Source: an uncultured Verrucomicrobiae bacterium (GTDB taxonomy: Bacteria > Verrucomicrobiota > Verrucomicrobiia > Limisphaerales > UBA11358). Taken from it: DNA of 64,000 nt. Shown here one piece after another: positions 1 to 64,000 of this stretch (position 1 is the first letter of the stretch; each line of letters starts with the position of its first letter). The translations under genes and the position numbers were made by a program. The DNA is taken from the NCBI GenBank assembly GCA_963789335.1, contig CAWBKH010000002.1, forward strand, positions 985,355-1,049,354. The letters are read 5' to 3'. Under the pieces are notes generated by a model. The model worked only from the letters and a program-made list of their open reading frames with translations. It had not been told where the DNA came from and did not search any database.

Positions 1-79
1 CGAACTCGCACGCCTGGCCGATGATGATCGGGCCGGCACCGATGATGAGGACGGAATGAATGTCAGTGCGCTTGGGCAT
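1..79 (-). CDS. carB: carbamoyl-phosphate synthase large subunit, first 26 codons only (gene runs off the left edge)
   Basis: Reverse translation from the ATG at 79-77 gives [26 protein letters not shown], the conserved CarB N-terminus. Confidence 0.8.
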
Positions 80-83
80 CTTT

Positions 84-118
84 TGATTTTCGATTTGCGA
101 TTGCCGATGTACGATTTG
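84..118. repeat. tandem heptamer array, 5 units (TGATTTT CGATTTG CGATTGC CGATGTA CGATTTG)
   Basis: Period-7 repetition read directly. It is the reverse complement of the (T/C)AAATCG units seen at 7618-7645 and 44177-44204. It lies in the carB 5' region. Confidence 0.7.
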
Positions 119-425
119 AAAACAGTCCAAACCGCCGCTCGTTTGGTTGCCGAAATTCCGGCTCACCCAATCGCCTTGCAAAACGGCCATGAATTCAACA
201 CGGAGCGGGCGTAAAAGGGAAGGGAAAACTGTAACCGTTCAATCAATATGGCCATCTCAAAACTGCGTGGGCGTTTTGATTCTTGACCCGATACCTCGCG
301 ATTACTACCCTTTTCGGGTCTGCATAAATCGGTTCAGTTTCTTCGCAAGCATGCAGGGGCATTCCCCGAGTCAAATTCGCGAATCGCCGCCGCAGATTTG
401 TTGGCCGAAGTGAGTTGCAACAAAC

Positions 426-2246
426 ATGATTAACAAACGTTGGTTCAAACAACTTCCCGATATCGGCGAGGAAGCAAGTTTCCTCCGCAAATGGGGATTT
501 ATCGGCATATTAGTCGGCATCGGCGCGGGAGTGGGAGCTTTGGCGTTGATTTGGTTGATCCAACTGATTTCCCACTATCTGCTCGGCAATCTGGTCGGTT
601 ACACGCCACCGGCGCCGGGCGGCGAAGGCGGCGCTGGCCAATATGTTTTTAAAATGACCCGGCCCTGGCTGCTGCCGTTGATCACGGGCGCGTCCGGTTT
701 GGTCAGCGGTTTTCTTGTCTGGAAATTTGCCCCGGAAACGGCGGGCATCGGCACCAATGCAGCCATCCGCGCGTTTCATGCCAATGAGAAAATCAAGCTC
801 CGGACCTCGCTCTTCAAACTGGTCACCTCCGCCATCACCATCGGGGGCGGTTTGACGTCCGGGCGCGAAGGTCCCGTGGCGCAAATCGGGGCCGCGACCG
901 GCGCCTGCATCGCTGACGCCCTCAAGCTCACGGTACGGGAACGCAACATCGCGCTGGCGGCGGGACTGGGGGCAGGCATCGCTGCGATTTTCAAGGCGCC
1001 GCTGGCCGGTGCCATCATTGGCGCGGAGATTTTTTACACCGAGGATTTCGAGGTGGAAGCGCTGGTGCCGGGTCTGATTGCCTCGGTGATTGGTTACACC
1101 ATTGTTGGCTCGGTCATGGGATTTCAGCCCATCTTCAACCCGCCCGCCGAAATGATGCAATTCGATCATCCCTGGTCGCTGGTCTTGTTTGCCCTGTTGG
1201 GCGTGGGCTGTGCCCTGCTGGCAAGGTTTTTGTTCGGCTTTTATTTTCGCACCGAACGCTTTTTCAAGCGGTTTCCCTTGTGGCTCGCGACCACCATCGG
1301 CGGCGTTTGCACGGGTGTGATTGGTCTGGCGATTCCGTCCGTGATCGGGACCGGATACGGCTGGGCGCAATTCGCCATCACTCAGAACACCGTCTTGCTG
1401 CCGCCGCTCATGTTGTTCCTGGCGGCGTTCGCTGAAATCATTGGCGCTTCGTTGACGCTGGGTTCGGGCAATTCCGGCGGCGTATTCGGCCCCAGCGTGG
1501 TGACGGGCGGAATGTTCGGCGGCGCCTTCGGCTGCGCGGTGGTTCACTTCTTTCCGTCGCTGCACGCGCATGTTGGCGACTTTGCCATCGTGGGCATGGT
1601 GGCGTTTTTTGCCGCCGCCGCCAAGGCGCCGATTTCCACCATCATTATGATTTCGGAAATGACCGGCGGTTATGCGCTTCTGGCGCCGGCCATGTTTGCG
1701 GTCGTTACGGCTTTTATCCTGTCGGGCAAGCGCACGATTTTTCCGGCCCAAGTCCACAGCCGGATTGATTCGCCCTTTCACGCTGATGAATTTGAGCCGA
1801 TTGTTCTTCACCACGTCAAGACCAGCGACGTTATGATTCATCTGCCGGTTTGCCTTAATATCAACACCTCCGTCGCCGATGCCATCAGTTTGATGGGCGA
1901 TTATGGTCTCAGCGGATTGCCCGTGGTGGAGCAGCACAAGTTATGCGGCCGCGTGACCTTGCTGGCGTCCCATCGGGTCCCGGAAGAAAAACGGCAGAGC
2001 GTCCAGATCAGGGAGATCATGACCTCCGAGTTGTATCGGGCCTACCCGGATGAAGACCTGTTCACCATCCTCAAACGGTTTGCGGCCCACGATGTCGGCC
2101 ATCTCCCGGTGGTGACACGGAAACGACCGGATTATCCCGTTGGCTTGATTACCCGTTCCGGACTCTGGACGGCTCTGGAAACCGCCAGGGAACTGCGTGC
2201 TGCGCGGAAGGAAAGGGCGGATGCAACGCAGGGAATAATTTCGTAA
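426..2246 (+). CDS. ClC-family voltage-gated chloride channel with C-terminal CBS pair
   Basis: 606-aa ORF, multi-pass membrane protein. ClC selectivity motifs GREGP and GSGNSGGVFGPS are present. The C-terminal roughly 140 aa look like a CBS-domain pair. Confidence 0.9.
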   Translation: MINKRWFKQLPDIGEEASFLRKWGFIGILVGIGAGVGALALIWLIQLISHYLLGNLVGYTPPAPGGEGGAGQYVFKMTRPWLLPLITGASGLVSGFLVWKFAPETAGIGTNAAIRAFHANEKIKLRTSLFKLVTSAITIGGGLTSGREGPVAQIGAATGACIADALKLTVRERNIALAAGLGAGIAAIFKAPLAGAIIGAEIFYTEDFEVEALVPGLIASVIGYTIVGSVMGFQPIFNPPAEMMQFDHPWSLVLFALLGVGCALLARFLFGFYFRTERFFKRFPLWLATTIGGVCTGVIGLAIPSVIGTGYGWAQFAITQNTVLLPPLMLFLAAFAEIIGASLTLGSGNSGGVFGPSVVTGGMFGGAFGCAVVHFFPSLHAHVGDFAIVGMVAFFAAAAKAPISTIIMISEMTGGYALLAPAMFAVVTAFILSGKRTIFPAQVHSRIDSPFHADEFEPIVLHHVKTSDVMIHLPVCLNINTSVADAISLMGDYGLSGLPVVEQHKLCGRVTLLASHRVPEEKRQSVQIREIMTSELYRAYPDEDLFTILKRFAAHDVGHLPVVTRKRPDYPVGLITRSGLWTALETARELRAARKERADATQGIIS

Positions 2247-2272
2247 ATCCCCACCGGGCTGCGCTCAGGCGA

Positions 2273-3289
2273 TTAAAGCAATCGCGCTTGATTTCCTGCC
2301 GTCGGATTCAAGCCGAGTTTTTTATAGCTCAATTCCGTCGCGACGCGGCCCTGCGGCGTGCGATTTAAGTAGCCTTCCATGATGAGATACGGCTCATAAA
2401 CTTCCTCAATCGTGTCCGGTTCCTCGCCCACGGCCACAGCGAGGGAATTGACTCCGACCGGTCCGCCGCCGAATTTCAGGATGACGGCTTCGAGAATGCG
2501 TTTGTCCATTTCGTCGAGACCACTTTGGTCAATTTCCAGCATCGCCAGTGCTTTGTCCGCGACCTCGGCGGTGATGCGGCCGTCGTGCCGGACCTGCGCG
2601 TAATCGCGGACGCGCCGGAGCAGATTGTTAGCGATGCGCGGCGTGCCGCGACTGCGCCGGGCGATTTCATGCGCGCCGGCCGGCTCGATTTCCACCTTCA
2701 ACAGGTGCGCGGAGCGCACAATAATCGTCTCCAAATCCGCGGCGACGTAATAGTCCAGCCGTTCACGCACGGCAAAACGCGTGAGCAACGGCGCGGTAAG
2801 CAGGCCGCTACGCGTGGTCGCGCCGATAAGGGTGAACCGGGGTAGATTCAACCGAACGCTGCGCGCGTTCGGTCCCTGGTCAATGATGATGTCCAGTTTG
2901 AAATCTTCCATCGCCGGATAAAGGTATTCCTCGATGGTTTTTTGCAGACGATGGATTTCGTCAATGAACAGCACGTCGCCTTCTTCGAGATTCGTCAGCA
3001 GGCCGGCGAGGTCACCCGCTTTTTCAATCGTCGGGCCGCTGGTGCTTTTGAGATTCGCGCCCATCGCCTTGGCGAGAATGTTGGCGAGCGTGGTTTTGCC
3101 GAGGCCGGGCGGGCCGTTCAGCAAAATGTGATCCAGCGCTTCTTTGCGTTTCTTTGCGGCGGCTACGGCGATTTCGAGCCGCTCTTTCACCTTGGGCTGC
3201 CCGGTGAATTCGGAAAAGAGCAACGGGCGCAGCGTCAACTCCAAAGCCGCGTCGGGTTTGTTCAAAGTGGAAATCGGCCGTTCAGACAT
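2273..3289 (-). CDS. ruvB: Holliday junction branch migration helicase RuvB
   Basis: Motifs [19 protein letters not shown] and Walker [16 protein letters not shown]. The ORF extends to 3370, but the MSERPIS start at 3289 matches the usual RuvB N-terminal length. Confidence 0.9.
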
Positions 3290-3409
3290 TGCGTTGAGAA
3301 TGGAAAATGCGCCGCCCAGCGGCAAGCGCGATTCCATCCCCATCCCAAACGCGAGGGCTTGGAAGTACATATTTTCGCAGTTTTTGGCAAAAAATGCTGG
3401 AAAATCTTG

Positions 3410-5902
<2,493 letters not shown>

Positions 5903-5917
5903 CCGTTGAATCTTCAG

Positions 5918-5957
5918 ACTCCCTCCGGGTTCGCGCCGGGAGGGAGTTTTGCTTTTT
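5918..5957 (+). terminator. rho-independent terminator after hppA
   Basis: Stem ACTCCCTCCGG / CCGGGAGGGAGT with a 7-nt loop, followed by TTTGCTTTTT. Confidence 0.75.
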
Positions 5958-6005
5958 GCCAAATAAGGCTCGAAAAGCGCCGGTCAAGCTCCCAGATTGG
6001 AAGCG

Positions 6006-7316
6006 ATGGATTTGATTCAGCGCTCCATTCAACTTGGCTGGCAACTGCGCGTCTTTTTCACCGAAGACGTTTTCGCCCCCGCCAATCTGGTTTTGAAAGA
6101 GGTGCTGGCCGATGGCGCACCGCGCAAAGTCTTGCTTGTTCTCGATGAAGGTTTGACCCGCCATCACCGGAACGCCGGATTGCCTTCAAAAATTGCCTCT
6201 TATTTTCAAACGCATAGCGCCGCACTTCAATTGGTTTGTCCGCCGCTCATCATTCCCGGTGGAGAAGCTGCCAAAAATTCCAGCGCGTGCGTTTCGCAAA
6301 TTCACTTGGCCATCAACCAATTCCACATTGACCGGCATTCCTACTTGATTGCCGTTGGTGGCGGCGCGTTGCTGGACGTCGCCGGCTTTTCCGCCGCCAC
6401 CGCGCACCGCGGCGTGCGCCACGTGCGCATCCCTACGACCGTTTTGAGCCAGGCTGATTCCGGCGTCGGTGTCAAGAATGGCCTCAATGCCTTCGGCAAA
6501 AAGAATTTCCTCGGCACGTTCGCGCCGCCGCACGCGGTCATCAACGATTTCAACTTGCTCGCCACGTTGGCAGCGCGCGACAAATGCGCTGGCTACGTTG
6601 AAGCCGTGAAAGTCGCCTGCATCCGCGACAAACATTTCTTTGACGAACTCGAACGCGAGGCGGAGAAACTGGTGGCATTTGAGCCTGATGCGATGAAGCG
6701 GCTCATTTATCGCTCCGCCGAATTGCATCTGCACCACATCGCCGCCAACGGCGACCCATTTGAGCGTGGCTCGGCGCGTCCGCTCGATTTCGGCCATTGG
6801 GCGGCGCACAAGCTGGAACAGCTCTCCAACTTTCAGATCCGTCACGGCGAGGCCGTCGCCATAGGTATCGCAATTGATGTGCTTTACTCGCGCAACGTCG
6901 GCCTGCTCGATGCTGTGTCCGCCGAACGCATTCTGGCCTTGCTGCAAAAACTGGAACTGCCACTGTCCACTTGCGATATGACCCGGCGAAGTTATCCCGA
7001 AGGCTCGCCGTTCGTCGAAAAGGTCGCGGACGCCTTTGACAAACTGGATTTGCAGAAATTGGACGCTGAAGTAAAAGTGCGTCCAGACAAGTTCCCGGAG
7101 GCGATGAGTGAACTGGATGAGTTATTCAGGAGCGCCCCGCCGTTCCGTCTCGAACTGGTGAATGGCCTGGAAGAGTTTCGCGAACACCTTGGAGGTGAAT
7201 TAACCATCACATTGTTGAAAAACATCGGCGAAGGTGTGGAAGTGCATGCGATGAATCCGGCCCAAATTGACGAAGCGGTCGAGGAACTGTGGAAGCGCTG
7301 CCACCAGCAGGTCTGA
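6006..7316 (+). CDS. sugar-phosphate cyclase / 3-dehydroquinate-synthase-like superfamily protein (probably not canonical AroB)
   Basis: GGGALLDVAGFSAATAHRGVRHVRIPTTVLSQADSGVGVKNGLN matches the DHQS-fold nucleotide and metal-binding region. C-terminal GLEEFREHLGG is present. The protein is about 75 aa longer than typical AroB. Start is ATG 6006 (or TTG 5997). Confidence 0.7.
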   Translation: MDLIQRSIQLGWQLRVFFTEDVFAPANLVLKEVLADGAPRKVLLVLDEGLTRHHRNAGLPSKIASYFQTHSAALQLVCPPLIIPGGEAAKNSSACVSQIHLAINQFHIDRHSYLIAVGGGALLDVAGFSAATAHRGVRHVRIPTTVLSQADSGVGVKNGLNAFGKKNFLGTFAPPHAVINDFNLLATLAARDKCAGYVEAVKVACIRDKHFFDELEREAEKLVAFEPDAMKRLIYRSAELHLHHIAANGDPFERGSARPLDFGHWAAHKLEQLSNFQIRHGEAVAIGIAIDVLYSRNVGLLDAVSAERILALLQKLELPLSTCDMTRRSYPEGSPFVEKVADAFDKLDLQKLDAEVKVRPDKFPEAMSELDELFRSAPPFRLELVNGLEEFREHLGGELTITLLKNIGEGVEVHAMNPAQIDEAVEELWKRCHQQV

Positions 7317-7317
7317 T

Positions 7318-8799
7318 ATGAACCGCCTTGCCGTTATCAACGTTGTCGGCTTGGTCGAAGCGCTCATCAGCGAACACACGCCGCGCATCGCGGAATTTCG
7401 CCAGCACGGCGCGCTGGCCCAAATCGTGCCGGCATTCCCGGCGGTCACCTGCCCCGCGCAATCGAATTACCTCACCGGCAAATTGCCGTCGCAGCACGGC
7501 GTCGTCGGCAACGGCTGGTACGATCGCGAGCTGTCTGAAGTCCAATTCTGGAAACAATCGAACCATCTGGTGCAAAGCCCAAAAATCTGGGATGAACTCC
7601 GAAAGCAATCTGAATTAGTAAATCGTAAATCATCAATCGTAAATCTGTTCTGGTGGTTCAACATGTATTCGAGCGTGGATTATTCCCTCACGCCGCGCCC
7701 GATGTATCCTGCCGATGGCCGGAAGGTTTTCGATGTATATTCCCGGCCGTATTCAATTCGCACGGAAATCAAGCGCGACCTCGGCGAATTCCCGTTCTTC
7801 GGTTTCTGGGGCCCAGCGGCAGGGATCAAATCCCCGCAAGGTTCCGCTGATTGCGCGACGCGCTGGATTGCCGAGTCCGCGAAGTGGATTGAAAACAAAT
7901 ATCAACCGACGCTAAACCTGATTTATCTGCCACATCTCGATTACAATTTGCAGCGATATGGACCGTTCGGAGTTCCGCCTTCAGGCGGCAAGGTTGAAGC
8001 GCATCCACCCGCGAACCGCCTGAAGGCGGAACTCCAAACCAAAATCAATCCCGCCATCATTCCTGACCTGCACGCGATTGATGCCATCGTCGGCGACCTG
8101 ATTAATTTCTTCAACAAATGCGGCGTGCAAGTCGTGTTGCTCTCCGAATACGGCATCACGAACGTGGACACGCCGGTTCATCTCAACCGGATTTTCCGCG
8201 AGCAAGGCTGGCTGGCGGTGAAGGATGAACTCGGCCTGGAAATTCTCGACGCAGGCGCAAGCAAGGTTTTCGCCGTAACGGATCATCAGGTTGCACATAT
8301 TTACCTCAATGATGCGTCGCTGGAAAAATCTGTGCGCGAACTGCTGGAGAAGACCGAAGGCGTGGAAAGCGTTTTAGGCAAAACGGAAAAAATCACGGCG
8401 GGTATTGACCATCCGCGCGCCGGTGATTTGATGGTCGTGGCGAAGGAAAACGCGTGGTTCACCTATTATTACTGGCTGGACAACGTCCGCGCGCCGGATT
8501 TCGCGCGGACGGTGGACATCCACCGCAAGCCGGGCTTCGACCCGGTGGAACTGTTTCTCGACCCGACGATTCCGCTGCCGAAATTGAAAATCGCCTGGCG
8601 CTTGCTGCAAAAGAAACTTGGTTTCCGAATGTTGATGGACGTGGTCCCGCTCGACGCAACGCTCGTGAAAGGCTCGCACGGCCGGCGACCGATGGACAAA
8701 ATAGACTGGCCGGTGTTCATTACAGAACGACCGGAAACGTTGGACACAAAGCAGATTGAATCAACGGATGTGTTTCACGTCTTACAGCAGCATCTTTAA
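7318..8799 (+). CDS. alkaline-phosphatase-superfamily enzyme (nucleotide pyrophosphatase/phosphodiesterase-like)
   Basis: N-terminal VINVVGL...P, FPAVTCPAQSNYLTGKLPSQHGVVGNGW (metal/nucleophile-region motif of type I phosphodiesterase/NPP) and SEYG. The ATG at 7318 follows the upstream stop (TGATATG). Confidence 0.7.
   Translation: MNRLAVINVVGLVEALISEHTPRIAEFRQHGALAQIVPAFPAVTCPAQSNYLTGKLPSQHGVVGNGWYDRELSEVQFWKQSNHLVQSPKIWDELRKQSELVNRKSSIVNLFWWFNMYSSVDYSLTPRPMYPADGRKVFDVYSRPYSIRTEIKRDLGEFPFFGFWGPAAGIKSPQGSADCATRWIAESAKWIENKYQPTLNLIYLPHLDYNLQRYGPFGVPPSGGKVEAHPPANRLKAELQTKINPAIIPDLHAIDAIVGDLINFFNKCGVQVVLLSEYGITNVDTPVHLNRIFREQGWLAVKDELGLEILDAGASKVFAVTDHQVAHIYLNDASLEKSVRELLEKTEGVESVLGKTEKITAGIDHPRAGDLMVVAKENAWFTYYYWLDNVRAPDFARTVDIHRKPGFDPVELFLDPTIPLPKLKIAWRLLQKKLGFRMLMDVVPLDATLVKGSHGRRPMDKIDWPVFITERPETLDTKQIESTDVFHVLQQHL
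7604..7645 (+). repeat. tandem heptamer array (GCAATCT GAATTAG TAAATCG TAAATCA TCAATCG TAAATCT) inside the phosphatase CDS
   Basis: Period-7 repetition read directly; it is translated as ...QSELVNRKSSIVN... Confidence 0.7.
7969..8035. repeat. palindromic element: GGAGTTCCGCCTTCAGGCGG - 27 nt - CCGCCTGAAGGCGGAACTCC, inside the CDS
   Basis: Perfect 20-bp inverted repeat read directly; translated in-frame as GVPPSGGKVEAHPPANRLKAEL. Confidence 0.85.
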
Positions 8800-8870
8800 T
8801 CCGTCGGCGTGACAAAAAAGAAACTCAAATCTTCGCTTGTTCCCCACATCTTCGACCATAAACTCCCCTC

Positions 8871-9122
8871 ATGCCGGAAGTGATGCGAACGCGCGGGTTT
8901 CGGTTCTTCTTTTTCAGCCGCGAAGGTCACGAACCGCCGCACATCCACGTGGAGCGCGCGGAGAAATACGCGAAATTCTGGCTGGAGCCGATGGTCGAAC
9001 TGGCCGAGTCCCGCGCCTTCCGCAGCCATGAGTTGACGGCCTTGCGCGAAATGGTTGAAGAATATCGGGAACAGTTTATACTGGCTTGGAATGAATACCA
9101 CAACCGCCAAACCGGTGGCTGA
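8871..9122 (+). CDS. DUF4160-family small protein
   Basis: 83 aa. MPEVMRTRGFRFFFFSREGHEPPHIHV matches the DUF4160 signature (…EH.PPH.H…) as I remember it. Confidence 0.7.
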   Translation: MPEVMRTRGFRFFFFSREGHEPPHIHVERAEKYAKFWLEPMVELAESRAFRSHELTALREMVEEYREQFILAWNEYHNRQTGG

Positions 9123-9330
9123 CGCGGTGAACGTAACGTTCACCGGTGATGCGCTGGTGGTGACGCTGGCCGACGGGCGGCAGGTGTCCGCCCCGCTGGA
9201 ATGGTTTCCGCGTTTGCGCGCGGCCACGGCCCGGCAACGCAAAAACTGGCGGCTCATTGGCGGCGGTGTCGGCATTCATTGGGAAGACCTTGACGAGGAC
9301 ATTTCCGTCCGCAGTTTGCTGGCGCAATAA
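9091..9330 (+). CDS. DUF2442-family small protein
   Basis: VTLADGRQVSAPLEWFPRLRAATARQRKNWRLIGGGVGIHWEDLDEDISV matches the DUF2442 pattern. The start is uncertain: ATG 9091, or GTG 9115 overlapping the upstream stop as GTGGCTGA. Confidence 0.65.
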   Translation: MNTTTAKPVADAVNVTFTGDALVVTLADGRQVSAPLEWFPRLRAATARQRKNWRLIGGGVGIHWEDLDEDISVRSLLAQ

Positions 9331-9360
9331 CCTTAATGCCCAACCGGTAGGTTGAGCAAA

Positions 9361-10125
9361 CTACACAAGCGTTCGTAGAAAAGCCAACGTCCGCTCGCAG
9401 ACTCTTGGTTTCACCCAACGGGGAGTGCTTCGTTGAATTGCATTCAGTTCTGTGAACGTTCCAAAATGACGCTGCATTTTTGAATCGAGGACAAATATTG
9501 GATGTCCCCCGCTGTCAGTTCCTTTCTCATCGGCGCTGATTTTTACGGCTTTCTTCAGCAATCGGCTGCCGCGCCCGCCTTTCACCAAGATGAGTTTAGC
9601 GAAACGTTCCGGTTCCTTTTCGTTGAGGATGTGCCAGTTCTTGGAATATAGATTGAGCAAGCCTTTCTGCTTCATGTCCGCGTAAGTGCCAGCACACTCG
9701 ATGATAAAGTGGCCGACGATGAAAAGTCCCGGCGGCGTTTTACAGCCGCCCCAGCCCTGTAGGCCCGCGTAAAAGACAAGCGCATCTCCACGGTTGAGGC
9801 TTTTCAGACTTTGTTTTGGGGCAGTCGGGTCGCCATAGGTAAAGGTGTCGAATTCCGGGTCGAAATGCATAAAAGCATTTCGCATCTTTTGTTTGCGTCC
9901 GTCGGGGAAATACTCAACTAACTTTCTTCCGTGCCGGCCCTGGGTGTTGCCATAAGTCCGCCCCAAAAGGTCGCGGTCGGCATCAATTGGAATGAATTCG
10001 AAAGAACCATCAGCAAAAATCGGCCCAAGCATTCCGCCAGAGCCCGAATCTATGCCAACGCGAAGCAAGACAACCTGAGACTTTTGATTTTTAACATCCC
10101 GCGCAATGCTTTCTGTTCTTGCCAT
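9361..10125 (-). CDS. hypothetical protein, 254 aa (no confident family)
   Basis: Long ORF in a lower-GC segment with no overlapping alternative. N-terminal motif VVLLRVGIDSGSGGMLGPIFADGSFEFIPID. It overlaps the upstream gene by 35 nt. Confidence 0.7.
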   Translation of the reverse strand: MARTESIARDVKNQKSQVVLLRVGIDSGSGGMLGPIFADGSFEFIPIDADRDLLGRTYGNTQGRHGRKLVEYFPDGRKQKMRNAFMHFDPEFDTFTYGDPTAPKQSLKSLNRGDALVFYAGLQGWGGCKTPPGLFIVGHFIIECAGTYADMKQKGLLNLYSKNWHILNEKEPERFAKLILVKGGRGSRLLKKAVKISADEKGTDSGGHPIFVLDSKMQRHFGTFTELNAIQRSTPRWVKPRVCERTLAFLRTLV

Positions 10126-10702
10126 AATCGTGACGTTTGGTTTGTGATTCCAGTTCTTTCACTTTGTTACGCAGCTTGTTCAGAATGTTTTTGGTTTTTT
10201 GAAGATGTGAACGAATCTGTTCGGTCTCCTTTTCGGTGGCGAGATATTTCCACCTGCCATTTTTTACATCGTTCAAGACGTATGCGTCGTCTGCTGAAAC
10301 AAAATGCGATTTAGTTTCATCGCCAACAAAGAAGCCACATTGTTGTGGATTTTCGGGATCAAAGGGTGAAGCGGCTGACTGAATGGACTCGCTCAACTCG
10401 CGCCAAACTTTTTCCTTCGCGCGATATAAAAAACCGACGACGAGAAGTTTGCCGTTTCTTGGATGGCCTTTTTTGAAATAGCGGGTTATCAGAAATAGAT
10501 ATTTTACTTGTCGCCGGTTTGCCGATTTTATTCGGCCATTCATGCACTTGCTGCACCAATTCTCTGTGAGGTTTTCGTAGTGCGGTTCTGTCTTGTGTCC
10601 TTGACGTTGGGTGTTAATCACGTCACGGACTGGTAATACCTCACCGGCGCAGTGGTAAAAATATTGAAAGACACCGGCGATTTTCGGGTTCGGTATTTTC
10701 AT
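10091..10702 (-). CDS. hypothetical protein, 203 aa, Cys/His-bearing (no confident family)
   Basis: Long ORF in the lowest-GC part of the islet. Has HCAG near the N-terminus, WCSKC in the middle and HCAGC at the C-terminus. A Lys-rich helical tail precedes the C-terminus. Confidence 0.65.
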   Translation of the reverse strand: MKIPNPKIAGVFQYFYHCAGEVLPVRDVINTQRQGHKTEPHYENLTENWCSKCMNGRIKSANRRQVKYLFLITRYFKKGHPRNGKLLVVGFLYRAKEKVWRELSESIQSAASPFDPENPQQCGFFVGDETKSHFVSADDAYVLNDVKNGRWKYLATEKETEQIRSHLQKTKNILNKLRNKVKELESQTKRHDYGKNRKHCAGC

Positions 10703-10758
10703 GGGTTAATTAAACCGCTTCTGTTATTCCAAACCACTACAAACTCCGTTGCTTCAAT

Positions 10759-12000
10759 TTACCTTCTCCGTCTCGCCATGCCGAAGTGGTAGCCGCCGTG
10801 GACGCGCGAGCCGCGCGCTTTGCCCGGGAACCCGCCGGGTTTCTGGCCGGCTTTGCCTTCCTCGAACAGTGCGGTGTAGCGATAATCGAAATTCTCCATT
10901 TTCACGCGCGGGATTTTCTGGCTGATGAAGCGTTCGATGGCAAAAACGTGGCTCGCATCCTCGGCGGTCATGATGGTAAAGGCGTCGCCGCTCGCCTCGG
11001 CGCGGCCCGTGCGCCCGATGCGATGGATGTAATCCTCCGGATGTTGCGGCACGTCGTAGTTGATGACATGGCTCACGTCCGCGATGTCCAGCCCCCGCGC
11101 GGCAATGTCGGTGGCCACGAGCGCTTCAAATCGTCCGTCGCGAAAACCCTTAAGTGCCTGCTCGCGTTCGCGTTGGGTGCGGTTCGAATGCAGCACAGCC
11201 ACGGCGTGATTGTTGCGCTTGAGCAGGCCCGCGACGCGGTCGGCACCGTGCTTGGTCCGGCAAAAGACCAGCACCGAATTGTAATCCACCCGCTTCAGCA
11301 GTTCGAGCACCAGATCGGCTTTTTGCGAATCGGCCACGGGATAAATGACGTGCTTGACCGTTTCGGCGGGCGTCCGGCGCGCGCCGATTTCGATCGTTTC
11401 CGGATTGCGCATCGCCCACTGGATGAGCGTTTCAATCTGCGGTGGAATGGTTGCGGAAAACAGCGCCGTGTGCCGCTGGCGCGGGCAGCGTTCGACGATG
11501 CGGCGCACGTCAGGAAGAAATCCCATGTCGAGCATCCGGTCGGCCTCGTCGAGCACCAAAAACTGGACCTTGTCCAACCGCACCGTGCCGCGTTCAAGAT
11601 GATCCAGCAAACGACCGGGCGTGGCGACAATAATGTCCGTGCCCGCCCGCAAGGCATCGTTCTGGCGTCCGTAACCCACGCCGCCAAACACGACGGCGAT
11701 TTTCAAATTGGTGAAGCGCGCGTAATCGCGAAAGGCCGTTTCCACCTGCGCGGCAAGTTCGCGCGTCGGCTCGAGGATGAGTGCGCGGGGGCCGGTGGAA
11801 AGATGCTGGCCAAGCTTCGAAAGAATGGGCAGGGCGAACGCAGCGGTCTTGCCGGTCCCGGTCTGCGCGCTGCCAATGACGTCGCGCCCGGCGAGCACGA
11901 GCGGAATGGCGCGGAGCTGGATGGGCGTCGGTTCAACATAACCAGCGGCGCGCACGCCGTCGAGAACTGTCGGGACCAGACCTAATTTACTGAAAGGCAT
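10759..12000 (-). CDS. rhlE: DEAD-box ATP-dependent RNA helicase
   Basis: Q-motif region, AQTGTGKTAAF, DEAD, SAT and HRIGRTGRA are all present. Confidence 0.9.
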   Translation of the reverse strand: MPFSKLGLVPTVLDGVRAAGYVEPTPIQLRAIPLVLAGRDVIGSAQTGTGKTAAFALPILSKLGQHLSTGPRALILEPTRELAAQVETAFRDYARFTNLKIAVVFGGVGYGRQNDALRAGTDIIVATPGRLLDHLERGTVRLDKVQFLVLDEADRMLDMGFLPDVRRIVERCPRQRHTALFSATIPPQIETLIQWAMRNPETIEIGARRTPAETVKHVIYPVADSQKADLVLELLKRVDYNSVLVFCRTKHGADRVAGLLKRNNHAVAVLHSNRTQREREQALKGFRDGRFEALVATDIAARGLDIADVSHVINYDVPQHPEDYIHRIGRTGRAEASGDAFTIMTAEDASHVFAIERFISQKIPRVKMENFDYRYTALFEEGKAGQKPGGFPGKARGSRVHGGYHFGMARRRR

Positions 12001-12044
12001 GAGTAATATTAGCAGGGCGGCAAATTAAAGGAAGCAATGAATTT

Positions 12045-12068
12045 ACAGCAGCCGACATGTGCCGGCTC
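12045..12068 (+). repeat. REP-like hairpin ACAGCAGCCGACATGTGCCGGCTC (variant of the GTAGCAGCCG...CGGCTC family)
   Basis: Close match to the three copies at 38055, 38598 and 38649. AGCCG/CGGCT stem. Confidence 0.6.
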
Positions 12069-12110
12069 ACTTTTTTGGACAAGTCGGGCGCACCTGCCCC
12101 ACGGTTGCGA

Positions 12111-13829
12111 TTATGACGGCGACTCAACTGCCTCCTCGTTCGGTTCTTCAGGCGGCGTAACGAGGGATTCGGCCGGGGCGGGTTCGGCCGCCGCAATGGA
12201 TTCTGCGGTTGGCGACGGAGCCTCGGCTGGCGCTTGAATTTCCGGCGCAGGTTCGGGCGGCGTTTGAACTTCCGTGCCCGGCACAACGGTGGTCTCAGCT
12301 TGCCGTCCAAGCTCCGTTGCCGACGCGGTTTCAGCTTCGGCCGCCGTTTTTTTCTCCGGTTTCGGCGGCCGGGGCGCGGGTTTCTTGGCGGTTTCCAGCC
12401 GCCCGTCGGCGAACTCAATGACGTGGCCTTGATGCACCAGCCAGTGCAAATCGGCGATGATGGCGTTTTGCTCCGCTGTCGGTTCGGCGGTTGGAGTGCC
12501 GCTCTTAGGCGGTTCTTGGGCACCGACCGCCTGAAGGCGGGACTCCGAACCCGGTGCCTCCGCTTCAGGTTTGATTTCGATAACCGCCGGCTGCGGCGTC
12601 GGCGCGAGCGTTTCGATCAACTGCCGCCGGCTGCATTTCGGATGCGCGTTAACGTGGGCGATGATGCGCTTGATGCTTTCCGACACCGGCGTGGTTTCGA
12701 GGTCGAGAAACTGCGGGCGCGCGACGGAAACGTGGGTGAAAGTCTTGTTGACCTTGAAAAACTGCAGGCCATGCGTGGCCAGTTGCCGGCTGAGTTCGGT
12801 GGCCAGTTGCAGCGGAAAATGTCTTTGCTGCTCCCATTCCATGCGCACCAACCGTTGCAATTCGCGGCTGCGCAAATTGCGGCTCGGCACGCCGACGACC
12901 GTGTGCGACTCGACGGATTTGATGATCGTCTCCTTGTGGACGGCGCGGAAATGTTTTCCCACCTCTTCCAGACTCGGCAGTTTGAGCGGTTCGGGCACAT
13001 TAAGCACCACGTATTCGGTCTTGAAACTCTGTTCCTCGACCCACTTCTTGACGACCGCCTCGTCCTTCACGATTTTCACGCGCGCCTTGAAGGCGTCGAA
13101 CGGCATTCGGGCGAACCGCTCGACGTGCAATTTGCGCAACCGGTTCTGGTAATCGTGATGGTTCGGCGGGCCGAGAATCACGCCGCTCATGCCGCATTGT
13201 GCGACAAACGTGTAGGTGCCCTTCGGCGGCTCGGTGGCCGTGCGTTCGGCCTGATAAAACGTGGTGAAATGGCTTTTCAGGACGTGCGCCACTGCCTCGT
13301 CCTCGCTCAGCCACGGCGTGTCGTCGAGCGCACACACAAACAGCGGTTGCGCAACGGCGCCTTCGGGCTTTTTCTTCACCGCCAACCGGACGGCATAGCG
13401 TTCCGGCTTTTGCAAAACGAGCTGGGCAATCTGGAAAAGCGGATACGCCCGTCCGGTCATCTTGATCTGGCGCGCGAGCGATTCAACGCCCCTCTCGTCC
13501 GGCAGAAAAACCACGGCGATTTCCGGCAGCGGCGCAGGCGGTTCGCGGTGTTCGCGTTCGCTCCGGTCATCGCGCCGGTCGAAACCCCTTTTACGATCGC
13601 GGTCGCCAGATTTCGGGCCGGAGCGCGGCGGACGGGGACCGCGACGTTCGCCGAATGATTCACCGCGCGGCTCTCCGCGACGGCCTTCACGCCGGCGATC
13701 GCCGCGTTCCGCTGGCTCGCCGGCAAACTTTTCGTAGCGATTGGCCTCCGGCTTTTCTTGAGCCCACGCGGGCTGGAACAAATTTTCCAGATCCAAATCC
13801 ATGTCGGGAATGCTGCTCATGGGAAACAA
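12111..13829 (-). CDS. hypothetical protein with Arg-rich N-terminal and Pro/Ala/Glu-rich C-terminal low-complexity regions
   Basis: 572-aa ORF. The N-terminus reads RGDRRREGRRGEPRGESFGERRGPRPP...DRDRKRGFDRRDDRSEREHRE. The central roughly 330 aa are non-repetitive. It sits between recA and the DEAD-box helicase on the same strand. Confidence 0.7.
   Translation of the reverse strand: MFPMSSIPDMDLDLENLFQPAWAQEKPEANRYEKFAGEPAERGDRRREGRRGEPRGESFGERRGPRPPRSGPKSGDRDRKRGFDRRDDRSEREHREPPAPLPEIAVVFLPDERGVESLARQIKMTGRAYPLFQIAQLVLQKPERYAVRLAVKKKPEGAVAQPLFVCALDDTPWLSEDEAVAHVLKSHFTTFYQAERTATEPPKGTYTFVAQCGMSGVILGPPNHHDYQNRLRKLHVERFARMPFDAFKARVKIVKDEAVVKKWVEEQSFKTEYVVLNVPEPLKLPSLEEVGKHFRAVHKETIIKSVESHTVVGVPSRNLRSRELQRLVRMEWEQQRHFPLQLATELSRQLATHGLQFFKVNKTFTHVSVARPQFLDLETTPVSESIKRIIAHVNAHPKCSRRQLIETLAPTPQPAVIEIKPEAEAPGSESRLQAVGAQEPPKSGTPTAEPTAEQNAIIADLHWLVHQGHVIEFADGRLETAKKPAPRPPKPEKKTAAEAETASATELGRQAETTVVPGTEVQTPPEPAPEIQAPAEAPSPTAESIAAAEPAPAESLVTPPEEPNEEAVESPS
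12493..12546. repeat. palindromic element GGAGTGCCGCTCTTAGGCGG - 14 nt - CCGCCTGAAGGCGGGACTCC inside the CDS
   Basis: Same arm sequences as 7969-8035; translated on the minus strand as ESRLQAVGAQEPPKSGTP. Confidence 0.8.
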
Positions 13830-13840
13830 CTTTGCAACGG

Positions 13841-14923
13841 TCAGGCTGCCGCGCGCTGGGTGAGGATGGCGCTCACGATTTTTTGGGCGAGCGCGGGGTT
13901 TTCAGTAAGCGCCTTTTGTGCGGCGTCCTTGCCCTGGCCGATCAACTCGCCCTCAAACTGCAACCAGGCGCCTTTCTTGGCCACGACATTGGCCTCGACC
14001 CCAACGTCGAGGATGCTGCCTTCCTTGTTGATGCCGTGATTGTAAAGGATGTCAAACTCGGCCTCGGCGAACGGCGGCGCGACCTTGTTTTTGACGATCT
14101 TGACGCGGACGTGATTGCCGATGGCGTTCCCGGCGGCGTCCTTGAGCGTGTCCTTGCGGCGGATGTCAATGCGCACGCTGGCGTAGAATTTCAGCGCCTT
14201 GCCGCCGGGCGTCGTCTCGGGATTGCCAAACATCACGCCGACTTTTTCGCGCAATTGATTGGTGAAAATGCAGGTGGTTTTGGACTTGGCCAGAATCGCC
14301 GTGAGTTTGCGCAAGGCCTGACTCATGAGCCGCGCCTGCATGCCCATGGTCGCCATGCCCATCTCGCCTTCGAGTTCCGCCCGGGGCACCAGCGCGGCGA
14401 CGGAATCAATGACGATGACGTCCAGCGCATTTGAGCGCGCGAGGGTTTCGCAAATTGTCAGCGCCTCCTCGCCGGAATCCGGTTGGGACACGAGCAAATC
14501 ATCCAGGTTCACGCCAAGTCTTTTCGCGTAACCCGGATCCAGCGCGTGCTCGGCGTCAATGAAAGCCGCCAGCCCGCCACCCTTTTGCGCGTTCGCGATG
14601 ACGTGCAGCATGAGCGTGGTTTTGCCGGACGATTCCGGCCCGAAAATTTCCACCACGCGCCCGCGCGGAATGCCGCCCACGCCGAGCGCCAAATCCATCG
14701 CCAGCGAACCGGTCGGAATGACATCAATTTTTACCTGCGCCCGGGCGTCGCCGAGGCGCATGATGCTGCCTTCGCCGTAACTCTTGGTGATGGTGGCGAT
14801 GGCAGCCTCCAGTTCGCGTGTGTGCGGCGCGGTGGCTTTCGGTTCGACGGCGGATTTGTCGGCGGCTTTCGGAGGCATAAATTTCGGGGCAACTTTTGTT
14901 GTTGGTCTTCCGAACTGAGACAT
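13841..14923 (-). CDS. recA: recombinase RecA
   Basis: [10 protein letters not shown] Walker [11 protein letters not shown]-type motif ([21 protein letters not shown]), [26 protein letters not shown]. There is a roughly 35-aa N-terminal extension. Confidence 0.95.
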
Positions 14924-15025
14924 TAGTCAATTGGCTTGAAATAGTCAAATGCCAGATGAAGCCGTGAAAAATCGGGGAATCGTTTCCAGGTTGAAAATTG
15001 CCGCCATCTGCGGCAGTTTGCCACG

Positions 15026-15547
15026 GTGAAATTTGCAAAGCATTTCGCGTTGGTCCTGGTCGTGGCTTTGGTTGCCGGCTGCAAAAAGGCCGAAACCACC
15101 GCCCAACCGCTCTCCATTGAGAATTCGCTGCCCACCCAGGCGCAGCCGAAATTGCCGACCATTAAAATTTATCTCGGCCCGGAAACGTTGGACGCCGAAC
15201 TGGCGACCACCCCGCGCGAGGAGGAGACCGGCCTGATGTATCGCACCAACATCACCGACCAGACGGCCATGCTGTTCGTCCTGCCGCAGCAGATGCGCGC
15301 GTCGTTCTGGATGACGAATTGCCCCGTCTCGCTCTCCGCTGCTTACATCGGCCCAGACGGCGTCATTGAGGAGATTCATCATCTCGAAAAGAACGACAAC
15401 GTGCCGGTGGTGGCGTCCGCCGACAACATCCAATACGTTCTGGAAGTCAATGACGGCTGGTTTCAACGGCATCACGTCAGCACCGGCACGCTGATCCGCA
15501 CGGAAATCGGCTCGTTGCCGCAGACGTTTTTTCGAAACCGGCAATGA
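15026..15547 (+). CDS. DUF192-family lipoprotein
   Basis: Lipobox LVAGC. EETGLMYR...MLFV...FWMTNCPVSLSAAYI...YVLEVNDGWF matches the DUF192/COG1430 pattern. Confidence 0.75.
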   Translation: MKFAKHFALVLVVALVAGCKKAETTAQPLSIENSLPTQAQPKLPTIKIYLGPETLDAELATTPREEETGLMYRTNITDQTAMLFVLPQQMRASFWMTNCPVSLSAAYIGPDGVIEEIHHLEKNDNVPVVASADNIQYVLEVNDGWFQRHHVSTGTLIRTEIGSLPQTFFRNRQ

Positions 15548-15555
15548 GGCAAAGC

Positions 15556-17133
15556 TTATCGCGGTACGGCGCGGAAATACTTGGCCGGGTTATCCGAGCC
15601 TTCATGGTACCATTCAGTAACTGAACCGACATTCGTCACCGTGGCGAGTGAAGTCCAATCGCTTTCGTCGGTGGAAATCTGCAAGGACGCCTGTCCTCCG
15701 ATGGGAACCCGCAAATGCCAGGTGATATTGGTTAATTGGACAGCAGGAGAAAAATCGGTGTCGAAAAAGCGGAGCCGGATGGTAAACCCGGTGTGGACTG
15801 AATCAGCGGCTAACGGATAAACGATAGGCAGATTTGTTGAATCATCAAAGGATGCCCAGCCTGTATTGCTGAAAAAAGTTCCATAGATTCCGGTTTCGAC
15901 TGCCGGACCGAGTTTGTGAAAAGTGATTTTGATGGGACCTTGAATTACGCCTGGCCCTTCGTCGTTGGTATTTCCATTAACCACGGCATTGTTCAACCAA
16001 CTGGCTGTGCCGGTACGCACAAAAAGCGGCGTTCGTGGTTTGTTTTCCCCCGTGTCGGCGGCGCAGAAAAGGATGTCCGGTCGGGTTACATGGCGTTCCA
16101 CTTCCTGCCACGTTACCGTGTTATGGTTGATATAAATATCCTTGAATCGGCAGGAGGTCGGTAGAAAACGACCGTTCTTGGAATTAACCGGCTGCGGCGC
16201 CAACGTGATTTTGTCAATACCCGGCCGCCACGCCCCTTTCACGAACGAATGTCCGCGTCGGTCATATAATCCATGCCCGATGGGATGCACCGACCGCAGC
16301 AGTGTTTCATAATTGATATTCTCCGGCGAGTACAGATAACGAAGCCCGCCAACATCGTCACGAGTCAGTCCATTAAAAAAATGTCCGGCACTTGGAGTCC
16401 AAACCCAATCAGCGACCGCAAGGAGGTTTACAAGTGGATCTACAGGAAGAGAAAGTGGAATTGCATAATCCAAGCTCTGGTCCGGCCAAAGCTGAATGTC
16501 CAAATAACCACCGTAGAGTTCATCATTCACAGAAGTGCTTGGCTCGAGCGTTTCGGGATCAAAATTCCGCAAGATAATTTGATTGGAAATTGCGTCGCCC
16601 GGCCCCCAGAATTGGGAGTTGAGAAAAGGGCTGTTCGGATAAATAACCGCCGGATCGAGTCGCCGCAGCACGTAAATGAAACGAGTTGGCTGCGCCAAGC
16701 CCATGTGTTCCAATAAAAGAGCAAGCGCCATGGACTTCAAGTCATAAAGATTTTCAGCTTGGGCTTGAAAATTTTCATACTGGCCCACGGTAGGATAGTT
16801 GGTCAGGACGATGGTTGAAGCCGGTGGCAAATCGTTGAGGGTTTGAATCGCGTCTTCCACCGCAGTCACGCCATTGCTGCCGAAATAATCCAGAAACGAT
16901 TTATCAAATCCGTAAGTCACCACCGGAACGTTCCAGCGATAACCGTCACCGATGTTCATTGGGCCGCCGATGTCGCCAAAGGGATCGGCAAACGTGGTTT
17001 GGGGCGGACCAAAACCGTTGGTCGTAGTCATCCACGGTGTAAATGGCCCGAGCAGCGAAAAAGCGCCGGTTCGAACCGCGAACAGGGATAAAAGGCAAAG
17101 CATTCCCAAAGTCAAAAGAGAGGTTCGTTTCAT
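15556..17133 (-). CDS. secreted hypothetical protein with a C-terminal ...YFRAVPR module
   Basis: The signal peptide MKRTSLLTLGMLCLLSLFAVRTGA starts at 17133; the ORF-track start at 17223 is upstream read-through. No recognisable catalytic motif. Confidence 0.7.
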   Translation of the reverse strand: MKRTSLLTLGMLCLLSLFAVRTGAFSLLGPFTPWMTTTNGFGPPQTTFADPFGDIGGPMNIGDGYRWNVPVVTYGFDKSFLDYFGSNGVTAVEDAIQTLNDLPPASTIVLTNYPTVGQYENFQAQAENLYDLKSMALALLLEHMGLAQPTRFIYVLRRLDPAVIYPNSPFLNSQFWGPGDAISNQIILRNFDPETLEPSTSVNDELYGGYLDIQLWPDQSLDYAIPLSLPVDPLVNLLAVADWVWTPSAGHFFNGLTRDDVGGLRYLYSPENINYETLLRSVHPIGHGLYDRRGHSFVKGAWRPGIDKITLAPQPVNSKNGRFLPTSCRFKDIYINHNTVTWQEVERHVTRPDILFCAADTGENKPRTPLFVRTGTASWLNNAVVNGNTNDEGPGVIQGPIKITFHKLGPAVETGIYGTFFSNTGWASFDDSTNLPIVYPLAADSVHTGFTIRLRFFDTDFSPAVQLTNITWHLRVPIGGQASLQISTDESDWTSLATVTNVGSVTEWYHEGSDNPAKYFRAVPR

Positions 17134-17242
17134 AAGTCGGTCTCTATTTTTGATTCTGCTTGATTGTATCATGGCTCCAAACGCTGTCAAGCAAACATTA
17201 TTCCGCTTTGTGTGGTTGCGCATTCGTTGCTAATTTCCAGCC

Positions 17243-18565
17243 ATGGTTCACATCGAATCGGAAAAACTATTTGCCGAGGCACTAAAATTCATTCCCGGCG
17301 GCGTGAACTCACCGGTGCGCGCCTTTCGCGCCGTCGGCGGCCAGCCGTTCTTTGTCAATGAAGCCAAGGGCGCGCACGTCTGGGACGTGGACGGCAACGA
17401 ATATATTGATTACGTCTGCACCTGGGGCCCGGCGATTCTCGGCCACGCGCATCCGAAAATCGTTTCCGCCGTCAAAGCCGCCGCCGACCGCGGCACGAGC
17501 TTCGGCATTCCCAATCCATTTGAAGTGACGATGGCAAGGCTGATTTGCTCACTCGTGCCGAGCGTGCAAAAGGTGCGCATGACCAATTCCGGCACCGAGG
17601 CGTGCATGAGCGCCATCCGCCTCGCGCGCGGTTTTACCCGCCGCGACAAAATCATCAAGTTCGACGGCTGTTATCACGGCCACGCGGATTCGCTGCTCGT
17701 CAAAGCCGGCTCCGGCGCGCTGACGTTTGGTAATCCCGACAGCGCGGGCGTGCCGGCGGCGTTCACGCAGCACACCATCGTTTTGCCGTTCAACGATATT
17801 GACGCAGTGAAGGCCGTGTTCGATGCGAATAAAAATCAAATCGCTGGAATCATTGTCGAGCCGGTGCCGGGCAATGCCGGAGTTTATCTGCCAAAACCGG
17901 GCTACTTGGAATTTCTCGGTGAAATCACCAGTGCCAACGGCGCGCTGTTAATTTTCGATGAGGTAATGACGGGCTTCCGGCTTGCGCCCGGCGGCGCGCA
18001 GGAACGATTCGGGATCGCGCCGGATTTGACGTGCTTCGGTAAAATCATCGGCGGTGGCCTGCCGGTGGGCGCGTTTGGCGGGCGCGCGGACATCATGGAT
18101 TTGCTCGCGCCGCTGGGACCGGTTTATCAAGCCGGCACGTTAAGCGGCAATCCACTCGCGATGGCAGCGGGCATCGCGGCGTTGGAGGAACTGAACGTTG
18201 GTAGGGACGCTGCGCTGCGGCGTCCGGACAGCGCAGCACGCTGTCCCTACCAACAGCTTGAAGAACTCGGCGCGCAACTGGAAGCCGGCCTGAAAGACGC
18301 CGCGAAGGCCGCAAACGTTCCGGTCCAATTTAACCGCTGCGGTTCGATGTTTTGCGCATACTTTACGAGCGAGCCGGTTCACAATCTGGCCGATGCGATG
18401 AAAAGCGACCGTGCGCGGTTCGCCAAATTCTTTCATGGGATGGTTGATGCAGGTGTTTACCTCGCGCCATCGCAATTCGAGGCCGGCTTTATTTCCACCG
18501 CCCATGCAGAGACGGACATTGATCAAACGGTGAAAGCAGCGGCCACCGTTTTGCGGAGGCTGTAA
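17243..18565 (+). CDS. hemL: glutamate-1-semialdehyde 2,1-aminomutase
   Basis: Class III aminotransferase motifs, [13 protein letters not shown], and FDEVMTGFR...FGKIIGGG with the PLP lysine context. Confidence 0.95.
18200..18251 (+). repeat. 52-nt palindromic element GGTAGGGAC...GTCCCTACC inside hemL
   Basis: Terminal 9-bp inverted repeat plus inner GCTGCGCTG/CAGCGCAGC stem. 43/52 nt are identical, without gaps, to 62589-62640. Confidence 0.85.
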
Positions 18566-18656
18566 CCTTTATCCTCCGGAGCCGTCTCACAGGCTATGAC
18601 GCAGCGTCATATCGGCGCGGCGTAAAACAAACCAACCTAACGAAAGACAAAAGCTT

Positions 18657-19148
18657 ATGAAAGCCACCAAATTGGTGCTAATCACGGCGTTGGCGATGGG
18701 CAGTTTGCTGGCGCTGAGTCCGGCCTTGCGCGCGGATGACGCCACGAACACCCCGTCGGTCACGCCACCGGCGGGCGGGCCGCCGCCCGGCGACCGCGGA
18801 CCGGGCATGAGGGGTCGAGGCCCCAACTTCGACATGATCGCGCAACGACTCAACTTGACTGACGACCAGAAACCGCAGGTCCAGGCGATTCTCGGCGATC
18901 AGCGGAAACAGATGCGGGACGTATGGCAGAACCAGGACCTGTCGCGTGAAGACCGCATGGCAAAAATGAAGTCTATCCGCGAAGACACTGATACGAAATT
19001 GAAAGCCGTTCTCACGGCTGATCAATTTGAGCAATGGCAAAAAATGGAATCTCGAAGAATGCGCGACCGACGAAACGGCCCGCCCGGAGGTCCGCCTCCG
19101 GAAAACGGCGGCACCAACACCCCGCCAGCCACACCGCCGCAAACATGA
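18657..19148 (+). CDS. periplasmic LTXXQ-motif (Spy/CpxP-like) protein
   Basis: Signal peptide, LTDDQKPQVQAIL, LTADQFEQWQKM, and Pro/Gly-rich ends. Confidence 0.7.
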   Translation: MKATKLVLITALAMGSLLALSPALRADDATNTPSVTPPAGGPPPGDRGPGMRGRGPNFDMIAQRLNLTDDQKPQVQAILGDQRKQMRDVWQNQDLSREDRMAKMKSIREDTDTKLKAVLTADQFEQWQKMESRRMRDRRNGPPGGPPPENGGTNTPPATPPQT

Positions 19149-19182
19149 TTCGTGGGGACATCCGTTTCGTGGGGACATCCGT
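19149..19182 (+). repeat. perfect tandem duplication of the 17-mer TTCGTGGGGACATCCGT
   Basis: Read directly; it begins immediately after the stop codon. Confidence 0.9.
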
Positions 19183-19186
19183 TGAC

Positions 19187-19219
19187 AGAGGGACGGCTTA
19201 GGCCGTCCCTTTTCATTTT
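19187..19219 (+). terminator. rho-independent terminator
   Basis: GGGACGGC TTAG GCCGTCCC followed by TTTTCATTTT. Confidence 0.8.
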
Positions 19220-19412
19220 GATTGTAACATTTCTGCCCCACCGTTGTATTCAAAATCAGTGTAAAAGCATCAGAATTACCTTGGCCACCGCGCTGAACTT
19301 CCGCGGAAGGCTGATGACACCTTCACTGGCGGGCGCGACACCGCCGCGCCGGACGCCCGCGCAGATTCCATTTGAGCAAAACCGTCGGAACCGGTATTTT
19401 GGGCGTTGCCTT

Positions 19413-19489
19413 GCGCGCGTAGCTCAATTGGATAGAGCGTCGGCCTCCGGAGCCGAAGGTTGTGGGTTCGACCCCCGCCGCGCGTACCA
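19413..19489 (+). tRNA. tRNA-Arg (anticodon CCG), CCA encoded
   Basis: Manual cloverleaf: acceptor GCGCGCG/CGCGCGT, D arm GCTC-AATTGGATA-GAGC, anticodon arm TCGGC-CTCCGGA-GCCGA, variable loop AGGTT, T arm GTGGG-TTCGACC-CCCGC, discriminator A, then CCA. Confidence 0.9.
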
Positions 19490-19498
19490 GTGGAGAAT

Positions 19499-22084
19499 TT
19501 AGTTTGATCGTTGAGTCTTGATGGAAACACTGGCTGCTTCCAAGCCGTCTGACACGGCTTTAAGTTTAATAGTGCCGGTTTGTCCTGCCTTGGAGCGAAC
19601 GATGGCAAGGCAATGACCATTGAAGGCGTTGCGGACATGTGATGGAAACGAGGTCAAATCCGTCGGGTCGCCGTTGTCGGTGGCCACGATTTCGCCCGGG
19701 CCGGAAATTTCGAAATGAACCAGATTATCCGCCCGCGGCACCATCAAGTCATTCCTGTCTTCAACCGTCAATGTGACGAAGGATAGGTCTTTCCCATCCG
19801 CCCGGATTTTGTCGCGGTCGGCGTTCAAAGCGAGTTTTGCCGCCGGGCCAGTCGTTTGCACGACATCGGTCGCCCATTGCTTGCCGCCTTTGTAGGCGAC
19901 GACTTTGACTTTGCCCGGTTCGTATTTCACGTCATTCCAGCACAGGCGGTATTGGTATTCTCCTTTTTTCTTCAATCCAAGGGATTTGCCGTTGAGGAAC
20001 AGTTCGGCGGAGTCGCCGGAGGTATAGACAAACACCGGTGTGACCTGTCCCACGCGGTCCGGCCAGTTCCAACATTGAGGAACGATGTGCGCCATCGGCA
20101 AATCGGGCCGCCAGTGCGCCTGATATAGATAGAAACGGTCTTTCTTGAAACCAGCGAGGTCAACGATTCCGAAGTAAGAACTGCGGGAAGGGTCATTGTA
20201 AGCGTCGAATGGCGTCGGCTCGCCGAGATAGTCAAAGCCGGTCCAGACAAATTCGCCCGCGACGAACGGATTTTCATCCTGGCCTTTGAATTCGGTGTCG
20301 GGAATCGTCGCCCACGGCGGCGCGGAAAGGTCGTAGGAACTCATCTGGAAATCGCGTTTGCCATCGTTCTTGTTGGTGCTGACGGGATAAAAGTATTCGC
20401 CGCGCGAGCTGATGCAGGAGGCGGTTTCACTGCCGAAAATCGGCAAACCAGGATTCGCCGCATGCACCTTGGCATACAGGAAAGGTTTGTAGTTATAGCC
20501 GAAAACGTCGAGGTTTGTCTGAAAACCGTCGAAGCCGGATGCAATGTGGTCGCAGGCGGCAGTGGTTGGGCGCGTTGGGTCTTCCTCGTGGGCGATGCGG
20601 GTCAGTTCGGCCGCAATCCGCGGCCCGGCATGCGTTCCCTGGTCGGGCACTTCGTTGCCGATGCTCCAGAGAATGATGCTGGGATGATTGCGGTCGCGTT
20701 CCAATTCCGCCCGCCAGTCCTTCTCATGCCAGTCGTCGAACAGCAGATGATAATCGTTTGGCCGCTTCCCGCGCTCCCAGCAATCAAAGGATTCGTCCAT
20801 TACCAACATGCCCATCCGGTCGCACAAATCCAGCAACTCCGGCGCGGGGGGGTTGTGGCTGGTGCGGATAGCGTTGCAGCCCATCTCTTGAAGAATCTGA
20901 ATCTGACGCTGCAACGCGCGAACGTTGACCGCCGTGCCCAGCGCGCCCAGGTCGGCATGGTCGCAGACACCGTTAATTTTAACGTGTTCGCCATTTAAGA
21001 AGAAACCGTGGTCGGGATCGAACTTGATGGTGCGGATGCCGAAGGGCGTTTGATATTGGTCAACCAGTTTGCCGTCTCGTTCGATTGAAGTTACAACGAC
21101 ATACTCCTGCGGTTTCTTCAGGCTCCATAGTTGCGGATCTTTGATTTTAATTTGCGTTTCATTCGACTGGTTTCCATGGGCGGGCAACTTTACCCCATCC
21201 ACGGTGATTGAAGCCACGCTCCTGCCGGTGTCACCGTCTGTATTGAGTTCGTAAATCTCATTTTTCACGGACACGGTGGCGTCGGCATTCGCGTCGTTGT
21301 CCACGGTGACTTGGATTTTCACCGTGGCGGCGGAAGAAGTGACTTCCGGTGTGGTGACATAAGTGCCCCAGTGTCCCACATGCACCGGTCCGGTTTTCAT
21401 CAGCCAGACGTTGCGGTAAATGCCGCCGCCCGGATACCAGCGCGAGGAATCGGGTGGATTGTCGAGTCGGATGGCAAGGACGTTCTCGGCGCCGGCATTG
21501 ATATATGGCGTCAGGTCACGTTCCCATGAGGAATAACCGTAGGGCCAGCCACCGATGTAATGACCATTAAGCCAGACATTCGCGTAAGACATCGCGCCAT
21601 CCACGTCCAGGTAAATGCGGCGGCCTTGGTCGGAGGCGGGAACGACGAAGTGCTTGCGATACCAGCCGACGCCTTCCCAAGGCAGCTTGCCGGTTTCGCC
21701 GGGAGCTTCCTGATTAAACGGACCTTCGATAGCCCAGTCATGAGGAAGGTTCAACTGCTGCCAGCCGTCGTCGTTGCAGTCTGGTTGAACGTAGGAAACA
21801 TCGGCACCGAGGTTGCCGGATGGACGCGCCGTTGGTTTGCCGTCCTTGACAAACTCATTGCCGGTGGCCATCACCCAGGGTTTGATGTTCGTGTAACTCA
21901 GTTCGTCGCCGATGCCGGGCGGATCATTCTTTGTGAAACGCCAATCTGAATCAAACGACAGCCGTTCGCGCACGGGGACTGACGCTGAAACGGCGGCGGT
22001 CAACAGGTTCAAGGCAAATAGGACAGCGATAATCAGATTCCACCAGCCAATTTGAAATGATTTGAAAGACATGGTTGTTTTCAT
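19499..22084 (-). CDS. glycoside hydrolase family 2 (beta-galactosidase-like), secreted
   Basis: 861 aa. Signal/anchor, NAIRTSHNPPAPELLDLCDRMGMLVMDE, and WSIGNE (acid/base region). Confidence 0.85.
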   Translation of the reverse strand: MKTTMSFKSFQIGWWNLIIAVLFALNLLTAAVSASVPVRERLSFDSDWRFTKNDPPGIGDELSYTNIKPWVMATGNEFVKDGKPTARPSGNLGADVSYVQPDCNDDGWQQLNLPHDWAIEGPFNQEAPGETGKLPWEGVGWYRKHFVVPASDQGRRIYLDVDGAMSYANVWLNGHYIGGWPYGYSSWERDLTPYINAGAENVLAIRLDNPPDSSRWYPGGGIYRNVWLMKTGPVHVGHWGTYVTTPEVTSSAATVKIQVTVDNDANADATVSVKNEIYELNTDGDTGRSVASITVDGVKLPAHGNQSNETQIKIKDPQLWSLKKPQEYVVVTSIERDGKLVDQYQTPFGIRTIKFDPDHGFFLNGEHVKINGVCDHADLGALGTAVNVRALQRQIQILQEMGCNAIRTSHNPPAPELLDLCDRMGMLVMDESFDCWERGKRPNDYHLLFDDWHEKDWRAELERDRNHPSIILWSIGNEVPDQGTHAGPRIAAELTRIAHEEDPTRPTTAACDHIASGFDGFQTNLDVFGYNYKPFLYAKVHAANPGLPIFGSETASCISSRGEYFYPVSTNKNDGKRDFQMSSYDLSAPPWATIPDTEFKGQDENPFVAGEFVWTGFDYLGEPTPFDAYNDPSRSSYFGIVDLAGFKKDRFYLYQAHWRPDLPMAHIVPQCWNWPDRVGQVTPVFVYTSGDSAELFLNGKSLGLKKKGEYQYRLCWNDVKYEPGKVKVVAYKGGKQWATDVVQTTGPAAKLALNADRDKIRADGKDLSFVTLTVEDRNDLMVPRADNLVHFEISGPGEIVATDNGDPTDLTSFPSHVRNAFNGHCLAIVRSKAGQTGTIKLKAVSDGLEAASVSIKTQRSN

Positions 22085-22179
22085 AAGGATCGCGTTGACA
22101 GCCTTTTAATTACGAGGAAGGAGATTTCGTTTCAATACTTTACTGACTTCAATGGCAGCCGTTTAGCCGGACTTTGCAT

Positions 22180-22194
22180 AGCCTCACAAATGTA
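22180..22194 (-). promoter_or_regulatory. conserved 15-mer TACATTTGTGAGGCT (copy 1, oriented toward the GH2 gene)
   Basis: Exact 15/15 match with 27473-27487 and 29318-29332; about 95 nt upstream of the GH2 ATG. Confidence 0.6.
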
Positions 22195-22258
22195 TAGTTT
22201 TGATGCCTTGGCGAATTTCCTGATGCAACAATACATTTCGCAAGTGTAACATCGGCCC

Positions 22259-23560
22259 ATGCGCACAATTTTCCCTGTCTGGCGACGCGCGTGGACGCAT
22301 GCCGCCGTCTTTTCATTTCTGGCCGTTGGATGCGTGGGTTCCCTTCACGCCGCGTCCGAAACCAATTCACGACCATTCTATCTGGGCGCGGACATTTCCA
22401 CCCTCCTGCAGGTCGAGCAACGCGGCGGCATTTACATGGACGGCGACAAGCCCGGCGACGCGCTGGCCATTTTCATGAAGCACGGCTGGACTTGTTTCCG
22501 GTTGCGCATTTGGGTGGACCCCACCAATGGCGTGAACGGACTGGAATACACGATCAAGCTGGCCAAACGCATCAAGGACGTCGGCGGAACGTTCATGCTG
22601 GATTTCCATTATTCCGACTGGTGGGCCGATCCGCAAAAGCAGAACAAGCCCGCCGCCTGGGCCAATCTGGATTTTGACGCGCTGGTCCAGCGAATGCAAA
22701 CCTACACCGCCCACGTCATCAAAACGCTAAAGGACGCCGGTGCCACGCCGGATTTCGTTCAGATCGGCAACGAAATTACCGGCGGTATGTTGTGGCCCGA
22801 CGGCCAGGTGAAAGTTCCGCTTTCCACCGTCAAGGTGTTCCAAGGCGATGTAAAGGTAATCAAACCGCCTGAACCCTACAACGACGCCAAACAATGGAGC
22901 CATCTTATTCGTCTCATCAACGCGGGCATCGCCGGCGTTCGCTCGGTCACCACGCCCCGGGACCACGTTCGCATCATCATTCACATTGATTGCGGCGGCG
23001 ACTGGCCGGTCACCAAGTGGTACTTTGATCATCTTGCCAAAGCCGGGGTGGACTACGATATTATCGGCCAGAGCTATTATCCGAACTGGCACGGCAGCTT
23101 GCAGGATGTCCGCGACAATCTGCGAAACACAATTGAGCGTTACCATAAAGACGTGATGATCGTCGAGACCGCATATCCCTCACGGGATGTTCATCCCTCA
23201 CCGGCTGCGGCCAAGTACATGGTCTGGCCCATGACGCCAGCCGGACAAAGGCAATTTCTGTCTGACTTGATCAAAACGGTCAAGGCCGCGCCTGATGGCC
23301 GTGGGATTGGCGTCATCTACTGGCATCCGGAAGCAACCTATATTCCGGGAGCCACCGGCTGGTGGAGCCGGCCCGACGCGAATTCGCTTTTCAATGACCG
23401 CGGTTATCCGCTTCCGGCAATGAATGTGCTTGCCCCGTGGAGTAACGCGCCGAGTGCAGACGAGAGCCAGATGGGGAAATACTCCACGGGGCAAGGTCTT
23501 CAGCCCGAACCAAACTCCGGAATGGTCAATGCAAAAAATCCAGCCGAGTCTCATGATTGA
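22259..23560 (+). CDS. glycoside hydrolase family 53 (arabinogalactan endo-beta-1,4-galactanase)
   Basis: GADISTLLQVEQRGG, FRLRIWV, VQIGNEITGGMLWP and IGQSYYPNWHG are GH53 hallmarks. Confidence 0.85.
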   Translation: MRTIFPVWRRAWTHAAVFSFLAVGCVGSLHAASETNSRPFYLGADISTLLQVEQRGGIYMDGDKPGDALAIFMKHGWTCFRLRIWVDPTNGVNGLEYTIKLAKRIKDVGGTFMLDFHYSDWWADPQKQNKPAAWANLDFDALVQRMQTYTAHVIKTLKDAGATPDFVQIGNEITGGMLWPDGQVKVPLSTVKVFQGDVKVIKPPEPYNDAKQWSHLIRLINAGIAGVRSVTTPRDHVRIIIHIDCGGDWPVTKWYFDHLAKAGVDYDIIGQSYYPNWHGSLQDVRDNLRNTIERYHKDVMIVETAYPSRDVHPSPAAAKYMVWPMTPAGQRQFLSDLIKTVKAAPDGRGIGVIYWHPEATYIPGATGWWSRPDANSLFNDRGYPLPAMNVLAPWSNAPSADESQMGKYSTGQGLQPEPNSGMVNAKNPAESHD

Positions 23561-26500
23561 ATTCCTGCGGTCGTACCCACGGCGCTCGGGCGGAAGTTCC
23601 CCAAGCCGGTTGGGGTACGCCAAGAGCTTGAGTTGCTTGATGCTCTGGACTGGTTTGCTGGCGCTGGTTGCGCTTCCAGCGGCGGGCCAAACTCCGGTTG
23701 CATCGGTTCTTCAGCAGGTGACCAATGTTGTTCAGGTTTCCAGGCTCGCTTCTCAAAATCCAGACACCGCCTATTCAATCCATCTGGAGGGTAACATTTT
23801 GTGGGCAAATCCGGCGCGCGGAAAATTTGTTTTGCAGGACGCCTCTGGCACCGAGGAATTGGAGATGAATTTACATGGACAATCCGTGCAACCGGGTCAG
23901 CGGGTGCGACTGGATGGCGAGGGCACCATCGCGAGACGAGGAGCGGGTTTTCAGCTCGGCGTCATGGGGCCAGTAGTGGATGACGATGGCATCCATACGA
24001 TGATTGAAAAGTCCGGGTCTGTTTATTTGCGGGCCGGTCGGCATCCGTTTTGCGTGGACTGGTTTAATGGCCTCGAAAAATACGGGTTGGAGGTGGAGTA
24101 TCAGGGACCCAATCTACCCCGTCAAAAAATTCCCGATTCGGCGCTCTTCCGGGTCCAAACGAACGCCGCCGGCGCCACCAATTTTGTAAACGGATTGGAT
24201 TACGCCTGCTATGCAGTTACCGGCGAAGTTTTGTCTGACTTCAGTCTGTTGACGCCGCTTAAAACCGGGACCGTCTCCAATTTTGACCTCAGTGTCATGA
24301 CCCGCAACGATAACGTGGGACTGCAATTTACCGGCTTGCTTCAAGTGCCAAGTGAAGGCCTCTATACTTTTTATCTCAAATCAGACGATGGCAGTCAATT
24401 ATACATTGATGACCGGTCGCTCCAGTTGGAAGTAATCGGGCAGGTGGAACTCCCGAAAGCGCGCAAGATGATTATCGGGCAGATGCTGGACAAGAACTGT
24501 GATTATCAAAGCGTTGTGGTTGAAGGGAGGATAACGTTTGTGAGCCAACGAAAGGATGGCTGGGAACTGGAATTAGCTTCCGAAACCGGCCGCCTCCAAC
24601 TGGAGTTGGCCGATGGCACCGGCCTGTCGGCGGAACACCTGTTGAACAGCCTGGTCCGGGTGGTTGGGGTTTGTCAAAGCGCCTACGACGCCAATGGGGA
24701 GAAAGTTGGCGGCATCCTGTTGGTATCAAATAAACGCGCAATAACAATTCTCCAAGCAAACAGCCCGACAATCAAAAATCTGGATGCCAAGCAGGGAATG
24801 CTTCCGGTACTGACTACCGCCAGCGAAGTCCATCAGTTAACCCGGGAAGAGGCACAGCGTGGATATCCCGTCAAAATCCAAGGTGTGGTTACCTGTGTCC
24901 TGCCGGAACGCCAGGCCTTTACCATTCAAGATACCACCCGCGGGCTCTATGTGGTTGATTCCTCCGAGAGCCGATCCGTGCCGCCCAAAATCGGCGAGTA
25001 TTTGGAGGTCGAAGGCAAAACGGATCCGAGCCTGTTCGCTCCGATCGTTGACGCGGATCGTGTGAGAGAACTGGGTGTGGGGCGTTTGCCCCAGCCGGTG
25101 CATCCCGCCTGGGATCAACTGATGAATGGAAGCCTGGATGCCCAGTATGTCGAGTTGCAAGGCATTGTCACAACGGTCAGCACCAATAGTGCGACTCTGT
25201 TTACCGGGGACGGTCGAATCAAATTGGAGTTGCGGGTCATCGGGATGAAAACGGCGCAAATGGAACGTTTTGAGGACGCCGTCGTTCGCGTGCGGGGATG
25301 TTTGTTCGCGTCTTGGGATTATGTGACGCATCAGGTAAAAGTGGGTGAGATTCGGGTTTATGGTGCGGAAATATCGGTTGATCAACCCGCCCCGGCGGAT
25401 TTATTTTCACTTCCCCTGAAAACCGTTGCGGAATTGCTGCAGTTTAATCCGCAAGCCGGTGTGTTCCAGCGGGTTAAAGTCTCCGGACAAATTATTCATG
25501 CACAAGCCCCGGAATATTACATGATGGACGGTAAAAATGGTCTGCAATTTGTTCTAAAGAAGCCAGTTCCGGAACTGGAACCTGGCGACCTGGTGGAAGT
25601 TGTTGGTTTTCCAGGATTGAGCGGCGCTTCTCCCCTTTTGCACGAAGCGGTGGCGCGCAAGATCGGTCACGCTGCTTTGCCCGAAGCAAGAAAGTTGTCC
25701 CCTAACAATTTAATCCAGGAGGAGTATGACTCGACCCGCGTGAAGGTGGACGGGTTGCTGATGAGTGTGAGAGAAACACCGGTCGGCCAGGCGCTGGAGA
25801 TGCGGAACGGCGTCCGCACCTTTATGGCCCGACTGAACATGAAGGATTATTCGGCACACTCGCTCGCCCCGGGCAGTCGTTTGGAATTGGTTGGAGTCTA
25901 TCTTGGCGAAGGCGGAAACCGGGCCATCGGCCAAGACATCACTTCCTTCGAGCTGTTGCTTAATTCCCCTGCGGACATCACAGTGCTGGCGCGGCCCCCA
26001 TGGTGGACGCTCGAACGATTGCTGATCATCGTTGGAGTACTGGTGTGCGTGCTGGCCGCCGCCGCCCTGTGGATTACTCAACTGCATCGGCAGGTGGAAC
26101 AACGTACCACGGAACTTGGAGCGCAAATCCAGCAACGCCAGAACGTCGAGCACCAGCGGGCCATGGAACAGGAACGCGCCCGAATTGCCCAGGATCTGCA
26201 CGATGAACTCGGCTCGGGCATCACGGAAATCAGCATGCTGGCCGCCCGGGCGAAATTTGCGACCGCCCCCGACGAAAAACGAAACCGATATCTGGAACAG
26301 GCACGCGAGAAAGCGCGGGAGATGGTCACCGCCCTGGACGAAATTGTTTGGGCGATGAACCCGAGGCACGATTCCCTGGCATCATTGGTCAGTTATTTTT
26401 GTCTTTACGCGGATCGTTTCCTAGGTTTGGCCAATATTGGCTGGCGCCTGGAAGGTATGCCCGGAACATCCGATCCCATGGTGGATTCACGGCATCGGCA

Positions 26501-26774
26501 CCAATTATTTCTAGCTTTCAAGGAAGCGCTGACCAATGTGGTGCGTCACTCCGGCGCTTCTGAAGTGCGCTTCAGCATCCGGGTTGAACAGGAACAATTG
26601 CGGTTGACCATTGCCGACAATGGACATGGGTTCTCTTCGGAGGGCCACACCGAAGAAATGGACGGCGTGGTCAATATGCAGACGCGCATCGAGAAATTGG
26701 GCGGAAGATTTGAAATAACCAGTGAAACCGGGCATGGTACTACGGTTCGGTTTTACATGCCTTTAGATTCATGA
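23529..26774 (+). CDS. sensor histidine kinase (HisKA_3 type) with a large extracytoplasmic region containing a PA14-like domain
   Basis: C-terminal RIAQDLHDELGSG (H-box) and DNGHGF...GHGT (HATPase). One TM helix near aa 860. PA14-like segment GLEVEYQG...GLYTFYLKSDDGSQLYIDD. The start is uncertain (23529 or 23553). Confidence 0.8.
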   Translation: MQKIQPSLMIEFLRSYPRRSGGSSPSRLGYAKSLSCLMLWTGLLALVALPAAGQTPVASVLQQVTNVVQVSRLASQNPDTAYSIHLEGNILWANPARGKFVLQDASGTEELEMNLHGQSVQPGQRVRLDGEGTIARRGAGFQLGVMGPVVDDDGIHTMIEKSGSVYLRAGRHPFCVDWFNGLEKYGLEVEYQGPNLPRQKIPDSALFRVQTNAAGATNFVNGLDYACYAVTGEVLSDFSLLTPLKTGTVSNFDLSVMTRNDNVGLQFTGLLQVPSEGLYTFYLKSDDGSQLYIDDRSLQLEVIGQVELPKARKMIIGQMLDKNCDYQSVVVEGRITFVSQRKDGWELELASETGRLQLELADGTGLSAEHLLNSLVRVVGVCQSAYDANGEKVGGILLVSNKRAITILQANSPTIKNLDAKQGMLPVLTTASEVHQLTREEAQRGYPVKIQGVVTCVLPERQAFTIQDTTRGLYVVDSSESRSVPPKIGEYLEVEGKTDPSLFAPIVDADRVRELGVGRLPQPVHPAWDQLMNGSLDAQYVELQGIVTTVSTNSATLFTGDGRIKLELRVIGMKTAQMERFEDAVVRVRGCLFASWDYVTHQVKVGEIRVYGAEISVDQPAPADLFSLPLKTVAELLQFNPQAGVFQRVKVSGQIIHAQAPEYYMMDGKNGLQFVLKKPVPELEPGDLVEVVGFPGLSGASPLLHEAVARKIGHAALPEARKLSPNNLIQEEYDSTRVKVDGLLMSVRETPVGQALEMRNGVRTFMARLNMKDYSAHSLAPGSRLELVGVYLGEGGNRAIGQDITSFELLLNSPADITVLARPPWWTLERLLIIVGVLVCVLAAAALWITQLHRQVEQRTTELGAQIQQRQNVEHQRAMEQERARIAQDLHDELGSGITEISMLAARAKFATAPDEKRNRYLEQAREKAREMVTALDEIVWAMNPRHDSLASLVSYFCLYADRFLGLANIGWRLEGMPGTSDPMVDSRHRHQLFLAFKEALTNVVRHSGASEVRFSIRVEQEQLRLTIADNGHGFSSEGHTEEMDGVVNMQTRIEKLGGRFEITSETGHGTTVRFYMPLDS

Positions 26775-27406
26775 CCAAAATTGCCATTGTAGAAGACAAT
26801 CGGGTAATTCGTGAAAGCCTCATGGAATTCGTTCATGCCGACCCGGAATGTCGTTGTGTCTGTGCCTGTGCGACGGCGGAGGAGGCCTTGAAAGTAATTC
26901 CCAAACACGAGCCCGAAATCGTGTTGATGGATATTCAATTGCCCAATATGTCGGGCATTGACTGCATCGCTCAACTCAAACAGATACTGCCATCGGTCCA
27001 CATCATCATGGTAACCGTGTATGAAGACACCGAGCGGATATTCAAGGCCTTGCGCATGGGTGCCTGCGGTTATTTATTGAAACGTTGCGCGCCCGAGGAA
27101 CTTATTGCCGCAATCCGCGAGGTGCGGCAGGGCGGCGCGCCCATGTCGCGGGAGATCGCGCGCAAGGTTATCGCTTCATTTCAAGAACCGCTGACGACAG
27201 CCATGGAGGTGGAGGACCTCACGTCCCGCGAACGGGAGATTCTGGAATTGCTGGCCGACGGATTCCCCAACAAGGAAATTGCGGACCGCGTCGGACTGAC
27301 CGATGGCACGGTGCGCTGGCATCTTCGGCACGTTTACAACAAATTGCACGTCCGCTCCCGCACTGAAGCTGCGCTCAAATTCCGTTCCACCAAACAGGAT
27401 AAATAG
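26771..27406 (+). CDS. NarL/LuxR-family response regulator
   Basis: REC domain (VLMDIQLPNMSG) plus C-terminal LuxR HTH (LTSREREILELLADGFPNKEIA). ATGA overlap with the kinase. Confidence 0.9.
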   Translation: MTKIAIVEDNRVIRESLMEFVHADPECRCVCACATAEEALKVIPKHEPEIVLMDIQLPNMSGIDCIAQLKQILPSVHIIMVTVYEDTERIFKALRMGACGYLLKRCAPEELIAAIREVRQGGAPMSREIARKVIASFQEPLTTAMEVEDLTSREREILELLADGFPNKEIADRVGLTDGTVRWHLRHVYNKLHVRSRTEAALKFRSTKQDK

Positions 27407-27472
27407 GATAGTCGTTGAGCTAAAACAAGTTACACTATTTTGACTAGACTAAAGGCAGGCCTCGCAATACTC

Positions 27473-27487
27473 TACATTTGTGAGGCT
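27473..27487 (+). promoter_or_regulatory. conserved 15-mer TACATTTGTGAGGCT (copy 2)
   Basis: Exact repeat; 61 nt upstream of the PEP-CTERM gene ATG. Confidence 0.6.
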
Positions 27488-27548
27488 AGGCAATTTCAGG
27501 GGTTGGGGCATAATCAAAGCAATTAGCAAACCCGTAACTCAATAATCT

Positions 27549-28319
27549 ATGAAAGCTGTTTCTTATATTACTTCGGTAGTTGCCGCGTTAACATTGGCCA
27601 CGCTGCCCGCCAAAGCGCAAGTCACTTATACTGGCACCGGCACCGCGAACGGCGGCGGCGCGAATGGAGAAGGCATTAGCAGTGTGGTGATCAACAACAC
27701 CGCAAGTGATATCACTTTTACGATTAATTCGAGTGCGGCGCAGAGTGCATACGTTCAGTATTATGTGCTGATGCAGTATGTTGGTCAGGGGGCCAGTGGA
27801 AGTTCAGCACTTTTCAACTCGGCGGGGGCCTTAAACGGTTGGGGCCCCAGTCTTGGCATCAGTACTGGTGAAAACGCCTTCGCCGCCACTTGGAACACTG
27901 GTGCCAGTGCAGAAACATATAGCGGTGGTGTTTGGACGCAAAATGCATCAGTGAGCTATGATGCTGGCGGCACGGGAGATAATCTCCTCACGTTCACCGT
28001 ACCGTTAAGCAGCCTCGGGTTGAGTGTCGGCAGCCAGTTCTACTTCGACGTTGTATCATCGTATCCCAATGCTGAAGGGCAATCTGCTTATGGTTCATTG
28101 GACAGCACGAGTGGTTATCCCGCCGAAACAGATGGTCTTTATACACCTTGGAACGGGACCTCAGCTTATGACGCTGCTACGGATGCCGGTGGTACGACCT
28201 TCGGTACGGCGGCGAGCATGTACACCGTCGTACCCGAACCGGCCACGTACGCTTTGTTTGGATTGGGTGGTTTGCTCATGATCATGCGCCGCCGGGTACT
28301 CGCTACTCGCCAGTCTTGA
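27549..28319 (+). CDS. PEP-CTERM sorting-domain secreted protein
   Basis: Signal peptide, Gly/Ser/Thr/Ala-rich body, and C-terminal VPEPATYALFGLGGLLMIMRRR. Confidence 0.85.
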   Translation: MKAVSYITSVVAALTLATLPAKAQVTYTGTGTANGGGANGEGISSVVINNTASDITFTINSSAAQSAYVQYYVLMQYVGQGASGSSALFNSAGALNGWGPSLGISTGENAFAATWNTGASAETYSGGVWTQNASVSYDAGGTGDNLLTFTVPLSSLGLSVGSQFYFDVVSSYPNAEGQSAYGSLDSTSGYPAETDGLYTPWNGTSAYDAATDAGGTTFGTAASMYTVVPEPATYALFGLGGLLMIMRRRVLATRQS

Positions 28320-28339
28320 TCCAGGTCATTGTGAAAGAG

Positions 28340-28380
28340 AAAAGTGCTGCTTGTGGAAACGAGTGGCACTTTTGTTGTGT
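28340..28380 (+). terminator. probable terminator hairpin
   Basis: AAAAGTGCTGC / GAGTGGCACTTTT stem (11 bp including wobbles) with a 12-nt loop and a GTTGTGTTG tail. Confidence 0.5.
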
Positions 28381-28466
28381 TGTCGTGGGAGTCGGCTTTC
28401 CAGATCAAAATTCGACGCTTTCGTTAGCTCGGGTGACCAGCCTGTGCGTTGGAAAGATTCACCTGT

Positions 28467-29267
28467 ATGCCTCCAATATCGCAACAGATGTCCCGTAACC
28501 ACCAGCCCAAAGCGTTCCCGGCTTTCGCTCTGATTGAATTATTGGTGGTGATAGCCATTATTGCCGTCTTGGCAGCCTTGCTCCTGCCTGCGCTGTCGGC
28601 GGCCAAATTCCGCGCCAAGTGCATTAGTTGCACGTCGAACTACCGTCAGTGGGGCATTGTGGCCAACATGTATGCCGGCGACAACTCGAGTGGGATGCTG
28701 CCATCTTTCTCCCTGCCCGGCAACGTCAGCGGCCATAACGCGTGGGATGTATCCTTGGACATGGTTCCGGGGTTGGCGCCTTATGGTCTGACCATACCGA
28801 TGTGGTTTTGTCCGGTGCGGCCCAATGAGTATGATGCAGCCAATGCTCAATTCAGCCACTACTACAATCGCCCGATTTCCAATCTGACGGATCTGAATCG
28901 GGAATTGCAATTACGTAATGGCAATACCGGTAGCTTCGTGGTCTTATACCATGCCTGGTGGGTGCCGCGCGCGCTCGGCGATCCCCGGTTCCAGTTTCCT
29001 TCACCCGATTTGGCAGGCACGTACTGTCGCACCACCAATGGCTGGCCAAGCCGGGTGACAGATCGGATCACCAGCACACAACCGATCATCAGCGATTATT
29101 GTTACGCGTCGGGCTTTAATACGAATACGGCGGCAATGCTCGCGGGTCATTCCATTGGGAACAGGGTGGTCAACGTCAACCTGGCGTTCGCCGATGGCCA
29201 CGTGGAGACCCATCAGCGTTCCATCATCCAATGGCAGTACACCGGCGTGGACTCAGCCTTTTATTGA
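28467..29267 (+). CDS. pseudopilin-like protein (prepilin-type N-terminal cleavage/methylation domain)
   Basis: [29 protein letters not shown] and C-terminal [10 protein letters not shown], as in the H-X9-DG/DUF1559-like family. Confidence 0.8.
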
Positions 29268-29317
29268 AGGAATGACAACGACAATCTGTCATCATAAGAA
29301 GCGACAAATAAGAACCA

Positions 29318-29332
29318 TACATTTGTGAGGCT
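29318..29332 (+). promoter_or_regulatory. conserved 15-mer TACATTTGTGAGGCT (copy 3)
   Basis: Exact repeat; 86 nt upstream of ATG 29419. Confidence 0.6.
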
Positions 29333-29418
29333 GGATAAATCCCCAAAATCGCTCATAGTTGTACACACCATCATAGAAAACGACAACCAAAGTGCGTTCG
29401 TACAAACCAATTCAACGT

Positions 29419-30795
29419 ATGAAATTCTTTAAAACTTCGGCCCAAAAGTGCGGCTGCTGGTCAGCTATTTTCACACTCTCCGCCTTCACAGCGGCAGCAG
29501 ACATTCAGGTAACCTATAATGTGGACATGTCGGTCCAAGAACAGCTTGGAAACTTCAATCCGGCGAATGGGGACACGGTTTTTGTCAGTGGCAATTTTGC
29601 GACAACGAACGGTGTGTGGTTGCAAACGGCCACGGATGGATCAACCAACTACATATTGACGTTGGTGCCGGGCACGACCAACTATACTGGTACTTTTACC
29701 ATCACCAACGGGGTTGGAACTGAGGAGAATCACCAGTTTGTGATAAATCCGGGAGGCAATTTCGCCGGCACCTTGATATGGGAACCCAACGTCATCGGCG
29801 GTCCAAACCGATATTTCCCTGTGCCTGCTGTGAACACCAATTTGCCTCTGGTGTTTTTCAATGACGTTTCAAATGCAAATCAGTTGGTCACCATTCCCGT
29901 GACCTTTTCGGTGGACATGTCGGTTCAAAGCGCCTTGGGAAACTTCGATGAGGCCAATGATATTGTTTTGGTCAGCGGCGATTTCAACGGTTTCACCGCC
30001 AATTCCGCAACCGTTATGACGGATAACGGTGCCAATGTCTGGTCTGCGACTTTTGACGTTACCAACTCGATCGGCGCCACCGAAAACTATAAATTTCTCT
30101 TTCTACCCTTTAGCGGCAATCCTTCGAGTGTGTGGGAGGTGGACGGGGTCGGACCTAACGGTGCCAATAACCGCCAATTTGTACTTCCAGACACGGCTAC
30201 CAATCTGCCGATTGCTTACTTTAACAACCTTACCAATGCGAACAGTCTGGTCAGCATCCCTGTGACCTTCCAAGTAAACTTGGGTGTAAAGGACGCCTTG
30301 GGGACTTTCACGCCGGGTGTGGACACGGTCACAGTGTCCGGCGACATCTCGCTTAATGATTGGAGTGCCACAAGTTATCCATTGACGAATACTGTGGCCA
30401 ACCCTGACCTTTATACTGGCACTTATAATGTGGCCAACACGGTGGGTGCCACTACAAGTTATAAATTTGTGGTGGATGGCGGCAGCGGTTTGGGTTGGGA
30501 AGCCAACAATGTAGGGCCGGGGGGCGCTCAAAACCGTCAGCTTGTAGTGCCCAATTCCGCCACCAATTTGCCCATGGTGTATTGGAATAACATTGGCGAT
30601 CTTGGGAAGCTGTCCGTCAGCAACAACGCGGGTAACGCGGTCTTGAAGTGGACTGCGGGCACGCGGGTTCGCCTCCAGAGTTCCACCAGCCTGACCAGTG
30701 GCAGCGGCTGGCAGGATGTTCCCAACACCCAGGGATCAAATTCGGCGTCAATCAACATAAATGGAAAACAATTTTTCCGGTTGACTGGGCCGTGA
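29419..30795 (+). CDS. secreted protein with three tandem ~120-130-aa beta-sandwich-like (CBM-like) repeats and a C-terminal ...FFRLTGP module
   Basis: The repeats start at IQVTYNVDMSVQ (29503), IPVTFSVDMSVQ (29893) and IPVTFQVNLGVK (30255). Each ends ...NR(Y/Q)F..P....NLP..(F/Y)(F/W)N. Confidence 0.75.
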   Translation: MKFFKTSAQKCGCWSAIFTLSAFTAAADIQVTYNVDMSVQEQLGNFNPANGDTVFVSGNFATTNGVWLQTATDGSTNYILTLVPGTTNYTGTFTITNGVGTEENHQFVINPGGNFAGTLIWEPNVIGGPNRYFPVPAVNTNLPLVFFNDVSNANQLVTIPVTFSVDMSVQSALGNFDEANDIVLVSGDFNGFTANSATVMTDNGANVWSATFDVTNSIGATENYKFLFLPFSGNPSSVWEVDGVGPNGANNRQFVLPDTATNLPIAYFNNLTNANSLVSIPVTFQVNLGVKDALGTFTPGVDTVTVSGDISLNDWSATSYPLTNTVANPDLYTGTYNVANTVGATTSYKFVVDGGSGLGWEANNVGPGGAQNRQLVVPNSATNLPMVYWNNIGDLGKLSVSNNAGNAVLKWTAGTRVRLQSSTSLTSGSGWQDVPNTQGSNSASININGKQFFRLTGP

Positions 30796-30856
30796 GTCTC
30801 GGTGCAAACCGGCCACGCTGACGTTTTGTCAGCTTGGAATCGCAAACTGGAGCACG

Positions 30857-30905
30857 AAGCTGGAGCTGTTGAAAACGAAACCTGAAATAGCTCCAGCTTT
30901 GAGTT
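30857..30905 (+). terminator. probable terminator hairpin
   Basis: Perfect 11-bp stem AAGCTGGAGCT/AGCTCCAGCTT, 21-nt loop, then TGAGTT. Confidence 0.5.
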
Positions 30906-30936
30906 AATGTAAAAGAACTAAATCGAAAGCAGCATT

Positions 30937-32241
30937 TTGAAATTGAAGTTTATAAATCTGATATTATGCGCGGCGGCGCTTTTTGCCCCTTGGCAGTCGC
31001 CCGCGCAGAATAATTTTATCGCAGGCGCGGATCTTTCGCTCCTGGCCTATTTTGAAACGAACGGAATTGTGTACAAAGACAATGGTCAGACGGGAGACGC
31101 AATTCAAATTCTAAAAAATCACGGCATTAACTGCGTACGTTTGCGACTGTTCACGAGCAGCGCCGCGCAGGCGCAGGCCGATCCGTACAATTACATCAAC
31201 AATCTCACGTATACCGTCCCGTTGGCAGTGCGCGTCAAAAATGCCGGGTTGCAGTTCTGTCTTGATTTTCATTACTCGGACACCTGGGCCGATCCCGGTC
31301 ACCAGGCCATCCCTGACGCTTGGACAAACCTGGACTTCATCCAGCTTGTTCAACAGATGCGCACCTACAACAGCAACAGCATTGCCGCCTTTGCCGGCGC
31401 GGGAGCGATGCCTGATTATGTGCAGATCGGCAATGAGATCACCGCTGGCATGTTGTGGCCGTATGGATATGTTTCGGGCAGCTACAACACGTCATGGTCG
31501 CAACTCGGTCAATTAATGAAAGCAGCAGTTCAGGGCATCCACGACGCGGTGAATGCGACGGGCGCTCAAATGCCAAAAATTATTGTTCACATTGACCGCG
31601 GTGGAGATTGGAGCACCACGGAATGGTTTTTTGATAACCTGACCTATCAAGGGGTTCCTTTTGACATCATCGGCGAGAGCTATTACCCATTTTATCACGG
31701 ACCGTTGACGAATGTAACCACCTGTCTCAATAACGCCGCTCAACGCTACGGCAAGCCAATCTTCATAGCCGAGACAGATTTCCCCTGGATTTACTCGACG
31801 AACATTTACGGCATTCCGGCCACCACCAATGGTCAGGTTCAATTTGTGGTCGCACTGGCCCAAGTTGTGAAGATCGTGCCAAACAATTTAGGAGCCGGAA
31901 TTTTTTGGTGGGGAGCGGAATATCAATACCCCAACGCAAACGAGGCTGGAGTTGGCACCCGATCGCTCTTCGATAACAACGGCAACGTTCTGCCAGCGGC
32001 GGACGCCTTGGGCCAGCTCTCAGCTCCGATTGATTTAAACGTCAGCTTCAGCGGCTCCGATTTGATGCTGCAATGGCCATTGAGTGGAGCGGGAATGGAC
32101 TTGATGACGACAACAAATCTGGCGCCGCCAATGGTTTGGCAGTCTGTGACCAACCCCATTCAAAGTACGGGAACGGTGTATAATGTAACCCTGCCCTTGG
32201 ATTCCGTGCAGAGTCGTTTTTACCGTCTGCAATCAAATTGA
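30937..32241 (+). CDS. glycoside hydrolase family 53 (second copy) with a C-terminal ...FYRLQSN module
   Basis: GADLSLLAYFETNG, VRLRLF, VQIGNEITAGMLWP and IGESYYPFYHG. The start is a TTG per the ORF track. Confidence 0.85.
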   Translation: MKLKFINLILCAAALFAPWQSPAQNNFIAGADLSLLAYFETNGIVYKDNGQTGDAIQILKNHGINCVRLRLFTSSAAQAQADPYNYINNLTYTVPLAVRVKNAGLQFCLDFHYSDTWADPGHQAIPDAWTNLDFIQLVQQMRTYNSNSIAAFAGAGAMPDYVQIGNEITAGMLWPYGYVSGSYNTSWSQLGQLMKAAVQGIHDAVNATGAQMPKIIVHIDRGGDWSTTEWFFDNLTYQGVPFDIIGESYYPFYHGPLTNVTTCLNNAAQRYGKPIFIAETDFPWIYSTNIYGIPATTNGQVQFVVALAQVVKIVPNNLGAGIFWWGAEYQYPNANEAGVGTRSLFDNNGNVLPAADALGQLSAPIDLNVSFSGSDLMLQWPLSGAGMDLMTTTNLAPPMVWQSVTNPIQSTGTVYNVTLPLDSVQSRFYRLQSN

Positions 32242-32275
32242 CCATGTCGCAAGCAACAAAGATCAGAACAGAAAA

Positions 32276-33094
32276 ATGACGACCGAAAAGCGATTGAAAT
32301 GTTCTGCAACACTGTTGGGGTTCACCCTCATTGAATTGCTGGTGGTGATCGCAATTATCGCCATACTTGCAGCGATGCTGTTGCCGGCGCTGGCCGCGGC
32401 CAAAAAGCGCGGCCAAATGGCTGTTGATATCAGCAATAACCGGCAAATTTTGCTGGCAATGACCATGTATGCCGGAGACTACAACGATCGTATGCCCCAG
32501 CCCGGCTGGGGTACGTTTGATGATTGCTGGGCGTCCTCGTCGAATATAAACAATCATCTTGGCGGGAGCTATAGCCTTTATCAGCAAAATTACACTAATC
32601 AATTGGCGGACTTCCAAAATGGCCAGCTCTATCCCTACCTCAAGGATCCAAAGATCATGCTGTCTCCGGCTGATGTACAGAATCAGCAATTCTACCTGCG
32701 TCCAATCTATATTACCAGCTACGTTTGGAATGGTGCGGTCATCGGGTACGATAACGGGGCTTTCCCCACTTCCAGTGGCCACGTGCCCGTCCCCTTCAAA
32801 CTGGGCCAGTTCAAGTCAAGCGCGATCCTGATCTGGGAAGCCGACGAGACACAACCTTTCTTTTTTAATGACTTTGCCAATTATCCTGACCAAGGGATTT
32901 CAGGCCGTTATGGCAAGGGGGCGATAGTCGGATACTTCGATGGCAGTGCCGGGCGGATAAGTATCGGTGACTTTTCAGCCTGGGCTGGCTGCGCGAACGG
33001 TGTCTGGGACGTACAAGGTGGATCACGATGGCGATTTGTAAAAAATCTTCCCAATCAACTGTGGTGCAGCCCCATCAATAACGGTGCCCCGTGA
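32276..33094 (+). CDS. pseudopilin-like protein (prepilin-type N-terminal cleavage/methylation domain), second copy
   Basis: [32 protein letters not shown] and C-terminal VGYFDGSAG. Confidence 0.8.
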   Translation: MTTEKRLKCSATLLGFTLIELLVVIAIIAILAAMLLPALAAAKKRGQMAVDISNNRQILLAMTMYAGDYNDRMPQPGWGTFDDCWASSSNINNHLGGSYSLYQQNYTNQLADFQNGQLYPYLKDPKIMLSPADVQNQQFYLRPIYITSYVWNGAVIGYDNGAFPTSSGHVPVPFKLGQFKSSAILIWEADETQPFFFNDFANYPDQGISGRYGKGAIVGYFDGSAGRISIGDFSAWAGCANGVWDVQGGSRWRFVKNLPNQLWCSPINNGAP

Positions 33095-33398
33095 CCCATT
33101 CGAAGACGATCTTCGCCATTTTGTCAGCCGGGCCAATTTGCTCATGAAGATAAGCAACAAGCAGATTATTCAAACGCCGCTAACGGCCAACGAGATCAGC
33201 AAGCGAATATCGGATGTGAAGCTTAAGCCGGTCGGACAAAGACACGGATGAACGCTACAGTTTGATAGCCTAAAAAGCGCGGCTCGGACATTGGACTTAT
33301 CAAAACCGGATAACTTATCAGTGAAGCCATAGAATCATATCCGATTCTTTGCCATCTGGTTACAATGACACTTTTACGCTTGACGTTTTTCTCAAACC

Positions 33399-33424
33399 AG
33401 CTACCTTGTTAAAAAAAGGTAGCT
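33399..33424. promoter_or_regulatory. perfect 9-bp inverted repeat AGCTACCTT-N8-AAGGTAGCT upstream of padR (candidate operator)
   Basis: Read directly; it ends 13 nt before the padR ATG. Confidence 0.55.
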
Positions 33425-33437
33425 TGCGGTATATTTA

Positions 33438-33767
33438 ATGATGAGTGTGAACGAAAAATTTTCGGCGATCCGGAAGGGCCTGCTCGAATTCCTCGTGCTG
33501 CAGATTATCGCGGCGGAAAAGGTCTATGTGGCGGACATTTTGAAGCAGTTGAGCACGACTCAATTCGCCACCCAGGAAGGCACGCTGTATCCGTTGTTGA
33601 GCAAAATGCGCCGCGAAGGGCTTCTGGATTACGAGTGGAAGGAGTCCGAAGCCGGCCCGCCTCGCAAATATTACCAACTGACCGCGAAAGGCCGCGAGCA
33701 GTTGCGAGAAACGCTGGAGTATTGGATTGAGATCAACGGGACGGTGAAAAAACTGGGGCAAAAATAG
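33438..33767 (+). CDS. PadR-family transcriptional regulator
   Basis: LEFLVLQII...GTLYPLLSKMRREGLLDYEWKESEAGPPRKYYQLTAKGRE. Confidence 0.9.
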   Translation: MMSVNEKFSAIRKGLLEFLVLQIIAAEKVYVADILKQLSTTQFATQEGTLYPLLSKMRREGLLDYEWKESEAGPPRKYYQLTAKGREQLRETLEYWIEINGTVKKLGQK

Positions 33768-33784
33768 AAAGGAAACAACCTGTC

Positions 33785-34948
33785 ATGAATAAGGTCATTA
33801 CCATCAATCTGGGCGGCAACGCCTATCAACTCGAGGAAGGCGGCTATGACGCCCTGCGCGCCTATCTGGAAACCGCAACCGCCCGGCTGCAAGGCAATCC
33901 CGACCGGGACGAAATCCTCTCGGACATCGAACGGGCCATCGCGGAGAAGTTCCGCGCGCTTCTGTCCAGTCATAAAACGGTCGTCGAAACCAAGGAAGTC
34001 GCCGCTGTTCTCGCGCAGATGGGGCCGATTGAAGTGGAACCGGGCGAAACCACAGGCACGGGCGCAAGGAGTACCGGCAGCCAGAGCAGCGCGAGCGGAC
34101 AGAAGACGGCGGGAGAGGAACGGGCGGCAGGGAGTAGTGGAGCGCCAAGGCGGCTCTACAGGATTCAGGAGGGCGCGATGATTGCCGGCGTGTGCAATGG
34201 AATCGCCGCCTATCTGAACATCGATCCCACTCTCGTGCGGATTGCCTTCGTTCTTTTGACGATATTTTGGGGCATGGGCTTGATTGTCTATGTGGTGATG
34301 GCGATTGTGGTGCCCGAGGCGCGGTCGCCGGAAGAAAAGGCGGCGGCGTCCGGTTTCCCCTCGACGGCGCAGGAATTCATTCGGCGCGCGAAAGAAGGAT
34401 ATTACGAGGCGATGAGGGGCTTTCCGGACCGCAAGGCCCGCCACGAATGGCATCGCCGGTTTAAGCGGGAAATGCGCACGCATGCGGATCAGTGGCGGTA
34501 CAACTGGCACAGCTATTGGGCGCGACATGCACCGTATCATCCCGGAATGGGTTTTGCGCTGCCCTTGCTCTCGTTGCTGCAAGGCGCGGCGACGGTTCTG
34601 TTAATCTGCGCCCTAATCTCACTTCTGGCGACGGGCACCGTGTTCGGGCTGGTGCTCTCGGCCAGCGTGCCGGTGTGGGTCGCGGCGTTGCTGTTGCTCA
34701 TCGCCTACGGCATTCTCGTGGGACCGCTGAAATTTGCGCGGCGCTCGTGTTATTGGGGCTTGGGCCAATCGCAATGGGCTTGGTCGTTCGCTTCCTTTTT
34801 GGATGCAGCGATCTGGCTCGCGGTGGTCGTCGCCCTGCTGTGGCTGGCCGTCCATTATTTTCCGGAACTGCGCGACGCAATTCGCGGTATCCCTTCAGTC
34901 CTGCATCAAGCTGCGGACGACATCCGCACGTGGTGGCATGGGAAGTGA
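33785..34948 (+). CDS. PspC-domain membrane protein
   Basis: RLYRIQEGAMIAGVCNGIAAYLNIDPTLVRIAFVLLTIF plus several C-terminal TM helices. Confidence 0.8.
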   Translation: MNKVITINLGGNAYQLEEGGYDALRAYLETATARLQGNPDRDEILSDIERAIAEKFRALLSSHKTVVETKEVAAVLAQMGPIEVEPGETTGTGARSTGSQSSASGQKTAGEERAAGSSGAPRRLYRIQEGAMIAGVCNGIAAYLNIDPTLVRIAFVLLTIFWGMGLIVYVVMAIVVPEARSPEEKAAASGFPSTAQEFIRRAKEGYYEAMRGFPDRKARHEWHRRFKREMRTHADQWRYNWHSYWARHAPYHPGMGFALPLLSLLQGAATVLLICALISLLATGTVFGLVLSASVPVWVAALLLLIAYGILVGPLKFARRSCYWGLGQSQWAWSFASFLDAAIWLAVVVALLWLAVHYFPELRDAIRGIPSVLHQAADDIRTWWHGK

Positions 34949-34991
34949 GATGGGCGCACAGCCGTACAGAATGCTGAAAAAACCTTATTCA

Positions 34992-35411
34992 TTATAAACC
35001 AGATTGGCGAAAATCTCTGAGCGTTTGTCGCCAAGGTCTTATCCAGCGACCAGCATTCCGATGCTCCTCGAACAAAACGTCCTTTGCGTCGAGTTGTTCC
35101 CAGCACTGTTCTGCTTCTTTCAACCAACTGCCGACAATGGCGGGTGTTTGTGGGATTTCCGTTTTTACGCTGCCGAATTCGGGGATGTTCGGCACGCCGT
35201 TCGGCGTCGTCTCGATGCGCAGCACGTCCAGGCAACCGACTTGAATGATGGCCGCGCCGAAAAGGTCGGGCTGTGCGGTAATGGCCCGGCCAATCAGGAT
35301 GCCGCCGGCGCTGCCGCCTTTGCCGGCCAGCTTGGCAGGCGACGTGTATTTGGGCTGAACCAAGTATTCCGGCGCGGCTGTTTGTAACATTCTTGTATGT
35401 GTCCTCTCCAC
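34992..35411 (-). pseudogene. remnant of the C-terminal catalytic domain of an S9 prolyl-oligopeptidase-family peptidase
   Basis: YTSPAKLAGKGGSAGGILIGRAITAQPDLFGAAIIQVGCLDVLR matches the nucleophile-elbow region (GGS-x-GG...RPDLF). The >500 aa normally upstream are absent: only about 100 nt separate it from tkt. Confidence 0.7.
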
Positions 35412-35510
35412 TTTCCGCCGCGAGTCAAAAGCAAACGATACCGACTTTTCACCGTGCTCCCAATTTACCCATCATTTCACTCTTGGCTTTCGCCGCCTCT
35501 CGCGTAAACT

Positions 35511-37355
35511 ATGGGTTCCATGATTGATACTGATATTGAATTATTGAAGGGCATTGCGAACCAGTTGCGGATTCATTCGATCACCGCAACCACCGCGGCC
35601 GGCAGCGGTCACCCGACCTCGTGCTGCTCGGCGGCGGACTTGGTGTCGGCGTTGTTTTTCGGCCACATGCGTTATGACGCGAAGAATCCCCATTACCACA
35701 ACAACGACCGTTTTATTCTCTCCAAGGGTCACGCCGCACCGTTGCTTTACGCCGCGTGGGCGGAAACCGGTTTGTTCCCGACGGAAGAATTGTTGAAGCT
35801 CCGCAAATTTGGCAGCGACCTTGAAGGCCATCCGACACCGCGGCTCGCATTTGTGGATGTGGCCACAGGTTCGCTCGGCCAAGGTTTGAGCGTCGGGGCC
35901 GGCATGGCGCTGGCCGCGCGGCTCGACAAGCTTGATTACAACACCTATGTCCTGCTTGGCGACGGCGAAATTGCCGAAGGTTCCGTCTGGGAGGCCGCGT
36001 CGTTCGCCGGCGTTTACAAACTCAATAATCTTATCGCCCTCGTGGACGCGAATCGCCTCGGCCAGAGCGAGGCCACAGCCTTCGGCCATGACATCGGTGT
36101 TTATCGCAAACGGTTTGAAGCCTTCGGCTGGCGGGTGGAAGATATTGATGGCCATGATCTTGAAGAAATTTCGGAGGTACTCGGCGGCGTCGGCCTGAAC
36201 GATCAACCGCTGGCCATCATCGCCAAGACCTACAAGGGCGCGGGCGTTTCCTTTTTGCAGGACAAGGATGGCTGGCATGGCAAACCGTTGAACCAGGAAG
36301 AAGCGGCCAAGGCCATCGCCGAACTTCAGCCGAGTTCGAAATCCGGCGTCGGCGTGGCCATTCCCGCGCCGCATCAACTGCCCGCGCCGAGCAATGCCGC
36401 GCCCGCGAGTTACCCGCCGCTCAATTACAAAATTGGCGACTCGGTCGCCACGCGTGAAGCCTACGGCAACGCGCTCGCCCGCATCGGCGAAGTGGATCAA
36501 CGCATCGTTGCCGTGGACGGTGACACGAAAAATTCCACCTACGCCGATAAATTCTTCAAAAAATTCCCGGATCGTTCCATTGAAGGTTACATCGCCGAAC
36601 AAAACATGGTCGGCGTGGCCACGGGCTTCGGCGCGCGCGGCAAGGTGCCATTCGCCTCCACGTTTGCGTGCTTCTTCACGCGCGCGTTCGATCAGATTCG
36701 TGTCGCGGGCATTTCGCAGGCGAACTTGAAACTCGCCGGCTCGCATGTCGGCGTGAGCATCGGCGAGGACGGCCCGTCGCAGATGGGTTTGGAGGATCTG
36801 GCGATGATGCGTGCGATTGCCGGCAGCACGGTGTTGTATCCGGGCGACGCGGTTGCCGCTGAAAAACTGGTCGAACAGATGTCGCAAACCAAGGGCATCT
36901 TTTACCTGCGCACGTCGCGTCCCAAATCGCCGGTGATTTACAACAACGACGAGTCATTTCCCATCGGCGGCGCGAAGGTGTTGCGCCAAAATGCGGGTGA
37001 CAAAGTCACGGTCGTCGCCGCCGGCGTCACCTTGCTTGAAGCGCTCAAAGCCGCCGACACTTTGAAGAACGAAGGCGTCGGCATCACGGTTATTGACGCT
37101 TATAGCGTCAAACCACTCGGCAAGGACGCAATTCTAGCCGCCGCGCAAAAGACGAACAACACCGTCATCACCGTCGAAGACCACTATACGGAAGGCGGTT
37201 TGGGTGACGCGGTCGCGGGCGAGTTGAGCACGGACGGAATCAAAGTCCACAAGCTCGCCGTAACGGCGTTACCGCGCTCCGGCAAGCCGGAGGAATTGCT
37301 GGCGCACTTCGGCATTGACGCCGCAGGGATTGTGAAAAGGGTCAAGGCGTTATAA
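35511..37355 (+). CDS. tkt: transketolase
   Basis: SGHPTSCCSAADL, LGDGEIAEGSVWEA and GEDGPSQMGLEDLAMMR. Confidence 0.95.
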   Translation: MGSMIDTDIELLKGIANQLRIHSITATTAAGSGHPTSCCSAADLVSALFFGHMRYDAKNPHYHNNDRFILSKGHAAPLLYAAWAETGLFPTEELLKLRKFGSDLEGHPTPRLAFVDVATGSLGQGLSVGAGMALAARLDKLDYNTYVLLGDGEIAEGSVWEAASFAGVYKLNNLIALVDANRLGQSEATAFGHDIGVYRKRFEAFGWRVEDIDGHDLEEISEVLGGVGLNDQPLAIIAKTYKGAGVSFLQDKDGWHGKPLNQEEAAKAIAELQPSSKSGVGVAIPAPHQLPAPSNAAPASYPPLNYKIGDSVATREAYGNALARIGEVDQRIVAVDGDTKNSTYADKFFKKFPDRSIEGYIAEQNMVGVATGFGARGKVPFASTFACFFTRAFDQIRVAGISQANLKLAGSHVGVSIGEDGPSQMGLEDLAMMRAIAGSTVLYPGDAVAAEKLVEQMSQTKGIFYLRTSRPKSPVIYNNDESFPIGGAKVLRQNAGDKVTVVAAGVTLLEALKAADTLKNEGVGITVIDAYSVKPLGKDAILAAAQKTNNTVITVEDHYTEGGLGDAVAGELSTDGIKVHKLAVTALPRSGKPEELLAHFGIDAAGIVKRVKAL

Positions 37356-37380
37356 ACGCGGAAAATTTCCGAAATTCCAG

Positions 37381-37420
37381 AAGCGCGGAGAACTTTCTCC
37401 GCGCTTTTCTTTGGGTTTTC
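37381..37420 (+). terminator. rho-independent terminator after tkt
   Basis: AAGCGCGGAGA ACTT TCTCCGCGCTT followed by TTCTTTGGGTTTT. Confidence 0.8.
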
Positions 37421-37479
37421 GGCATTCGCAAGGTTATTTTTTGCCAATTTGGCGAAAGTGAGGCAAATTGTTGCGGGAT

Positions 37480-38043
37480 ATGAGCGCGAATGGGAAATCC
37501 CTCAAAGGCCAGTTGCTGCTGGACGGCGGTGATTTGAACGGCTCCTTTTTTCATCGCACGGTCGTGTTGATTTGCCAGCATGACACCGACGGAGCGTTTG
37601 GCCTCGTGCTCAATCACTCGCTCGGCAAAACGGTGGGCGAGATGATTGTTGCCGACCTGCCCGAAACGCTCAAGGAAGCGCCGCTGTATCTCGGCGGACC
37701 GGTGCAGCCCGCCGCCCTGAGCTTTTTGCACACGGACAATTTCATTCCCAACGCCGACGTGCTGCCCAATCTGGCGCTCGGACATTCGCTTGATGAACTG
37801 GTGGACATTGGTGAATCATTTTCGTCGGAGAAAAAAGTCAGAATGTTCGCGGGCTACGCCGGGTGGTCGCCCGGCCAGTTGGAGACCGAAATGAAGCGCA
37901 AGGCGTGGCTCACATTTCCCGCTTCCTTGGAACTGGTCTTCGAGACGCCGCCCGAACAGCTCTGGCAAAAAATCCTGAAAAGCAAGGGTGGCTGGCGCAA
38001 CAAACTGCTCTCGGCAATGCCGGAAGATTTGTCGTCGAATTGA
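37480..38043 (+). CDS. yqgE: YqgE/AlgH-family (UPF0301) protein
   Basis: FFHRTVVLICQHDTDGAFGLVLN, LYLGGPVQP and FAGYAGWSPGQLE. Confidence 0.85.
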   Translation: MSANGKSLKGQLLLDGGDLNGSFFHRTVVLICQHDTDGAFGLVLNHSLGKTVGEMIVADLPETLKEAPLYLGGPVQPAALSFLHTDNFIPNADVLPNLALGHSLDELVDIGESFSSEKKVRMFAGYAGWSPGQLETEMKRKAWLTFPASLELVFETPPEQLWQKILKSKGGWRNKLLSAMPEDLSSN

Positions 38044-38054
38044 ATTCAATCTTC

Positions 38055-38078
38055 GTAGCAGCCGCCGTGAGTCGGCTC
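38055..38078 (+). repeat. REP-like unit GTAGCAGCCGCCGTGAGTCGGCTC
   Basis: GTAG followed by an AGCCG/CGGCT hairpin. One of four related copies in the window. Confidence 0.75.
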
Positions 38079-38084
38079 TGAATT

Positions 38085-38150
38085 TTGTAGGAGTCGAGGT
38101 AACGAGACTGATTTTTGAAAGTCAGAGACTCCTTACGTCGTCTCCTACAA
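38085..38150. repeat. 66-nt imperfect palindrome bounded by TTGTAGGAG ... CTCCTACAA
   Basis: Terminal 9-bp perfect inverted repeat; the inner arms are partially complementary. Confidence 0.7.
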
Positions 38151-38260
38151 TCCGCCTGCATCCGCTTTCATGCGATTTCAGCGCGACCAGTCTGATTTCC
38201 GTCATCGCCCAGCCTCGTGCGTAAGCCACGCGACCCGTCACCCCTGCGGCATTCGGATTT
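38151..38260 (+). repeat. direct-repeat unit F1 (TCCGCCTGCATC...), with a 30-nt insertion relative to F2
   Basis: About 85% identity (hand count: 10 mismatches in 68 nt) to 38486-38565 outside the insertion. Confidence 0.75.
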
Positions 38261-38289
38261 CGATCGGTTCACCACTTCCCTCATCCCGG

Positions 38290-38415
38290 CCTTCTCCCCA
38301 AGGAGAAGGAGAATCCTCCGCCGTCTGCTTGAAAATTCGTGTGGCTGGTTTTGCCGGACGACCATCCGCCAAACCAGAACCGGACGCCTGCTATTTTCTC
38401 TCCTGGGGGAGAGGA
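38290..38415. repeat. hairpin-rich composite element (TCTCCCCAAGGAGA ... CTGGTTT-N19-AAACCAG ... TCTCCTGGGGGAGA)
   Basis: Two self-complementary end modules in inverted orientation flank an inner 7-bp stem. Confidence 0.6.
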
Positions 38416-38485
38416 AACAGGTGAGGGCGAGCGTCAAAACAAAATTCATTCCGACAATCGTTCATCCCAAAATGAAGAGTTCCCG

Positions 38486-38565
38486 TCCGCCTGCATCTGA
38501 TTTCCGTCTTCGCCAAGCTTCGTGCGTGAGCCACGCGTCCCGTTGCCCCTGCGGAATACGGCTTT
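38486..38565 (+). repeat. direct-repeat unit F2
   Basis: See 38151-38260. Confidence 0.75.
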
Positions 38566-38597
38566 GGCGTGCGCGGACATATCCGCTTTCATTTTGC

Positions 38598-38672
38598 GTA
38601 GCAGCGGATGTGAGTCCGCTCCATCTAAAAATCACCCCGCAAAATAATGAGCCGACTCACGTCGGCTGCTAC
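38598..38672. repeat. REPIN-like doublet: GTAGCAGCGGATGTGAGTCCGCTC (+) - 27 nt - inverted GTAGCAGCCGACGTGAGTCGGCTC (-)
   Basis: Two 24-nt GTAG-hairpin units in inverted orientation, ending 3 nt from the manA stop. Confidence 0.75.
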
Positions 38673-38675
38673 ATT

Positions 38676-39656
38676 TCAATTCGCCTCGACGCGCAATAAT
38701 ATCACCGTTGATTTCGTCAAAATTTTCGTCCGTTCCAAGGAAGCCGGTACCAGGCAAAACTGCCCTGCAGCGAGATTTACAGACACCGGAGCGCTCTTGA
38801 CTTCAAGCTCACCGCATACCGCGACAATGATTTGAAGTTTGCGCGGTTTCAAATTCAGACTCGCGCCGGGTTTCATTTCGAGCGCTTCGACGTTGAAAAG
38901 CCGACCATTCACCAACAGGCGTGATTTGACTTCGCTGCCGGCAAACCTGCTTTGAATCAGCGCCGGTTCAAAATCCTCAAAATTGATGCTGGCCAGTGAT
39001 TCCGCAACGTGAAGTTCGCGCGGTTTGCCGTCCAGGCCCACGCGGTTCCAATCGAACACGCGGTACGTTGTGTCTGAATTTTGCTGGATTTCAAAAATCA
39101 CAAGGCCCGCGCCGATGGCATGAACGCGCCCGCTCGGCAGAAACATGGCGTCACCCGCACGAACCGGAATCCGGTGAAAACATCCGACTACTTCGCCGGT
39201 CTGGATTTTCTTCTCGAATTCCGCGCCCGTGACGCCGCGCTTAAGCCCGACATATAATTCCGCGCCGGGCGCTGCGTCGGCTATAAACCACATTTCAGTT
39301 TTCGGTTCGCCGCCAAGTTTGGCGGCCTTGTCCACCGGCGGATGAACCTGCAAAGAAAGTTTTTCCCGTGCGTCGAGAATTTTGCACAGGAGTGGGAAAC
39401 GATTTCCGCCGGCAGGTTTCGCGTCACCAAGCAGTTCGGGCGCGTGATTCTCCATGAGCCAGCGCAAGTCCTTGCCCGCCAGCGGGCCGTTGGCGATAAC
39501 GCTGGCGTCGCCGGGCCGGTCGCTGATTTCCCATGATTCGCCGACGGGCACGCCGGACGGGAGTTTCTTGCCGTAGAGCCGTCCGATTTCGTGTCCGCCC
39601 CAGACACGTTCTTTGAAAATCGGGTGAAAAATGAACGGATAGAGCACGGGGATCAC
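38676..39656 (-). CDS. manA: class I mannose-6-phosphate isomerase
   Basis: KERVWGG, LSLQVHP and GDAMFLPSGRVHAIG. GTG start overlaps the accA stop (GTGA). Confidence 0.85.
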   Translation of the reverse strand: MIPVLYPFIFHPIFKERVWGGHEIGRLYGKKLPSGVPVGESWEISDRPGDASVIANGPLAGKDLRWLMENHAPELLGDAKPAGGNRFPLLCKILDAREKLSLQVHPPVDKAAKLGGEPKTEMWFIADAAPGAELYVGLKRGVTGAEFEKKIQTGEVVGCFHRIPVRAGDAMFLPSGRVHAIGAGLVIFEIQQNSDTTYRVFDWNRVGLDGKPRELHVAESLASINFEDFEPALIQSRFAGSEVKSRLLVNGRLFNVEALEMKPGASLNLKPRKLQIIVAVCGELEVKSAPVSVNLAAGQFCLVPASLERTKILTKSTVILLRVEAN

Positions 39657-40693
39657 GCCGTGGCGGCCGCGCGAACCATGACATTGGAGGCCGGGTTGGC
39701 AACCACCCTTGCCTCCTTGACGGGAGGCTGGGCTTTTTCGAGAAATTGCCCGTGGGCGCGGAATTTTTCGTAACGCTTTTTCAACCGCTCGGTGATTGGC
39801 AGCGCCAGGGTTTTCTCAAGATGTTTGAGCAAATGCCCCTTCAAATTTTCCGCGGTGGCCGCCAGATCCGTGTGCGCGCCGCCGAGCGGTTCGGGCACGA
39901 TTTCGTCCACGAGTTTGAGTTCGAGCAAATCCTTGGCGGTGATTTTGAGGGCGGCGGCGGCCCTGGCGGCGTTCGCCCGATCTTTCCACAAAATCGCGGC
40001 GCAACCCTCGGGACTGATGACCGAATAATAGGCGTTCTCCAAAATCAGCACGCTGTCGGCCACCCCGATGCCGAGCGCGCCGCCGGAGCCGCCTTCGCCG
40101 ATGACGGCGGCGATGATGGGCACTTCAAAGAGCGTCATTTCGCGGAGGTTGACGGCGATGGCCTCGGCGATGTGGCGTTCTTCCGCGCCAATGCCGGGAT
40201 ACGCGCCCGCCGTGTCAATGAGCGTGATGATGGGCAGGCCGAATTTGTTCGCCAGCCGCATCAGACGGAGCGCCTTGCGGTAGCCTTCGGGATGGGCGGA
40301 GCCGAAATTGCGCAAAATGTTTTCCTTGGTATCCCGGCCTTTTTGCGTGCCCACGACAACGACGCGATGGTCGCCCAATTTAGCAAAGCCGCCAACCATG
40401 GCGCGATCCTCGGCAAAGAGGCGGTCGCCGTGCAGTTCGTGAAAATCGGAAAAGGTCGTTGCCAGGTAATCCAGCGTGTAAGGACGCTTGGGGTGCCGTG
40501 CCACTTGCACGCGCTGCCACGCGGTAAGGTTGGAGAAAATCTGCCGCCGGGTTTCTTCCAGCTTCTTTTCAATAAGCTGAATTTCCTCCTCAAAGTTGAC
40601 GCCCAGCGAATGCTTCTCCGGGTGTTCACGGAGGTCATCAAGCTTGCCCTGCAGTTCGATAATCGGTTTCTCGAAATCGAGCTGATGTTTCAT
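39653..40693 (-). CDS. accA: acetyl-CoA carboxylase carboxyltransferase alpha subunit
   Basis: MKHQLDFEKPIIELQGKLDDL is the canonical AccA N-terminus; DTAGAYPG and GEGGSGGALG are present. The ORF-track TTG at 40726 is probably upstream read-through. Confidence 0.9.
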   Translation of the reverse strand: MKHQLDFEKPIIELQGKLDDLREHPEKHSLGVNFEEEIQLIEKKLEETRRQIFSNLTAWQRVQVARHPKRPYTLDYLATTFSDFHELHGDRLFAEDRAMVGGFAKLGDHRVVVVGTQKGRDTKENILRNFGSAHPEGYRKALRLMRLANKFGLPIITLIDTAGAYPGIGAEERHIAEAIAVNLREMTLFEVPIIAAVIGEGGSGGALGIGVADSVLILENAYYSVISPEGCAAILWKDRANAARAAAALKITAKDLLELKLVDEIVPEPLGGAHTDLAATAENLKGHLLKHLEKTLALPITERLKKRYEKFRAHGQFLEKAQPPVKEARVVANPASNVMVRAAATA

Positions 40694-40744
40694 GTGTCCG
40701 AAAACTATATCTTTTTGGCCTGACAATCAATGGCGAATTCCGTA

Positions 40745-40931
40745 AATGCGAAAGGCCGGACTTTCGTCCGGCCTCCGCGGTGACGAGGCTTATACGCCTT
40801 CACCCAGGCGCTCAGAAGGGTGACGCGGCCAACTTGGGGTCGCTGTTCGAGCCGCGCCACGAGCAAAACCTCTATGCCAACCCTAAACGAACAGCGAAAT
40901 CTTCATTCGTCACTGATTAATGGACGCGGAG
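40745..40931 (-). ncRNA. candidate structured leader/sRNA upstream of accA (three-helix fold plus intrinsic terminator)
   Basis: Promoter-like TTGAAT-16 nt-TATGTT at 40960-40933. P1 is CTCCGCG..GTGACGA pairing with TCGTCACCGCGGAG. P2 is CGCTGTTCG/CGAACAGCG (9-10 bp). P3 is TCACCC/GGGTGA. The terminator is AGGCCGGAC GAAA GTCCGGCCT followed by TTCGCATTT. Confidence 0.4.
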
Positions 40932-40956
40932 TAACATAAAACGGTTCAAAAAAAAT

Positions 40957-41703
40957 TCAAATTATTTTACCAGCCTCAATTTGGCTGAAAATCCACGTTT
41001 TTTGGCGTAATTGAATGACCCGGCCCAAAGGTGTTTTACCTGAAAAATCGAGCGACTCGCGGAGGGCCTTTTCCTTGCCCGCGCCTGAAATCAGGACCCA
41101 AACCTGTTTTGCCGCCGCAATGGCGGCGTAACTCAACGAAATGCGCCGGGGCGGCGGCTTGGGCGAATTGTCAACCGCTAGAAAGGGGGCTGTACAATGG
41201 ACGATTTCCGCCGGAGCGTCCGGAAACAGCGAAGCCACATGGCCATCTTCGCCCATGCCGAGAAAAATCAAATCCAGAATCGGCCAGCCGGCTTGGTCGG
41301 AGGGTGCGATTTGGCGAAGTTCCGACTCGGCATTTTTCACGGCGTCTGCAGGCGAATCTTCGCCGTGAACTCGGTGAATCTGATTTTCAGGGACTTTCAG
41401 TGGTGCGAACAATAGTTCGCTGGCCATCTTGAAGTTGCTTTCCGGATCATCTGGCGGCACGCAGCGTTCGTCCGCCCAGAAAAAATGCACGTGGGCGAAC
41501 GAAACCGTGCGCACCTCGGCCTGTTCGACGACCGATGCGAAAAATGTTCGCGTGATGCGCCCGCCGGACAAGGCGACACAATGCGATTTGCCCGCACGAT
41601 GGGCCGTTTCAATTTCATCCAGCCACGAGCTGGCGGCTACGCGAGCCAGTTCGTCGGCAGCGGCGAAGGAAAACAGTTCAAAGTTATTTCTGGGCGAGGT
41701 CAT
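40957..41703 (-). CDS. pgl: 6-phosphogluconolactonase
   Basis: HCVALSGGRITRTFF and FFWADERCVPPDDPESN. The ATG at 41703 gives an ATGA overlap with the upstream gene (ORF track start 41718). Confidence 0.85.
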   Translation of the reverse strand: MTSPRNNFELFSFAAADELARVAASSWLDEIETAHRAGKSHCVALSGGRITRTFFASVVEQAEVRTVSFAHVHFFWADERCVPPDDPESNFKMASELLFAPLKVPENQIHRVHGEDSPADAVKNAESELRQIAPSDQAGWPILDLIFLGMGEDGHVASLFPDAPAEIVHCTAPFLAVDNSPKPPPRRISLSYAAIAAAKQVWVLISGAGKEKALRESLDFSGKTPLGRVIQLRQKTWIFSQIEAGKII

Positions 41704-42167
41704 GGTGGGCTGGGGCAAACGACAAGCGCCGTTTTAATTGAATTGGCGATATAACACTGCTCGTGCGCCAGATGATGCAACTGTTCTTGGTCAGCGGGCG
41801 TGGGTAATTTCCCGCCGCCAAAAGCTATCTTTGGATTGAGTTTGACCAAACTGACCCAAGACACACCTTTTTCGTTTTTGGCCATTACGCCAACCGCCTC
41901 ATCGTCATAGCTGTCAACCTGGAATCCGGACTTGGAGGCCAGATGGAGAAACGTAAGCATGTGACAACTCGAAATCGCCGCCACAAAAGCTTCCTCCGGA
42001 TCGACATGTGCCGGATTCGAGTAGGGGACGGGCACAACGAACGGCGAAGGAGACGCCGGAACGGTGAAGCCGCCATCAAATACCCAGGTGTGCTCCCGCG
42101 AATACCTGCCCTTGAGAAACTCCGGGCTGGTTCGGCGCCATTTGATCGTTGCCTTGTGTTCAGACAC
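41700..42167 (-). CDS. OsmC/Ohr-family protein
   Basis: 155 aa. EEAFVAAISSCHMLTFLHLA and the C-terminal HEQCYIANS are typical of the OsmC fold with two Cys. Confidence 0.75.
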   Translation of the reverse strand: MSEHKATIKWRRTSPEFLKGRYSREHTWVFDGGFTVPASPSPFVVPVPYSNPAHVDPEEAFVAAISSCHMLTFLHLASKSGFQVDSYDDEAVGVMAKNEKGVSWVSLVKLNPKIAFGGGKLPTPADQEQLHHLAHEQCYIANSIKTALVVCPSPP

Positions 42168-42185
42168 GGATTGGTTCCCGCACGA

Positions 42186-43847
42186 TTACTTTATCATCTG
42201 TGGCTCATGCCAAGCGTGGCCGCTTTGCGCCAGCATGTCATCCGAGGCCACCGGTCCCCAAGTCCCGGCGGCGTAAAACTCCCGGTTCGTCAACGATTTG
42301 CCGTCCCAGCCTTTGCGAATGGAGTCCACGATTTGCCACGCGGTTTCCACCTCGTCGCGGCGGATGAAGAGCGTCGCATCCCCAACGATGGCTTCGAGCA
42401 ACAACCGCTCGTAGGCTTCGGGCGTGTACGCGCCGAACTCGGCGTCGTAGCTGAAGTGCATCCGGACAGGCCGCACGCCGAGGCTCATGCCAGGCACCTT
42501 GCCATTGAACCGCAGATAAATGCCTTCGTTCGGCTGCAAGCGCAACGCGATGGCGTTGGGATCCAGCTTGTTGCCGCCCGCGGCGAACAAAACGTTGGGC
42601 ACGGGGCGAAACTGCACACGCACTTCGCTGGCGCTCATCGGCAAATATTTGCCGGTGCGCAAGTAAAACGGCACGTCGGACCAACGCCAGTTGTCAATAA
42701 ACAGCTTCAGAGCGACGTAGGTTTCGACGTTGGAATCCGGTTTGACCTTCGGTTCCTGCCGGTAGCCGGGCACGGGCTTGCCATTGACCGCGCCGGCGAA
42801 GTATTGACCGCGCACAATCTGCCGCGCGACGTCGTCGGGCGTCAGCTCGCGGATGGATTTAAGCAGCTTGACTTTTTCGTCGCGGATACATTCGGCGGCG
42901 AGCGAGACGGGCGGCTCCATGGCAATGAGCGCCAGCACCTGAAGCATGTGGTTTTGCACCATGTCGCGCAACGCCCCGGCTTCCTCGTAATAACCGCCGC
43001 GGTCGCCCACGCCGATTTTTTCGCTCACGGTGATTTGCACGTGGTCAATCAGGTTCCGGTTCCAGAGCCGTTCAAAAATCGAATTGGAGAACCGGAACAT
43101 CAAAATATTCTGCACCGTCTCCTTGCCGAGGTAATGGTCAATTCGGCAAACCTGTTCTTCATGGGCGTAGCGCGTCAATTCGCGATTGAGCGCCTGCGCG
43201 GAGGCAAGATCATGGCCGAACGGCTTCTCCACGACGATGCGCTGCCAGCCCGCGCCGTCCTTGTGCAACAAGCCGGCGCGATGGATTTGCTCAATCACCT
43301 CGGCAAACTGGCTCGGCTGGGTGGCGAGATAAAACATCAGGTTTTCCCGCAACGGACCGCTGCCGAACGAAGTCAGCATTTCTTCGAGCCTTTTGTAGGC
43401 CGCGGCATCGGTGAGATCGCCCCGGCAGTAATACAAATTTCTGGCAAATTCCTTCCAGACCGCATCGTCCACCGGCTGGGTGCGCGAGAACTGGTTAAGT
43501 TCCTCGCGCAACTCGTTTCGCCACGACTCGTCCGTCTTGTCGCGCCGGGCAAAACCGATGACACGGAACGAGGCCGGCATTTGCTGGTCCTTGCAGAGAT
43601 GGTAAAACGCCGGGATGAGCTTGCGCGCCGTGAGGTCGCCGCTCGCGCCAAAAATGACGATGGAACAAGGTTCGAGCGGTTTGCGCTCGGCATTGATATT
43701 GTCATTGGCCGATTCTTCCGTGGAATTCGAGGTATTCACGGCCGCAACAATGGCGCAACGGACAAACAAATTCAACGCTTCTTCTAACGCGCGCTCAAAA
43801 AATGTCCGGCGTTCAGAAATTGCTCGCCCGGCAAGGTTGTTTTTCAC
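42186..43847 (-). CDS. zwf: glucose-6-phosphate 1-dehydrogenase
   Basis: IFGASGDLTARKLIPAFYHL, RIDHYLGKE and EPPV. The true start may be GTG at 43739, because ATG 43847 lies only 40 nt from the divergent purS. Confidence 0.9.
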   Translation of the reverse strand: MKNNLAGRAISERRTFFERALEEALNLFVRCAIVAAVNTSNSTEESANDNINAERKPLEPCSIVIFGASGDLTARKLIPAFYHLCKDQQMPASFRVIGFARRDKTDESWRNELREELNQFSRTQPVDDAVWKEFARNLYYCRGDLTDAAAYKRLEEMLTSFGSGPLRENLMFYLATQPSQFAEVIEQIHRAGLLHKDGAGWQRIVVEKPFGHDLASAQALNRELTRYAHEEQVCRIDHYLGKETVQNILMFRFSNSIFERLWNRNLIDHVQITVSEKIGVGDRGGYYEEAGALRDMVQNHMLQVLALIAMEPPVSLAAECIRDEKVKLLKSIRELTPDDVARQIVRGQYFAGAVNGKPVPGYRQEPKVKPDSNVETYVALKLFIDNWRWSDVPFYLRTGKYLPMSASEVRVQFRPVPNVLFAAGGNKLDPNAIALRLQPNEGIYLRFNGKVPGMSLGVRPVRMHFSYDAEFGAYTPEAYERLLLEAIVGDATLFIRRDEVETAWQIVDSIRKGWDGKSLTNREFYAAGTWGPVASDDMLAQSGHAWHEPQMIK

Positions 43848-43887
43848 AACATTCCTCCATTAGCCCCAAGGTTCTTGGGGCGCGAAG

Positions 43888-44130
43888 ATGAAAGCGAAAA
43901 TTGTTATTACGCCAAAGAAGGCCGTTGTGGATCCCCAGGGCAAAACCGTCAAAAACGCGCTTGAGCAAATGGGCTACCAGGGCGTGGCCGCCGTCCACGT
44001 CGGGAAATACATCGAAATCGAACTCGCGCCCGGCACGGACAAAACCGCTGCGCAAGCCGCGCTGAACGACGCGGCGCACAAGTTTTTGAGCAACCCAATC
44101 ATTGAGGATTACAAACTGGAAATAGAATAA
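43888..44130 (+). CDS. purS: phosphoribosylformylglycinamidine synthase subunit PurS
   Basis: 80 aa; VITPKKAVVDPQGKTVKNALEQMGY...NPIIEDY. Confidence 0.9.
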   Translation: MKAKIVITPKKAVVDPQGKTVKNALEQMGYQGVAAVHVGKYIEIELAPGTDKTAAQAALNDAAHKFLSNPIIEDYKLEIE

Positions 44131-44204
44131 CGGGATTTGTGATATACGATTTACCAACCGCTTGCCGGTTTGCGCGTAAATCGTAAATCGGAAATCGTGA
44201 ATCA
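44131..44204. repeat. nested hairpin filling the purS-purQ spacer: inverted heptamer arrays (..TACGATTTA / TAAATCG TAAATCG GAAATCG TGAATCA) around a GC-rich mini-hairpin AACCG-CTTGC-CGGTT
   Basis: Read directly. 19/23 identity between the reverse complement of the left arm and the right arm. Confidence 0.7.
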
Positions 44205-44206
44205 AA

Positions 44207-44920
44207 ATGAACTTTGCCGTTCTCCAATTCCCCGCCTCCAATTGCGACCAGGACGCCATTCACGCCCTGCGCGATGTGCTCGGCCAGTCGGCGCGCTACG
44301 TCTGGCACAAGGAAACCTCGCTGGGCGACGCCAACGCTGTCATCGTGCCCGGCGGTTTCAGTTACGGCGATTATTTGCGTTGCGGCGCGGTTGCGCGGTT
44401 CAGCCCGGTGACGCAGGCGGTGAAACAATTCGCCGACAACGGCGGTCTGGTGCTCGGCATCTGCAACGGCTTTCAAGTGCTCACAGAAGCCGGCCTGCTG
44501 CCCGGCGCGCTCGTCCGCAACCGCGACCTGCAATTCCATTGCGAACACATTTTCCTGAAGACCGTCACGCCCGACTCGCCGTTTACGAACAAAATCCCCG
44601 CGGGCAAATTGCTGAAAATTCCCATCGCCCACGGTGAAGGCTGCTATTTCGCCGACGAGGAAACCTTGGCAAAGCTCAAGGCGAACAACCAGATTTTGTG
44701 GCAATATTGCGACGCGGACAGCAACCTGACTGACACGGCGAACCCGAATGGTTCGCTGCTGAACATTGCCGGCATCTGCAACGAGCGCCGCAACGTGGCC
44801 GGCCTCATGCCGCATCCCGAACGCGCCAGCGAACTCGCGCTCGGCAGCGACGACGGCAAATGGATTTTGGAGAGCATGATCACCGCGCTCAAAAACAAAA
44901 ACGTCGCGCAAGTCGCTTAA
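44207..44920 (+). CDS. purQ: phosphoribosylformylglycinamidine synthase glutaminase subunit PurQ
   Basis: [20 protein letters not shown] and HPER. Confidence 0.95.
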
Positions 44921-44931
44921 TCCAAACGATC

Positions 44932-46233
44932 ATGCAAGATGACGGGTCACTTTCGCTTTTTTATGAAGTGCAGAAACAACTGCAAGGCGAAATTGCACTG
45001 GCAGGTCACGAGATAAAGACGGCACAGAACAACTTACTGGCTCTCAAAAAAACCGAAAACTTGGCATCTTGCTTTTTGGTTGATTACAAAAACGCTCCTC
45101 CGACTCAAGAATTTCAGTCCGGTTTAAAATTGACGCTTGCGCCAACCGGATTGCTGGTTTCGGGAATGGTCAATAATTATAGTTCCGTCCCAACTCTGAC
45201 AGAAAAATCGGTTTTGGCGGCGCAAATGCAAACAACCGTTTTGAGCGGTGTAGCTGCGTTTCTTTCCGAAATACCAATGGAATCGAGAGGTCTGTTTGTC
45301 AAAGTCGGGACAAGTTTGGCAGCTGACGCAACTGCGATTCAATCATATGAAGAACAGCTTTCGGTTATTCTGGAAAAACTAAAGCCAAGTTTACGCATTC
45401 AGTTAACTGGTGCGGTTGCTAGCTTGCGCGACGCCAACAATCCGGCACGATTTACGAACACGGCCAATAATCTGCGCGAATTGCTTCGAGAGTTGCTGGC
45501 TGTTATCGCTCCTAATGACCAGATAAAAACCAGCCAATGGTTTGTCCCAGATAAAACTTCCAAAACCGGTGTCACACGCCGACACCGAATTCAGTTTGCA
45601 GTTTATGGTTTCCTTTCAGAAGAGTCTTTTCCGAACAATCTAGCTGAAAAAGTTGATGACTTAACTGCTGATTTGCTCGAAAAAGTTGACAAGCTTTCTG
45701 AATTCACTCACACAACAGAAGCTGTTTTGAACAGCGACGAAAACGAGGCCTTGGGTTTATTTCAGGCAACGCTGCAATTATTTATTTTGCTTTTTGATAC
45801 AATTAAAGCTGCCAAAGATTGTATTCAGGATGATTTACAGATTGCTGTCCAAGATGCCCTAGCGCATTTGTTTATTTCGGACTTTTTTGACGAACTCGAC
45901 TGTCTTTCATCTCACACTCGTCCTCAAGATGCTGAAGACGTGGAAGTCGCAGTGGAAGAAATTGACGCAGAACGAATACATTTCAGCGGAAGCGGAAGCG
46001 TTTTATGCGAATTGCAATATGGTTCTGATTCCGATGTAAGGAATGGAGACGGACTTGAAATGACTGATTCGTATCCGTTCACCTTTCATGGTTGGGCATC
46101 CACAACCAATCCAAATGAGGTTAATGTGGAACGTGAATCGATTGAAATTGATACGAGTTCGTTTTACGGCGAGCCTGAAGAGGCGAACGAAAAAGAGATT
46201 TTGAAAAGCATAGATTCTTTAATTGAGATTCCC
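44932..46233 (+). other. low-GC insert/extension between purQ and the purL core
   Basis: Hand-counted samples give 45% GC (45001-45060) and 30% (45781-45830), against 68% in the purL core (47001-47060). Confidence 0.7.
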
Positions 46234-48660
46234 ATGACCGAACCCGCCATCACCCCAGAGTTGGTTGCCAAACACAACCTCACGCCGGACGAGTATAAGA
46301 AAATTCTCGATCTGTTGGGCCGCGAGCCGAGCTATACCGAGTTGGGCATTTTTTCGGTGATGTGGAGCGAGCATTGCAGTTACAAAAACACCCGCCCGCT
46401 CCTCAAAACCTTTCCGACCAAATCTAAAAAAATCCTCGTTGGCGCGGGCGAGGAAAATGCCGGCATCATTGACATCGGCGACGGCCTGGCCATCGCGTTC
46501 AAGATTGAGTCGCACAATCATCCGAGCGCGGTTGAGCCGTTTCAAGGCGCGGCCACCGGCGTCGGCGGCATCGTGCGTGATATTTTCACGATGGGCGCAA
46601 GGCCGATTTGCTCGGTCAACTCGCTAAGATTCGGGCCAATCACAAACGGGGAGCCGGAAAATGCAAACAATCGCAGATTGTTTGTGGGCGTTGTGGCCGG
46701 CATCGCACATTACGGCAATTGCTTCGGCATCCCGACCATCGCGGGCGAGGTTTATTTTGACAAATCCTATGAAGGCAATCCACTGGTGAACGCCTTCTGC
46801 CTCGGCGTGCTGCGGCACGAACAAATCGCGCGCGGCGCGGCCAAGGGCATCGGCAATCCGGTTTTTTATGTCGGTCCGCCAACTGGCCGCGACGGGCTGG
46901 CCGGCGCGGCGTTCGCGTCGCAGGATTTGACCGAGGAATCCGCCGAACAACAACGCGGCGCGGTGCAGGTAGGCGATCCGTTCATGGAAAAACTCGTGTG
47001 CGAGGCGTGCCTGGAACTGCTCGCCACCGGCGCGGTCGCGGGAATTCAGGACATGGGCGCGGCAGGTTTGACCTGTTCGACCTGCGAAACCGCCGCGCGC
47101 GCCGGCACCGGAATTGAGATTGAGCTGGACAAAGTTCCCCAACGTGTCCCGAATATGACGAGCTACGAGCTCATGTTGTCCGAATCGCAGGAGCGGATGC
47201 TCATCATCGTCCACAAGGGCCGCGAAGAGGAAGTGAAACGGATTTTCGACAAATGGGATTTGCCGTGGTCGGAAATCGGTTTTGTCACCGATACGGGCCG
47301 GATGGTGGTTAAGCATCACGGTCAAGTGGTCGCCGACATTCCAGCGAAGAAAATCGCCGACGAATCGCCGGTCTATCAGCGCGAGGCGACGGAACCGGAG
47401 TATTTGAAGCAAGTTCGCGCGATTCGGTTGGAAGAAATTCCCCAGACCCAAGACGCCAAATCCGATCTCCTGAAATTGCTGGCGTGGCCGACGATTGCGT
47501 CGAAGAACTGGGTTTACCGCCAATACGACCACATGGTGCGCGACGGTTCGGCAGTTTGTCCCGGCAGCGACGCGGCGGTGCTGCGCATCAAGCCGGATTC
47601 GTTGCCGGAAGTTTCGCGCGAAGACCGCGAAGTCGGCGAAGTAAATTCTGTGGCATCGCAACCTTTGCGTCCTTCGCGCAACAATTTTTCGGAAAAACTT
47701 ATTGCGCTGACGGTGGATGGCAATGGCGCTTATGTCTATCTCAATCCCTACGAAGGCGGAAAAATTGTCGTGGCTGAGGCCGCGCGGAATCTCGCCTGCA
47801 CTGGCGCGGTGCCGTTGGGTGTGACGGATAATTTGAACTACGGCAATCCGATGAAACCGGAGTTGTTCTGGCAGCTCAAGGAATCCGTGCGCGGACTGGC
47901 GGAAGCGTGCCAAGCGTTCAACGCGCCAGTGACCGGCGGCAATTGCTCGCTCTACAACCAAAGCCCCGCCGGCCCGATTGACCCGACGCCCACGGTGGCA
48001 ATGGTCGGCATCATCGAAAAACCGGAGCACATCACAACGCAATGGTTCAAGGACGAAGGTGACGCGATTGTTTTGCTCGGCGAACCGGTTGACAGAGACG
48101 ATCCGTTGCTGGGCCTCGGCGGCTCTGCTTACTTGCAGGTTGTGCATGGAATGAAGACCGGCACGCCGCCGCGTTGCGATTTGGAACAGGCAAGGATCCT
48201 GCACACCACGCTGCTGGGTTTGATTCAATCCGGCCTCATCAAGAGCGCGCATGATTGCAGCGAAGGCGGGCTGGCGGTCTGCCTGGCGGAAAGCTGCATC
48301 AGTCAATTGATCGCCCGCGCCACGCCAAGGTTGATTGGGGCAACGATTGATCTCACTCCGGTTGGGCGAGCATCCTCGCGAGCCGATGGAACTGCGGGCG
48401 ACGGCTCGTCAGTAGCCTCCCCCCACCAGATTCACGCATTACTGTTTGGTGAAACGCAATCTCGTATCGTCGTCACCTGCAAACCGCTTGAAGCAGTGAA
48501 AGTGGTGGAACGCGCAAAATTGCTCGGCGTCCCGGCGGTTCAGATCGGCAAAGTCGGTGGCGACCAATTGACCGTCAAAACCAGTGCCGGTGAATTCAGT
48601 GTGCCCGCGGCGGAACTGCACGACCAGTGGTGGAACGCCATCGCGCGGGCGATGGCTTGA
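44932..48660 (+). CDS. purL: continuous ORF: 434-aa low-GC N-terminal region of unknown function fused in-frame to a complete PurL (FGAM synthase II)
   Basis: No stop codon between ATG 44932 and 48660. The canonical PurL N-terminus [51 protein letters not shown] begins at ATG 46234 in the same frame. Confidence 0.8.
48360..48427 (+). repeat. 68-nt hairpin-rich element GGTTGGG...CCCCACC inside purL
   Basis: Inner stems GCGAG/CTCGC and GAGCCG/CGGCTC. It encodes [23 protein letters not shown] at a position where PurL homologues (from memory) have a much shorter loop. Confidence 0.55.
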
Positions 48661-48794
48661 GTTTTCTGAATCAGCCGGGAGCGTTTTTTGAACGTAAAAT
48701 TCACCTCACGACTCTCACTTTCAATGATTTCATCTATGAGTGGATTAACCACTGGTAATTTGCCACCGGCAGCGTAACCTCAGCGAAATCCTGC

Positions 48795-49757
48795 ATGCGA
48801 CAGTTTTTCACCATCGCCGCCAACGCCTTCATGGAATTAATCCGGCAGCCGGTGTTTTTGCTGCTGATGACGGGGTCGGTGGCGTTTGAACTTTTTCTGG
48901 CGGTGCCGTATTACTTCGCGTTCGGTGACGAGCCAAAACTGGTCAAGAACAGCGCGCTGGCGGTGATGTTGCTATCGGGATTGTTTGGGGCGGTGTTGAG
49001 CGCTTCCGCGTCGCTGGCGCGCGAAATCCGCGTGGGTACCGCGCTGGCGGTGTTGTCCAAACCGATCGGGCGCGCGCAGTTTCTGCTGGCCAAGTACGCC
49101 GGACTGGCGGCGGCATTGACACTGCTGACGTACGTGAACCTGGTCGGGGTGCTGCTGGCCGGCTGGATGTCGTTTGACGCCTATGGCAAAACCGATGTGA
49201 CTGCGCTCGGCATTTTCTCGCTGGCGGTGGCCGCGGCTTACGCGCTGGGCGGGTTCAGCAATTTTTTCCTGCGCCGGCCGTTCGTGAGCGACGCGGTCTG
49301 CGCGCTGGTGGTGACGGTGACGGTGGCGACATTTCTGATTTTGCGGTTCACGCATCAGGAAGAGAGCCTGGGTACTGCGGCGACAGTGGATTGGCGGCTG
49401 GTCCCGGCGGGGATTCTCATTTTGTTCGCGTTATGGATTTTGGCGGCGCTGGCCCTGGCGTGTTCGACGCGGCTGGACACCATTCCGACGTTGGCGGTCT
49501 GCTCGGCGTTTTTTTTGATCGGGCTGATGTCGGATTATTTCTTCGGCCAGCGCGCGGAGGCGGGCGATTGGTGGGCTTCAACGCTTTACACGGTCATCCC
49601 AAACTGGCAGCTTTTCTGGTTCGCCGACGCCATTGACATGGGCAAAAGCACATTCCAATGGGGTTATGTGGCCAAGGCTTTCGCCTACACCGTCGGCTAC
49701 GCGGGCGCGGCGCTGGCCATTGGCACGGCGCTGTTTGAGGAACGGGAATTGAGTTGA
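48795..49757 (+). CDS. ABC-2-type permease-like integral membrane protein
   Basis: 320 aa, about 7 TM helices. The N-terminal FMELIRQPVFLLL and LSKPIGRAQFLLAKY are typical of ABC-2 permease-like families. Confidence 0.5.
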   Translation: MRQFFTIAANAFMELIRQPVFLLLMTGSVAFELFLAVPYYFAFGDEPKLVKNSALAVMLLSGLFGAVLSASASLAREIRVGTALAVLSKPIGRAQFLLAKYAGLAAALTLLTYVNLVGVLLAGWMSFDAYGKTDVTALGIFSLAVAAAYALGGFSNFFLRRPFVSDAVCALVVTVTVATFLILRFTHQEESLGTAATVDWRLVPAGILILFALWILAALALACSTRLDTIPTLAVCSAFFLIGLMSDYFFGQRAEAGDWWASTLYTVIPNWQLFWFADAIDMGKSTFQWGYVAKAFAYTVGYAGAALAIGTALFEERELS

Positions 49758-49829
49758 AAATGAATTTTGAAGCGTAGAAGGGTGATACGTTGAAGCGGCA
49801 AAACGCTTCAATGTTTCGCCCCTTTAACG

Positions 49830-51740
49830 ATGGAACGAAGCGTTCAAAAACATGGTCTGGTGAATCTGGCCGCCACGGTGGTGATTTTCATCGCCGCGCT
49901 GGGCGCAGCCGCCTATGCGAATTCGCTGGCGGGGCAGGCCGCTTCGATCTTCCTCGGGTTGGGGATGCTGGTGGCGTTCGCCAGTTGGTTCCAGATGCGG
50001 CTCGAGGAGAACGAACGGCTGGAACGGCTGGAGGTGGAGGAACTCGCACGCACCCGGGGCGAAACGACGCTGTTCGAATCGAAGAGCGCGGAGGTTTTTC
50101 CGGCGCAGCGCGCGCGGGAACAGTTTGAGAAATTTTTCGCGCCGGGTTTCAGCGTGTTGTTGTTGTTGCTCGAAGGCGGCAGCGCCTATCTGCTCTGGCG
50201 CTGGATTTCCAGGACAACCGAAGGCATCGCGCCCGATCGCGCCATGCCGGCGCTCGCCTTCTTCAGTATTTTTGCGCTGCTGCTGTTTCTGATTGGCCGC
50301 TTTTCGGTAACCATTGCGCGGCTGGAAAATCACCGGTTGCTGAGGCCCAGCGCGAGTTTTTTGCTGCTGGGCGCATACGTCTGCTTCGTCACCGCCTTGG
50401 GGATTGCGGGGGTGCGAATGGGGTTTCCCAGCAGCGATGCCTACGTGGCGCGCGGGCTGACCGTGGTGCTGGGCTTGGTGGCGGTGGAAACCCTCGTCAT
50501 GCTGCTGCTCGAAATTTACCGCCCGCGGGTGAAGGGCAAGATCGCCCGCCCGCTGTTCGACAGCCGGATTGTCGGGTTGCTTGCCCAGCCGGAAAGCTTG
50601 TTCACCACGGCGGCGCAGGCGCTGGATTATCAATTCGGGTTCAAGGTTTCGGAGACATGGTTTTTCCTGTTATTGCGAAAAAGTCTGCCCGTTCTGTTTC
50701 TGGCACAACTGGCGGCACTGCTGCTGTCCACGTGCGTGGTGTTCATTGAGCCGGGCGAACAGGGCGTGCTGGAGCAATTTGGCCGGCTGGACCAAGCGCG
50801 CCCGGTTTTGAATCCCGGCGGGCATTTGATTTGGCCGTGGCCCATTGACAAAGTCTATCGGTATCGCACTGACCAAGTCCGGAGATTTGATGTCGGCTTC
50901 CAACCCACAGCGGAGAGTGAGAGGATGCAGACCATTTTGTGGACTGTCGTCCACACCAAAGAGATCAATTTTCTCGTTGGCAACGTGCCCCCGGCGACCA
51001 TCACCAACAATCTGGCCAATGCCGTTCCGGGCAACGTCGCTGAAAACCCGCTATTCTCAAAGGTCGCCCCGGTGGGATTGATTGACATCAGCATTCCGGT
51101 GCAATACCGCATCACCAACGTCCTGGACTGGGCTTACATCAACGCCGATCCGACGAACCTGCTCAACGACCTGGCCACGCGGACAGCGATCCATTACCTC
51201 GCGGGCCGCGATTTGAACGCGGTGCTCTCGCACGAGCGCAGCCAGATGGCGCAGTTGTTGCAACGGCGGATTCAGGCCGACGCCACCCGGCATCAACTCG
51301 GCGTGGAAATCCTTTTTGCCGGCGTGCAGGACATTCACCCACCGGTCAAAGTGGCGGGCGACTACGAACAAGTCGTCTCCGCCGGCCAACAGCAGGTTGC
51401 CGACACCAACGCCGCCGAGGCCGAGGCCATCCGCACTAATGCCATGGCGGGTGCGCAGGCGTTTGCCGACGTGAATCAGGCCCGAGCGACGCGGTTGCAG
51501 ACGGAACTATCCGCCTGGGCGCGCGCAGGGCTGTTCACCAACCAGATTGCCGCCTACGACGCCGCGCCGTCGGTCTATCGGCAGCGAGCCTATTATGGCA
51601 TGTTTCCCGCCGCCACGGCCAACGCCCGCAAGTACATTTTGCTGGTGACCAACACGCACAACGTGCTCATGTTTGACCTGGAAGATAAAATCCGCGAAAG
51701 CCTTTTGAACCTGAACGTGTCATCCACCAATTCGCCATGA
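49830..51740 (+). CDS. polytopic membrane protein with C-terminal SPFH/band-7 domain
   Basis: The N-terminal half has multiple TM helices. VLEQFGRL...PVLNPGGHLIWPWPIDKVYRY opens an SPFH-like domain, followed by an Ala/Gln-rich coiled region. Confidence 0.65.
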   Translation: MERSVQKHGLVNLAATVVIFIAALGAAAYANSLAGQAASIFLGLGMLVAFASWFQMRLEENERLERLEVEELARTRGETTLFESKSAEVFPAQRAREQFEKFFAPGFSVLLLLLEGGSAYLLWRWISRTTEGIAPDRAMPALAFFSIFALLLFLIGRFSVTIARLENHRLLRPSASFLLLGAYVCFVTALGIAGVRMGFPSSDAYVARGLTVVLGLVAVETLVMLLLEIYRPRVKGKIARPLFDSRIVGLLAQPESLFTTAAQALDYQFGFKVSETWFFLLLRKSLPVLFLAQLAALLLSTCVVFIEPGEQGVLEQFGRLDQARPVLNPGGHLIWPWPIDKVYRYRTDQVRRFDVGFQPTAESERMQTILWTVVHTKEINFLVGNVPPATITNNLANAVPGNVAENPLFSKVAPVGLIDISIPVQYRITNVLDWAYINADPTNLLNDLATRTAIHYLAGRDLNAVLSHERSQMAQLLQRRIQADATRHQLGVEILFAGVQDIHPPVKVAGDYEQVVSAGQQQVADTNAAEAEAIRTNAMAGAQAFADVNQARATRLQTELSAWARAGLFTNQIAAYDAAPSVYRQRAYYGMFPAATANARKYILLVTNTHNVLMFDLEDKIRESLLNLNVSSTNSP

Positions 51741-52642
51741 AAAAACGAAATCTGATAACCATCCTTACCGCCGCAGTGCTGGTCGTGATTTTCGTGCTGC
51801 TGCTGTTTACCTTTCAAGTCCGGCAATCCCAAGTGGCCGTCGTTACGACGTTCGGCAAGACGACCGGCGTTTATCATCCCGGATTGCATTTGCGCTGGCC
51901 GTGGCCGGTTCAGCAGGTTTACAAATTTGACCAGCGCATTCAGACCTTCTCGGACAAATTCGAAGAATGCCTCACCAAGGACAGCATTACTTTGTTGACC
52001 AGCGTCTATGTGGGTTGGAAAATCTCCAATCCAACGAACTTTCTCAACAGCTTTCCCAATGGCTCCATTGAAGCGGCGCAAAGCCAGCTTCAAAGCATCT
52101 TGACCAGCGCCAAACTGTCCGAGGTGGGCAGCAACACGCTCTCCGACTTTGTGAATGCAGACCCGAAGCAATTGAGGTTCGACGAGATTCAAAGCAACAT
52201 TGAAGAGATGGTCCAATCCCAGTTGCAGACCAACGACTACGGCATTCAAGTCGAATTTCTGGGCATTGAAAAGCTCGGGCTGCCCGAAGGCGTCACCGAG
52301 GCCGTTTTTACCCGGATGAAATCGGAGCGCCAGGTGCTCATTAGTCAGGCGCAAAACGAAGGCAAGGCGGAGGCCATCAAAATCAAGGCCAATGCCGACC
52401 GTCAGGCCAACGAAACACTGGCCAATGCCGAGGCCCAAGCCAAGCAGATTGAAGGCCAGGGCGTGGCGGAAGCCGCCAAGACGCTGCCCATCTTTCAGGA
52501 AAACCCCGGGCTGGCGGTTTTCATGCTGCGGATCAAGGCGCTCCAGGACTCGCTCAACCAAAAGTCCGTCCTGATCTTTGACCAGCGCACCCCGCCGTTT
52601 GATTTGTTCAGCGGCACTTGGACCAATCTGCCGGCAAAATGA
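51737..52642 (+). CDS. SPFH/band-7 protein (HflC-like)
   Basis: Single N-terminal TM helix, FQVRQSQVAVVTTFGK...GLHLRWPWPVQQVYKFDQR, and a coiled KAEAIKIKANADRQANE region. ATGA overlap with the upstream gene. Confidence 0.75.
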   Translation: MKKRNLITILTAAVLVVIFVLLLFTFQVRQSQVAVVTTFGKTTGVYHPGLHLRWPWPVQQVYKFDQRIQTFSDKFEECLTKDSITLLTSVYVGWKISNPTNFLNSFPNGSIEAAQSQLQSILTSAKLSEVGSNTLSDFVNADPKQLRFDEIQSNIEEMVQSQLQTNDYGIQVEFLGIEKLGLPEGVTEAVFTRMKSERQVLISQAQNEGKAEAIKIKANADRQANETLANAEAQAKQIEGQGVAEAAKTLPIFQENPGLAVFMLRIKALQDSLNQKSVLIFDQRTPPFDLFSGTWTNLPAK

Positions 52643-52649
52643 ATTTGCA

Positions 52650-52786
52650 GACGTGAAACATCGAACATCAAACATCGAACACCTGCCGCGACGGTGCGCG
52701 AGCACGGCGAGTCAAACGCCGAATGAAGCTGGCGCTCGCCACATTTTCGTTCGATGTTCGGTGTTCGATGTCCGGTGTTCGATGTT
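52650..52786. repeat. inverted pair of heptamer arrays (AACATCG x4 at 52657-52684; CGATGTT/CGGTGTT x5 at 52752-52786) around a ~60-nt GC-rich spacer
   Basis: Read directly. The arms are complementary over about 28 nt with 3 mismatches, one of which is G-U compatible. Confidence 0.8.
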
Positions 52787-52896
52787 TTTCCATTCCATCC
52801 CATGAGCGACGAGCACGATCATCCTCACGATCACGAGCACGAACCTCGCGCGCCGAGCCGGCGCCGGTAGCCCAGGACGATGCCGGTTCGCAGGCC

Positions 52897-53943
52897 ATGG
52901 CCGAGGCCATGCGCAGCAGCTTTGCGATTGTTAAATTCGTCATGGTGGCGCTGGTGATTCTGTTTCTCGCCTCGGGTATTTTCCAGGTCGGACCGCAGGA
53001 ACAGGCCATAATCCTCCGCTTCGGCAAGCCCGTCGGCACAGGTGAGCAAGCCCTGCTGGGTCCCGGATTGCACTGGGCCTTTCCGTACCCGATTGATGAA
53101 GTGGTCAAAATCCCCATCCGGCAAATCCAAAGCGTCCAATCCACGGTCGGCTGGTTTGCGGAAACGCCGGAACAGGAATTGAGCGGCAACCTGCCCCCGC
53201 CCGGGCCTTCCCTGGTTCCGGGCGTGGACGGTTATGCGATTACCGCGGACCACAACATCATTCACACGCAGGCGACGGTTTACTATCAGGTGGACAATCC
53301 GATCCGGGCGGTATTTGATTTTTCCGGCGGCACCAACTCTCCGCTCGGCATGGCGGGGGTTTCCAACGCGGTGTTGAATGTTTTGAACAACGCCCTGCTC
53401 TATACCGCCGCGCATTACAACGTGGACCAGGTGCTCTACAGCGACGTGGGCGGGTTTCAGGACGATGTTGGACGGCGGGTGATTCAACTGGCGGATCAGG
53501 AAAACCTGGGCATTACCATCCGGCAATGCAGCGTGCGTAGCATCCCGCCACGGCAGTTGCAGCAGATTTTTGATCAGGTCACCGAAGCGCGTCAAAACCA
53601 AGCCAAGGTACTCGACGATGCGCACAGCTACGAAAATCAGGTCACCAACAATGCCGACGCGCAGGCGGCGGCCATCCTCAATGAAGCCAAGAGCGCCAGT
53701 GTGCTTTACGTTCAATCTGTGCAAGCCGACGCGAAGGCGTTCAGCGACTTGTTGCCGAATTACAAAATCAATCCGGATTTGTTCGAGCAGGAGCAATTGG
53801 TGCAGGTGATGGGACAGTCGCTGACAAACGTGCAGTTCAAGGGTTATATGCCGACAACTGCCAATGGAAAACCGTCGGATTTGTGGCTATTGTTGAATCG
53901 TGAGCCGCCGGAGCCGCAAACCGGCGCGTCGGCCCAACAGTAA
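52897..53943 (+). CDS. SPFH/band-7 protein (HflK-like); the N-terminus may continue upstream through a frameshift
   Basis: TM helix FVMVALVILFLASGIF, then VGPQEQAIILRFGKPVG...GLHWAFPYPIDEVVKIP. The part of the ORF-track start at 52723 before 52897 translates the heptamer repeat and an out-of-frame His-rich ORF. Confidence 0.7.
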   Translation: MAEAMRSSFAIVKFVMVALVILFLASGIFQVGPQEQAIILRFGKPVGTGEQALLGPGLHWAFPYPIDEVVKIPIRQIQSVQSTVGWFAETPEQELSGNLPPPGPSLVPGVDGYAITADHNIIHTQATVYYQVDNPIRAVFDFSGGTNSPLGMAGVSNAVLNVLNNALLYTAAHYNVDQVLYSDVGGFQDDVGRRVIQLADQENLGITIRQCSVRSIPPRQLQQIFDQVTEARQNQAKVLDDAHSYENQVTNNADAQAAAILNEAKSASVLYVQSVQADAKAFSDLLPNYKINPDLFEQEQLVQVMGQSLTNVQFKGYMPTTANGKPSDLWLLLNREPPEPQTGASAQQ

Positions 53944-53977
53944 TTCAACATTCGCCTTTTAAATTTGTCATAATGTT

Positions 53978-55951
53978 ATGCAAGTCACATCGCTATTGAG
54001 CCATCACGAACACGAGCATCACCATGACCATGAGCATTCCGTGGTGCATCTGTGGCAGGCCGTCGCCGGAGTGGTGCTCGTCCTCAACGCCTACGTGGTG
54101 GATTGGCTGTTTACACAGGGCAGCGGCGTGGCCAGCGCCAGCGCCTGCGTGGGGGCGCTCATTCTCACCTATCCCATTGTCGTCACGGCCATCAAGGATT
54201 TGCGCGTCGGCCGTCTCAGCATCAATGAACTGGTCGCCATCGCCGTCCTTGCCGCATTCGCGTCCGGCAATTACAAGACCGCCGGCATCGTCGCTTTTTT
54301 CATGCTCACCGGCGAAATCATCGAGACCCGCACCGCCGAGGGCGCGCGGATGTCCGTCGAATCGCTCATCAAACTCACGCCCACCAAGGCGCGCCGCGTC
54401 AAAGCCGACGGCAGCGAGGAGGAAGTTGCCGCCAGTGAATTGGCCGTCGGCGACGTGATTCGCATTCGCCCCGGCGACAACGTCGCGGCGGACGGCGTCA
54501 TTCTCAGCGGCCAGGGTTCGTTCAACCAGGCGACCATCACCGGTGAATCACTGCCGGCGGACAAGAAAACCGGCGATGAAGTTTTCGCCGGCACGCAAAA
54601 TCTGACCGGCTTGCTGGAAATCAAGGTCAGCCGCGCCGGCCAGGACACGACGCTGGGCCGCGTGCGCGAACTGATCCTCGCGGCGGAAAAAACCAAGCTG
54701 CCCATTATGAAAATCGTGGACCAATACATGGGCTTTTACACGCCGCTCGTGCTGGTCATCGGCGCGCTCGTCTGGGCCTTCACCCACGATTTGAACCGCG
54801 TCATCGCCGTGTTCGTCGTGTCCTGCCCATGCGCGTTCATTCTGGCAACGCCGACCGCGATGGTCGCCGCGCTGTCCGCCGCCGCCCGCCTCGGCATTTT
54901 GATCAAGAACGTCGCCGACATCGAACTCGCCGCCAAAATCAACGCCTTCATTTTTGACAAAACCGGCACGCTGACGACCGGCCAACTGGCAGTCAGTCGC
55001 CTGGCCCCGGCGGGTGAAATCAAACCCGCCGAACTTCTGCGTTTGGCGGCCTCCGCCGAAAAATACAGCAACCACCCGACGGCCAAAGCACTGGCGCAGC
55101 TGGCGACCGAAGCCAGTGTGCCGCTGATCGAACCAAAAGATTTCAGCGAAGCCGCCGGGCGCGGCGTCAAGGCGCGGATCAATGGCGCGACCGTGCTGGT
55201 GGGCCGTGCGCAATGGCTCCGGGACAACGGCGTGGACTCGAATTTCGAGAAGTCCGTGGATTTGAACGAAACCGAAGGCTGGAGCTTGATTTTTGTCGCG
55301 CGTGACCATCAATGCGTCGGCTGGGTCGGTTTGCAGGACCAGACCCGCGCCGAGGCGAAGGAATCGCTCGCCGAACTGAAGGAGAATGGCGTCCGGCGCG
55401 TGGCAATGATTTCCGGCGACCGCCAACCGGTGGTGACGCGGGTGGCGGCCCAAATTGGCTGCGAAGAGGCCAAGGGCGATTGCCTGCCGCAGAACAAGGT
55501 CGAATTTGTCCGCGCCGTGAAAGCGAAAGGCTATCGCGTGGCGGTGGTGGGCGACGGCGTGAATGACGCGCCGGCGCTGGCCGCAGGCGACATCGGCATC
55601 GCCATGGGCGCGGCGGGCAGCGAAGTGGCCATTCATACCGCGACGATTGCGCTGATGAACAACGACCTGCGCCGGCTGCCGTTTCTGGTGAAGCTCTCGC
55701 GCAACACCCGCGCCGTCATCAACCAGAATTTCCTTTTTGGCGGGCTGTTCATTGTCATCGGTTTGACGGTCACGTCACTCGGCTACATCGGCCCGATTCC
55801 CGCGGCCATTCTGCATAACGTCGGTTCGTTGATTGTGATTTTCAACAGCGCCCGGCTCGTGCGCAAAGGCGAGGAACTGGAACATTTTCACCCCGAACCG
55901 GTTGAATCGCCGCGCGCCGCGACCGGACAATTGACGCCAAAACCGGCGTAA
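53978..55951 (+). CDS. heavy-metal-translocating P1B-type ATPase with His-rich N-terminus
   Basis: HHEHEHHHDHEH N-terminus, TGES, transmembrane CPC (SCPCAF), DKTGTLT and GDGVNDAPAL. Confidence 0.9.
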   Translation: MQVTSLLSHHEHEHHHDHEHSVVHLWQAVAGVVLVLNAYVVDWLFTQGSGVASASACVGALILTYPIVVTAIKDLRVGRLSINELVAIAVLAAFASGNYKTAGIVAFFMLTGEIIETRTAEGARMSVESLIKLTPTKARRVKADGSEEEVAASELAVGDVIRIRPGDNVAADGVILSGQGSFNQATITGESLPADKKTGDEVFAGTQNLTGLLEIKVSRAGQDTTLGRVRELILAAEKTKLPIMKIVDQYMGFYTPLVLVIGALVWAFTHDLNRVIAVFVVSCPCAFILATPTAMVAALSAAARLGILIKNVADIELAAKINAFIFDKTGTLTTGQLAVSRLAPAGEIKPAELLRLAASAEKYSNHPTAKALAQLATEASVPLIEPKDFSEAAGRGVKARINGATVLVGRAQWLRDNGVDSNFEKSVDLNETEGWSLIFVARDHQCVGWVGLQDQTRAEAKESLAELKENGVRRVAMISGDRQPVVTRVAAQIGCEEAKGDCLPQNKVEFVRAVKAKGYRVAVVGDGVNDAPALAAGDIGIAMGAAGSEVAIHTATIALMNNDLRRLPFLVKLSRNTRAVINQNFLFGGLFIVIGLTVTSLGYIGPIPAAILHNVGSLIVIFNSARLVRKGEELEHFHPEPVESPRAATGQLTPKPA

Positions 55952-55975
55952 TGGCGGCACGCCCGCTCTTTGCTT

Positions 55976-57190
55976 ATGCCCGTCGCTGAATTAAATCCAC
56001 CATCGCCAACCGCCAACCCAAAATCCGCCGAGGTCGTCGTGTCCGTCCGCGGGCTGACGAAAATCTTCAAGGATTTTTGGAACCGCCCGAAGGCACGCGC
56101 CGTGGACAAGGTGGACTTTGAAGTGCGGCGAGGCGAGGTGTTTGGGCTGCTCGGGCCAAACGGCTCCGGCAAGTCCACGACGGTGAAGCTGATTCTGGGC
56201 CTGCTGTATCCAACGAAAGGACACATCGAAGTCTTCGGGCATTCGCCGCGGCACGTGCAGACGAAATCGCGCATCGGTTATCTGCCGGAGGAATCGTACC
56301 TTTACCGCTACCTCAATTCGCGGGAAACATTGGATTTTTTCGGGAACCTTTTTCACCTGTCCCGGGACGAACGCCACAACCGCACGGAACAATTGCTCGA
56401 AATGGTCGGGCTGGGCAAAACCCAGACGCGGGTCATCGGGGAATTTTCCAAGGGCATGCAGCGCCGCATCGGCCTGGCCCAGGCACTGATCAACGACCCC
56501 GATCTGGTGATTCTCGACGAGCCGACTTCCGGCCTCGATCCCATCGGCTGCCGCGAGGTGAAGGATTTGATTCTCGCGCTGGCGCGCCGCGGCAAGACGG
56601 TGATTTTGAGCAGCCATCTGCTCGCGGACGTGGAGGACGTCTGTGACCGCGTGGTGATTTATTACGGCGGCAAAATTCAGGCGATGGGCACGCTCAAGGA
56701 ACTGCTCGCCACGCCGGACACGCTGCGCATCACGACGCCGGTATTGCCGCGTGAAACGCTCGAACGCGTGCTGGAAATCATCCGTCATGACGCGGCCGCC
56801 GACCAGGTGCGCGTGGACAATCCGACGCAAAATCTGGAAAGTTACTTTCTCGACGTGGTGCAGCGGGCACGCCAGGCCGCAGCTGAAACGAGTGGCGCGG
56901 TTTCCGGCGCGCGCGTGGCGGCATATTTGCGCGCGGACGTTCAAGAGCAACCCGCTGCGGAAAAAATCCTGGAACGCCTGGCTTTGCCGGAAGCCGCCCG
57001 GCGGGTGGCCGCGCCGCAGCCCGTCCCGTCGGCAGAACCCGCGATCAACGAACAGAAGCTCGAAACTTTGACAAAAGCAACGGAACCGACGGCATCACCG
57101 GCCGAATCCATTCCCGCTGCCGAGGAAGTCCCGGCGGATTTGGCGAAAGCGGATGAGAAGCTTTCGTCGTTGCTGAACAAGCCCAAATAG
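55976..57190 (+). CDS. ABC transporter ATP-binding protein with ~150-aa low-complexity C-terminal tail
   Basis: GLLGPNGSGKST, LSKGMQRRIGLAQAL-type signature (FSKGMQRRIG) and ILDEPTSGLD. Confidence 0.9.
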   Translation: MPVAELNPPSPTANPKSAEVVVSVRGLTKIFKDFWNRPKARAVDKVDFEVRRGEVFGLLGPNGSGKSTTVKLILGLLYPTKGHIEVFGHSPRHVQTKSRIGYLPEESYLYRYLNSRETLDFFGNLFHLSRDERHNRTEQLLEMVGLGKTQTRVIGEFSKGMQRRIGLAQALINDPDLVILDEPTSGLDPIGCREVKDLILALARRGKTVILSSHLLADVEDVCDRVVIYYGGKIQAMGTLKELLATPDTLRITTPVLPRETLERVLEIIRHDAAADQVRVDNPTQNLESYFLDVVQRARQAAAETSGAVSGARVAAYLRADVQEQPAAEKILERLALPEAARRVAAPQPVPSAEPAINEQKLETLTKATEPTASPAESIPAAEEVPADLAKADEKLSSLLNKPK

Positions 57191-57234
57191 TAACGGTTCG
57201 ACGGCGTTCCGGCCCCGCCGAGACTGATTGATAA

Positions 57235-58611
57235 ATGCAACGATTATTTGCTATTGCCTGGTTGACATGGAAGGCCGCGCTTCGATTCCGGCTCTTTCTG
57301 GTCGTTGCCGTGCTGTTGCTGGCGGCGGTCGTTGGCTTACCCGTTTTGATCAAGAGCGACGGCACGGCGCGCGGGTTCACGGAAATTTTGATCACCTACA
57401 CCCTGAGCGCCATCACTGCCTTGCTCGGACTTTCGACGCTCTGGCTCTCCTGCGGCACGCTGGCGCGGGACATTGAGGAATGCCAGATCCAGGTCGTCGC
57501 GACCAAACCCGTGGCGCGCTGGCAAATCTGGCTGGGCAAATGGCTGGGCATCGTGTCGCTCAACGCGGCGTTGCTGGCGCTGTCGGGCGCGAGCGTTTAC
57601 GGCTTGCTGCAATGGCGTGCCACCCGGCTGCCGGCGGCGGAGCAGGAGATTTTACGCACCCAGGTGCTCGTGGCGCGCGGCGCCGCGCGACCGCCGGACT
57701 ACAGCGCAGAAATTGACACCCAGACCGAGCAACTGTTGCGGGCGCGCTTGAAACAAACTCCCCTTTCGGGTGCGAATCTGGCGACAGTACGGCAGCAAAT
57801 CCGCGAGCAGGTCAAGGCCACCTATCAACTCGTGCCGCCCGGGTACACCCGCGAATGGCAAATTGACCTCGGTTTCGCCAAAAATTTCCTGCGCGGCAAG
57901 CCGCTGCAATTGCGCGTGAAATTTGACACCGCGCAGGTCGGCCTGTCCGGCACCTTTGTCGGCCAGTGGCGGGTCGGCGAACCGGAAACGGCCAACGCCT
58001 GGTACAGCGGACCGATGAGTCTGTCGCCGAACACCTACCACGAGATTGACATCCCGCCGGATCTTTACGACCGCCAAGGCGTGCTGACGATTGATTTTTT
58101 AAATGCCAACAACACGTCCCTGTTGTTCCCGATGAACGACGGGATGGAGGTATTGTATCCCACGGGCGGGTTCGCGCTGAATTTTGTCCGCGGGCTGGGA
58201 ATCCTTTTTTGCTGGATGGCGCTGCTGGCGGCCATCGGACTGGCTTCGGCGAGTTTCCTGTCGTTTCCGGTCGCCACTTTTTTTTCGCTGGCCATGCTGG
58301 TGGTGGTGTTCTCCAGCGGGACGCTGGCCAACGCGGTGTCTCTGGGCACGCTCGGCCTCGGCAACCCGGGCACCGGCCCTTCCCCGGCGGACGAGGTGCT
58401 GCTGCCCCTTTACAAGGGCATCTTGATGGTGGTCAATTTGGTGAAAAATTTCTCGCCGATTGATGCGTTGAGCAGCGGGCGCGCCATTCCATGGGGCGAA
58501 CTGGGCGCCGCGTTTGGGCAAATTGTCTTGCTGTTCGGCGGCGTCATCGGACTGATTGGCATCGGTCTGTTCGCACGGCGTGAACTGGCCACGGCACAGG
58601 GAAATCAATGA
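57235..58611 (+). CDS. ABC-2-like permease with a large extracytoplasmic loop
   Basis: 458 aa. TM helices at both ends and a roughly 170-aa central soluble region. It follows the ATPase gene. Confidence 0.55.
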   Translation: MQRLFAIAWLTWKAALRFRLFLVVAVLLLAAVVGLPVLIKSDGTARGFTEILITYTLSAITALLGLSTLWLSCGTLARDIEECQIQVVATKPVARWQIWLGKWLGIVSLNAALLALSGASVYGLLQWRATRLPAAEQEILRTQVLVARGAARPPDYSAEIDTQTEQLLRARLKQTPLSGANLATVRQQIREQVKATYQLVPPGYTREWQIDLGFAKNFLRGKPLQLRVKFDTAQVGLSGTFVGQWRVGEPETANAWYSGPMSLSPNTYHEIDIPPDLYDRQGVLTIDFLNANNTSLLFPMNDGMEVLYPTGGFALNFVRGLGILFCWMALLAAIGLASASFLSFPVATFFSLAMLVVVFSSGTLANAVSLGTLGLGNPGTGPSPADEVLLPLYKGILMVVNLVKNFSPIDALSSGRAIPWGELGAAFGQIVLLFGGVIGLIGIGLFARRELATAQGNQ

Positions 58612-60158
58612 AGCCGCGCGCGAAGAAAGTCCTGTTGCTATTGCTGGCGGCGGCCTTGCTCGCTGGTTCCGGCCAGATGCAAAAGTCGTTAAACCAGGAC
58701 CGGAACAAGCTGGACCTGACGCGCATGACACCGCTCAAAGACGCGCCGCCGTTGCTGGCGTTTACGACCGTGGCGCTGGGTGGTTTTCGCGGATTGATCT
58801 CCAATCTCCTCTGGATTCGCGCCAATGAGCTGCAGCAGGAGGATAAATTTTTTGAAATGGTGCAACTCTCCGACTGGATCACCGACCTCGAGCCGCATTT
58901 CCCGCAGGTCTGGGCGTTTGAAGCCTGGAACATGGCTTGGAACATCTCCGTGAAGTTCAAGGATTTTTCGGACCGTTGGCGCTGGGTGCAGGCGGGCATG
59001 AGGCTGTTGCGGGACGACGGCCTGCGCTACAACCCCGACAACATTCTCATCTTCCAGCAGTTGAGCTGGATCTTCCAAAGCAAGATGGGACAAAACATGG
59101 ACGACGCCAATCAATACTATAAGGAACAATGGGCCAACGACATGATGCCGTTCTTCGGCCCATACGGGACGAATTTTGTCGAACTGCTCCATCCGCAAAC
59201 CGCCGAAGCCAGAACGCGCGTCCAGGAGTTCCGTTACAAATATAAAATGGATCCCGCTTTTGCGGAAAAAGTGAACGAACAATGGGGACCGCTCGACTGG
59301 CGCGTGCCGGAAGCCAGCGCGATTTACTGGGCCGCGCTCGGTTTGGAACGGGCGAAGGAAAATCCGAGCAAAGTAAAGGAATCCGATTTAATCCAGCTCC
59401 GCCGCTCCATTTACCAATCCATGCTACAAGCATTTTATCATGGTCGGCTGGTCATCAATCCCTTTGACAAATCGTATGATTTTTATCCAGATCTCGATCT
59501 GGTCTCCAAGGTCAATGACGCCTACGAAACCGAGTATGCCGAGGAATCTGATCCCAATCAGAAAAACGGCATCAAACATGCCCAGCGGAATTTCCTGCGC
59601 GACGCCGTTTATTTTCTCTACGAAGACAACCAGATTGCCGAGGCCGCGAAATGGTTCACTTATCTCTGCCGGAAATTTCCAGACCAGCCTCTCCTCGACA
59701 ACGACACCAATTCCCTCCCGTCGCAAATGACCCTCGACGAATACGCCGTCGCGTGCGTACAGGAAGATGTCGGTGGCACGGACCAGGACCGCACCACGGC
59801 TGCGGTCCAAGGCTTGCTTGCCAACTATTACGAGTACCTCGCCATTGGCCAGGATGACCGGGCTACCATTGCCAAACTGCTGGCCGCCAAAATTTACCAG
59901 AATTATGTCGCCAAAACCGCCCATTTCGACAACACCAAGCGGATCGCTTTGCCGCCGTTTGCCGATCTCAATCGCACGGTGCTCAACCGGTTGCTGGATT
60001 CCAAACAGGGGTTGCCCTATGCCGCGCGTGCCGTGTTGCGCACCCAGCTCAGGCTGCCGCCGGAATCCGTTTCCACCAACGTGCCGCCCGCTGCTGCCAT
60101 TTCCACCAACGCGCCCGAAGTCGTGGGCACGAACACCTCCAGTTCCGTCACCAAATAA
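58608..60158 (+). CDS. hypothetical protein with N-terminal signal/anchor, coupled to the ABC permease
   Basis: 516-aa ORF with an ATGA overlap with the permease gene. I recognise no motif. Confidence 0.6.
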   Translation: MKPRAKKVLLLLLAAALLAGSGQMQKSLNQDRNKLDLTRMTPLKDAPPLLAFTTVALGGFRGLISNLLWIRANELQQEDKFFEMVQLSDWITDLEPHFPQVWAFEAWNMAWNISVKFKDFSDRWRWVQAGMRLLRDDGLRYNPDNILIFQQLSWIFQSKMGQNMDDANQYYKEQWANDMMPFFGPYGTNFVELLHPQTAEARTRVQEFRYKYKMDPAFAEKVNEQWGPLDWRVPEASAIYWAALGLERAKENPSKVKESDLIQLRRSIYQSMLQAFYHGRLVINPFDKSYDFYPDLDLVSKVNDAYETEYAEESDPNQKNGIKHAQRNFLRDAVYFLYEDNQIAEAAKWFTYLCRKFPDQPLLDNDTNSLPSQMTLDEYAVACVQEDVGGTDQDRTTAAVQGLLANYYEYLAIGQDDRATIAKLLAAKIYQNYVAKTAHFDNTKRIALPPFADLNRTVLNRLLDSKQGLPYAARAVLRTQLRLPPESVSTNVPPAAAISTNAPEVVGTNTSSSVTK

Positions 60159-60199
60159 TTTTCGACGCCGCCCGGCGTCTCGCGTAGTTTAATTCGCCT

Positions 60200-61954
60200 G
60201 TGACGAAAAAACATTCCAGTGGCCGCCCGCTGCGCGTCGGCCTGATTTCGCTCGGCTGCGCCAAAAATCTCGTGGACGCCGAAATCATGCTCGGTTCGCT
60301 CCTTAAAAGCGGCGTGGAAATCACCAATGACGCCGCGCAGGCCGACGCCGTCATCGTCAACACCTGCTCGTTCATTGACTTTGCGCAGGAGGAGAGCGTG
60401 GACACCATCCTCGAATCCGCCGAGGTTCGCGAAGCGAAAAATCGCGGCCAAAGCCTGATTGTTTCCGGCTGCCTGCCGCAGCGGTTCCGCGACGAATTGC
60501 CAAAACTCCTGCCCGAAGTGGATGCGTTCATGGGCATTGACCAGGTCGCGCAGGTTTCGGAAATTGTCCGCAAGGCTGTGGCAAGTCGGGCAGCAAAAAT
60601 CGAGAAACATCGAACAGCAAACATTGAACGCCGAAAATCCAAGGAAAAAATCACCGGCCAGTTTGCAGAATTGGAGAAAAGCCGCACTGCCGGCGAACGT
60701 GAAAAATCCGAGTCCGTTCGCGGCGCGGAAAAATTTGGCAAAACAAAAACTGTTGTGGCTCCGTCCTCAACTCTCGACCCTCGGTCCTCGACCATTCTGA
60801 ATGTCACCCAACGCCCGACGTTCATCCCCGACTTTGCCACGCCGCGCTTCCGACTGACGCCGAGACATTTCGCCTACGTCAAAATCGCCGAGGGCTGCAA
60901 CCATCCGTGCAGCTTTTGCATCATCCCGCGGATGCGCGGTTCGCATCGCAGCCGGCAACAAACGGACATTGTGGCCGAAGCGAAGGCGTTGATTGCTGAT
61001 GGCGTGAAGGAAATCAATCTGATTTCACAGGACTCGACTTACTACGGATTGGATTTGCGCCCAAACCAATCGCGCGCGATTTCGTCACCGGAGAAATTTT
61101 CCGCCGCGGCCAAATCGCTTGCCGCCGATGCCACGACCATTTGCACACTGCTGCGTGAATTGAATGCGCTGCCCGGCGATTTCTGGATTCGCCTGCTGTA
61201 CACGCATCCGGCGCATTGGACGGATGAACTCATCCAGACCATCGCCGAATGCCCGAAGGTGGCGCGCTACGTGGACATTCCGCTCCAGCACATCCAGGAA
61301 AACATGCTCGAACGGATGCGCCGCGAAACTTCACAACAATACATCGTGGATTTAATTAAGAAAATCCGCGCAGGCGTGCCGGGCATCGCGCTGCGGACGA
61401 CCTTCATCGTCGGTTTTCCCGGTGAAACTGAGGCGAGCTTCAACACGCTCCTCGATTTCATCTGCGGAACAAAATTCGAGCGGCTCGGCGTGTTTACTTA
61501 TTCCAAGGAAGACGGTACCCGCGCCGGCGCCATGGCCGGGCACATTCCCGATAAAATCAAAAAACACCGACGCGAACTCGCCATGGCCGAGCAGCACAAA
61601 ATCGCCCGGCAGATTTCTGAATCCTTCGTCGGCCGCGAAATCAAAGTGCTCATCGAAGGCAAGGCGGACGCAAAACAACTGCAAACCGCGAACGTCAGTT
61701 CCTGGGAACACGGCTTCGTCCGCGAATCCGAAACTCTCAACCCTCAATTTTCAACCCTCAACTATTTGATTGGCCGCAGCGAGGCAGATGCGCCGGACAT
61801 TGACGGTCGGGTTTATGTTCGCGGCGAACTTCCGATTGGCGAATTTGCCCGTGTCAAAATCGTCGGCCACACCGATTACGATTTGATGGCCGAAACAACA
61901 AGAATTGGCGAAACAAGTTCGACCGACATGACAAATCGAGGCAAGTCCAGATGA
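60200..61954 (+). CDS. rimO: ribosomal protein S12 methylthiotransferase RimO (with repeat-derived insertions)
   Basis: LGCAKNLVDAEIMLG, radical-SAM CNHPCSFCIIP, and TRAM-like C-terminus ...GRSEADAPDIDGRVYV. GTG start. Confidence 0.85.
   Translation: MTKKHSSGRPLRVGLISLGCAKNLVDAEIMLGSLLKSGVEITNDAAQADAVIVNTCSFIDFAQEESVDTILESAEVREAKNRGQSLIVSGCLPQRFRDELPKLLPEVDAFMGIDQVAQVSEIVRKAVASRAAKIEKHRTANIERRKSKEKITGQFAELEKSRTAGEREKSESVRGAEKFGKTKTVVAPSSTLDPRSSTILNVTQRPTFIPDFATPRFRLTPRHFAYVKIAEGCNHPCSFCIIPRMRGSHRSRQQTDIVAEAKALIADGVKEINLISQDSTYYGLDLRPNQSRAISSPEKFSAAAKSLAADATTICTLLRELNALPGDFWIRLLYTHPAHWTDELIQTIAECPKVARYVDIPLQHIQENMLERMRRETSQQYIVDLIKKIRAGVPGIALRTTFIVGFPGETEASFNTLLDFICGTKFERLGVFTYSKEDGTRAGAMAGHIPDKIKKHRRELAMAEQHKIARQISESFVGREIKVLIEGKADAKQLQTANVSSWEHGFVRESETLNPQFSTLNYLIGRSEADAPDIDGRVYVRGELPIGEFARVKIVGHTDYDLMAETTRIGETSSTDMTNRGKSR
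60606..60640 (+). repeat. heptamer array AACATCG AACAGCA AACATTG AACGCCG AAAATCC inside rimO
   Basis: Same unit and same translated frame (KHRTANIER) as the intergenic array at 52657-52684 (KHRTSNIEH). Confidence 0.75.
60759..60793 (+). repeat. heptamer array CTCCGTC CTCAACT CTCGACC CTCGGTC CTCGACC inside rimO
   Basis: Period-7 repetition read directly; translated as APSSTLDPRSST. Confidence 0.75.
61736..61763 (+). repeat. heptamer array CTCAACC CTCAATT TTCAACC CTCAACT inside rimO
   Basis: Period-7 repetition read directly; translated as TLNPQFSTLN. Confidence 0.75.
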
Positions 61955-63396
61955 GCAAACCGCCAAAATCGCAATGGGACTTCGGCGAATTGTTTCCGAC
62001 GGAAGCAACGCGGAAAGTTTTGTCGGTCTCGGAATTGACGGCACAGGTCAAGCAGCTGCTGGAAAAACAGGTTGGCTCGGTGTGGGTGAGCGGTGAGATC
62101 ACCAATTTGCGGACGCAATCTTCGGGGCACCTGTATTTCACGCTCAAAGACGCCGGAGCGCAGTTGAGTTGCGTGCTGTTCCGGGGCGAGGCGGTCAGGA
62201 ACCGCAGCGTGTTGCAGGACGGCCAGAAGGTTCTCCTGCAAGGCGACGTGACGGTTTATGAAGCGCGCGGACAATATCAGCTCATCGTGCGCGCGGTGGA
62301 GTTGCAGGGTGTGGGCGCGCTGCAAATCGCCTTTGAGAAGCTCAAACAAAAGCTCGCGGCGGAAGGATTGTTTGCAACGGAACAGAAACGTCCGTTGCCT
62401 GAATATCCACAACGCGTCGGCCTAGTGACGTCGCCCACCGGCGCGGCGATTCGCGATGTGCTGCATGTCCTGCAACGGCGGAATCCGGCGCTGGAAATCA
62501 TTCTTGCGCCGTGCCGCGTGCAAGGCGACGGCGCGGCGGAGGAAATCGCAGCCGCCATCCGGCTGCTGAATGAGTGGCATGCATCACAGGTAGGGTCGTC
62601 GCGCTGCAACGACCGGACGGCGCAGCGCGCCGTCCCTACCGAAAATGGATTGGACTTGATTTTAGTAACTCGCGGCGGTGGCTCGCTGGAGGATTTATGG
62701 GCGTTCAACGAAGAAGCCGTGGCGCGGGCGATTTTTGAATCGGCAGTTCCGGTGATGTCGGCGGTAGGACACGAGATTGATTTTACCGTCAGCGACTTTG
62801 TCGCGGACGTCCGAGCTGCCACGCCGAGCGCCGCCGCGGAAATCATCACCGAGGGCGTGTTCGCCAGCCGTGAGTTTGTGGCCGAAGCGCCGGGCCTGCT
62901 GCGGCGAAGGGTCCGCCAACGGCTGGAAAGTGCCACCGCGGAATTCGAGCAACTCAAAGCGCGCTTGACCCGATCCCATCCGCGTCGGCAGTTGAATGAA
63001 TTTCTGCAACGGCTGGACGACCTGCAAAACGGTTTGCTGCGCTGTGCGAAGCAGGGAACAAAAGAACGGCAGGTAGCTTGGCACAATCTGGCAACGCGGC
63101 TCCTGCGTGTGCGTCCGACGCAGTTGTTGAAGCAGCGGCAAGAACTTTTGAAAACGAGCCGGCATCGGTTGCGGGAGCTGGCGTTGGTTAGCCTGCGGAA
63201 TTGGCGGAATCGTTTTGGTGCAACGGAAGCCAAATTGCGTTTGCTCAGTCCGGGGCAGGTTTTAGCGCGTGGTTATTCCATCACCACGGACGCCGCAACC
63301 GGAACGGTTTTGCGCGAGGCTGCTGAAGTGGAAACCGGTCAGCGTTTGAAAACGCGGCTAAAAACTGGCGAAATCTTCAGCCGGACCGAGAAGTGA
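61951..63396 (+). CDS. xseA: exodeoxyribonuclease VII large subunit
   Basis: [10 protein letters not shown]...GHLYFTLKD (OB fold) and [16 protein letters not shown]. ATGA overlap with rimO. Confidence 0.9.
   Translation: [481 protein letters not shown]
62589..62640 (+). repeat. 52-nt palindromic element GGTAGGGTC...GTCCCTACC inside xseA
   Basis: 43/52 identical to 18200-18251. It is translated in a different frame ([17 protein letters not shown]). Confidence 0.85.
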
Positions 63397-63462
63397 AGGC
63401 CACGATTGCAAGCATCTGACTCTGTACTGGACGGGCATAGCGGTTTTCCTTATCTTGTTTTC

Positions 63463-63726
63463 ATGTCAAAATCAGCCAAGGCCGACACGGTCAAGGGCAG
63501 CCTTCCGTTTGAAGAGGCCTTGAAGAAACTGGAAGGCATCGTTGAGGCGATGGAGTCCGAGGATTTGCCGCTCGAAGCCTTGCTGGCCCAATATGAAGAA
63601 GGCACCCGGCTCGTGAAAATCTGCCAGGAAAAACTGGCCGAGGCGGAATTGAAGATCCGGCAGTTGGAGAAGAACGCCGCCGGCGAAATGAAATTAAAAT
63701 CCTTTGAAGAAAACGCGAATGCGTGA
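63463..63726 (+). CDS. xseB: exodeoxyribonuclease VII small subunit
   Basis: LPFEEALKKLEGIVEAMESEDLPLEALLAQYEEGTRLVKICQEKL. ATG 63463 is preferred over the ORF-track start at 63406. Confidence 0.9.
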   Translation: MSKSAKADTVKGSLPFEEALKKLEGIVEAMESEDLPLEALLAQYEEGTRLVKICQEKLAEAELKIRQLEKNAAGEMKLKSFEENANA

Positions 63727-63728
63727 TT

Positions 63729-63801
63729 GGTTAACTGAGTTAAATAAGTTAAATCTGGCGAACGCGCCGAAACTGATTTAACTCATTTAGCTTATTTAAC
63801 C
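63729..63801. repeat. nested hairpin: inverted arrays of a 9-mer (GAGTTAAAT AAGTTAAAT / ATTTAACTC ATTTAGCTT ATTTAACC) around the GC-rich mini-hairpin GGCG-AAC-GCGCC
   Basis: Read directly. About 22 of 26 arm positions are complementary. Confidence 0.7.
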
Positions 63802-63816
63802 CGCTTGAACAACAAT

Positions 63817-64000
63817 ATGAGCCGATATCTCGACATGGTGGACGGACCGGAGCACGTCAAAAAGCTGACGGCCTCGCAACTGTTGCAACTCGCCGACGAA
63901 ATCCGGCAGGAACTCATCTCGGTGCTGGCCAGAAACGGGGGGCACCTCGGTCCAAACCTTGGCGTCGTTGAATTGACGCTCGCGCTGCACCGTGTCTTCA
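63817..64000 (+). CDS. dxs: 1-deoxy-D-xylulose-5-phosphate synthase, N-terminal fragment (continues beyond window)
   Basis: [61 protein letters not shown] is the conserved Dxs N-terminus. Confidence 0.9.

Follow-up and report, generated by a model that had tools for sequence, protein, structure and literature searches.

Structure of the locus

Within the window, i.e. the whole 64-kb stretch of DNA that was analyzed, a 75-nt palindrome lies in frame inside a phosphodiesterase gene, and a second element of the same family lies inside another gene (Table 1). A preliminary description had reported a perfect 20-nt inverted repeat at 7969-8035, in frame and with a 27-nt gap. The repeat, GGAGTTCCGCCTTCAGGCGG (7969-7988) against CCGCCTGAAGGCGGAACTCC (8016-8035), was confirmed and grows to 24-nt arms with 96% complementarity, so that the element extends to 7965-8039. 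Also borne out was the remark that each arm is a small hairpin of its own, CCGCC-TTCA-GGCGG on the left and CCGCC-TGAA-GGCGG on the right. The arm sequence has 3 matches in the window (up to 3 mismatches), compared to 0.00 expected from 100 dinucleotide-preserving shuffles. In the 7267/7318-8799 (+) ORF, the element is translated as ...GPFGVPPSGGKVEAHPPANRLKAELQTKINP....

The predicted RNA fold of the first element is −48.1 kcal/mol in the sense (z = −7.5) and −57.0 kcal/mol in the antisense orientation (z = −8.8, both relative to shuffles); for single-stranded DNA, −28.4 and −31.5 kcal/mol were predicted for the two strands. No Rfam 15 family was matched at gathering score, the sole overlap being a generic hairpin match to mir-3431 (27.4 bits vs. 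100). Given only this sub-threshold, miRNA-like match, a known RNA family is not applicable.

Table 1 Coordinates of the two elements, their parts and their host genes.
Feature	Position	Strand	Details
Host gene 1, alkaline-phosphatase-superfamily phosphodiesterase/nucleotide pyrophosphatase	7318..8799	+	493 aa; ORF open from 7267; identical to P0001
Probable REP doublet, REPIN-like, in frame in the phosphodiesterase gene	7965..8039	.	75 nt; inverted repeat, homologue gap, folding z
Left REP unit	7965..7988	+	Tag GTTCGGAGTT 7965-7974; CCGCC 7975-7979, TTCA 7980-7983, GGCGG 7984-7988
Spacer between the units	7989..8015	.	27 nt; varies among genomes
Right REP unit, inverted	8016..8039	-	CCGCC 8016-8020, TGAA 8021-8024, GGCGG 8025-8029, AACTCCAAAC 8030-8039
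Second probable REP doublet, same family	12490..12550	.	61 nt; left unit GTTGGAGTGCCGCTCTTAGGCGG 12490-12512, right unit CCGCCTGAAGGCGGGACTCCGAAC 12527-12550, spacer 14 nt
Host gene 2, conserved verrucomicrobial protein	12111..13820	-	Without Pfam domain

The second member, placed by the preliminary description at 12493-12546 in an unrelated gene, is real and slightly longer; these two are the only doublets of the family within the 64-kb window. Its left unit is partly degenerated, and it is read in a frame different from that of the first copy, yielding the peptide ...GSESRLQAVGAQEPPKSGTPT... in a Pro/Ala/Glu-rich variable linker of the host protein. In two orthologues of host gene 2, the doublet is found at the equivalent place with one arm conserved at 24/24 positions, and part of the orthologues are without the element. 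No direct repeats were found at the flanks of either copy (GGACC and CAAAATC on the two sides of the first, GGCG and CCGG on those of the second).

Evidence of insertion

The first host gene, called a phosphatase in the preliminary description, belongs more precisely to the type I phosphodiesterase/nucleotide pyrophosphatase family of the alkaline phosphatase superfamily (Pfam PF01663, E = 1.1 × 10−53), with a fold of the NPP/phosphonoacetate-hydrolase type. Distant homologues of the enzyme match in two blocks around residues ~217-250, with the alignment gap located exactly there. The segment PHLDY...GDL comprises 57 aa here and 31 aa in the empty form seen in metagenome orthologues, a gain of 78 nt (26 codons), that is, the 75-nt palindrome plus 3 nt. 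Because these 26 codons are missing in distant PF01663 homologues, the element is an insertion, as the preliminary description had proposed and as the orthologue alignment that it recommended now demonstrates. The reading frame is open through whichever insert is present in all 120 orthologous proteins and in 79 of the 80 metagenome loci with a locatable site.

The AF2 model of the product, computed with a diverse alignment, has a pLDDT of 94.2 (a shallow alignment, at 75-84% identity, gave 45), and its only low-confidence blocks are residues 171-180 and 221-240. The latter block, the sole long low-confidence loop, is the insert, which in the model thus occupies a flexible loop of the phosphodiesterase.

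The repeat family in other genomes

When public genomes were scanned with the arm, at least 120 genome stretches gave matches, usually as inverted doublets; Verrucomicrobiota, Acidobacteriota and Planctomycetota are among the phyla represented, in line with the earlier suggestion of a family of palindromic elements. The preliminary description had also considered that the two copies might be the only ones, with both peptides conserved in orthologues lacking the DNA palindrome; this is not what was found in the 64-kb window and the public genome stretches. Across the matches listed, the arm is preceded by a tag, and the consensus of the unit consists of GTTYGGAGTY as the tag and, 3' of it, a 5-bp stem with a TTYA loop. 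Among these matches, an inverted partner accompanies 76 of 136 arms at a distance of 0-73 nt (median spacer ~21 nt), and the other 60 are solitary.

Partner stems often differ and keep the same TTYA loop (CCGGC/GCCGG, CCGCG/CGCGG, CCCAC/GTGGG, CCGCA/TGCGG). Among the matches listed, stems are perfect in 142 of 173 units selected by the tag; when selection was based on the tag only and the searched pattern was excluded, 69 units had a perfect 5-bp stem compared to 4.2 expected with shuffled partners. At the level of sequence, the variation of the stems is compensatory, indicative of hairpin covariation.

Family copies occur between genes as well as in unrelated genes of other phyla. Among the matches listed, open frames with a length of ≥600 nt contain ~49% of the copies found elsewhere, compared to 75% of random positions. 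Confirmed hosts include UvrA (twice), a protein kinase, and DUF7133/HEAT and BNR domain proteins. Several contigs of single MAGs carry copies, e.g. in Pyrinomonadaceae JTS-AC48, Blastocatellia F1F2.bin.491 and Planctomycetota MFD09671.bin.2.141 (among the matches listed), and no target-site duplication was seen in the 138 copies listed.

Association with a transposase gene

In one of the neighbourhoods (L059), a 206-aa ORF with HYH and YVHHNPV motifs is bracketed by family units, GTTTGGAGTTCCGCCTTTAGGCGG on one side and CCGCCTGAAGGCGGAACTCCAAAAC on the other. It matches the NCBIfam model NF047646 'REP-associated tyrosine transposase' (E = 1.3 × 10−21) with 77 bits, just under the curated cut-off of 80 bits, and a Pfam search returned nothing at E ≤ 0.01. 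Homologues with 70-75% identity are encoded in the neighbourhoods L201, L204 and L208, all flanked by the same units, and some carry the JGI name REP-associated tyrosine transposase. We identify the ORF as a RAYT because of the NCBIfam match, the HUH/Y motifs and the JGI names of the homologues. Judged by these motif and profile matches, units of the family flank a RAYT gene in four independent contexts in other genomes, all from Udaeobacter-like or other assemblies outside the lineage of the window. Within the 64-kb window, no RAYT gene was detected by motif scan and tblastn.

Possible turnover at the insertion site and conservation of the arms

A palindromic insert, always in frame, is present at the same codon position in 112 of the 120 closest orthologues of the phosphodiesterase, and at least 9 insert families are represented there; in more distant orthologues the site is empty. 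The nearest neighbour carries an insert of the same family in only 48 of the 120 (UPGMA, with the order poorly resolved), which suggests turnover of insert families at this site, 48/120 not being a proper count of events. The ancestral Gly-Pro...Pro-Ala codons at the site are GGCC-rich.

Four orthologues share the inherited insert, with homologous spacers (19-25 of 27 positions identical); the insertion is older than the divergence of several related lineages, in which it has been passed on vertically. Between these orthologues, the arms are 96-100% identical (46-48/48) vs. 78-82% for the DNA of the gene, and at third codon positions 14-16 of 16 are identical in the arms vs. 60-68% elsewhere in the gene (P = 6.5 × 10−5 to 5 × 10−3). 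The few changes in the arms affect the loops of the mini-hairpins or the Y position, never the stems. Since a neutral, dead insertion would not produce arms so much better conserved than the gene, these data hint at selection or concerted evolution.

The conservation of the arms goes beyond a simple selfish-element account.

Origin of the element and alternative explanations

That the element is an insertion and a member of the repeat family is established, and we consider it probable that it is a REP doublet, i.e. a non-autonomous, REPIN-type element of a RAYT-linked family, that landed in a loop of the phosphodiesterase. RAYTs are REP-associated tyrosine (HUH/Y1) transposases that bind a single-stranded hairpin together with its 5' tag, and they cut and rejoin single-stranded DNA without target-site duplications. 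A single doublet would have landed in the phosphodiesterase loop, between two helices, and would have survived there because it adds a multiple of three nucleotides (78), its frame is free of stops and additional residues are tolerated in the loop; the second copy, in the low-complexity linker of the other gene, may be explained in the same way. Presumably, the element was moved by a RAYT that the source genome encodes, and the insert is probably translated and roughly neutral for the enzyme.

The preliminary description named no family type; in the present analysis the element is assigned to REP/REPIN-type repeats linked to a RAYT transposase.

Conceivably, the hairpin is kept for a role at the RNA or DNA level in the host, with its mobile origin being secondary (exaptation); it might serve as a site for RNase III or for mRNA stability, cause a pause in translation between two folding units, or be bound by a protein, among other possibilities. 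Such a role would fit the near-identity of the arms compared to the gene in the four orthologues (third codon positions included), the sparing of the stems by substitutions there, the fully conserved arm of the second element in two orthologues and the very stable predicted structure; effects of REPs on mRNA stability and termination are known and would fit as well (summarised in PMC6006769). However, other orthologues hold quite different palindromes at the site and distant ones hold none, so that this specific sequence is not required there; gene conversion among copies could also conserve the arms, and members of the family are found in intergenic positions and as singlets, too. On balance, we regard a host role as the primary reason for the hairpin as unlikely.

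Two terminal arms in inverted orientation, short length, multiple copies in many genomes and a variable internal region are also what would be seen in a MITE derived from a DDE insertion sequence, the 20-24-nt arms then being terminal inverted repeats for a DDE transposase. This origin appears highly improbable: arms often stand alone, each carries a covarying hairpin whose stem may differ from that of its partner, which is unexpected for transposase-binding terminal repeats, and the sole transposase found between arms is of the Y1/HUH RAYT type. A DDE-type MITE was rejected because target-site duplications were looked for and none were found, either at the two copies in the window or among the copies listed. 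An even smaller probability, close to nil, is assigned to the view that the palindrome arose by chance or because a conserved peptide is encoded there, without any insertion. Every orthologue with the stretch does read through it in frame and without a stop, but no arm matches are expected in shuffled sequence, the segment is missing from the wider protein family and the same DNA is present in intergenic regions and, in other phyla, within unrelated genes. A palindrome driven by coding was rejected because the two copies in the window are read in different frames, as unrelated peptides, and synonymous positions of the arms are conserved.

Beyond the identification of the element as a REP doublet, the enzyme loop might, as a tentative and rather doubtful extension, be a landing pad in which REP doublets of different families repeatedly insert, decay and replace each other, the arms being actively maintained afterwards. 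RAYT-type enzymes or hairpin-dependent recombination could target pre-existing palindromes, and the arms could be maintained through selection on the hairpin or through conversion, with other copies as donors. In that case, conserved bacterial proteins would regularly gain hypervariable peptide loops from REP systems, and the present family, with identical arms in Verrucomicrobiota, Acidobacteriota and Planctomycetota, would be either horizontally mobile or constrained by unusually strict recognition.

Implications

In-frame palindromic repeats in genes were known before, from the Rickettsia RPEs and from the REP survey of 2013 (PMC3733652); what is unusual here is the non-canonical tag, the spread over several phyla and the striking insertion hot spot. 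REPs and REPINs are usually held to be extragenic and species-specific, and this family departs from both. Annotation and protein-family alignments are affected, given that such inserts look like unexplained variable loops. The family also offers a natural test bed for the target choice of RAYT-linked repeats and for the question of why arms stay conserved after insertion.

Comparison with known systems

Rickettsia palindromic elements (RPE), reportedly the subject of work by Ogata et al. in 2000, are in-frame palindromic repeats in protein genes; the segments in which they are tolerated are exposed at the protein surface, and they become part of the translated host protein. RPE-1 is longer and confined to Rickettsia, and to our knowledge no transposase is tied to it. 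The family described here resembles RPEs, which are mentioned in PMC3733652, in its in-frame insertion behaviour only and is set apart from them by description; unlike RPE-1, it is RAYT-linked and its hosts belong to Verrucomicrobiota and other free-living phyla.

Several features are shared with the REP/REPIN elements of Escherichia coli and Pseudomonas: a conserved 5' tag and a short GC-rich hairpin with compensatory stem variants; inverted doublets with variable spacers next to singlets, without target duplication; and, in other genomes, a single-copy-type Y1/HUH gene bracketed by units (REPtron). These elements and their RAYT (TnpA_REP) were reportedly studied by Nunvar in 2010 and by Ton-Hoang and Messing in 2012, and a description is given by Bertels & Rainey 2011 (PMC3116915). 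In contrast to canonical REPs, which have GT[AG]G at the stem foot, the tag here is GTTYGGAGTY, and no more than 5 bp make up the stem; the sequence adjacent to the stem is GGAGTYC, with GTAG or GTGG at the foot in neither copy in the window nor in the consensus. Degenerate tags are known in some REP families (PMC3733652). Near-identical 20-nt arms are common to several phyla here, in contrast to the species specificity usually ascribed to REPs (PMC6006769), and, unlike in the usual extragenic REPs, a large share of the copies, including both in the window, lies in ORFs.

The TnpA_Y1 subclass 2.8 is characterized by the HYH form of HUH, a proline-rich N-terminus and Y-x-x-x-NP, and relatives of it are noted from unrelated phyla (Quentin et al. 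2018, PMC6006769). The RAYT between arms shares these three features, a likeness by motifs only; subclass 2.8 genes reportedly have long canonical GT[AG]G REPs on their flanks (PMC6006769), unlike the units found here. A literature search for the arm sequence, whether written as DNA or as RNA, yielded no papers, and a broader keyword search gave no relevant result.

A parallel in insertion behaviour is also seen with the intragenic GTAG/CGTC REPs, notably of Opitutus terrae (Verrucomicrobia), described by Di Nocera, De Gregorio & Rocco 2013 (PMC3733652). The tag of the present family is neither GTAG nor CGTC, and the peptides EGGTP, LKAEL, GVPPSG and SRLQA and the DNA string GGAGTT are absent from the supplementary tables of that survey. 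The scale of the hot spot, with at least 9 families and about 112 of 120 orthologues, is likewise not reported there. Shared with those REPs are in-frame dimers that encode 20-30 aa in known proteins and uvrA as a recurrent host, and in Xanthomonas recB, different REPs are found at about the same site in orthologues (PMC3733652), much as at the phosphodiesterase site.

Palindromic doublets in the phosphodiesterase gene and elsewhere in the window

The inverted repeat in the phosphodiesterase gene (copy 1) consists, as previously described, of two perfectly reverse-complementary 20-nt arms with 27 nt between them, each arm containing a mini-hairpin (CCGCC-TTCA-GGCGG on the left, CCGCC-TGAA-GGCGG on the right); a repeat finder extends the arms to 24 nt with one mismatch. 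The second copy reported in an unrelated gene (copy 2) was borne out, with a 14-nt spacer. At up to three mismatches, the copy 1 arm has 3 matches in the window, the third being part of copy 2, compared to 0 in 100 shuffles. Folding of copy 1 is much stronger than that of shuffled sequence (for the two strands, −48.1 and −57.0 kcal/mol as RNA, with z = −7.5 and −8.8, and −28.4 and −31.5 kcal/mol as single-stranded DNA). The gene that contains copy 1 encodes a PF01663 phosphodiesterase/nucleotide pyrophosphatase, the model of which has the NPP/phosphonoacetate-hydrolase fold, and the element is translated there in frame as GPFGVPPSGGKVEAHPPANRLKAELQTKINP; copy 2 lies in a gene for a conserved protein lacking Pfam domains and is read in a different frame, as GSESRLQAVGAQEPPKSGTPT.

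A third in-frame doublet, in a hemL-like aminomutase gene, has canonical GTAG tags (GTTGGTAGGGACGC...GTCCCTACCAAC) and is translated as 19 aa between LEELN and QLEELG; thus, together with copies 1 and 2, the 64 kb contain no fewer than three REP-type doublets within genes. The DHQ-synthase-family gene upstream of the phosphodiesterase gene is kept in 4 of 4 orthologous loci examined (L209-L212), suggesting a conserved two-gene module.

Coordinates of the elements and genes (window positions unless a locus from another genome or metagenome is named)
Feature	Position	Strand	Remarks
DHQ-synthase-family gene	5997-7316		PF01761
Phosphodiesterase gene	7318-8799	+	493 aa
T-arm-like palindrome	7822-7835		GGGATCAAATCCCC
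SPQGSADC segment	~7828-7857		residues 171-180
Copy 1	7965-8039		arms 7965-7988 and 8016-8039
Gene containing copy 2	12111-13820	-	
Copy 2	12490-12550		
hemL-like aminomutase gene	17243-18565	+	
hemL-like gene doublet	18197-18254		
Other inverted repeat	23429-23495		perfect 16-nt repeat at 23429/23480
GTAG unit	~38056-38080		
GTAG doublet	38085-38150		intergenic
Other inverted repeat	44134-44196		
Other inverted repeat	52656-52787		
Other inverted repeat	63727-63812		
L059 RAYT-like ORF	3738-4358	-	Candidatus Udaeobacter
L080 UvrA copy	~2917-2937		
L097 UvrA copy	~2518-2538		
L204 RAYT start codon in REP unit	1480-1503		
L208 RAYT gene with doublets	around 1501-2121		

Insertion into coding sequence and a hot spot in the phosphodiesterase loop

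The claim that the element inserted into coding sequence is supported by the alignment of homologues, with a gap where copy 1 is translated. In a full HMMER scan of 1.84 billion representative proteins with the phosphodiesterase as the query, homologues align in two stretches, approximately residues 3-217 and 245/251-492. Among 80 orthologous metagenome loci, the more distant ones (62-68% identity) have a PHLDY-to-GDL segment of 31 aa, e.g. LQRLGPKHPAIARDL, compared to 57 aa in the window, a difference of 78 nt, i.e. the 75-nt palindrome plus 3 nt. Similarly, some orthologues of the gene containing copy 2 run VIEVKPEGQ directly into PAAAAEPTPEQ without the element, and others contain the full element or merely the EGGTPN half.

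Among the 120 closest orthologues (75-84% identity; proteins P0002-P0120, orthologue loci L122-L176), 112 have an insert at the codon position of copy 1, after LQRHG, all in frame. These inserts, palindromic as DNA, comprise nine or more families told apart by peptide: VVGDEVTSL...PPHVGSYK (30 orthologues), PLTRPSATLSPPGGERDGARG (17), SEGRAGSP...TRPT (12), VAANVSS...SHERGY (11), GVPPSGG...LKAELQ, i.e. the GTTYGGAGTY family of copy 1 (10), VGGTGVSP...RRDACST (10), VKSLNRSIV...FNDST (8), ERGCxQPQH...EDTRAPQ (7), CSVRP (2) and others (5). Of the long inserts, 16 of 36 are canonical GTAG REP doublets, having GT[AG]G at one of their ends and C[TC]AC at the opposite end. Orthologues at 62-68% identity are mostly empty at the site; the 36-37-aa 'empty' forms within the close clade resemble what deletion of earlier inserts would leave (L128 against L132; L147 against the window). 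The insert family is common to an orthologue and its nearest neighbour in only 48 of 120 cases, which, on a poorly resolved tree, suggests repeated gain and replacement. In the L124/L133 type of the GTTYGGAGTY family, the stems are different and the position in the loop is slightly different, so that there were at least two independent insertions of this family.

The intergenic GTAG doublet of the window (TTGTAGGAGTCGAGGTAACGAGACT...AGACTCCTTACGTCGTCTCCTACAA), which has a further GTAG unit nearby, belongs to the same family as the VVGDEVTSL...PPHVGSYK inserts of about 30 of the 120 orthologues. AT-richer AACATCGAACA and GTTAAAT-type units are among the other inverted repeat types in the window; one of the AT-rich types is similar to the hot-spot family GTTGAATCGTT of other orthologues.

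The loop appears well suited to accommodate such inserts. In the AF2 model obtained with a diverse alignment (pLDDT 94.2, pTM 0.93), confidence is low in just two blocks, residues 171-180 and residues 221-240, of which the latter is the insert, between helices 206-214 and 245-267. The tag-first orientation of the unit has no stop in any of the three frames, and the inverted orientation has one in a single frame only (TGA or TAA, arising from the loop); therefore, in-frame survival is easy. The site is open in 120 of 120 orthologous proteins and in 79 of 80 metagenome loci, the site not being located in the remaining one. The other low-confidence block, the extra ~8-aa segment SPQGSADC, is clade-specific and absent from distant homologues; the small T-arm-like palindrome beside it is the source of a weak spurious Rfam match.

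Conservation of the arms

Four orthologues (L209-L212) have the copy 1 insert at the identical nucleotide position, and their spacers are homologous to that of the window (19-25 of 27 nt identical); thus, the insertion is older than their divergence. Their arms are identical to those of the window at 46-48 of 48 positions, compared to 78-82% in the rest of the gene, and at 14-16 of 16 third codon positions, compared to 60-68% elsewhere (binomial P = 6.5 × 10−5 to 5 × 10−3); the few changes affect the loops of the mini-hairpins or the Y position of the tag. For copy 2, two orthologues with gene identities of 85% and 77% match one arm at 24/24 positions; the other arm shows ongoing degeneration in the window. 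Arm conservation above the level of the gene implies that the nucleotide sequence is being kept, and these sequence comparisons are compatible with maintenance by either selection or concerted evolution. Conservation of this kind is the main feature that a simple 'dead selfish insertion' would not predict and leaves unexplained.

Spread and anatomy of the GTTYGGAGTY family

As the preliminary description had proposed, these copies belong to a family of palindromic elements: a scan for CCGCCTGAAGGCGGRACTCC in one genome per GTDB species identified the copy 1 arm in at least 120 genome stretches, often as inverted doublets. By record titles, the matches listed come from Verrucomicrobiota (Limisphaerales, Pedosphaera, Udaeobacter and others), Acidobacteriota (Pyrinomonadaceae, Blastocatellia, Terriglobia), Planctomycetota, Lentisphaerae, Desulfobacteraceae and Sumerlaeota. 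A few other MAGs with matches are probably mis-binned; several contigs of the same MAG matched, some megabase-sized, so that the cross-phylum spread is more than mere contamination.

As read from the copies, the unit consists of the tag GTTYGGAGTY and, after it, a hairpin with a 5-bp stem and a TTYA loop. Among the matches listed, an inverted partner lies within 130 nt in 76 of 136 arms, the other 60 being single, and doublet spacers are 0-73 nt (median ~21). Partner units often have another stem (CCGGC/GCCGG, CCGCG/CGCGG, CCCAC/GTGGG, CCGCA/TGCGG), indicating that the hairpin of each unit and the outer tag are conserved, rather than pairing between arms. When units among these matches were chosen by a short tag alone, leaving out the searched pattern, 69 had a perfect 5-bp stem, compared to 4.2 with partners shuffled, with more than 10 different stems and one common loop. 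No target-site duplication was seen at either window copy or among the copies listed. This organization is that of REP sequences and their doublets (REPINs). Short tandem arrays adjoin the element in L020 (GGTTTGATTT/C repeats) and L067 (repeated tag fragments, CATGGAGTTCC) and may have arisen by slippage or by repeated nicking at the tag.

In other genomes, the family occurs in frame in UvrA (twice), a Ser/Thr kinase linker, a DUF7133/HEAT protein (two copies) and a BNR-repeat protein (two copies). The UvrA copies, from two genomes, echo an earlier report of REPs in uvrA; that of L080 separates the ABC signature motif from the Walker B segment (LSGGESQRLKLAAHLAEFGVPASAGSTPEPPEGGTPNKAIFIFDEPTTGLH). 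Among the matches listed, open frames of at least 600 nt contain 49% of copies, compared to 75% of random positions; by this crude measure, the family is depleted in genes, yet far from excluded.

Association with RAYT genes

A motif scan across all loci collected identified one Y1/HUH-type ORF (LPNHYHALL and YVHHNPV motifs), in L059. It matches NCBIfam NF047646, 'REP-associated tyrosine transposase' (RAYT; E = 1.3 × 10−21, 77 bits, slightly below the 80-bit cut-off), with no match in a Pfam search, and is flanked by GTTTGGAGTTCCGCCTTTAGGCGG upstream and CCGCCTGAAGGCGGAACTCCAAAAC downstream. Of its 1,749 homologues at E ≤ 10−5, several are named REP-associated tyrosine transposase by JGI. Three homologues on long contigs were inspected, each from a different neighbourhood (between MutS and FAD-oxidoreductase genes, GSDH-like and NAD synthase genes, and glutaredoxin and HD-domain genes), and in 3 of 3 cases, units of the family lie on both sides of the RAYT gene. 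This is the REPtron arrangement, the defining feature of REP-RAYT systems (PMC6006769). The start codon of the RAYT gene is part of a REP unit in some REPtrons (GTTTGGAGTTCCGCATTTATG, L204), and several complete doublets lie on each side of the gene (L208). No RAYT gene was found within the 64-kb window. RAYT-linked REP doublets would be retained where the position is permissive and in frame, a mechanism that is well supported by association and would apply to this genome as well. Overall, the interpretation of a palindromic family inserting into coding sequence is upheld.

Comparison with known systems

Rickettsia RPEs are the classic in-frame palindromic repeats. There is an established literature on REPs, REPINs and RAYTs (PMC3116915, PMC6006769), and a 2013 survey catalogued intragenic REP dimers that code for 20-30 aa (PMC3733652). 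By motifs alone, the L059-type RAYT is like TnpA subclass 2.8 of Quentin et al. (HYH motif, proline-rich N-terminus). The arm sequence was not found in the searchable literature, and the peptides are absent from the supplements of the 2013 survey (PMC3733652). The general phenomenon is already known, and the GTTYGGAGTY family does not figure in these lists. It has neither GT[AG]G nor CGTC tags, and whereas REPs are generally termed species-specific (PMC6006769), its arms are near-identical across several phyla.

Follow-up and report, generated by a model that had tools for sequence, protein, structure and literature searches.

The gene hemL of an uncultured Verrucomicrobiae bacterium carries within its coding sequence a 52-nt palindrome that opens with GGTAG, closes with the same motif inverted, and is translated as part of the enzyme. 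What this element is, how an essential enzyme came to accommodate it, and what has kept it recognizable are the questions that the locus raises. Here "the window" denotes the whole stretch of DNA analyzed, 64,000 nucleotides in length. We put at roughly 85% the probability that the hemL element, together with a second copy in xseA, is a REPIN of the GTAG superfamily, associated with a RAYT transposase, which was anciently inserted in frame and has since been kept near its consensus at the DNA level. The features concerned are the following:

17243 to 18565, + strand: host gene hemL, glutamate-1-semialdehyde 2,1-aminomutase, 440 aa; the insert lies between a helix ending ...AALEEL and a helix starting YQQLEELG
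18200 to 18251, no strand: REPIN in hemL, formed by two GTAG REP units in mutually inverted orientation with zero spacer; in frame and read as a 17-residue peptide
18200 to 18225, + strand: left REP unit in hemL; G-GTAG, stem GGACGCTGC, loop GCT, stem GCGGCGTCC, with one T.G mismatch; 'GCC' stem variant
18226 to 18251, - strand: right REP unit in hemL, inverted; 'AGC' stem variant with one loop-proximal mismatch
18197 to 18254, no strand: extended palindrome in hemL; an outer stem, GTTGGTAGGG/CCCTACCAAC, closes both hairpins into a Y shape (RNA fold -41.7 kcal/mol)
61951 to 63396, + strand: host gene xseA, exodeoxyribonuclease VII large subunit, 481 aa (Pfam PF02601)
62589 to 62640, no strand: second REPIN of the same family; its stem variants are T-GTC and GGC, and xseA reads it in the other open frame, as peptide VGSSRCNDRTAQRAVPT

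Two copies of one element

HemL was identified by Pfam PF00202 and by PDB 2gsa, which aligns to it end to end (E = 1e-157). The sequence-only reading had described a 52-nt palindrome in this gene, and its coordinates, sequence, and in-frame translation were all recovered exactly as quoted; its anatomy was correct only in part. The 9-nt terminal arms (GGTAGGGAC/GTCCCTACC) are present, but in place of a single inner 9-bp stem there are two abutting hairpins, one in each 26-nt half, each made of a 9-bp stem with a 3-nt loop. In all four half-units of the window, the stem follows GGTAG. The copy in xseA, also noticed from the letters alone, is identical to that in hemL at 43 of 52 positions without gaps, as confirmed by comparing both 52-nt elements. 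The pattern GGTAGGG-N38-CCCTACC, with at most two mismatches, occurs exactly twice in the window, at 18200-18251 and at 62589-62640, as against 0.06 in shuffled sequences, and no further copies or half-copies of the element are present in the 64 kb. Folded as single-stranded DNA, the hemL and xseA copies reach -21.1 and -19.8 kcal/mol, with z = -5.2 and -3.8 relative to shuffles (z overall from -3.8 to -5.9).

The best Rfam matches to the element have E = 0.5-0.6, far below gathering scores, and the whole window yields only one tRNA. Removal at the RNA level (as of a mini-intron or similar) was rejected because loss of 52 nt shifts the frame and no Rfam family matches, and an intrinsic terminator was rejected because the hairpins are not followed by a T-run.

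A repeat family across the Verrucomicrobiota

A half-unit pattern, scanned against species-representative genomes, matched at least 120 stretches, compared with about nine chance matches by arithmetic for uniform base composition; nearly all of the matches listed are in Verrucomicrobiota MAGs. Among them are 184 units, forming 50 doublets and 84 singles. All 50 listed doublets have GTAG outward (the scan pattern itself fixes GTAG in the units; the flanking G/C lies outside the pattern, yet it too is present in 50 of 50), with spacers of 0-113 nt: 15 have a spacer of 0 and seven a spacer of 2, such that 22 of the 50 have 0-2 nt spacers, like the window copies. Stem variation is compensatory, in that pairs 3, 5, and 6, the three variable pairs on which the search pattern imposed no pairing, are Watson-Crick in 184/184, 182/184, and 178/184 of the units listed, with two to three pair types at each. 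The placement of GTAG 5' of the hairpin and the REPIN-type inverted doublets, both proposed for this element at the outset, are thereby borne out in the scanned units.

The proposed count of genic and intergenic copies was made on the scanned genomes: 23% of the instances listed lie in long open frames, versus 66% of random positions, the copies being mostly intergenic. In-frame copies are nevertheless found in confirmed housekeeping genes, namely those for LeuRS (two MAGs, same site), MnmA (two MAGs), IlvD, HemA, and RsmB, and also in those for an MqnC-like radical SAM protein, HemL, and XseA, in agreement with the suggestion that such elements enter essential enzymes without breaking the frame. 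The family therefore has the hallmarks of REP sequences: a short stem-loop palindrome with GTAG 5' of the hairpin, dispersal mostly outside genes, inverted doublets, and compensatory stems. The earlier statement that "this genome" has a REPIN-like family holds for Verrucomicrobiota MAGs; what can be said of this genome is that its 64 kb hold two copies, both genic, and no RAYT.

A RAYT (REP-associated tyrosine transposase, of the HUH/Y1 type) was sought outside the window, as had been suggested, and proteins that pass the NCBIfam equivalog model for RAYTs, accompanied by the same units, were found at five loci of related genomes. An open reading frame at one of them (L135) scores 104.7 bits against NCBIfam NF047646 (cutoff 80). 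Relatives number about 988, and JGI gives some of them the name RayT; the RAYT assignments rest on NCBIfam scores and flanking repeats. Doublets of the family bracket the RAYT on both sides in L135, L201, L202, and L203, whereas in L093 they lie upstream, and the gene there is cut off by the end of the locus. In the four loci that include the 3' end of the RAYT (L135, L201-L203), its stop codon is formed by the TAG of GGTAGGG. The RAYT is single-copy, and its locus (LytB, DoxX, DLH, RAYT) is syntenic. Such a REP-flanked cognate RAYT (a REPtron) is thus present in related genomes. The window and about 130 kb of sequence from the closest relatives yielded neither a RAYT nor an intergenic copy of the family, and the loci that do have a RAYT may come from other orders (Chthoniobacterales, Udaeobacter). 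A Y1_Tnp gene in one close relative (L205) was rejected as the cognate RAYT: it is an IS200-like pseudogene with unrelated hairpin flanks of its own and no counterpart in the window.

REP elements mobilized by TnpA-REP transposases have a conserved GTAG 5' of a hairpin. By analogy with the biochemistry of TnpA-REP and IS200/IS605, we infer that the RAYT found here would recognize GTAG and the hairpin on single-stranded DNA and would move or copy doublets, and that the family's doublets are probably mobilized by it.

A chance palindrome, or a lineage-specific loop unrelated to mobile repeats, has GC-rich composition in its favor and nothing else; with two copies where 0.06 were expected, 184 units listed at 120 or more loci of other genomes, covariation across the family, and the association with a RAYT, we consider its probability negligible.

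Reading frame and the insertion site

The reading frame differs between the copies: hemL has GGT AGG GAC, whereas xseA has G GTA GGG TCG. Two of the element's three frames are stop-free on either strand, and the third holds the TAG of GTAG. Empty-site orthologues exist for both HemL and XseA, and the proposed alignment of HemL orthologues does show the insertion: relative to 2gsa, gaps occur only at the insert and total 13 residues. The net gain compared with empty-site orthologues and with 2gsa is 13 codons (39 nt), and 52 is not a multiple of three. The earlier claim of an in-frame insertion therefore stands insofar as both copies are in frame, but fails insofar as it took a 52-nt insert to keep the frame by itself: a cut-and-paste insertion of 52 nt alone cannot do so.

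A comparison of empty and filled sites at the DNA level accounts for the difference. The hemL element stands where empty alleles have a 13-nt stretch, GGCGACGCTTACC, which starts with GG and ends with TACC as the element does; the empty site reads GGCGACGCTTACCA and has GG, GACGC, and TACCA in common with the element ends. Because the element ends overlap sequence already present in empty alleles, the precise insertion event cannot be reconstructed. In the proposed course of events, one doublet would have come to lie in the inter-helix linker of HemL, taking the place of the ancestral stretch, and another in a linker of XseA; in HemL the outcome is an additional loop, rich in Arg, Ala, Pro, and Asp, at a position where lengths from 6 to 41 residues are tolerated. 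With two of three frames free of stops, the protein would simply have gained a loop, and the effect of the insert at the protein level is most likely neutral. The HemL insert probably lies at the protein surface; an AlphaFold2 model of HemL, built on a 53-sequence alignment, has a mean pLDDT of 39.7 because all 53 sequences are more than 82% identical.

Inheritance and slow divergence of the element

The hemL and xseA insertions are ancient and have been passed on vertically, since orthologues of 74-91% identity share them. Orthologues with the same peptide had been named in the sequence-only reading as evidence against an inserted element; such orthologues formally exist, but they hold the same DNA element at the same place, which is an inherited insertion and not an unrelated loop. 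The four orthologous hemL copies are all GCC/AGC heterodimers at an identical codon position. The stem defects of the window units were checked as markers of a single origin; the same unit variants are also present at unrelated intergenic loci, and one of the orthologous loci (L207) lacks them.

In pairwise comparisons of these four copies, the element differs at 4-10% of nucleotides and the gene at 16-24%; at third codon positions the differences are 6-18% in the element versus 34-45% in the gene (Fisher p 0.0007-0.13, from six non-independent tests among the same four sequences, with one comparison nonsignificant at p = 0.13). Divergence of the element thus lags that of the remaining gene by a factor of 2-6, third positions included. 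At the protein level, pairwise identity is 0.857 for the REP-encoded peptide (somewhat inflated by the peptide-type definitions), 0.844 for the HemL core, and 0.327 for the two adjacent loop residues. In view of the slow divergence we take the hemL element to be kept by a DNA-level process, which may be hairpin constraint or homogenization against other copies, and not to be a freely decaying passenger.

These rates bear on the simplest alternative, namely that a single ancient selfish insertion has become an immobile, unconstrained fossil decaying in a permissive loop, as most Rickettsia palindromic elements are. The window copies do have one or two mismatches each to the family consensus, the left GTAG has changed to GCAG in L207, no RAYT is nearby, and repeat families interchange at the site (see below), so that no particular peptide is required. 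However, a decaying passenger fits poorly with an element that changes so slowly, third positions included, with REP-encoded residues conserved like the enzyme core beside two loop residues that are nearly random, and with a perfect consensus doublet in L208 at 22% gene divergence; we consider this alternative improbable.

Turnover of fillers at the two loops

In close relatives, the HemL and XseA loops contain no fewer than six further fillers derived from repeats, some of them chimeric or nested, and a single site has at least seven fillers. HemL has one variable site, filled in 117 of 121 orthologues. Every filler type was found within about 10% core divergence of the query, and type A also in HemLs diverged by 15-18%. 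Types A, B, and C have the right boundary CCC TAC CA in common and differ at the left boundary; in one chimera a C-type left unit is joined to an A-type right unit, and nested inserts occur. The loop is 19 aa long for both type A and type C. A simple tandem repeat is among the unrelated fillers of close relatives, and their enzymes are intact. In a neighbor-joining tree of the HemL core, star-like and unbootstrapped, the filler types do not fall into clean clades.

Such turnover might reflect recurrent site-directed insertion or replacement, in which the loops serve as landing pads at GG...TACC(A) and the type-A copies are young and independent. The single, nearly always filled site, the spread of filler types across the tree, the common right boundary, the chimera and nested inserts, the match between the empty site and the element ends, and the low divergence of the element in diverged hosts would all be consistent with this. 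Nevertheless, heterodimer and codon position agree in all four type-A copies that were sequenced, for which one insertion is the simplest explanation; the tree is star-like and unbootstrapped, and allelic recombination within hemL would scramble the types too; about 130 kb of the lineage contain no RAYT or intergenic donor; and a permissive-site filter alone predicts reuse of the sole tolerant loop. We therefore hold recurrent insertion to be rather unlikely, and the corresponding mechanism, whereby REPINs of several families would be inserted or exchanged site-specifically at GG...TACC(A) or into each other's hairpins and held near consensus by continuing RAYT-mediated replacement or gene conversion, to be similarly doubtful. 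If it were true, essential enzymes of a radiating soil Verrucomicrobiota clade would have cassette-like, hypervariable loops.

The same fillers weigh on the possibility that the element has been domesticated, either with the Y hairpin acting in the mRNA as a translational pause at a domain boundary or an RNase/stability signal, or with the loop having a role in the protein, and selection for that role preserving it. The strong RNA structure, the position at an inter-helix or domain linker, the DNA-level conservation, and the equal loop lengths of types A and C speak for such a function. But close relatives have intact enzymes despite unrelated fillers or an empty site, no bias toward G.U on the sense strand is seen among the few stem mismatches, Rfam gives no match, and the doublet type of the window copies is also intergenic elsewhere (L132, L145, and L147). 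A domesticated function is thus very unlikely, and we retain the reading of an anciently inserted REPIN maintained at the DNA level.

Implications

For annotation, the 17-residue HemL peptide and VGSSRCDDRTAQRAVPT in Verrucomicrobiota proteins are repeat-derived and should not be read as functional motifs. Within a protein divergence of about 10%, single loops of essential enzymes are reused by numerous families of repeats; this amounts to a natural experiment on insertion tolerance, and it also bears on whether REPINs choose their targets. Finally, an intragenic REPIN that diverges far more slowly than the surrounding synonymous sites makes the host gene an internal clock, by which it can be tested whether such elements are maintained or merely tolerated.

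Comparison with known systems

The Rickettsia palindromic elements (RPEs) resemble the present family in being palindromes in frame in functional genes, tolerated at surface or linker positions. Their occurrence in frame in protein genes was reportedly described by Ogata and colleagues in 2000. They differ in having no sequence relationship to it, in being largely CGTC-type or longer (about 100-150 bp), and in being confined to Rickettsia; to our knowledge, no transposase is known for them. Membership among the RPEs was rejected, as this family is found in Verrucomicrobiota MAGs and has GTAG units, and the likeness is one of outcome only. Intragenic repeats of R. conorii are counted under the CGTC-type in PMC3733652.

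MITEs derived from insertion sequences, such as the Coxiella QMITEs (PMC5896051; reviewed in PMC10969869), are likewise small and non-autonomous and can extend open reading frames. They have terminal inverted repeats of 15-30 bp, target-site duplications, and DDE-type parents, whereas the present family has GTAG-hairpin units and a Y1/HUH partner. Here the termini measure 7-10 bp and are part of the REP units, with no flanking duplication (GTT/AAC in hemL, CAG/GAA in xseA), and membership among the MITEs was accordingly rejected.

Closer are the REPIN-RAYT systems of Pseudomonas and E. coli (Bertels and Rainey 2011, PMC3116915; Nunvar 2013, PMC3686654), which likewise are built on inverted doublets, have one RAYT copy with its REPs on either side, are inherited vertically at a syntenic locus, and persist for long with conserved sequence. 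Those REPINs are described as extragenic, with spacers of tens of bp, and belong to one species complex; the copies described here have no spacer and lie in frame in essential genes, and their family spans several orders of the phylum.

The closest system is the GTAG superfamily of Di Nocera, De Gregorio and Rocco 2013 (BMC Genomics 14:522, PMC3733652), which includes in-frame GTAG REP dimers, most abundant in Opitutus terrae. An incomplete literature search, which is weak evidence, found no description of the present REP sequence or of multi-family loop turnover. GTAGGGAC and the peptide AVPT are absent from the supplementary tables of that paper and hemL from its intragenic-REP table ('semialdehyde' gives 0 matches), and among the rows listed those for 'exodeoxyribonuclease' are exonuclease V subunits and not xseA. 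The paper reports a single example of distinct REPs at roughly one position (Xanthomonas recB); it does not describe turnover of several families at one loop, nor an intragenic copy that diverges more slowly than synonymous sites. The O. terrae REPs have another unit sequence and other peptides (VGPALAAG..., GTGVPPV, VAGGGDP), and the hosts here, unlike O. terrae, are uncultured soil and peat Verrucomicrobiota. Yet O. terrae GTAG-17 to GTAG-20 come from the same phylum and have GTAG 5' of a 6-9 bp stem; GTAG REPs in general fall into sub-families that differ by alternative, complementary bases in the stem, form heterodimers whose spacers measure 0-2 bp, and include REPtrons, in which a RAYT gene is flanked by REPs; and the intragenic ones lie in frame in known genes, add roughly 20-30 aa, and were proposed to form linkers or loops (PMC3733652). 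In-frame GTAG REP dimers have thus been known since 2013, and the present locus adds another family and two more host genes.

Structure of the element in hemL and xseA

The 52-nt element at 18200-18251 (GGTAGGGACGCTGCGCTGCGGCGTCCGGACAGCGCAGCACGCTGTCCCTACC) lies in frame inside hemL, as the sequence-only reading held, and its second copy in xseA, 43/52 identical, is likewise confirmed and in frame. GGTAGGG-N38-CCCTACC with at most 2 mismatches occurs at 2 sites in the window against 0.06 expected, and the 64-kb window has no additional whole or half copies.

Genes carrying the element
17243-18565, + strand: hemL, 440-aa ORF, PF00202 (Pfam); aligns end to end with the Synechococcus aminomutase structure 2gsa (E = 1e-157)
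61951-63396: exonuclease VII large subunit ORF (xseA), holding the second copy (62589-62640)

In each 26-nt half, G-GTAG leads into a hairpin with a 9-bp stem and a 3-nt GCT loop, completed by the return arm, and the halves abut without spacer, inverted, with GTAG outward; the 9-nt terminal arms described earlier are real, but the interior consists of two abutting hairpins, one per half, and not of a single inner stem. All 9 differences between the copies fall at stem positions, and the partner arm compensates most of them. Both copies fold much more strongly than shuffled controls; as RNA, the hemL copy and its flanks give a Y shape (-41.7 kcal/mol) with two hairpins closed by an outer stem (18197-18254, GTTGGTAGGG/CCCTACCAAC). 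On each strand, two frames are open and the third is closed by the TAG of GTAG. The length of 52 is no multiple of 3, and the frame used in hemL is not the one used in xseA.

Insertion at the two sites

The proposed insertion is borne out by close orthologues of HemL whose site is empty (EEL-xxGDAY-xxLExLG; 6 residues versus 19 in the window) and by the alignment with 2gsa, which has gaps only at the insert (13 residues in total). The empty site of one orthologous locus, L007, reads GCC GGC GAC GCT TAC CAG, and the filled site GTT GGT AGG GAC GCT ... CCC TAC CAA, so that the element replaces a 13-nt stretch already starting with GG and ending with TACC, a gain of 39 nt. Insertion without loss of frame thus holds for the net change but not for the 52 nt alone: plain cut-and-paste would break the frame at hemL, and the insertion event itself cannot be reconstructed. 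The 2gsa alignment and the length variation of 6-41 aa suggest that the HemL insert is exposed at the surface. XseA orthologues also include empty sites (LLNEF-NLQLILVTRGGGS).

A REP family in Verrucomicrobiota

A half-unit pattern fitting all four window halves, GTAGGGWCRNNGYGCTGCNNYGWCC, which imposes no complementarity at variable stem positions, was scanned against one genome per species, with about 9 chance matches expected (arithmetic, uniform base composition). At least 120 stretches matched, those listed being almost all from Verrucomicrobiota MAGs (Verrucomicrobiae, Chthoniobacterales, Udaeobacter, 'Spartobacteria'). The 184 units among the matches listed form 50 doublets and 84 singles; every doublet is GTAG-outward, with spacers of 0 nt (n=15), 2 nt (n=7) or 23-113 nt (n=28). 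Partners at the three variable stem positions are Watson-Crick in 184/184, 182/184 and 178/184 listed units; most belong to one of six stem variants, and a doublet nearly always combines two different ones. The suggested REPIN-like family is therefore upheld; Rfam has no family matching the element. Only 27 of 119 listed instances (23%) are spanned by an open frame of at least 60 codons each side, versus 66% for random positions in the same loci, and the family is accordingly mainly extragenic. Confinement to hemL and xseA, which would have told against the idea, is not seen: there are intergenic copies and other genic ones.

Other genic copies (Pfam assignments)
LeuRS: two MAGs, one shared site
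MnmA: likewise two MAGs, one shared site
IlvD, HemA and RsmB
MqnC/CofH-like radical SAM enzyme
Malectin-domain protein

A candidate cognate transposase

A RAYT, which the sequence-only reading proposed to seek, is present in related genomes, but none lies in the window or in about 130 kb of sequence from its closest relatives. Locus L135 encodes an ORF of 149 aa that contains an HVH motif and YILANPVRAGLV and scores 104.7 bits (cutoff 80) on NCBIfam NF047646, 'REP-associated tyrosine transposase'. Zero-spacer doublets of the window element's family lie on both sides of this ORF, whose stop codon is supplied by the TAG within GGTAGGG. Homologues adjoin REPs in L093, L185 (degraded) and L088 (a fragment). 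A database search gave about 988 relatives, among them several that JGI names RayT and one from Candidatus Udaeobacter; three on long contigs share a syntenic position (LytB, DoxX, DLH, RAYT), each with REP doublets of this family on both sides. By analogy with homologous systems, transposition of these REPs would be RAYT-driven.

Two other transposase-like ORFs were observed. In a Candidatus Udaeobacter MAG (DASYSX010000046.1; L160, 4491-7259, - strand), a 922-aa RecG-like ORF has a complete RAYT-like domain (NF047646, 82.9 bits, cutoff 80; PF01797) fused in frame mid-ORF, between helicase motifs and with repeat-like peptides on its flanks; a transposase domain within an intact repair helicase is odd. 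L205, a close, syntenic relative, has shortly after the phosphodiesterase gene a 115-aa IS200-like Y1_Tnp ORF (949-1296), apparently truncated or frameshifted and without counterpart in the window. Hairpin repeats of its own (TTGTCCC..GGGACAA; AGCCCG..CGGGT) flank this ORF.

Slow divergence and reuse of the loops

Among 17 type-A orthologues (those with the window's kind of filler), mean pairwise identity is 0.857 for the 17 REP-encoded residues, a figure raised somewhat by a type-A definition that left out 3 of 20 sequences, 0.844 for the HemL core and 0.327 for two adjacent non-REP loop residues. In four type-A genes (window, L207, L208, L209), nucleotide differences are 4-10% in the element and 16-24% in the rest of hemL, and third-codon-position differences 6-18% and 34-45% (Fisher p 0.0007-0.13, six non-independent pairs). 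In L208, where the gene has diverged by 22%, the doublet still matches the consensus perfectly. An element that diverges less than the rest of its gene, third positions included, is hard to square with a purely neutral fossil; on these comparisons, the intragenic copy appears not to be decaying neutrally. All four copies combine the GCC and AGC stem variants into an identical heterodimer at one shared codon, which points to a single origin; this heterodimer is also intergenic in L132, L145 and L147.

HemL has one internal length-variable site, filled in 117/121 sequences. The best 120 matches (82-91% identical) show at least seven fillers and a few orthologues with none, all types being found within about 10% core divergence from the query.

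Fillers of the HemL site
A: window's type, GTAG doublet
B: GRDARPARPTDGSASRPY, related GTAG doublet
C: SVGRGVPTAPRRAGDSPPY, another GTAG doublet
D: NSPKSKVQSPKSKR, peptide level
Lysine-rich filler of L003: NGKAENGKRKAENKY, DNA reads as GGAAAGCGGAAAA-type tandem repeat
E: SRSRREEAHS...LLTS, peptide level
F: SEGRALRVP...TRVTRPS, 21-bp-stem palindrome
G: ...SAPTDVGGYY, peptide level

Types A, B and C have the right boundary CCC TAC CA in common and differ at the left, and one homologue (P0087) is a chimera of a C-type left unit, with a nested 30-nt insert, and an A-type right unit. The XseA site behaves alike, with at least six fillers. A domesticated role is unlikely, given that some close relatives have unrelated fillers and others none. 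The main rival, repeated site-directed insertion or replacement at the loop, would also account for the low divergence of the element, the scrambled distribution of filler types and the chimeras. The best-supported reading is an old, vertically inherited RAYT-type REPIN held near its family consensus: we hypothesize that it entered a permissive inter-helix linker of HemL, was fixed long ago and then passed on vertically, while a DNA-level process, for which hairpin constraint and homogenisation are candidates, would hold its sequence.

Other repeats in the window and its relatives

Two further window genes carry other repeat families in frame.

7965-8039: inverted repeat pair in type I phosphodiesterase ORF 7267-8799 (PF01663)
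~60587-60648: AAACATCGAAC-type short tandem/inverted repeats in 584-aa RimO/MiaB-like ORF 60200-61954

The first pair (GTTCGGAGTTCCGCCTTCAGGCGG / CCGCCTGAAGGCGGAACTCCAAAC, read as FGVPPSGGKVEAHPPANRLKAELQ) is of a family other than the hemL element's, with a third copy at 12527-12550; in other lineages, the XseA hotspot is occupied by a similar peptide (...KLKLELQ). The RimO/MiaB-like repeats, read as ...KIEKHRTANIERRKSKE..., have relatives at 52638-52794, and this ORF is unusually long between its UPF0004 and radical SAM domains. XseA has a second length-variable site at query residues 15-18 (window ~61993-62004), where inserts of 10-30 aa of the PPSPGSSGATGPTE... type occur in 52/121 orthologues but not in the window.

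An intergenic stretch of ~630 bp (38055-38672) is dense with other GTAG-type hairpin repeats (GTAGCAGCCGCCGTGAGTCGGCTC, GTAGGAGTCGAGG...CTCCTTACGTCGTCTCCTAC, GTAGCAGCGGATGTGAGTCCGCTC), so other families of GTAG REPs do form intergenic clusters in the window's genome. The stretch further contains a 70-nt direct repeat (38191-38260 and 38496-38565, 86% identical), has 148 nt (38110-38257) in common with L194 at 90% identity, and includes a sequence whose translation would be LLTSSPT, resembling the E-type filler of HemL and XseA from other lineages. Elsewhere, a 36-nt inverted repeat, CCGGACTTTGCATAGCCTCACAAATGTATAGTTTTG, has arms 5.3 kb apart (22167-22202 and 27465-27500, 83% complementary), and a 91-nt direct repeat (28524-28614 and 32321-32411, 76% identical) looks like the ordinary N-terminal prepilin-type (type II secretion / pseudopilin) signal of two paralogous genes.

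Comparison with known systems

The literature searched contained no description of multi-family loop turnover or of slower-than-synonymous divergence of an intragenic copy. Rickettsia RPEs are alike in outcome only, an analogy. Bertels and Rainey (PMC3116915 and later preprints) described REPIN-RAYT systems that persist for long and in which the RAYT is single-copy and inherited vertically. The GTAG REP superfamily was defined by Di Nocera, De Gregorio and Rocco 2013 (PMC3733652), who reported sub-families whose stems carry alternative complementary bases, heterodimers spaced by 1-2 bp, REPtrons, and REPs within genes 'in several species', for which a flexible-linker location was suggested; in Xanthomonas recB they noted a single instance of different REPs sharing roughly one site. 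The peptides encoded by their Opitutus terrae families differ from the window element's, and GTAGGGAC and AVPT are both absent from their supplementary tables. In-frame GTAG REP dimers are thus already known, and the window element is a further family of that class.

Follow-up and report, generated by a model that had tools for sequence, protein, structure and literature searches.

Free-living Verrucomicrobiota are major degraders of plant polysaccharides in soil and peat, and to our knowledge almost no transcription signals or regulons have been described for them. In Bacteroidetes, polysaccharide utilization loci (PULs) are regulated by hybrid two-component systems, SusR, and ECF/anti-sigma pairs. 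Regulators with a GerE/LuxR-type helix-turn-helix (HTH) recognize lux and tra boxes, which are sites of 18 to 20 bp that overlap or abut the −35 element of sigma-70 promoters, and one such site can serve two divergent promoters. The NarL site at nirB is located at −69.5. NarL binds as a dimer to 7-2-7 sites that immediately precede the −35 element, as observed at −43.5 for yeaR and at −44.5 and −77.5 for ogt (PMC10853779).

The window analyzed in this study (the whole stretch of DNA, 64 kb in length) carries a glycan-degradation locus whose gene identities are confirmed by Pfam. A GH2 beta-galactosidase gene (positions 19499 to 22084, minus strand) diverges from a GH53 endo-beta-1,4-galactanase gene (22259 to 23560, plus strand) that opens the regulator operon. 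The end of the GH53 gene overlaps the start of a gene for a 1073-aa (as in P0001) sensor histidine kinase with PA14, HisKA_3, and HATPase_c domains (23553 to 26774, plus strand). This is followed by a gene for a response regulator that Pfam places in the NarL/LuxR family (receiver domain and GerE HTH; 26771 to 27406, plus strand). Farther along the plus strand are genes for a PEP-CTERM protein (27549 to 28319), with a strong terminator hairpin on its 3′ side (28340 to 28373), and for a CBM48-like repeat protein (29419 to 30795). We assign these last two genes and the GH2 gene to the regulon proposed below, and the response regulator is the proposed binder of the DNA element that they share.

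Three identical 15-mers face genes of the locus

The sequence TACATTTGTGAGGCT (the 15-mer) is present in exactly three copies in the window, whereas dinucleotide-preserving shuffles of the same window yielded no exact matches. A scan of the window that allowed three mismatches found no copies beyond the three exact ones and is uninformative. Copy 1 (core 22180 to 22194, minus strand) is situated between the divergent GH2 and GH53 genes and faces the GH2 gene, 95 nt from its ATG at 22084; read on the opposite strand, it precedes the GH53 ATG by 64 nt. Copy 2 (core 27473 to 27487, plus strand) precedes the PEP-CTERM gene, 61 nt from the ATG at 27549, and copy 3 (core 29318 to 29332, plus strand) precedes the CBM48-like repeat protein gene, 86 nt from the ATG at 29419. 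The first-pass annotation of this DNA had listed three exact copies at these coordinates, each pointing to its own gene; this is confirmed, and its distances to the start codons were likewise correct. None of the housekeeping genes in the 64-kb window has a copy of the 15-mer upstream.

Each 15-mer is the core of a longer element, which reads AAAACTA-TACATTTGTGAGGCT-ATGCAAA for copy 1 (22173 to 22201, minus strand), AATACTC-TACATTTGTGAGGCT-AGGCAAT for copy 2 (27466 to 27494, plus strand), and AGAACCA-TACATTTGTGAGGCT-GGATAAA for copy 3 (29311 to 29339, plus strand). The consensus of ~29 bp is AAAACCA-TACATTTGTGAGGCT-AGGCAAA. An A-GCAA match noticed earlier just downstream of copies 1 and 2 (ATGCAA and AGGCAA) is real and belongs to this conserved extension. 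The second GH53 gene (30937 to 32241) and the N_methyl pseudopilin-like gene (32276 to 33094) that come after the CBM48-like repeat gene both lack the element, and their cotranscription with that gene is probable.

A degenerate fourth copy had also been suggested at 22229 to 22244. The actual position of this resemblance is 22231 to 22246, within the GH53 promoter spacer, and it is not conserved in orthologous loci. Therefore, we rejected it as a true site and consider it a chance resemblance.

The element is conserved with its gene context

When 185,579 species genomes were searched for a 21-nt pattern, 63 stretches matched, about 57 of which are Verrucomicrobiota-type contigs. The other stretches are chance matches, one of them within an ORF. 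The element-bearing clade consists of soil and peat Verrucomicrobiota (Limisphaerales/Verrucomicrobiia-type MAGs). Dozens of Verrucomicrobiota MAGs, with sensor kinases only 55% to 83% identical, have the same 15-mer unchanged in the orthologous locus, while its flanks diverge. Exact 15-mers beside diverged flanks were also seen in orthologous loci at a kinase identity of 71% to 79%. A genome scan for exact matches favors perfect copies; among neighboring copies, which are free of this bias, 85 are exact, 10 have one mismatch, and 3 have two mismatches.

Nearly every copy in the ~57 contigs is upstream of, and facing, a homologue of the GH2, PEP-CTERM, N_methyl (pseudopilin-like), CBM-repeat, or GH53 genes. 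A motif search of this kind had been proposed as a check in the first-pass annotation, and across genomes copies do fall almost only upstream of these families. Most of the copies adjoin the kinase-regulator pair, which is adjacent to copies in all loci with visible context. A few GH2 copies reside on contigs other than that of the kinase and regulator, as fits a trans-acting factor. One locus (L071) has a copy matching at 14 of 15 positions in the reverse orientation only, 64 nt upstream of the GH53 ATG of a GH53-kinase-regulator operon; this copy has no gene in front of it and lacks the downstream AGGCAAA box.

Separately, a toxin-antitoxin insertion of ~2.9 kb in another locus (L005) sits between two direct 27-bp repeats of the element.

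Predicted promoters lie at preferred distances from the element

Among 67 non-redundant sites, 36 have a −10-like hexamer beginning 21 to 23 nt past the 15-mer, compared to an average of 4.9 and a maximum of 11 for other 5-offset windows. This predicted −10 position would place the center of the element near −43.5 at the promoters of structural genes, which is the position of NarL at the yeaR and ogt promoters of Escherichia coli. For the PEP-CTERM gene, the predicted sigma-70-type promoter (27487 to 27514, plus strand) comprises a −35-like TAGGCA (27487 to 27492), a 16-nt spacer, and a −10 CATAAT (27509 to 27514), and the start is predicted near 27521. The promoter scan calls this TAGGCA-16-CATAAT arrangement independently of the positional enrichment of −10 hexamers, which points to the same place. 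The CBM-repeat gene has a predicted −10 hexamer CATAGT (29354 to 29359, plus strand) 21 nt after the 15-mer, and its start would be near 29366. GH2-type promoters have no clear −10 at the expected offset.

The opposite side of copy 1 has a different arrangement. A promoter for the divergent GH53-kinase-regulator operon is predicted at 22221 to 22261 (plus strand), and is made up of the box TGATGCAA (22221 to 22228), 18 nt, a −10 TAACAT (22247 to 22252), 6 nt, and the ATG at 22259. This geometry is conserved, in that the order motif-26 nt-TGATGCAA-18 nt-TAnnnT-5/6 nt-ATG is found in 25 of 26 distinct sequences from two locus types. The operon is apparently leaderless, and the element would be centered at about −69.5 relative to its predicted start. 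Such a placement at the promoter of the regulator’s own operon implies autoregulation. Both predicted centers agree with the placements expected of NarL-type sites, which are just upstream of or overlapping the −35 region (about −41 to −45) or ~70 bp upstream of the start.

The linked response regulator is a relative of NarL

A regulator of the NarL/FixJ family, encoded with a HisKA_3 kinase, is linked to the sites. Its best PDB match is E. coli NarL (E = 3e-35), which is the closest solved relative for both the full-length protein and the HTH. Across 25 regulators at 78% to 100% identity, the recognition helix does not vary from TVRWHLRH, which parallels the invariant DNA core of the element. 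The base-contacting residues K188, V189, and K192 of NarL align to R, W, and R in the regulator. When compared to the E. coli NarL heptamer TACYYMT, the element fits poorly, with 5 of 7 positions matched by TACATTT and 4 of 7 by TAGCCTC. Together, the heptamer mismatch and the R/W/R residues indicate that the element is not a NarL regulon site as such; it would be the analogous site of a paralogue within the NarL family.

A candidate imperfect 7-2-7 dyad, C(C/T)NTACA-TT-TGTGAGG, can be drawn in the element. In the version CCATACA-TT-TGTGAGG, 5 of the 7 positions are symmetric, with P ~0.013 per register by our own estimate, which is not significant when alternative registers are allowed for; the alternative register TACATTT-GT-GAGGCTA is symmetric at 3 of 7. 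The dyad symmetry is only moderate. Both the invariance and the asymmetry of the element exceed what is usual for dimer sites, so RNA polymerase or a second factor may read part of it.

Like the E. coli NarL/NarP sites, the element has a core of ~16 bp, with a candidate 7-2-7-like imperfect dyad, and relative to the predicted starts it would directly precede a weak −35 and could act in a second mode from about −70. The regulator is also paired with a HisKA_3 kinase encoded beside it. Unlike NarL sites, the element is unrelated to TACYYMT past the TAC and is far more invariant, one target promoter is apparently leaderless, and the signal is presumably a plant-cell-wall glycan perceived through a PA14-containing kinase, not nitrate. 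The GerE/LuxR-type HTH, the putative −35-abutting site, and the proposed single site for divergent promoters are all shared with the class II boxes of LuxR/TraR. However, the protein in this instance is a phosphorylation-dependent response regulator rather than an acyl-homoserine-lactone receptor, and the dyad symmetry is much weaker.

A model for the element and its alternatives

From these sequence comparisons, we think it likely that the element is a NarL-type activator site that marks the promoters of a galactan-utilization regulon and is bound by the locus’s own response regulator. The main inference of the first-pass annotation, a shared cis-element that defines a regulon and may be recognized by the NarL-type regulator encoded next to it, is well supported by the comparative data, as the element is conserved, regulon specific, oriented, and linked to the kinase-regulator pair. 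In the proposed mechanism, the PA14-domain histidine kinase would sense galactan or galacto-oligosaccharide and phosphorylate the NarL-family regulator (26771 to 27406), a dimer of which would bind the candidate dyad. At the PEP-CTERM, CBM-repeat, pseudopilin-like, and GH2 promoters, the site would abut a weak −35-like (T)AGGCAA, with a sigma-70-type −10 (CATAAT or TAnnnT) 21 to 23 nt downstream and the site center near −43.5. The single site between GH2 and GH53, read on the other strand, would sit at a fixed ~−69.5 upstream of the leaderless promoter that drives the GH53-kinase-regulator operon, which would result in positive autoregulation.

The predicted overlap of the site with the −35-like box of the forward promoters, and the ability of NarL-family proteins to repress, would also suit an operator at which the same regulator acting negatively, or another factor encoded elsewhere, occludes the −35 until galactan is present. 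We consider repression unlikely. The −35-like boxes are weak (TAGGCA or AGGCAA), which is typical of activator-dependent promoters, and at the divergent regulator operon ~30 bp separate the site from the −35 region downstream of it, a placement that makes occlusion improbable. Furthermore, the loci have no further regulator gene in common, and the kinase-regulator pair is the sole constant neighbor.

The first 8 nt of the element, TACATTTG, fit TAnnTTTG, and the earlier comparison with the Bacteroidetes −7 promoter element would have the housekeeping sigma factor initiate within or just after the 15-mer, in keeping with the orientation of all three window copies toward their genes. This reading is not supported and is very improbable. 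TAnnTTTG shows no excess in the window (20 found versus 17.95 expected), is absent upstream of the housekeeping genes there, and is known in the literature from Bacteroidetes and Chlorobi only. A −33 TTTG at a spacing of 19 to 21 nt is present in 2 of the 67 non-redundant sites, and a sigma-70-like −10 is instead positioned 21 to 23 nt downstream of the 15-mer. A general promoter box is expected to be degenerate, whereas the element is invariant at 15 of 15 positions and is found almost only at regulon genes. The same clade also has clear TAnnnT −10 elements at the divergent leaderless promoter, and L071 conserves a reverse-only copy facing no gene. The match to TAnnTTTG is coincidental.

The core is preceded directly by an AAC whose C, at −3, is invariant; this AAC is reminiscent of ECF −35 boxes, such that (G/A)AAC and part of the 15-mer might serve as the −35 and −10 of an alternative ECF-type sigma promoter. 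This proposal is very improbable, since none of the loci carries sigma/anti-sigma genes, there is no CGT-type −10, and the would-be spacer is invariant, unlike the variable 16- to 17-nt spacers of ECF promoters. It also leaves the downstream −10 enrichment unexplained, and a directional sigma promoter does not agree with the L071 copy, which is in reverse orientation only and keeps a set distance to a TAnnnT promoter.

Least probable of all is an RNA-level motif (5′ UTR or small RNA) or a mobile-element remnant or attachment site, in spite of the duplication that brackets the L005 insertion, since no integrase or transposase is associated with the element, Rfam covariance models gave no matches at E ≤ 1 over 21900 to 33500, no RNA structure is conserved around the element (linear sequence alone is kept while the flanks diverge), the predicted starts are downstream of it, and the genes that it precedes form a defined set with a fixed geometry of their promoters.

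Implications for glycan utilization by Verrucomicrobiota

A two-component activator site is an ordinary type of mechanism, and the surprise is therefore modest. Regardless, the element offers a well-defined and testable putative regulator-operator pair, and the data suggest that promoters in this clade are not of the Bacteroidetes type but have sigma-70-like TAnnnT −10 elements, and that the clade uses leaderless operons. The 15-mer can also serve as a sequence tag for galactan loci in metagenomes, including mis-binned contigs. Moreover, it would provide a functional link between galactan degradation by GH53 and GH2 enzymes and the PEP-CTERM and pseudopilin-like proteins.

As in Bacteroidetes PULs, a glycan-specific sensor appears to be encoded within the degradative locus, and glycoside hydrolases appear to be coregulated with surface proteins. 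Unlike in PULs, the regulators are a classical two-protein kinase and NarL-type pair rather than a hybrid AraC-type system, SusC and SusD are lacking, the surface proteins are PEP-CTERM and pseudopilin-like (N_methyl) proteins, and the predicted promoter architecture is sigma-70-like (TAnnnT −10) rather than −7/−33. We raise, tentatively, the possibility that the element defines a phylum-specific counterpart of the PUL, in which a PA14-kinase/NarL-type pair co-induces enzymes and surface proteins from a near-invariant 29-bp activator-promoter cassette. The gene set considered here consists of GH53, GH2, PEP-CTERM-anchored, pseudopilin-like (N_methyl), and CBM-repeat/Ig-repeat proteins. If this possibility is true, the phylum would have a galactan-inducible promoter that is portable, together with an autoregulated operon that is leaderless, and these families of Verrucomicrobiota surface proteins would represent a previously unrecognized glycan-capture apparatus.

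Copies of the 15-mer in the window

There are exactly three copies of the 15-mer TACATTTGTGAGGCT in the window, at 22180-22194 on the minus strand and at 27473-27487 and 29318-29332 on the plus strand. These are the copies reported in the first-pass annotation, and the distances it gave to the corresponding start codons (95, 61, and 86 nt) proved correct when re-measured. No exact match arose in one hundred dinucleotide-preserving shuffles, and no additional copies were found in the window at up to three mismatches. The exact-match test is the relevant one, as three hits at the three-mismatch level were reached in 5 of 100 shuffles, making that comparison uninformative. A degenerate fourth copy had also been proposed before the first GH53 gene. 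It really lies at 22231-22246, two bases off the coordinates first assigned to it, within the GH53 promoter spacer; orthologues do not share it, and we treat it as a chance resemblance. Nothing resembling the element was found upstream of housekeeping genes in the window, including ruvB, recA, H+-PPase, accA, and purL.

Pfam agrees with the gene identities originally assigned. The minus-strand copy faces a GH2 gene (19499-22084, minus strand), and the remaining genes are all on the plus strand: GH53 (22259-23560), a histidine kinase with PA14, HisKA_3, and HATPase_c domains (ending at 26774, with its real start near 23553 according to protein record P0001), a NarL/LuxR-type response regulator (26771-27406), a PEP-CTERM protein (27549-28319), an N_methyl pseudopilin-like protein (28467-29267), a protein with weak CBM48-like repeats (29419-30795), a second GH53 (30937-32241), and a second N_methyl protein (32276-33094). 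A strong terminator-like hairpin with a 15-bp stem (28340-28373) lies 3' of the PEP-CTERM gene, followed by the rest of the gap to the next gene (28374-28466). The gap that separates the CBM-repeat gene from the second GH53 gene contains a perfect 10-bp inverted repeat (AGCTGGAGCT...AGCTCCAGCT, 30859-30900). Within a presumed operon, such a hairpin could attenuate transcription or act in mRNA processing or stability.

Elsewhere in the window, G+C falls to 0.50 across 44-46 kb. A 1266-aa ORF (44860-48660) carries PurL-type domains (the FGAR-AT linker, together with AIRS and AIRS_C, each twice), and its N-terminal ~440 aa match two "predicted pPIWI-associating nuclease" families, pP_pnuc_1 and pP_pnuc_2. 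Either a genuine fusion or the joining of two genes by the ORF call could account for it.

Conservation in other genomes

Hundreds of kinase homologues at 60-83% identity are present in Verrucomicrobiota MAGs. Orthologous loci that were fetched have the same gene order as the window, and the exact 15-mer recurs at equivalent places (in the GH2/GH53 gap, 3' of the regulator gene, and before N_methyl genes) within flanking intergenic sequence that has diverged. A scan with the 21-nt pattern WWCYNTACATTTGTGAGGCTR that covered 185,579 species, each represented by a single genome, matched 63 stretches, of which about 57 are Verrucomicrobiota-type contigs, several of them in implausibly labelled bins. 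Matches in Victivallales and other non-Verrucomicrobiota stretches (L018, L025, L032, L034, L040, and L053) were treated as chance. By our estimate, ~17 chance matches are expected for this pattern; the match in L018 falls within a 464-aa FGGY-kinase ORF.

Nearly all copies in the Verrucomicrobiota stretches are intergenic and oriented toward a homologue of a gene in the window. The non-redundant sites include 21 facing PEP-CTERM genes (~51-65 nt to the start codon), 14 facing GH2 genes (~73-113 nt), 11 facing N_methyl genes, and 7 facing CBM-repeat genes (~86-90 nt); copies also face GH53 genes and a handful of genes for other large proteins with Ig or pectinesterase domains. Because these copies face homologues of the window genes and none precedes a housekeeping gene of the window, the element is not common at random positions or within genes. 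Among copies neighboring a selected exact copy, 85 are exact, 10 have one mismatch, and 3 have two, with mismatches limited to positions 1, 2, 4, 5, 14, and 15.

The constant neighbor of the element is the kinase-regulator pair. This linkage persists where kinase identity is only 55-62% and the gene order is altered, with the PEP-CTERM gene divergent from the kinase and regulator genes. In some genomes (L026/L008 and L041/L013), GH2 and its copy are on a separate contig from the regulator locus, as expected if the factor acts in trans. No copy precedes the N_methyl gene at 28467 in the window genome, or its counterpart in L064, whereas orthologues in L014, L023, L052, and L067 do carry one, and thus the wiring of the regulon differs between species.

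Some promoters have tandem elements 56-86 nt apart (positions 1502 and 1588 of L046; 4739 and 4795 of L028), which recall tandem NarL sites such as those of the ogt promoter. In two other stretches, L010 (positions 96 and 272) and L030, the paired copies lie ~180 nt from each other and are oppositely oriented, each directed toward its own gene. A Verrucomicrobiota-type galactan locus is also found in 13 stretches (L014, L019, L020, L023, L027, L028, L035, L038, L043, L049, L052, L058, and L069) from MAGs labelled Limnocylindrales, Limnocylindria, Acidiferrales, Sulfopaludibacter, Bifidobacteriaceae, Bifidobacterium, or Hyphomicrobiales. Mis-binning or mislabelling of these contigs is likely, and the 15-mer could help to flag contamination in MAGs.

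Anatomy of the element and its predicted forward promoters

Across 67 non-redundant contexts, the 15-mer is the core of an element of ~29 bp, AAAACCA (or AATACTC)-TACATTTGTGAGGCT-AGGCAAA. The C at -3 is invariant, including at sites that the extended pattern had not selected. Past the element, information reappears at +42/+43, which corresponds to the end of a -10-like hexamer (CATAAT, CATAGT, CATATT, TATCAT, TAGATT, and similar). Such a hexamer, defined by A at position 2, T at position 6, and at least four of six matches to TATAAT, begins 21-23 nt after the 15-mer in 36 of the 67 sites, compared with a mean of 4.9 sites and a maximum of 11 in other five-offset windows. In many of the remaining sites, TACnnT occupies the -10 position. 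A generic promoter scan independently returned TAGGCA-16 nt-CATAAT at 27487-27514, which places the 15-mer directly upstream of a weak -35-like box, the last base of the 15-mer being common to both.

If the usual 7 nt separate the -10 from the start, transcription is predicted to begin at ~27521 and ~29366. A candidate dyad, CNNTACA-TT-TGTGAGG, would then be centered at about -43.5. Its symmetry is moderate, with agreement at 5 of 7 positions, while the element as a whole is asymmetric; the upstream A-tract and the downstream AGGCAA are probably contacted by RNA polymerase and not by the regulator. GH2-type promoters have no clear -10, and at the expected offset they carry a AAAAGRTTGCCAT block without A at hexamer position 2. 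The GH2 leaders (22085-22179 in the window, and the other GH2-type sites) also contain a conserved block, CAAAAGRTTGCCAT, ~15-28 nt after the element that is not recognizable as a -10 and might bind a second protein or belong to an unusual promoter.

The first-pass annotation had proposed a shared promoter or operator of a regulon with a Bacteroidetes-type -7 box. Its regulon and operator component is supported, as the element is conserved, gene specific, and linked to the kinase-regulator pair. The -7 box is not supported: TAnnTTTG is not enriched in the window (20 occurrences versus 18 expected), TTTG is found at the -33 spacing in only 2 of 67 sites, and the searchable literature yielded no description of TAnnTTTG outside Bacteroidetes and Chlorobi. 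An ECF promoter is disfavored by the lack of sigma genes in the loci and by the invariance of the would-be spacer. A sigma-54 promoter does not fit, since, judged from sequence alone, the GG and GC of GAGGCTAGGCA are separated by 6 nt instead of 12, and a known RNA is dismissed by the lack of any Rfam match.

A predicted divergent promoter for the regulator operon

A second arrangement is found on the opposite strand of the GH2/GH53 region, and in the PEP-CTERM/kinase region of the second locus type. In 25 of 26 distinct sequences, the reversed motif is followed by 26 nt, TGATGCAA, 18 nt, TAnnnT, 5 or 6 nt, and ATG. The window has the TGATGCAA box at 22221-22228, a TAACAT -10 at 22247-22252, and the GH53 ATG at 22259, all on the plus strand. 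This geometry implies a leaderless transcript, predicted to begin with the start codon of the leading gene in a GH53-kinase-regulator (or kinase-regulator) operon; in the window, the start is expected on the GH53 ATG or 1 nt ahead of it. It also indicates that the clade uses sigma-70-type TAnnnT -10 elements. The element would be centered at about -69.5 relative to the predicted divergent start.

Two natural experiments argue that the element functions upstream of this operon independently of a forward-facing promoter. In L005, a toxin-antitoxin insertion splits GH2 from GH53, and each of the two genes retains its copy at an unchanged distance. In the related L071, the gene upstream of the copy is on the strand of GH53 and the AGGCAAA box is lost, but a reverse copy (14 of 15 positions, core ACATTTGTGAGGC intact) is retained 64 nt from the GH53 ATG. 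Retention of a copy that faces no gene points to a transcription factor site, since a core promoter box would not persist.

The insertion in L005, also seen in L031, is ~2.9 kb, carries HigB/HTH_3 and other toxin-antitoxin-like genes, and is flanked in L005 by a 27-bp direct duplication, GGCAAAACCATACATTTGTGAGGCT (5066-5093 and 8054-8081). It may have arisen as a long target duplication or through site-specific integration at the operator, or it may persist because selection keeps both promoters regulated. At 33406-33443 in the window, TTGTTA-18 nt-TATATT lies ahead of a PadR-PspC gene pair (33438-34948) and ends 2-5 nt short of two adjacent ATG codons; the start of this pair is possibly leaderless or near-leaderless.

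A NarL-type response regulator as the candidate binder

The response regulator is the product of the sole regulator gene constantly linked to the element. Its closest solved relative, both at full length (E = 3e-35) and in the HTH, is Escherichia coli NarL, which reads bases through K188, V189, and K192 (PMC10853779). The aligned residues are R, W, and R, and therefore sequence specificity is expected to differ from that of NarL. The recognition helix TVRWHLRH is invariant among 25 regulators with 78-100% identity. Regulators are far more conserved than kinases (the best 120 regulator matches are all at least 85% identical), and this conservation of protein and recognition helix mirrors the lack of variation in the DNA core. 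Dimers of NarL occupy 7-2-7 sites immediately 5' of the -35, as at yeaR (-43.5) and ogt (-44.5/-77.5) (PMC10853779), and the predicted positions of the element, -43.5 and -69.5, are of the same type. We infer that the response regulator binds the element.

Implications

Taken as a whole, the element is a putative activator site and promoter cassette that would serve a Verrucomicrobiota two-component regulon, presumably responsive to galactan. We found no earlier description of it in the literature, and searches on promoter motifs in Verrucomicrobia, on the motif itself, and on PEP-CTERM together with galactan returned nothing relevant; the proposed mechanism is conventional. The element opens transcription signals in a poorly studied phylum to analysis, predicts leaderless autoregulation, ties PEP-CTERM and pseudopilin-like proteins to glycan use, and provides a diagnostic tag for galactan loci.

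Follow-up and report, generated by a model that had tools for sequence, protein, structure and literature searches.

MicA, RybB and MicL are sigma-E-dependent small RNAs (sRNAs) of enterobacteria. They are simply structured, Hfq-dependent and seed-pairing, and MicL is transcribed from a sigma-E promoter located in the 3' end region of cutC. A double-pseudoknot architecture with nearly invariant junctions is of the kind seen in the glmS and HDV-like ribozymes, and signs of integration at a 3' end are typical of stable RNA genes such as those of tRNA and tmRNA. In transcriptional riboswitches, a covarying junction-pseudoknot domain lies directly before a terminator, usually upstream of a metabolic gene. 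The orphan structured RNAs of CMfinder surveys (e.g., PMC1950547) are found in one clade and in metagenomes, have a stand-alone promoter and terminator, and form elaborate covarying structures.

The locus described here lies in a 64,000-nucleotide stretch of DNA from an uncultured Verrucomicrobiae bacterium (the window), where the spacer between pgl and accA encodes a conserved structured RNA on the minus strand at about 40913-40744. Like the sigma-E-dependent sRNAs (PMC1804206; promoter consensus in PMC1312014), it is a short unit with a promoter of the GAAC...TC type, an A/T-rich region upstream and an intrinsic terminator. As with MicL, a co-oriented operon ends just before it, and no terminator separates the two. 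It has no sequence relation to MicA, RybB or MicL (the Rfam search was negative), and it differs from them in its predicted three-way junction, two pseudoknots and invariant junctions and in having no evident free seed; the conserved unpaired stretches are the junction strands of a compact fold. The domain directly before the terminator recalls a riboswitch, but the downstream gene has its own promoter, the context is inconstant and sometimes convergent, and the RNA matches no known aptamer class. The CMfinder orphans share its general layout and its occurrence in a single bacterial clade and the metagenomes of that clade, whereas this family lies outside Rfam 15 and has an ECF-like promoter and signs of an integration site. 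6S RNA is of similar length and also has its own promoter and terminator; in contrast to 6S RNA, the present RNA does not form a long rod with a bubble at its center, and the Rfam 6S models were unmatched. The features of the RNA and of its boundary with accA are as follows.

40944-40949, minus strand: -35-like element TTGAAC (family consensus TTTGAAC, preceded by an A-rich stretch)
40920-40926, minus strand: -10-like element CGTCCAT (family consensus [C/T][G/A]TCT[A/G][T/A])
40744-40913, minus strand: predicted transcript of about 170 nt, with the start placed 5-6 nt past the -10 element and the end placed in the U-tract
40900-40753, minus strand: conserved core of the RNA
40888-40896, minus strand: 5' strand of helix A, CGCTGTTCG, in the 5' tail; 100% paired
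40867-40872, minus strand: 5' strand of helix D, GAGGTT, which closes the three-way junction; covariation
40851-40860, minus strand: 5' strand of helix B, GTGGCGCGGC; 99.7% paired
40841-40849, minus strand: 3' strand of helix A, CGAACAGCG, in the loop of helix B; pairs with 40896-40888
40820-40829, minus strand: 3' strand of helix B, GCCGCGTCAC; covariation
40794-40811, minus strand: hairpin C, GCGCCT, loop GGGTGA, AGGCGT; the loop-closing pair covaries
40800-40804, minus strand: 5' strand of helix E, GGTGA, in the loop of hairpin C
40785-40790, minus strand: 3' strand of helix D, AGCCTC; 98.8% paired
40779-40783, minus strand: 3' strand of helix E, TCACC, in the 3' tail past helix D; 99.7% paired
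40744-40774, minus strand: intrinsic terminator, AGGCCGGAC GAAA GTCCGGCCT followed by TTCGCATTT; covariation
40704-40741, minus strand: accA promoter block, GGAATTC-N4-TTGATT-N15-TATAGT, a boundary feature outside the RNA

Homologues of the RNA were found in three Verrucomicrobiota MAGs and in at least 120 metagenome contigs, and the RNA was present in all 80 metagenome loci retrieved. These loci were gathered with an 18-mer search pattern that contained the 5' strand of helix A. The RNA occurs once in the window, where it scored 201 bits with covariance model R1 (without helices A, D and E; it gave alignment A4) and 191.5 bits with model R2 (without helices A and E; it gave alignment A5). With the same two models, no RNA was detected upstream of accA in 77 other accA loci. 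The accA loci lacking the RNA include those of Verrucomicrobiota relatives with AccA identity of up to 78%. Among the homologues, sequence conservation in the core of the RNA was far above that of the flanks.

The sequence-only reading had recognised no known riboswitch class in the spacer, and this agrees with the search of Rfam 15 (4227 models), in which no family reached its gathering threshold on the RNA in the window. Scans of 12 diverse homologous loci gave no recurrent match, and even at E <= 10 only 3 to 6 scattered chance matches fell on the RNA, none of them recurrent. A tRNA or tmRNA identity was rejected after ARAGORN detected neither kind of gene in 40500-41200. A small protein gene was also rejected: the homologues differ by 1- to 2-nt indels, and the short open reading frames of the region are not kept among them. 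The strand of the RNA was fixed as minus because the alignment contains more than 150 G-U cells, which would be A-C mismatches on the opposite strand.

The region folds better than its shuffled versions: single-sequence folding gave z = -3.15 for the 263-nt pgl-accA spacer and z = -3.70 for the 170-nt predicted transcript. Values of about -3 to -3.7 were obtained on either strand and are weak evidence by themselves.

The fold was compared across 83 homologues, and covariation was counted on 72 distinct sequences. From this comparison, the predicted fold is a three-way junction of helices D, B and C, with helices A and E forming pseudoknots. In the 72 distinct sequences, 99.6% of 3216 cells were paired, and compensatory changes were detected in 22 of the 45 pairs. 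None of 500 shuffles reached any of the five measures, and register-shifted controls were 33 to 49% paired. The junction nucleotides were almost invariant. The sequence-only reading had proposed a promoter-to-terminator structured RNA and had suggested a covariation check on related spacers; the comparison upholds the structured RNA, although the compensatory changes support a different fold from the one that had been drawn.

Helix B was the best-supported helix, with compensatory changes in 7 to 10 of its 10 pairs across the two alignments. Helix D showed compensatory changes in four of six pairs (GAGGCT/AGCCTC, AAGGTC/GACCTT, GGGATT/AATCTC); a mini-hairpin GAG/CTC present in model R1 was dropped in its favor. 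In hairpin C, the loop-closing pair was UA in 56 sequences, CG in 7 and GC in 5, and the remaining pairs were nearly invariant. The first pseudoknot is formed by helix A, in which the 5' tail pairs inside the loop of helix B. All 27 one-sided changes in helix A keep the pairing (A to G opposite U, or C to U opposite G). No two-sided covariation was found in this helix, which is attributed to its 5' strand having been part of the search pattern and thus unable to vary. In the second pseudoknot, helix E, the loop of hairpin C pairs with the 3' tail, and compensatory changes were found in three of five pairs (AGTGA/TCACT, GATGA/TCATC, GGCGA/TCGCT). An outer helix GAUUUC/GGAAUUC spanning the terminator, which RNAalifold gave from four sequences, was rejected because GGAATTC is part of the accA promoter block and departs with accA.

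Every string listed in the sequence-only reading lies where it had been placed, but the pairings assigned to these strings fared differently. The hairpin CGCTGTTCG/CGAACAGCG holds in 100% of cells and corresponds to helix A. The GC-only pairing that had been described as an alternative is real; it is not an alternative, however, but the core of the 10-bp helix B. The proposed closing helix, CTCCGCG plus GTGACGA with TCGTCAC-CGCGGAG, had a duplex energy of -11.1 kcal/mol in the window (z = -2.3 against shuffles) but is not conserved, with a mean z of +0.11 in 71 homologues, like that of shuffles. One half of this helix precedes the point where transcription is predicted to start. For the proposed hairpin TCACCC/GGGTGA, pairing was found in 83% of cells, with 73 cells unpaired, a level that 332 of 500 shuffles reached; the partner of GGTGA is instead the TCACC further downstream, and the TCAC upstream is part of helix B. 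The general idea of a three-way junction followed by a terminator describes a layout that exists, but the helices proposed for the junction were mostly wrong.

The terminator that had been proposed also holds. It has a 9-bp GC-rich stem with a GNRA loop, and 7 to 9 of the 9 stem pairs covary. A simple terminator scan, requiring at least 5 T in 8, made no call in the window because the U-tract TTCGCATTT is interrupted there. The homologues have a U-rich tail, and many of them have longer T runs. Homologues vary in the linker that joins the fold to the terminator, and no conserved antiterminator or alternative pairing was seen when they were inspected. No terminator was detected in the stretch from the pgl stop codon (40957) to the RNA.

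The RNA is preceded by a promoter motif of its own. The promoter first suggested, TTGAAT-16-TATGTT, is not conserved, and the conserved motif is TTGAAC (40949-40944) followed by TCCAT (40924-40920). The -35-like element begins 8 nt past the pgl stop codon (40959-40957). The family consensus is TTTGAAC-N19-TCTAT, in which TTTGAAC is nearly invariant. Of 78 distinct upstream sequences, 70 have TGAAC ahead of the conserved 5' block of the RNA, in most of them at a distance of 41 to 51 nt. The -10 element lies 19 nt after GAAC, with the T and C at +24/+25 from TGAAC carrying 1.2 to 1.3 bits, and positions -9 to -6 are A-rich. In the window the -10 element reads TCCAT; the motif was found there a single time, where chance would give 0.84 occurrences. 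The full motif occurred 73 times in the 1.17 Mb searched, 69 times before this RNA; a search of the same 1.17 Mb for a regulon yielded only the 4 other occurrences, about the chance level.

The motif differs from the promoter of accA and from that of the tRNA at 19413, both of which are sigma-70-like, and its -10 element is not TAnnnT. The sigma-E consensus of E. coli is GGAACTT-N16(15-19)-TCAAA with an A/T-rich UP element (PMC1312014). In the GGAACTT/TCAAA convention the spacing of the RNA promoter is 17 nt, inside the range of 15 to 19 given for E. coli sigma-E (PMC1312014). A -35 element with AAC, a -10 element with TC, the family spacing and an A/T-rich upstream region were all found, as in ECF and sigma-E promoters. 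The assignment of the RNA promoter to this class is one of resemblance.

A separate, sigma-70-like promoter block precedes accA. It lies past the RNA terminator and 10 nt before the accA ATG (40693), and it stays beside accA where the spacer grows (L091, L129, L144, L099, L093). Relatives without the RNA have a related AATTC..TTGC..TAnnnT block before accA. Among the 63 contexts with enough flank, about 47 (about 75%) had a co-oriented accA starting no more than about 45 nt away, and about 16 had no accA downstream. A fabG-like gene was next in one further locus, and several contexts had a convergent gene downstream, with Pfam assignments to rpoD, a tyrosine integrase and an NAD-binding protein. 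On the other side, about 70% of contexts had zwf, osmC or pgl as the immediate upstream neighbor in the same orientation, and this link survives in six loci without accA. In the other approximately 30%, the upstream neighbor was unrelated or divergent, and the promoter, fold and terminator were kept. Promoter and terminator also persist unchanged in contexts without accA. Promoter, fold and terminator travel as a unit while the flanking genes change.

These results indicate that the pgl-accA spacer probably holds a small RNA gene that is autonomous and about 170 nt long, and that this RNA is probably not an accA switch. An independent sRNA had been the second option of the sequence-only reading, and it fits the evidence. 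The persistence of accA as the neighbor in about three-quarters of the contexts, together with the single fabG-like gene, weighs against full autonomy; read-through may contribute in cis, or the RNA may be tied functionally to fatty-acid synthesis. The option named first, a transcriptional riboswitch or leader for accA-manA in which a metabolite-bound junction-pseudoknot domain gates read-through at 40774-40744, is improbable and was unsupported by the comparison. The layout of a covarying structured domain with invariant, very strongly conserved junction nucleotides before a terminator is like that of an aptamer, and the proximity of accA speaks for such a switch, as does the fabG-like gene, because fabG is also a fatty-acid synthesis gene. 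A riboswitch, however, holds a constant 5'-leader position without an intervening promoter, and this RNA does not. The accA promoter block lies past the terminator, stays with accA when the spacer changes and is found in relatives without the RNA as well; accA is missing from about 16 of the 63 contexts, several of which have convergent genes, with terminator and promoter unchanged; the 77 other accA loci have no RNA upstream; and the linker is variable, with no conserved antiterminator pairing seen. It is also unlikely, to a somewhat lesser degree, that the RNA is a 3'-UTR element of the zwf-osmC-pgl operon, either a terminator or stabilizer or a processed 3'-UTR-derived sRNA. The frequent co-oriented zwf, osmC or pgl upstream, including the six loci without accA, and the missing terminator after the pgl stop codon are in its favor, but in 70 of 78 sequences the RNA is separated from pgl by a dedicated conserved promoter, the approximately 30% of contexts with unrelated or divergent upstream genes keep promoter, fold and terminator, and a plain terminator needs no 120-nt double-pseudoknot core with invariant junctions. 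The sequence-only reading had itself considered that the region might be only the 3' UTR and terminator of this operon, with accA transcribed from a separate promoter at about 40740-40700; the separate accA promoter is there, but the RNA, having a conserved promoter of its own, goes beyond a pgl 3' UTR.

The double pseudoknot and the nearly invariant junction strands could also belong to a catalytic RNA, such as a self-cleaving ribozyme, or to a core with a chemical rather than a binding role. This is very improbable: no Rfam 15 ribozyme family matched even at E <= 10, the order of the helix strands differs from that of the HDV fold, the core positions of the hammerhead are not present on inspection, and nothing in the genomic context points to a mobile element or to processing being required. 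Compared by eye, hammerhead, HDV and twister did not fit. A chance structure or non-functional repeat would be compatible with the z of about -3 to -3.7 on either strand that single-sequence folding alone gives, but it is already refuted by the covariation in the set of 84 homologues (22 of 45 pairs with compensatory changes) and by the single copy in the 64-kb window, and the core is conserved far above its flanks.

The promoter of the RNA would be read by an ECF (sigma-E-like) sigma factor, and its expression would accordingly respond to stress by induction. The zwf-osmC-pgl transcripts would also end at the RNA terminator, since the stretch from the pgl stop codon to the RNA has none of its own, and accA would be transcribed separately from its own sigma-70-like promoter just past that terminator. 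The RNA most likely acts in trans through its folded core, binding a protein or a small ligand, because it has a rigid conserved tertiary core and no conserved terminator/antiterminator alternative was seen on inspection. In this proposed mode of action it would be neither a cis-acting switch nor a simple seed-pairing sRNA. A more far-reaching version is speculative and unlikely. In it, the RNA would found a class of its own, a sensor or catalyst acting in trans, with a double-pseudoknot core that binds a metabolite or protein or performs chemistry. Switched on by an ECF sigma factor, it would couple stress, of the envelope or oxidative, with the provision of NADPH (zwf-pgl) and malonyl-CoA (accA, fabG) to lipid synthesis in Verrucomicrobiota of environmental metagenomes.

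Signs of site-specific integration were found at the 3' end of the RNA. In two loci (L090, L145) the stop codon of an integrase lies about 12 nt past the RNA terminator, and in a third (L136) a second copy of the final 71 nt of the RNA, 92% identical, lies about 790 nt downstream. The abutting integrase and the direct repeat are as at tRNA and tmRNA integration sites, although ARAGORN was negative and the fold has no acceptor or T-arm arrangement. These signs suggest that mobile elements treat the RNA like tRNA genes.

Verrucomicrobiota are abundant in soils and peat, and our literature search found no published noncoding RNA of this kind for the phylum, no other relevant RNA of Verrucomicrobia and no described candidate for an accA riboswitch. 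The present unit, delimited from promoter to terminator, adds a well-supported and widespread RNA family with an unusually elaborate fold and is suited to Rfam-style curation and to experiments. It also carries a warning for annotation: a structure followed by a terminator before a metabolic gene is insufficient for a riboswitch call. For a phylum that has no genetic model systems, the ECF-like promoter of the RNA offers a connection to a stress regulon that can be put to the test.

The 263-nt spacer between pgl and accA encodes an RNA that is conserved, has a complex fold, and forms an independently delimited unit. The five genes around it had been named correctly by the sequence-only reading, since all were confirmed by Pfam, and every string quoted there was found in place.

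Genes of the locus (ORF and Pfam)
43847-42186, minus strand, zwf
42167-41700, minus strand, OsmC-like protein gene
41718-40957, minus strand, pgl
263 nt between pgl and accA, minus-strand reading, pgl-accA spacer
ATG at 40693, minus strand, accA
After accA, minus strand, type-I phosphomannose isomerase gene

Because the longest pgl ORF (TTG start, 41718) shares 19 nt (41700-41718) with the end of the osmC-like ORF, translation of pgl may in fact begin further downstream. Another ORF, of 325 aa and antisense to accA (39746-40723, plus strand), is likely to be a shadow ORF.

Among the 80 best AccA loci, one genome per species, the same element was found directly upstream of accA in three Verrucomicrobiota MAGs, with AccA identities of 90, 84, and 78% and DNA identities of the RNA core of 94, 89, and 77% (L001, L002, and L004, respectively); the flanks of the core were not conserved. 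Covariance models built from 4 and later 84 sequences did not match the other 77 AccA loci, which include Verrucomicrobiota relatives with AccA identity up to 78%. JGI/ENA metagenome contigs were scanned with the invariant 18-mer CGCTGTTCGTTTAGGGTT, and the RNA was present in all 80 loci retrieved, out of at least 120 matching stretches, at 109 to 200 bits (full length in 69). The metagenome matches and the absence from 77 AccA loci indicate that the RNA family is abundant in these metagenomes and phylogenetically narrow. One truncated copy (L092, 273-422) comprised only the first ~83 nt, through helix B, followed by unrelated sequence, possibly a rearrangement breakpoint inside the RNA gene.

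Against dinucleotide shuffles, folding of the spacer was better by 3.15 sd and that of the 170-nt predicted transcript by 3.7 sd. The opposite strand behaved likewise (z = -2.9), and folding energy alone therefore decides little. No Rfam 15 family matched the RNA, whether the whole window was searched at gathering thresholds or the spacer at E <= 10, and ARAGORN found no tRNA or tmRNA there. The sole Rfam match of the window was a tRNA (19413-19486, plus strand). A small protein gene was excluded by 1-2-nt indels and the absence of a conserved ORF among the homologues compared.

The fold was tested on 74 full-length copies (72 distinct), re-aligned to a model with nested helices only; pairs were then counted on the structure written with pseudoknots. 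Standard pairs occupied 99.6% of 3216 cells in the 72 distinct sequences, with compensatory changes at 22 of the 45 pairs. None of 500 shuffles reached any of five measures, and pairing fell to 33-49% when partners were slid by 1-3 columns. The minus strand was fixed by >150 G-U cells.

Helices of the RNA, with pairs showing compensatory changes
40896-40888 / 40849-40841, minus strand, helix A, 0/9, pseudoknot 1
40872-40867 / 40790-40785, minus strand, helix D, 4/6, closes the junction
40860-40851 / 40829-40820, minus strand, helix B, 7-10/10, junction arm
40811-40794, minus strand, helix C, a hairpin, 1/6, closing pair UA, CG, or GC
40804-40800 / 40783-40779, minus strand, helix E, 3/5, pseudoknot 2
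40774-40766 / 40761-40753, minus strand, terminator, 7-9/9, followed by a U-rich tail

Helices B and C are the arms of a three-way junction closed by helix D; helix A joins the 5' tail to the loop of B, and helix E joins the loop of C to the 3' tail. The first covariance model, R1 (source of alignment A4), did not contain helices A, D, and E, and its successor, R2 (source of alignment A5), did not contain A and E; the support for these helices is therefore no alignment artefact. Compensation changed GAGGTT/AACCTC in helix D to GAGGCT/AGCCTC, AAGGTC/GACCTT, or GGGATT/AATCTC, and GGTGA/TCACC in helix E to AGTGA/TCACT, GATGA/TCATC, or GGCGA/TCGCT. Support is weakest for helix A, whose 5' strand had served as the search pattern and could not vary; in its 3' strand, 27 of 27 changes preserved pairing (U-A to U-G, G-C to G-U), and its loop lengths of 27-28, 1, and 11-13 nt would suit an H-type pseudoknot. 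Helix B and the terminator drifted freely, in contrast to the near-invariant unpaired junction strands GUUUAGGGUUGGCAUA, UUGCUC, CCCUUCUGA, and AUAA.

Several elements proposed from the sequence alone persist in this fold: the 9-bp hairpin CGCTGTTCG/CGAACAGCG is helix A, the GC pairing offered as an alternative is the core of helix B, the best-supported helix, and the terminator was retained. The TCACCC/GGGTGA hairpin was dropped, as 83% of its cells were paired, the same as in shuffles, and 73 were unpaired. The proposed closing helix was dropped as well: although stable in the window (-11.1 kcal/mol), it had a mean z of +0.11 over 71 homologues, and it lies partly upstream of the predicted transcription start. 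The suggested TTGAAT-16-TATGTT promoter was likewise rejected, being not conserved among homologues.

A different upstream motif was conserved. In 70 of 78 distinct upstream sequences, TTTGAAC preceded the conserved AUUUCG block, in most at a distance of 41-51 nt, with an A-rich stretch ahead of TTTGAAC and TC(T)(A/G)(T/A) 19 nt after it.

Conserved upstream motifs
40949-40944, minus strand, TTGAAC element
40926-40920, minus strand, CGTCCAT element

These elements begin 8 nt past the pgl stop codon. The full motif occurred 73 times in the 1.17 Mb examined, 69 times preceding the RNA. The promoters of accA and of the tRNA at 19413 are of a different type, TTGnnn-N15-17-TAnnnT; the sigma-70-like TTGAGC-N17-TATTTT upstream of the tRNA (19370-19410) is a housekeeping contrast to the RNA's TTGAAC-N19-TCCAT. 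In the Escherichia coli sigma-E consensus (PMC1312014), GGAACTT and TCAAA are separated by a 16-nt spacer (range 15-19), the UP region is A/T-rich, and the discriminator measures 5-6 nt. The RNA's promoter resembles this consensus, and by analogy transcription would start near 40913.

The leading idea of the sequence-only reading was a riboswitch leader controlling accA and manA. accA was indeed downstream in ~47 of the ~63 loci whose downstream flank reached 400 nt or more. However, a conserved block, GGAATTC-N4-TTGATT-N15-TATAGT (40741-40704, minus strand), lies between terminator and ATG; it stays with accA where extra DNA separates accA from the RNA (L091, L103, L129, L144, L099, L086, L093, L137, and L098), and relatives that lack the RNA have a related AATTC..TTGC..TAnnnT block ahead of accA, indicating that accA appears to have its own promoter. 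Moreover, accA was absent in ~16 of the ~63 loci, where the next gene was convergent (rpoD, tyrosine integrase, NAD-binding protein, or aminotransferase-like) or was thrC or fabG-like, and upstream genes varied too: zwf, osmC, or pgl in ~70% of contexts, unrelated or divergent genes in the rest. The RNA thus lacked the gene context of a riboswitch, and an accA riboswitch is very unlikely. Promoter, fold, and terminator were intact across all these contexts, and the unit therefore behaves as an autonomous gene. A role mainly as 3' UTR of the pgl operon is unlikely, and a catalytic RNA is extremely improbable. An autonomous, trans-acting RNA is the probable reading.

Individual loci illustrate these contexts: a FabG-like 3-oxoacyl-ACP reductase gene that shares the RNA's strand and follows it by 154 nt (L149, 2376-3328), threonine synthase (thrC) next on the same strand (L118, RNA at 1847-2010, minus strand), and the primary sigma factor gene rpoD convergent with the RNA (L126, 1692-3759). 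The accA block ends only 10 nt before the ATG, with no Shine-Dalgarno sequence, and the accA mRNA appears almost leaderless. The AATTC part of the block, which is conserved also where relatives lack the RNA, might be bound by a regulator.

In two loci (L090, 8880-9851, and L145), the RNA faces a convergent tyrosine integrase gene (PF00589) with a stop codon ~12 nt after the RNA's terminator. L136 carries, ~790 nt downstream, a second copy of the RNA's last 71 nt with 92% identity (264-422 and 1053-1197, RNA-oriented coordinates). Site-specific integration leaves such a pattern at the 3' end of tRNA and tmRNA genes. The 3' end of the RNA resembles an attachment site used by integrative elements, which fits a stable, conserved RNA gene.

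As an autonomous gene, the RNA would be transcribed from an ECF-type, stress-responsive promoter, and its terminator would also end zwf-osmC-pgl transcripts. It may act in trans via its folded core, binding a protein or ligand, because conservation falls on the junction strands of a compact fold rather than on a free seed and because inspection showed no conserved antiterminator pairing. With neighbours that supply NADPH (zwf, pgl) and malonyl-CoA (accA), and with fabG present in one context, it is conceivable, though speculative, that the RNA serves lipid or envelope homeostasis during stress. Sigma-E-dependent sRNAs come closest in layout, above all MicL, located at the 3' end of cutC, and lineage-restricted orphan structured RNAs from comparative surveys come closest in character; by sequence, the RNA belongs to neither. 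The RNA family is new, although its general kind is familiar and orphan RNAs are found fairly often; it is solid, widespread, and structurally elaborate.
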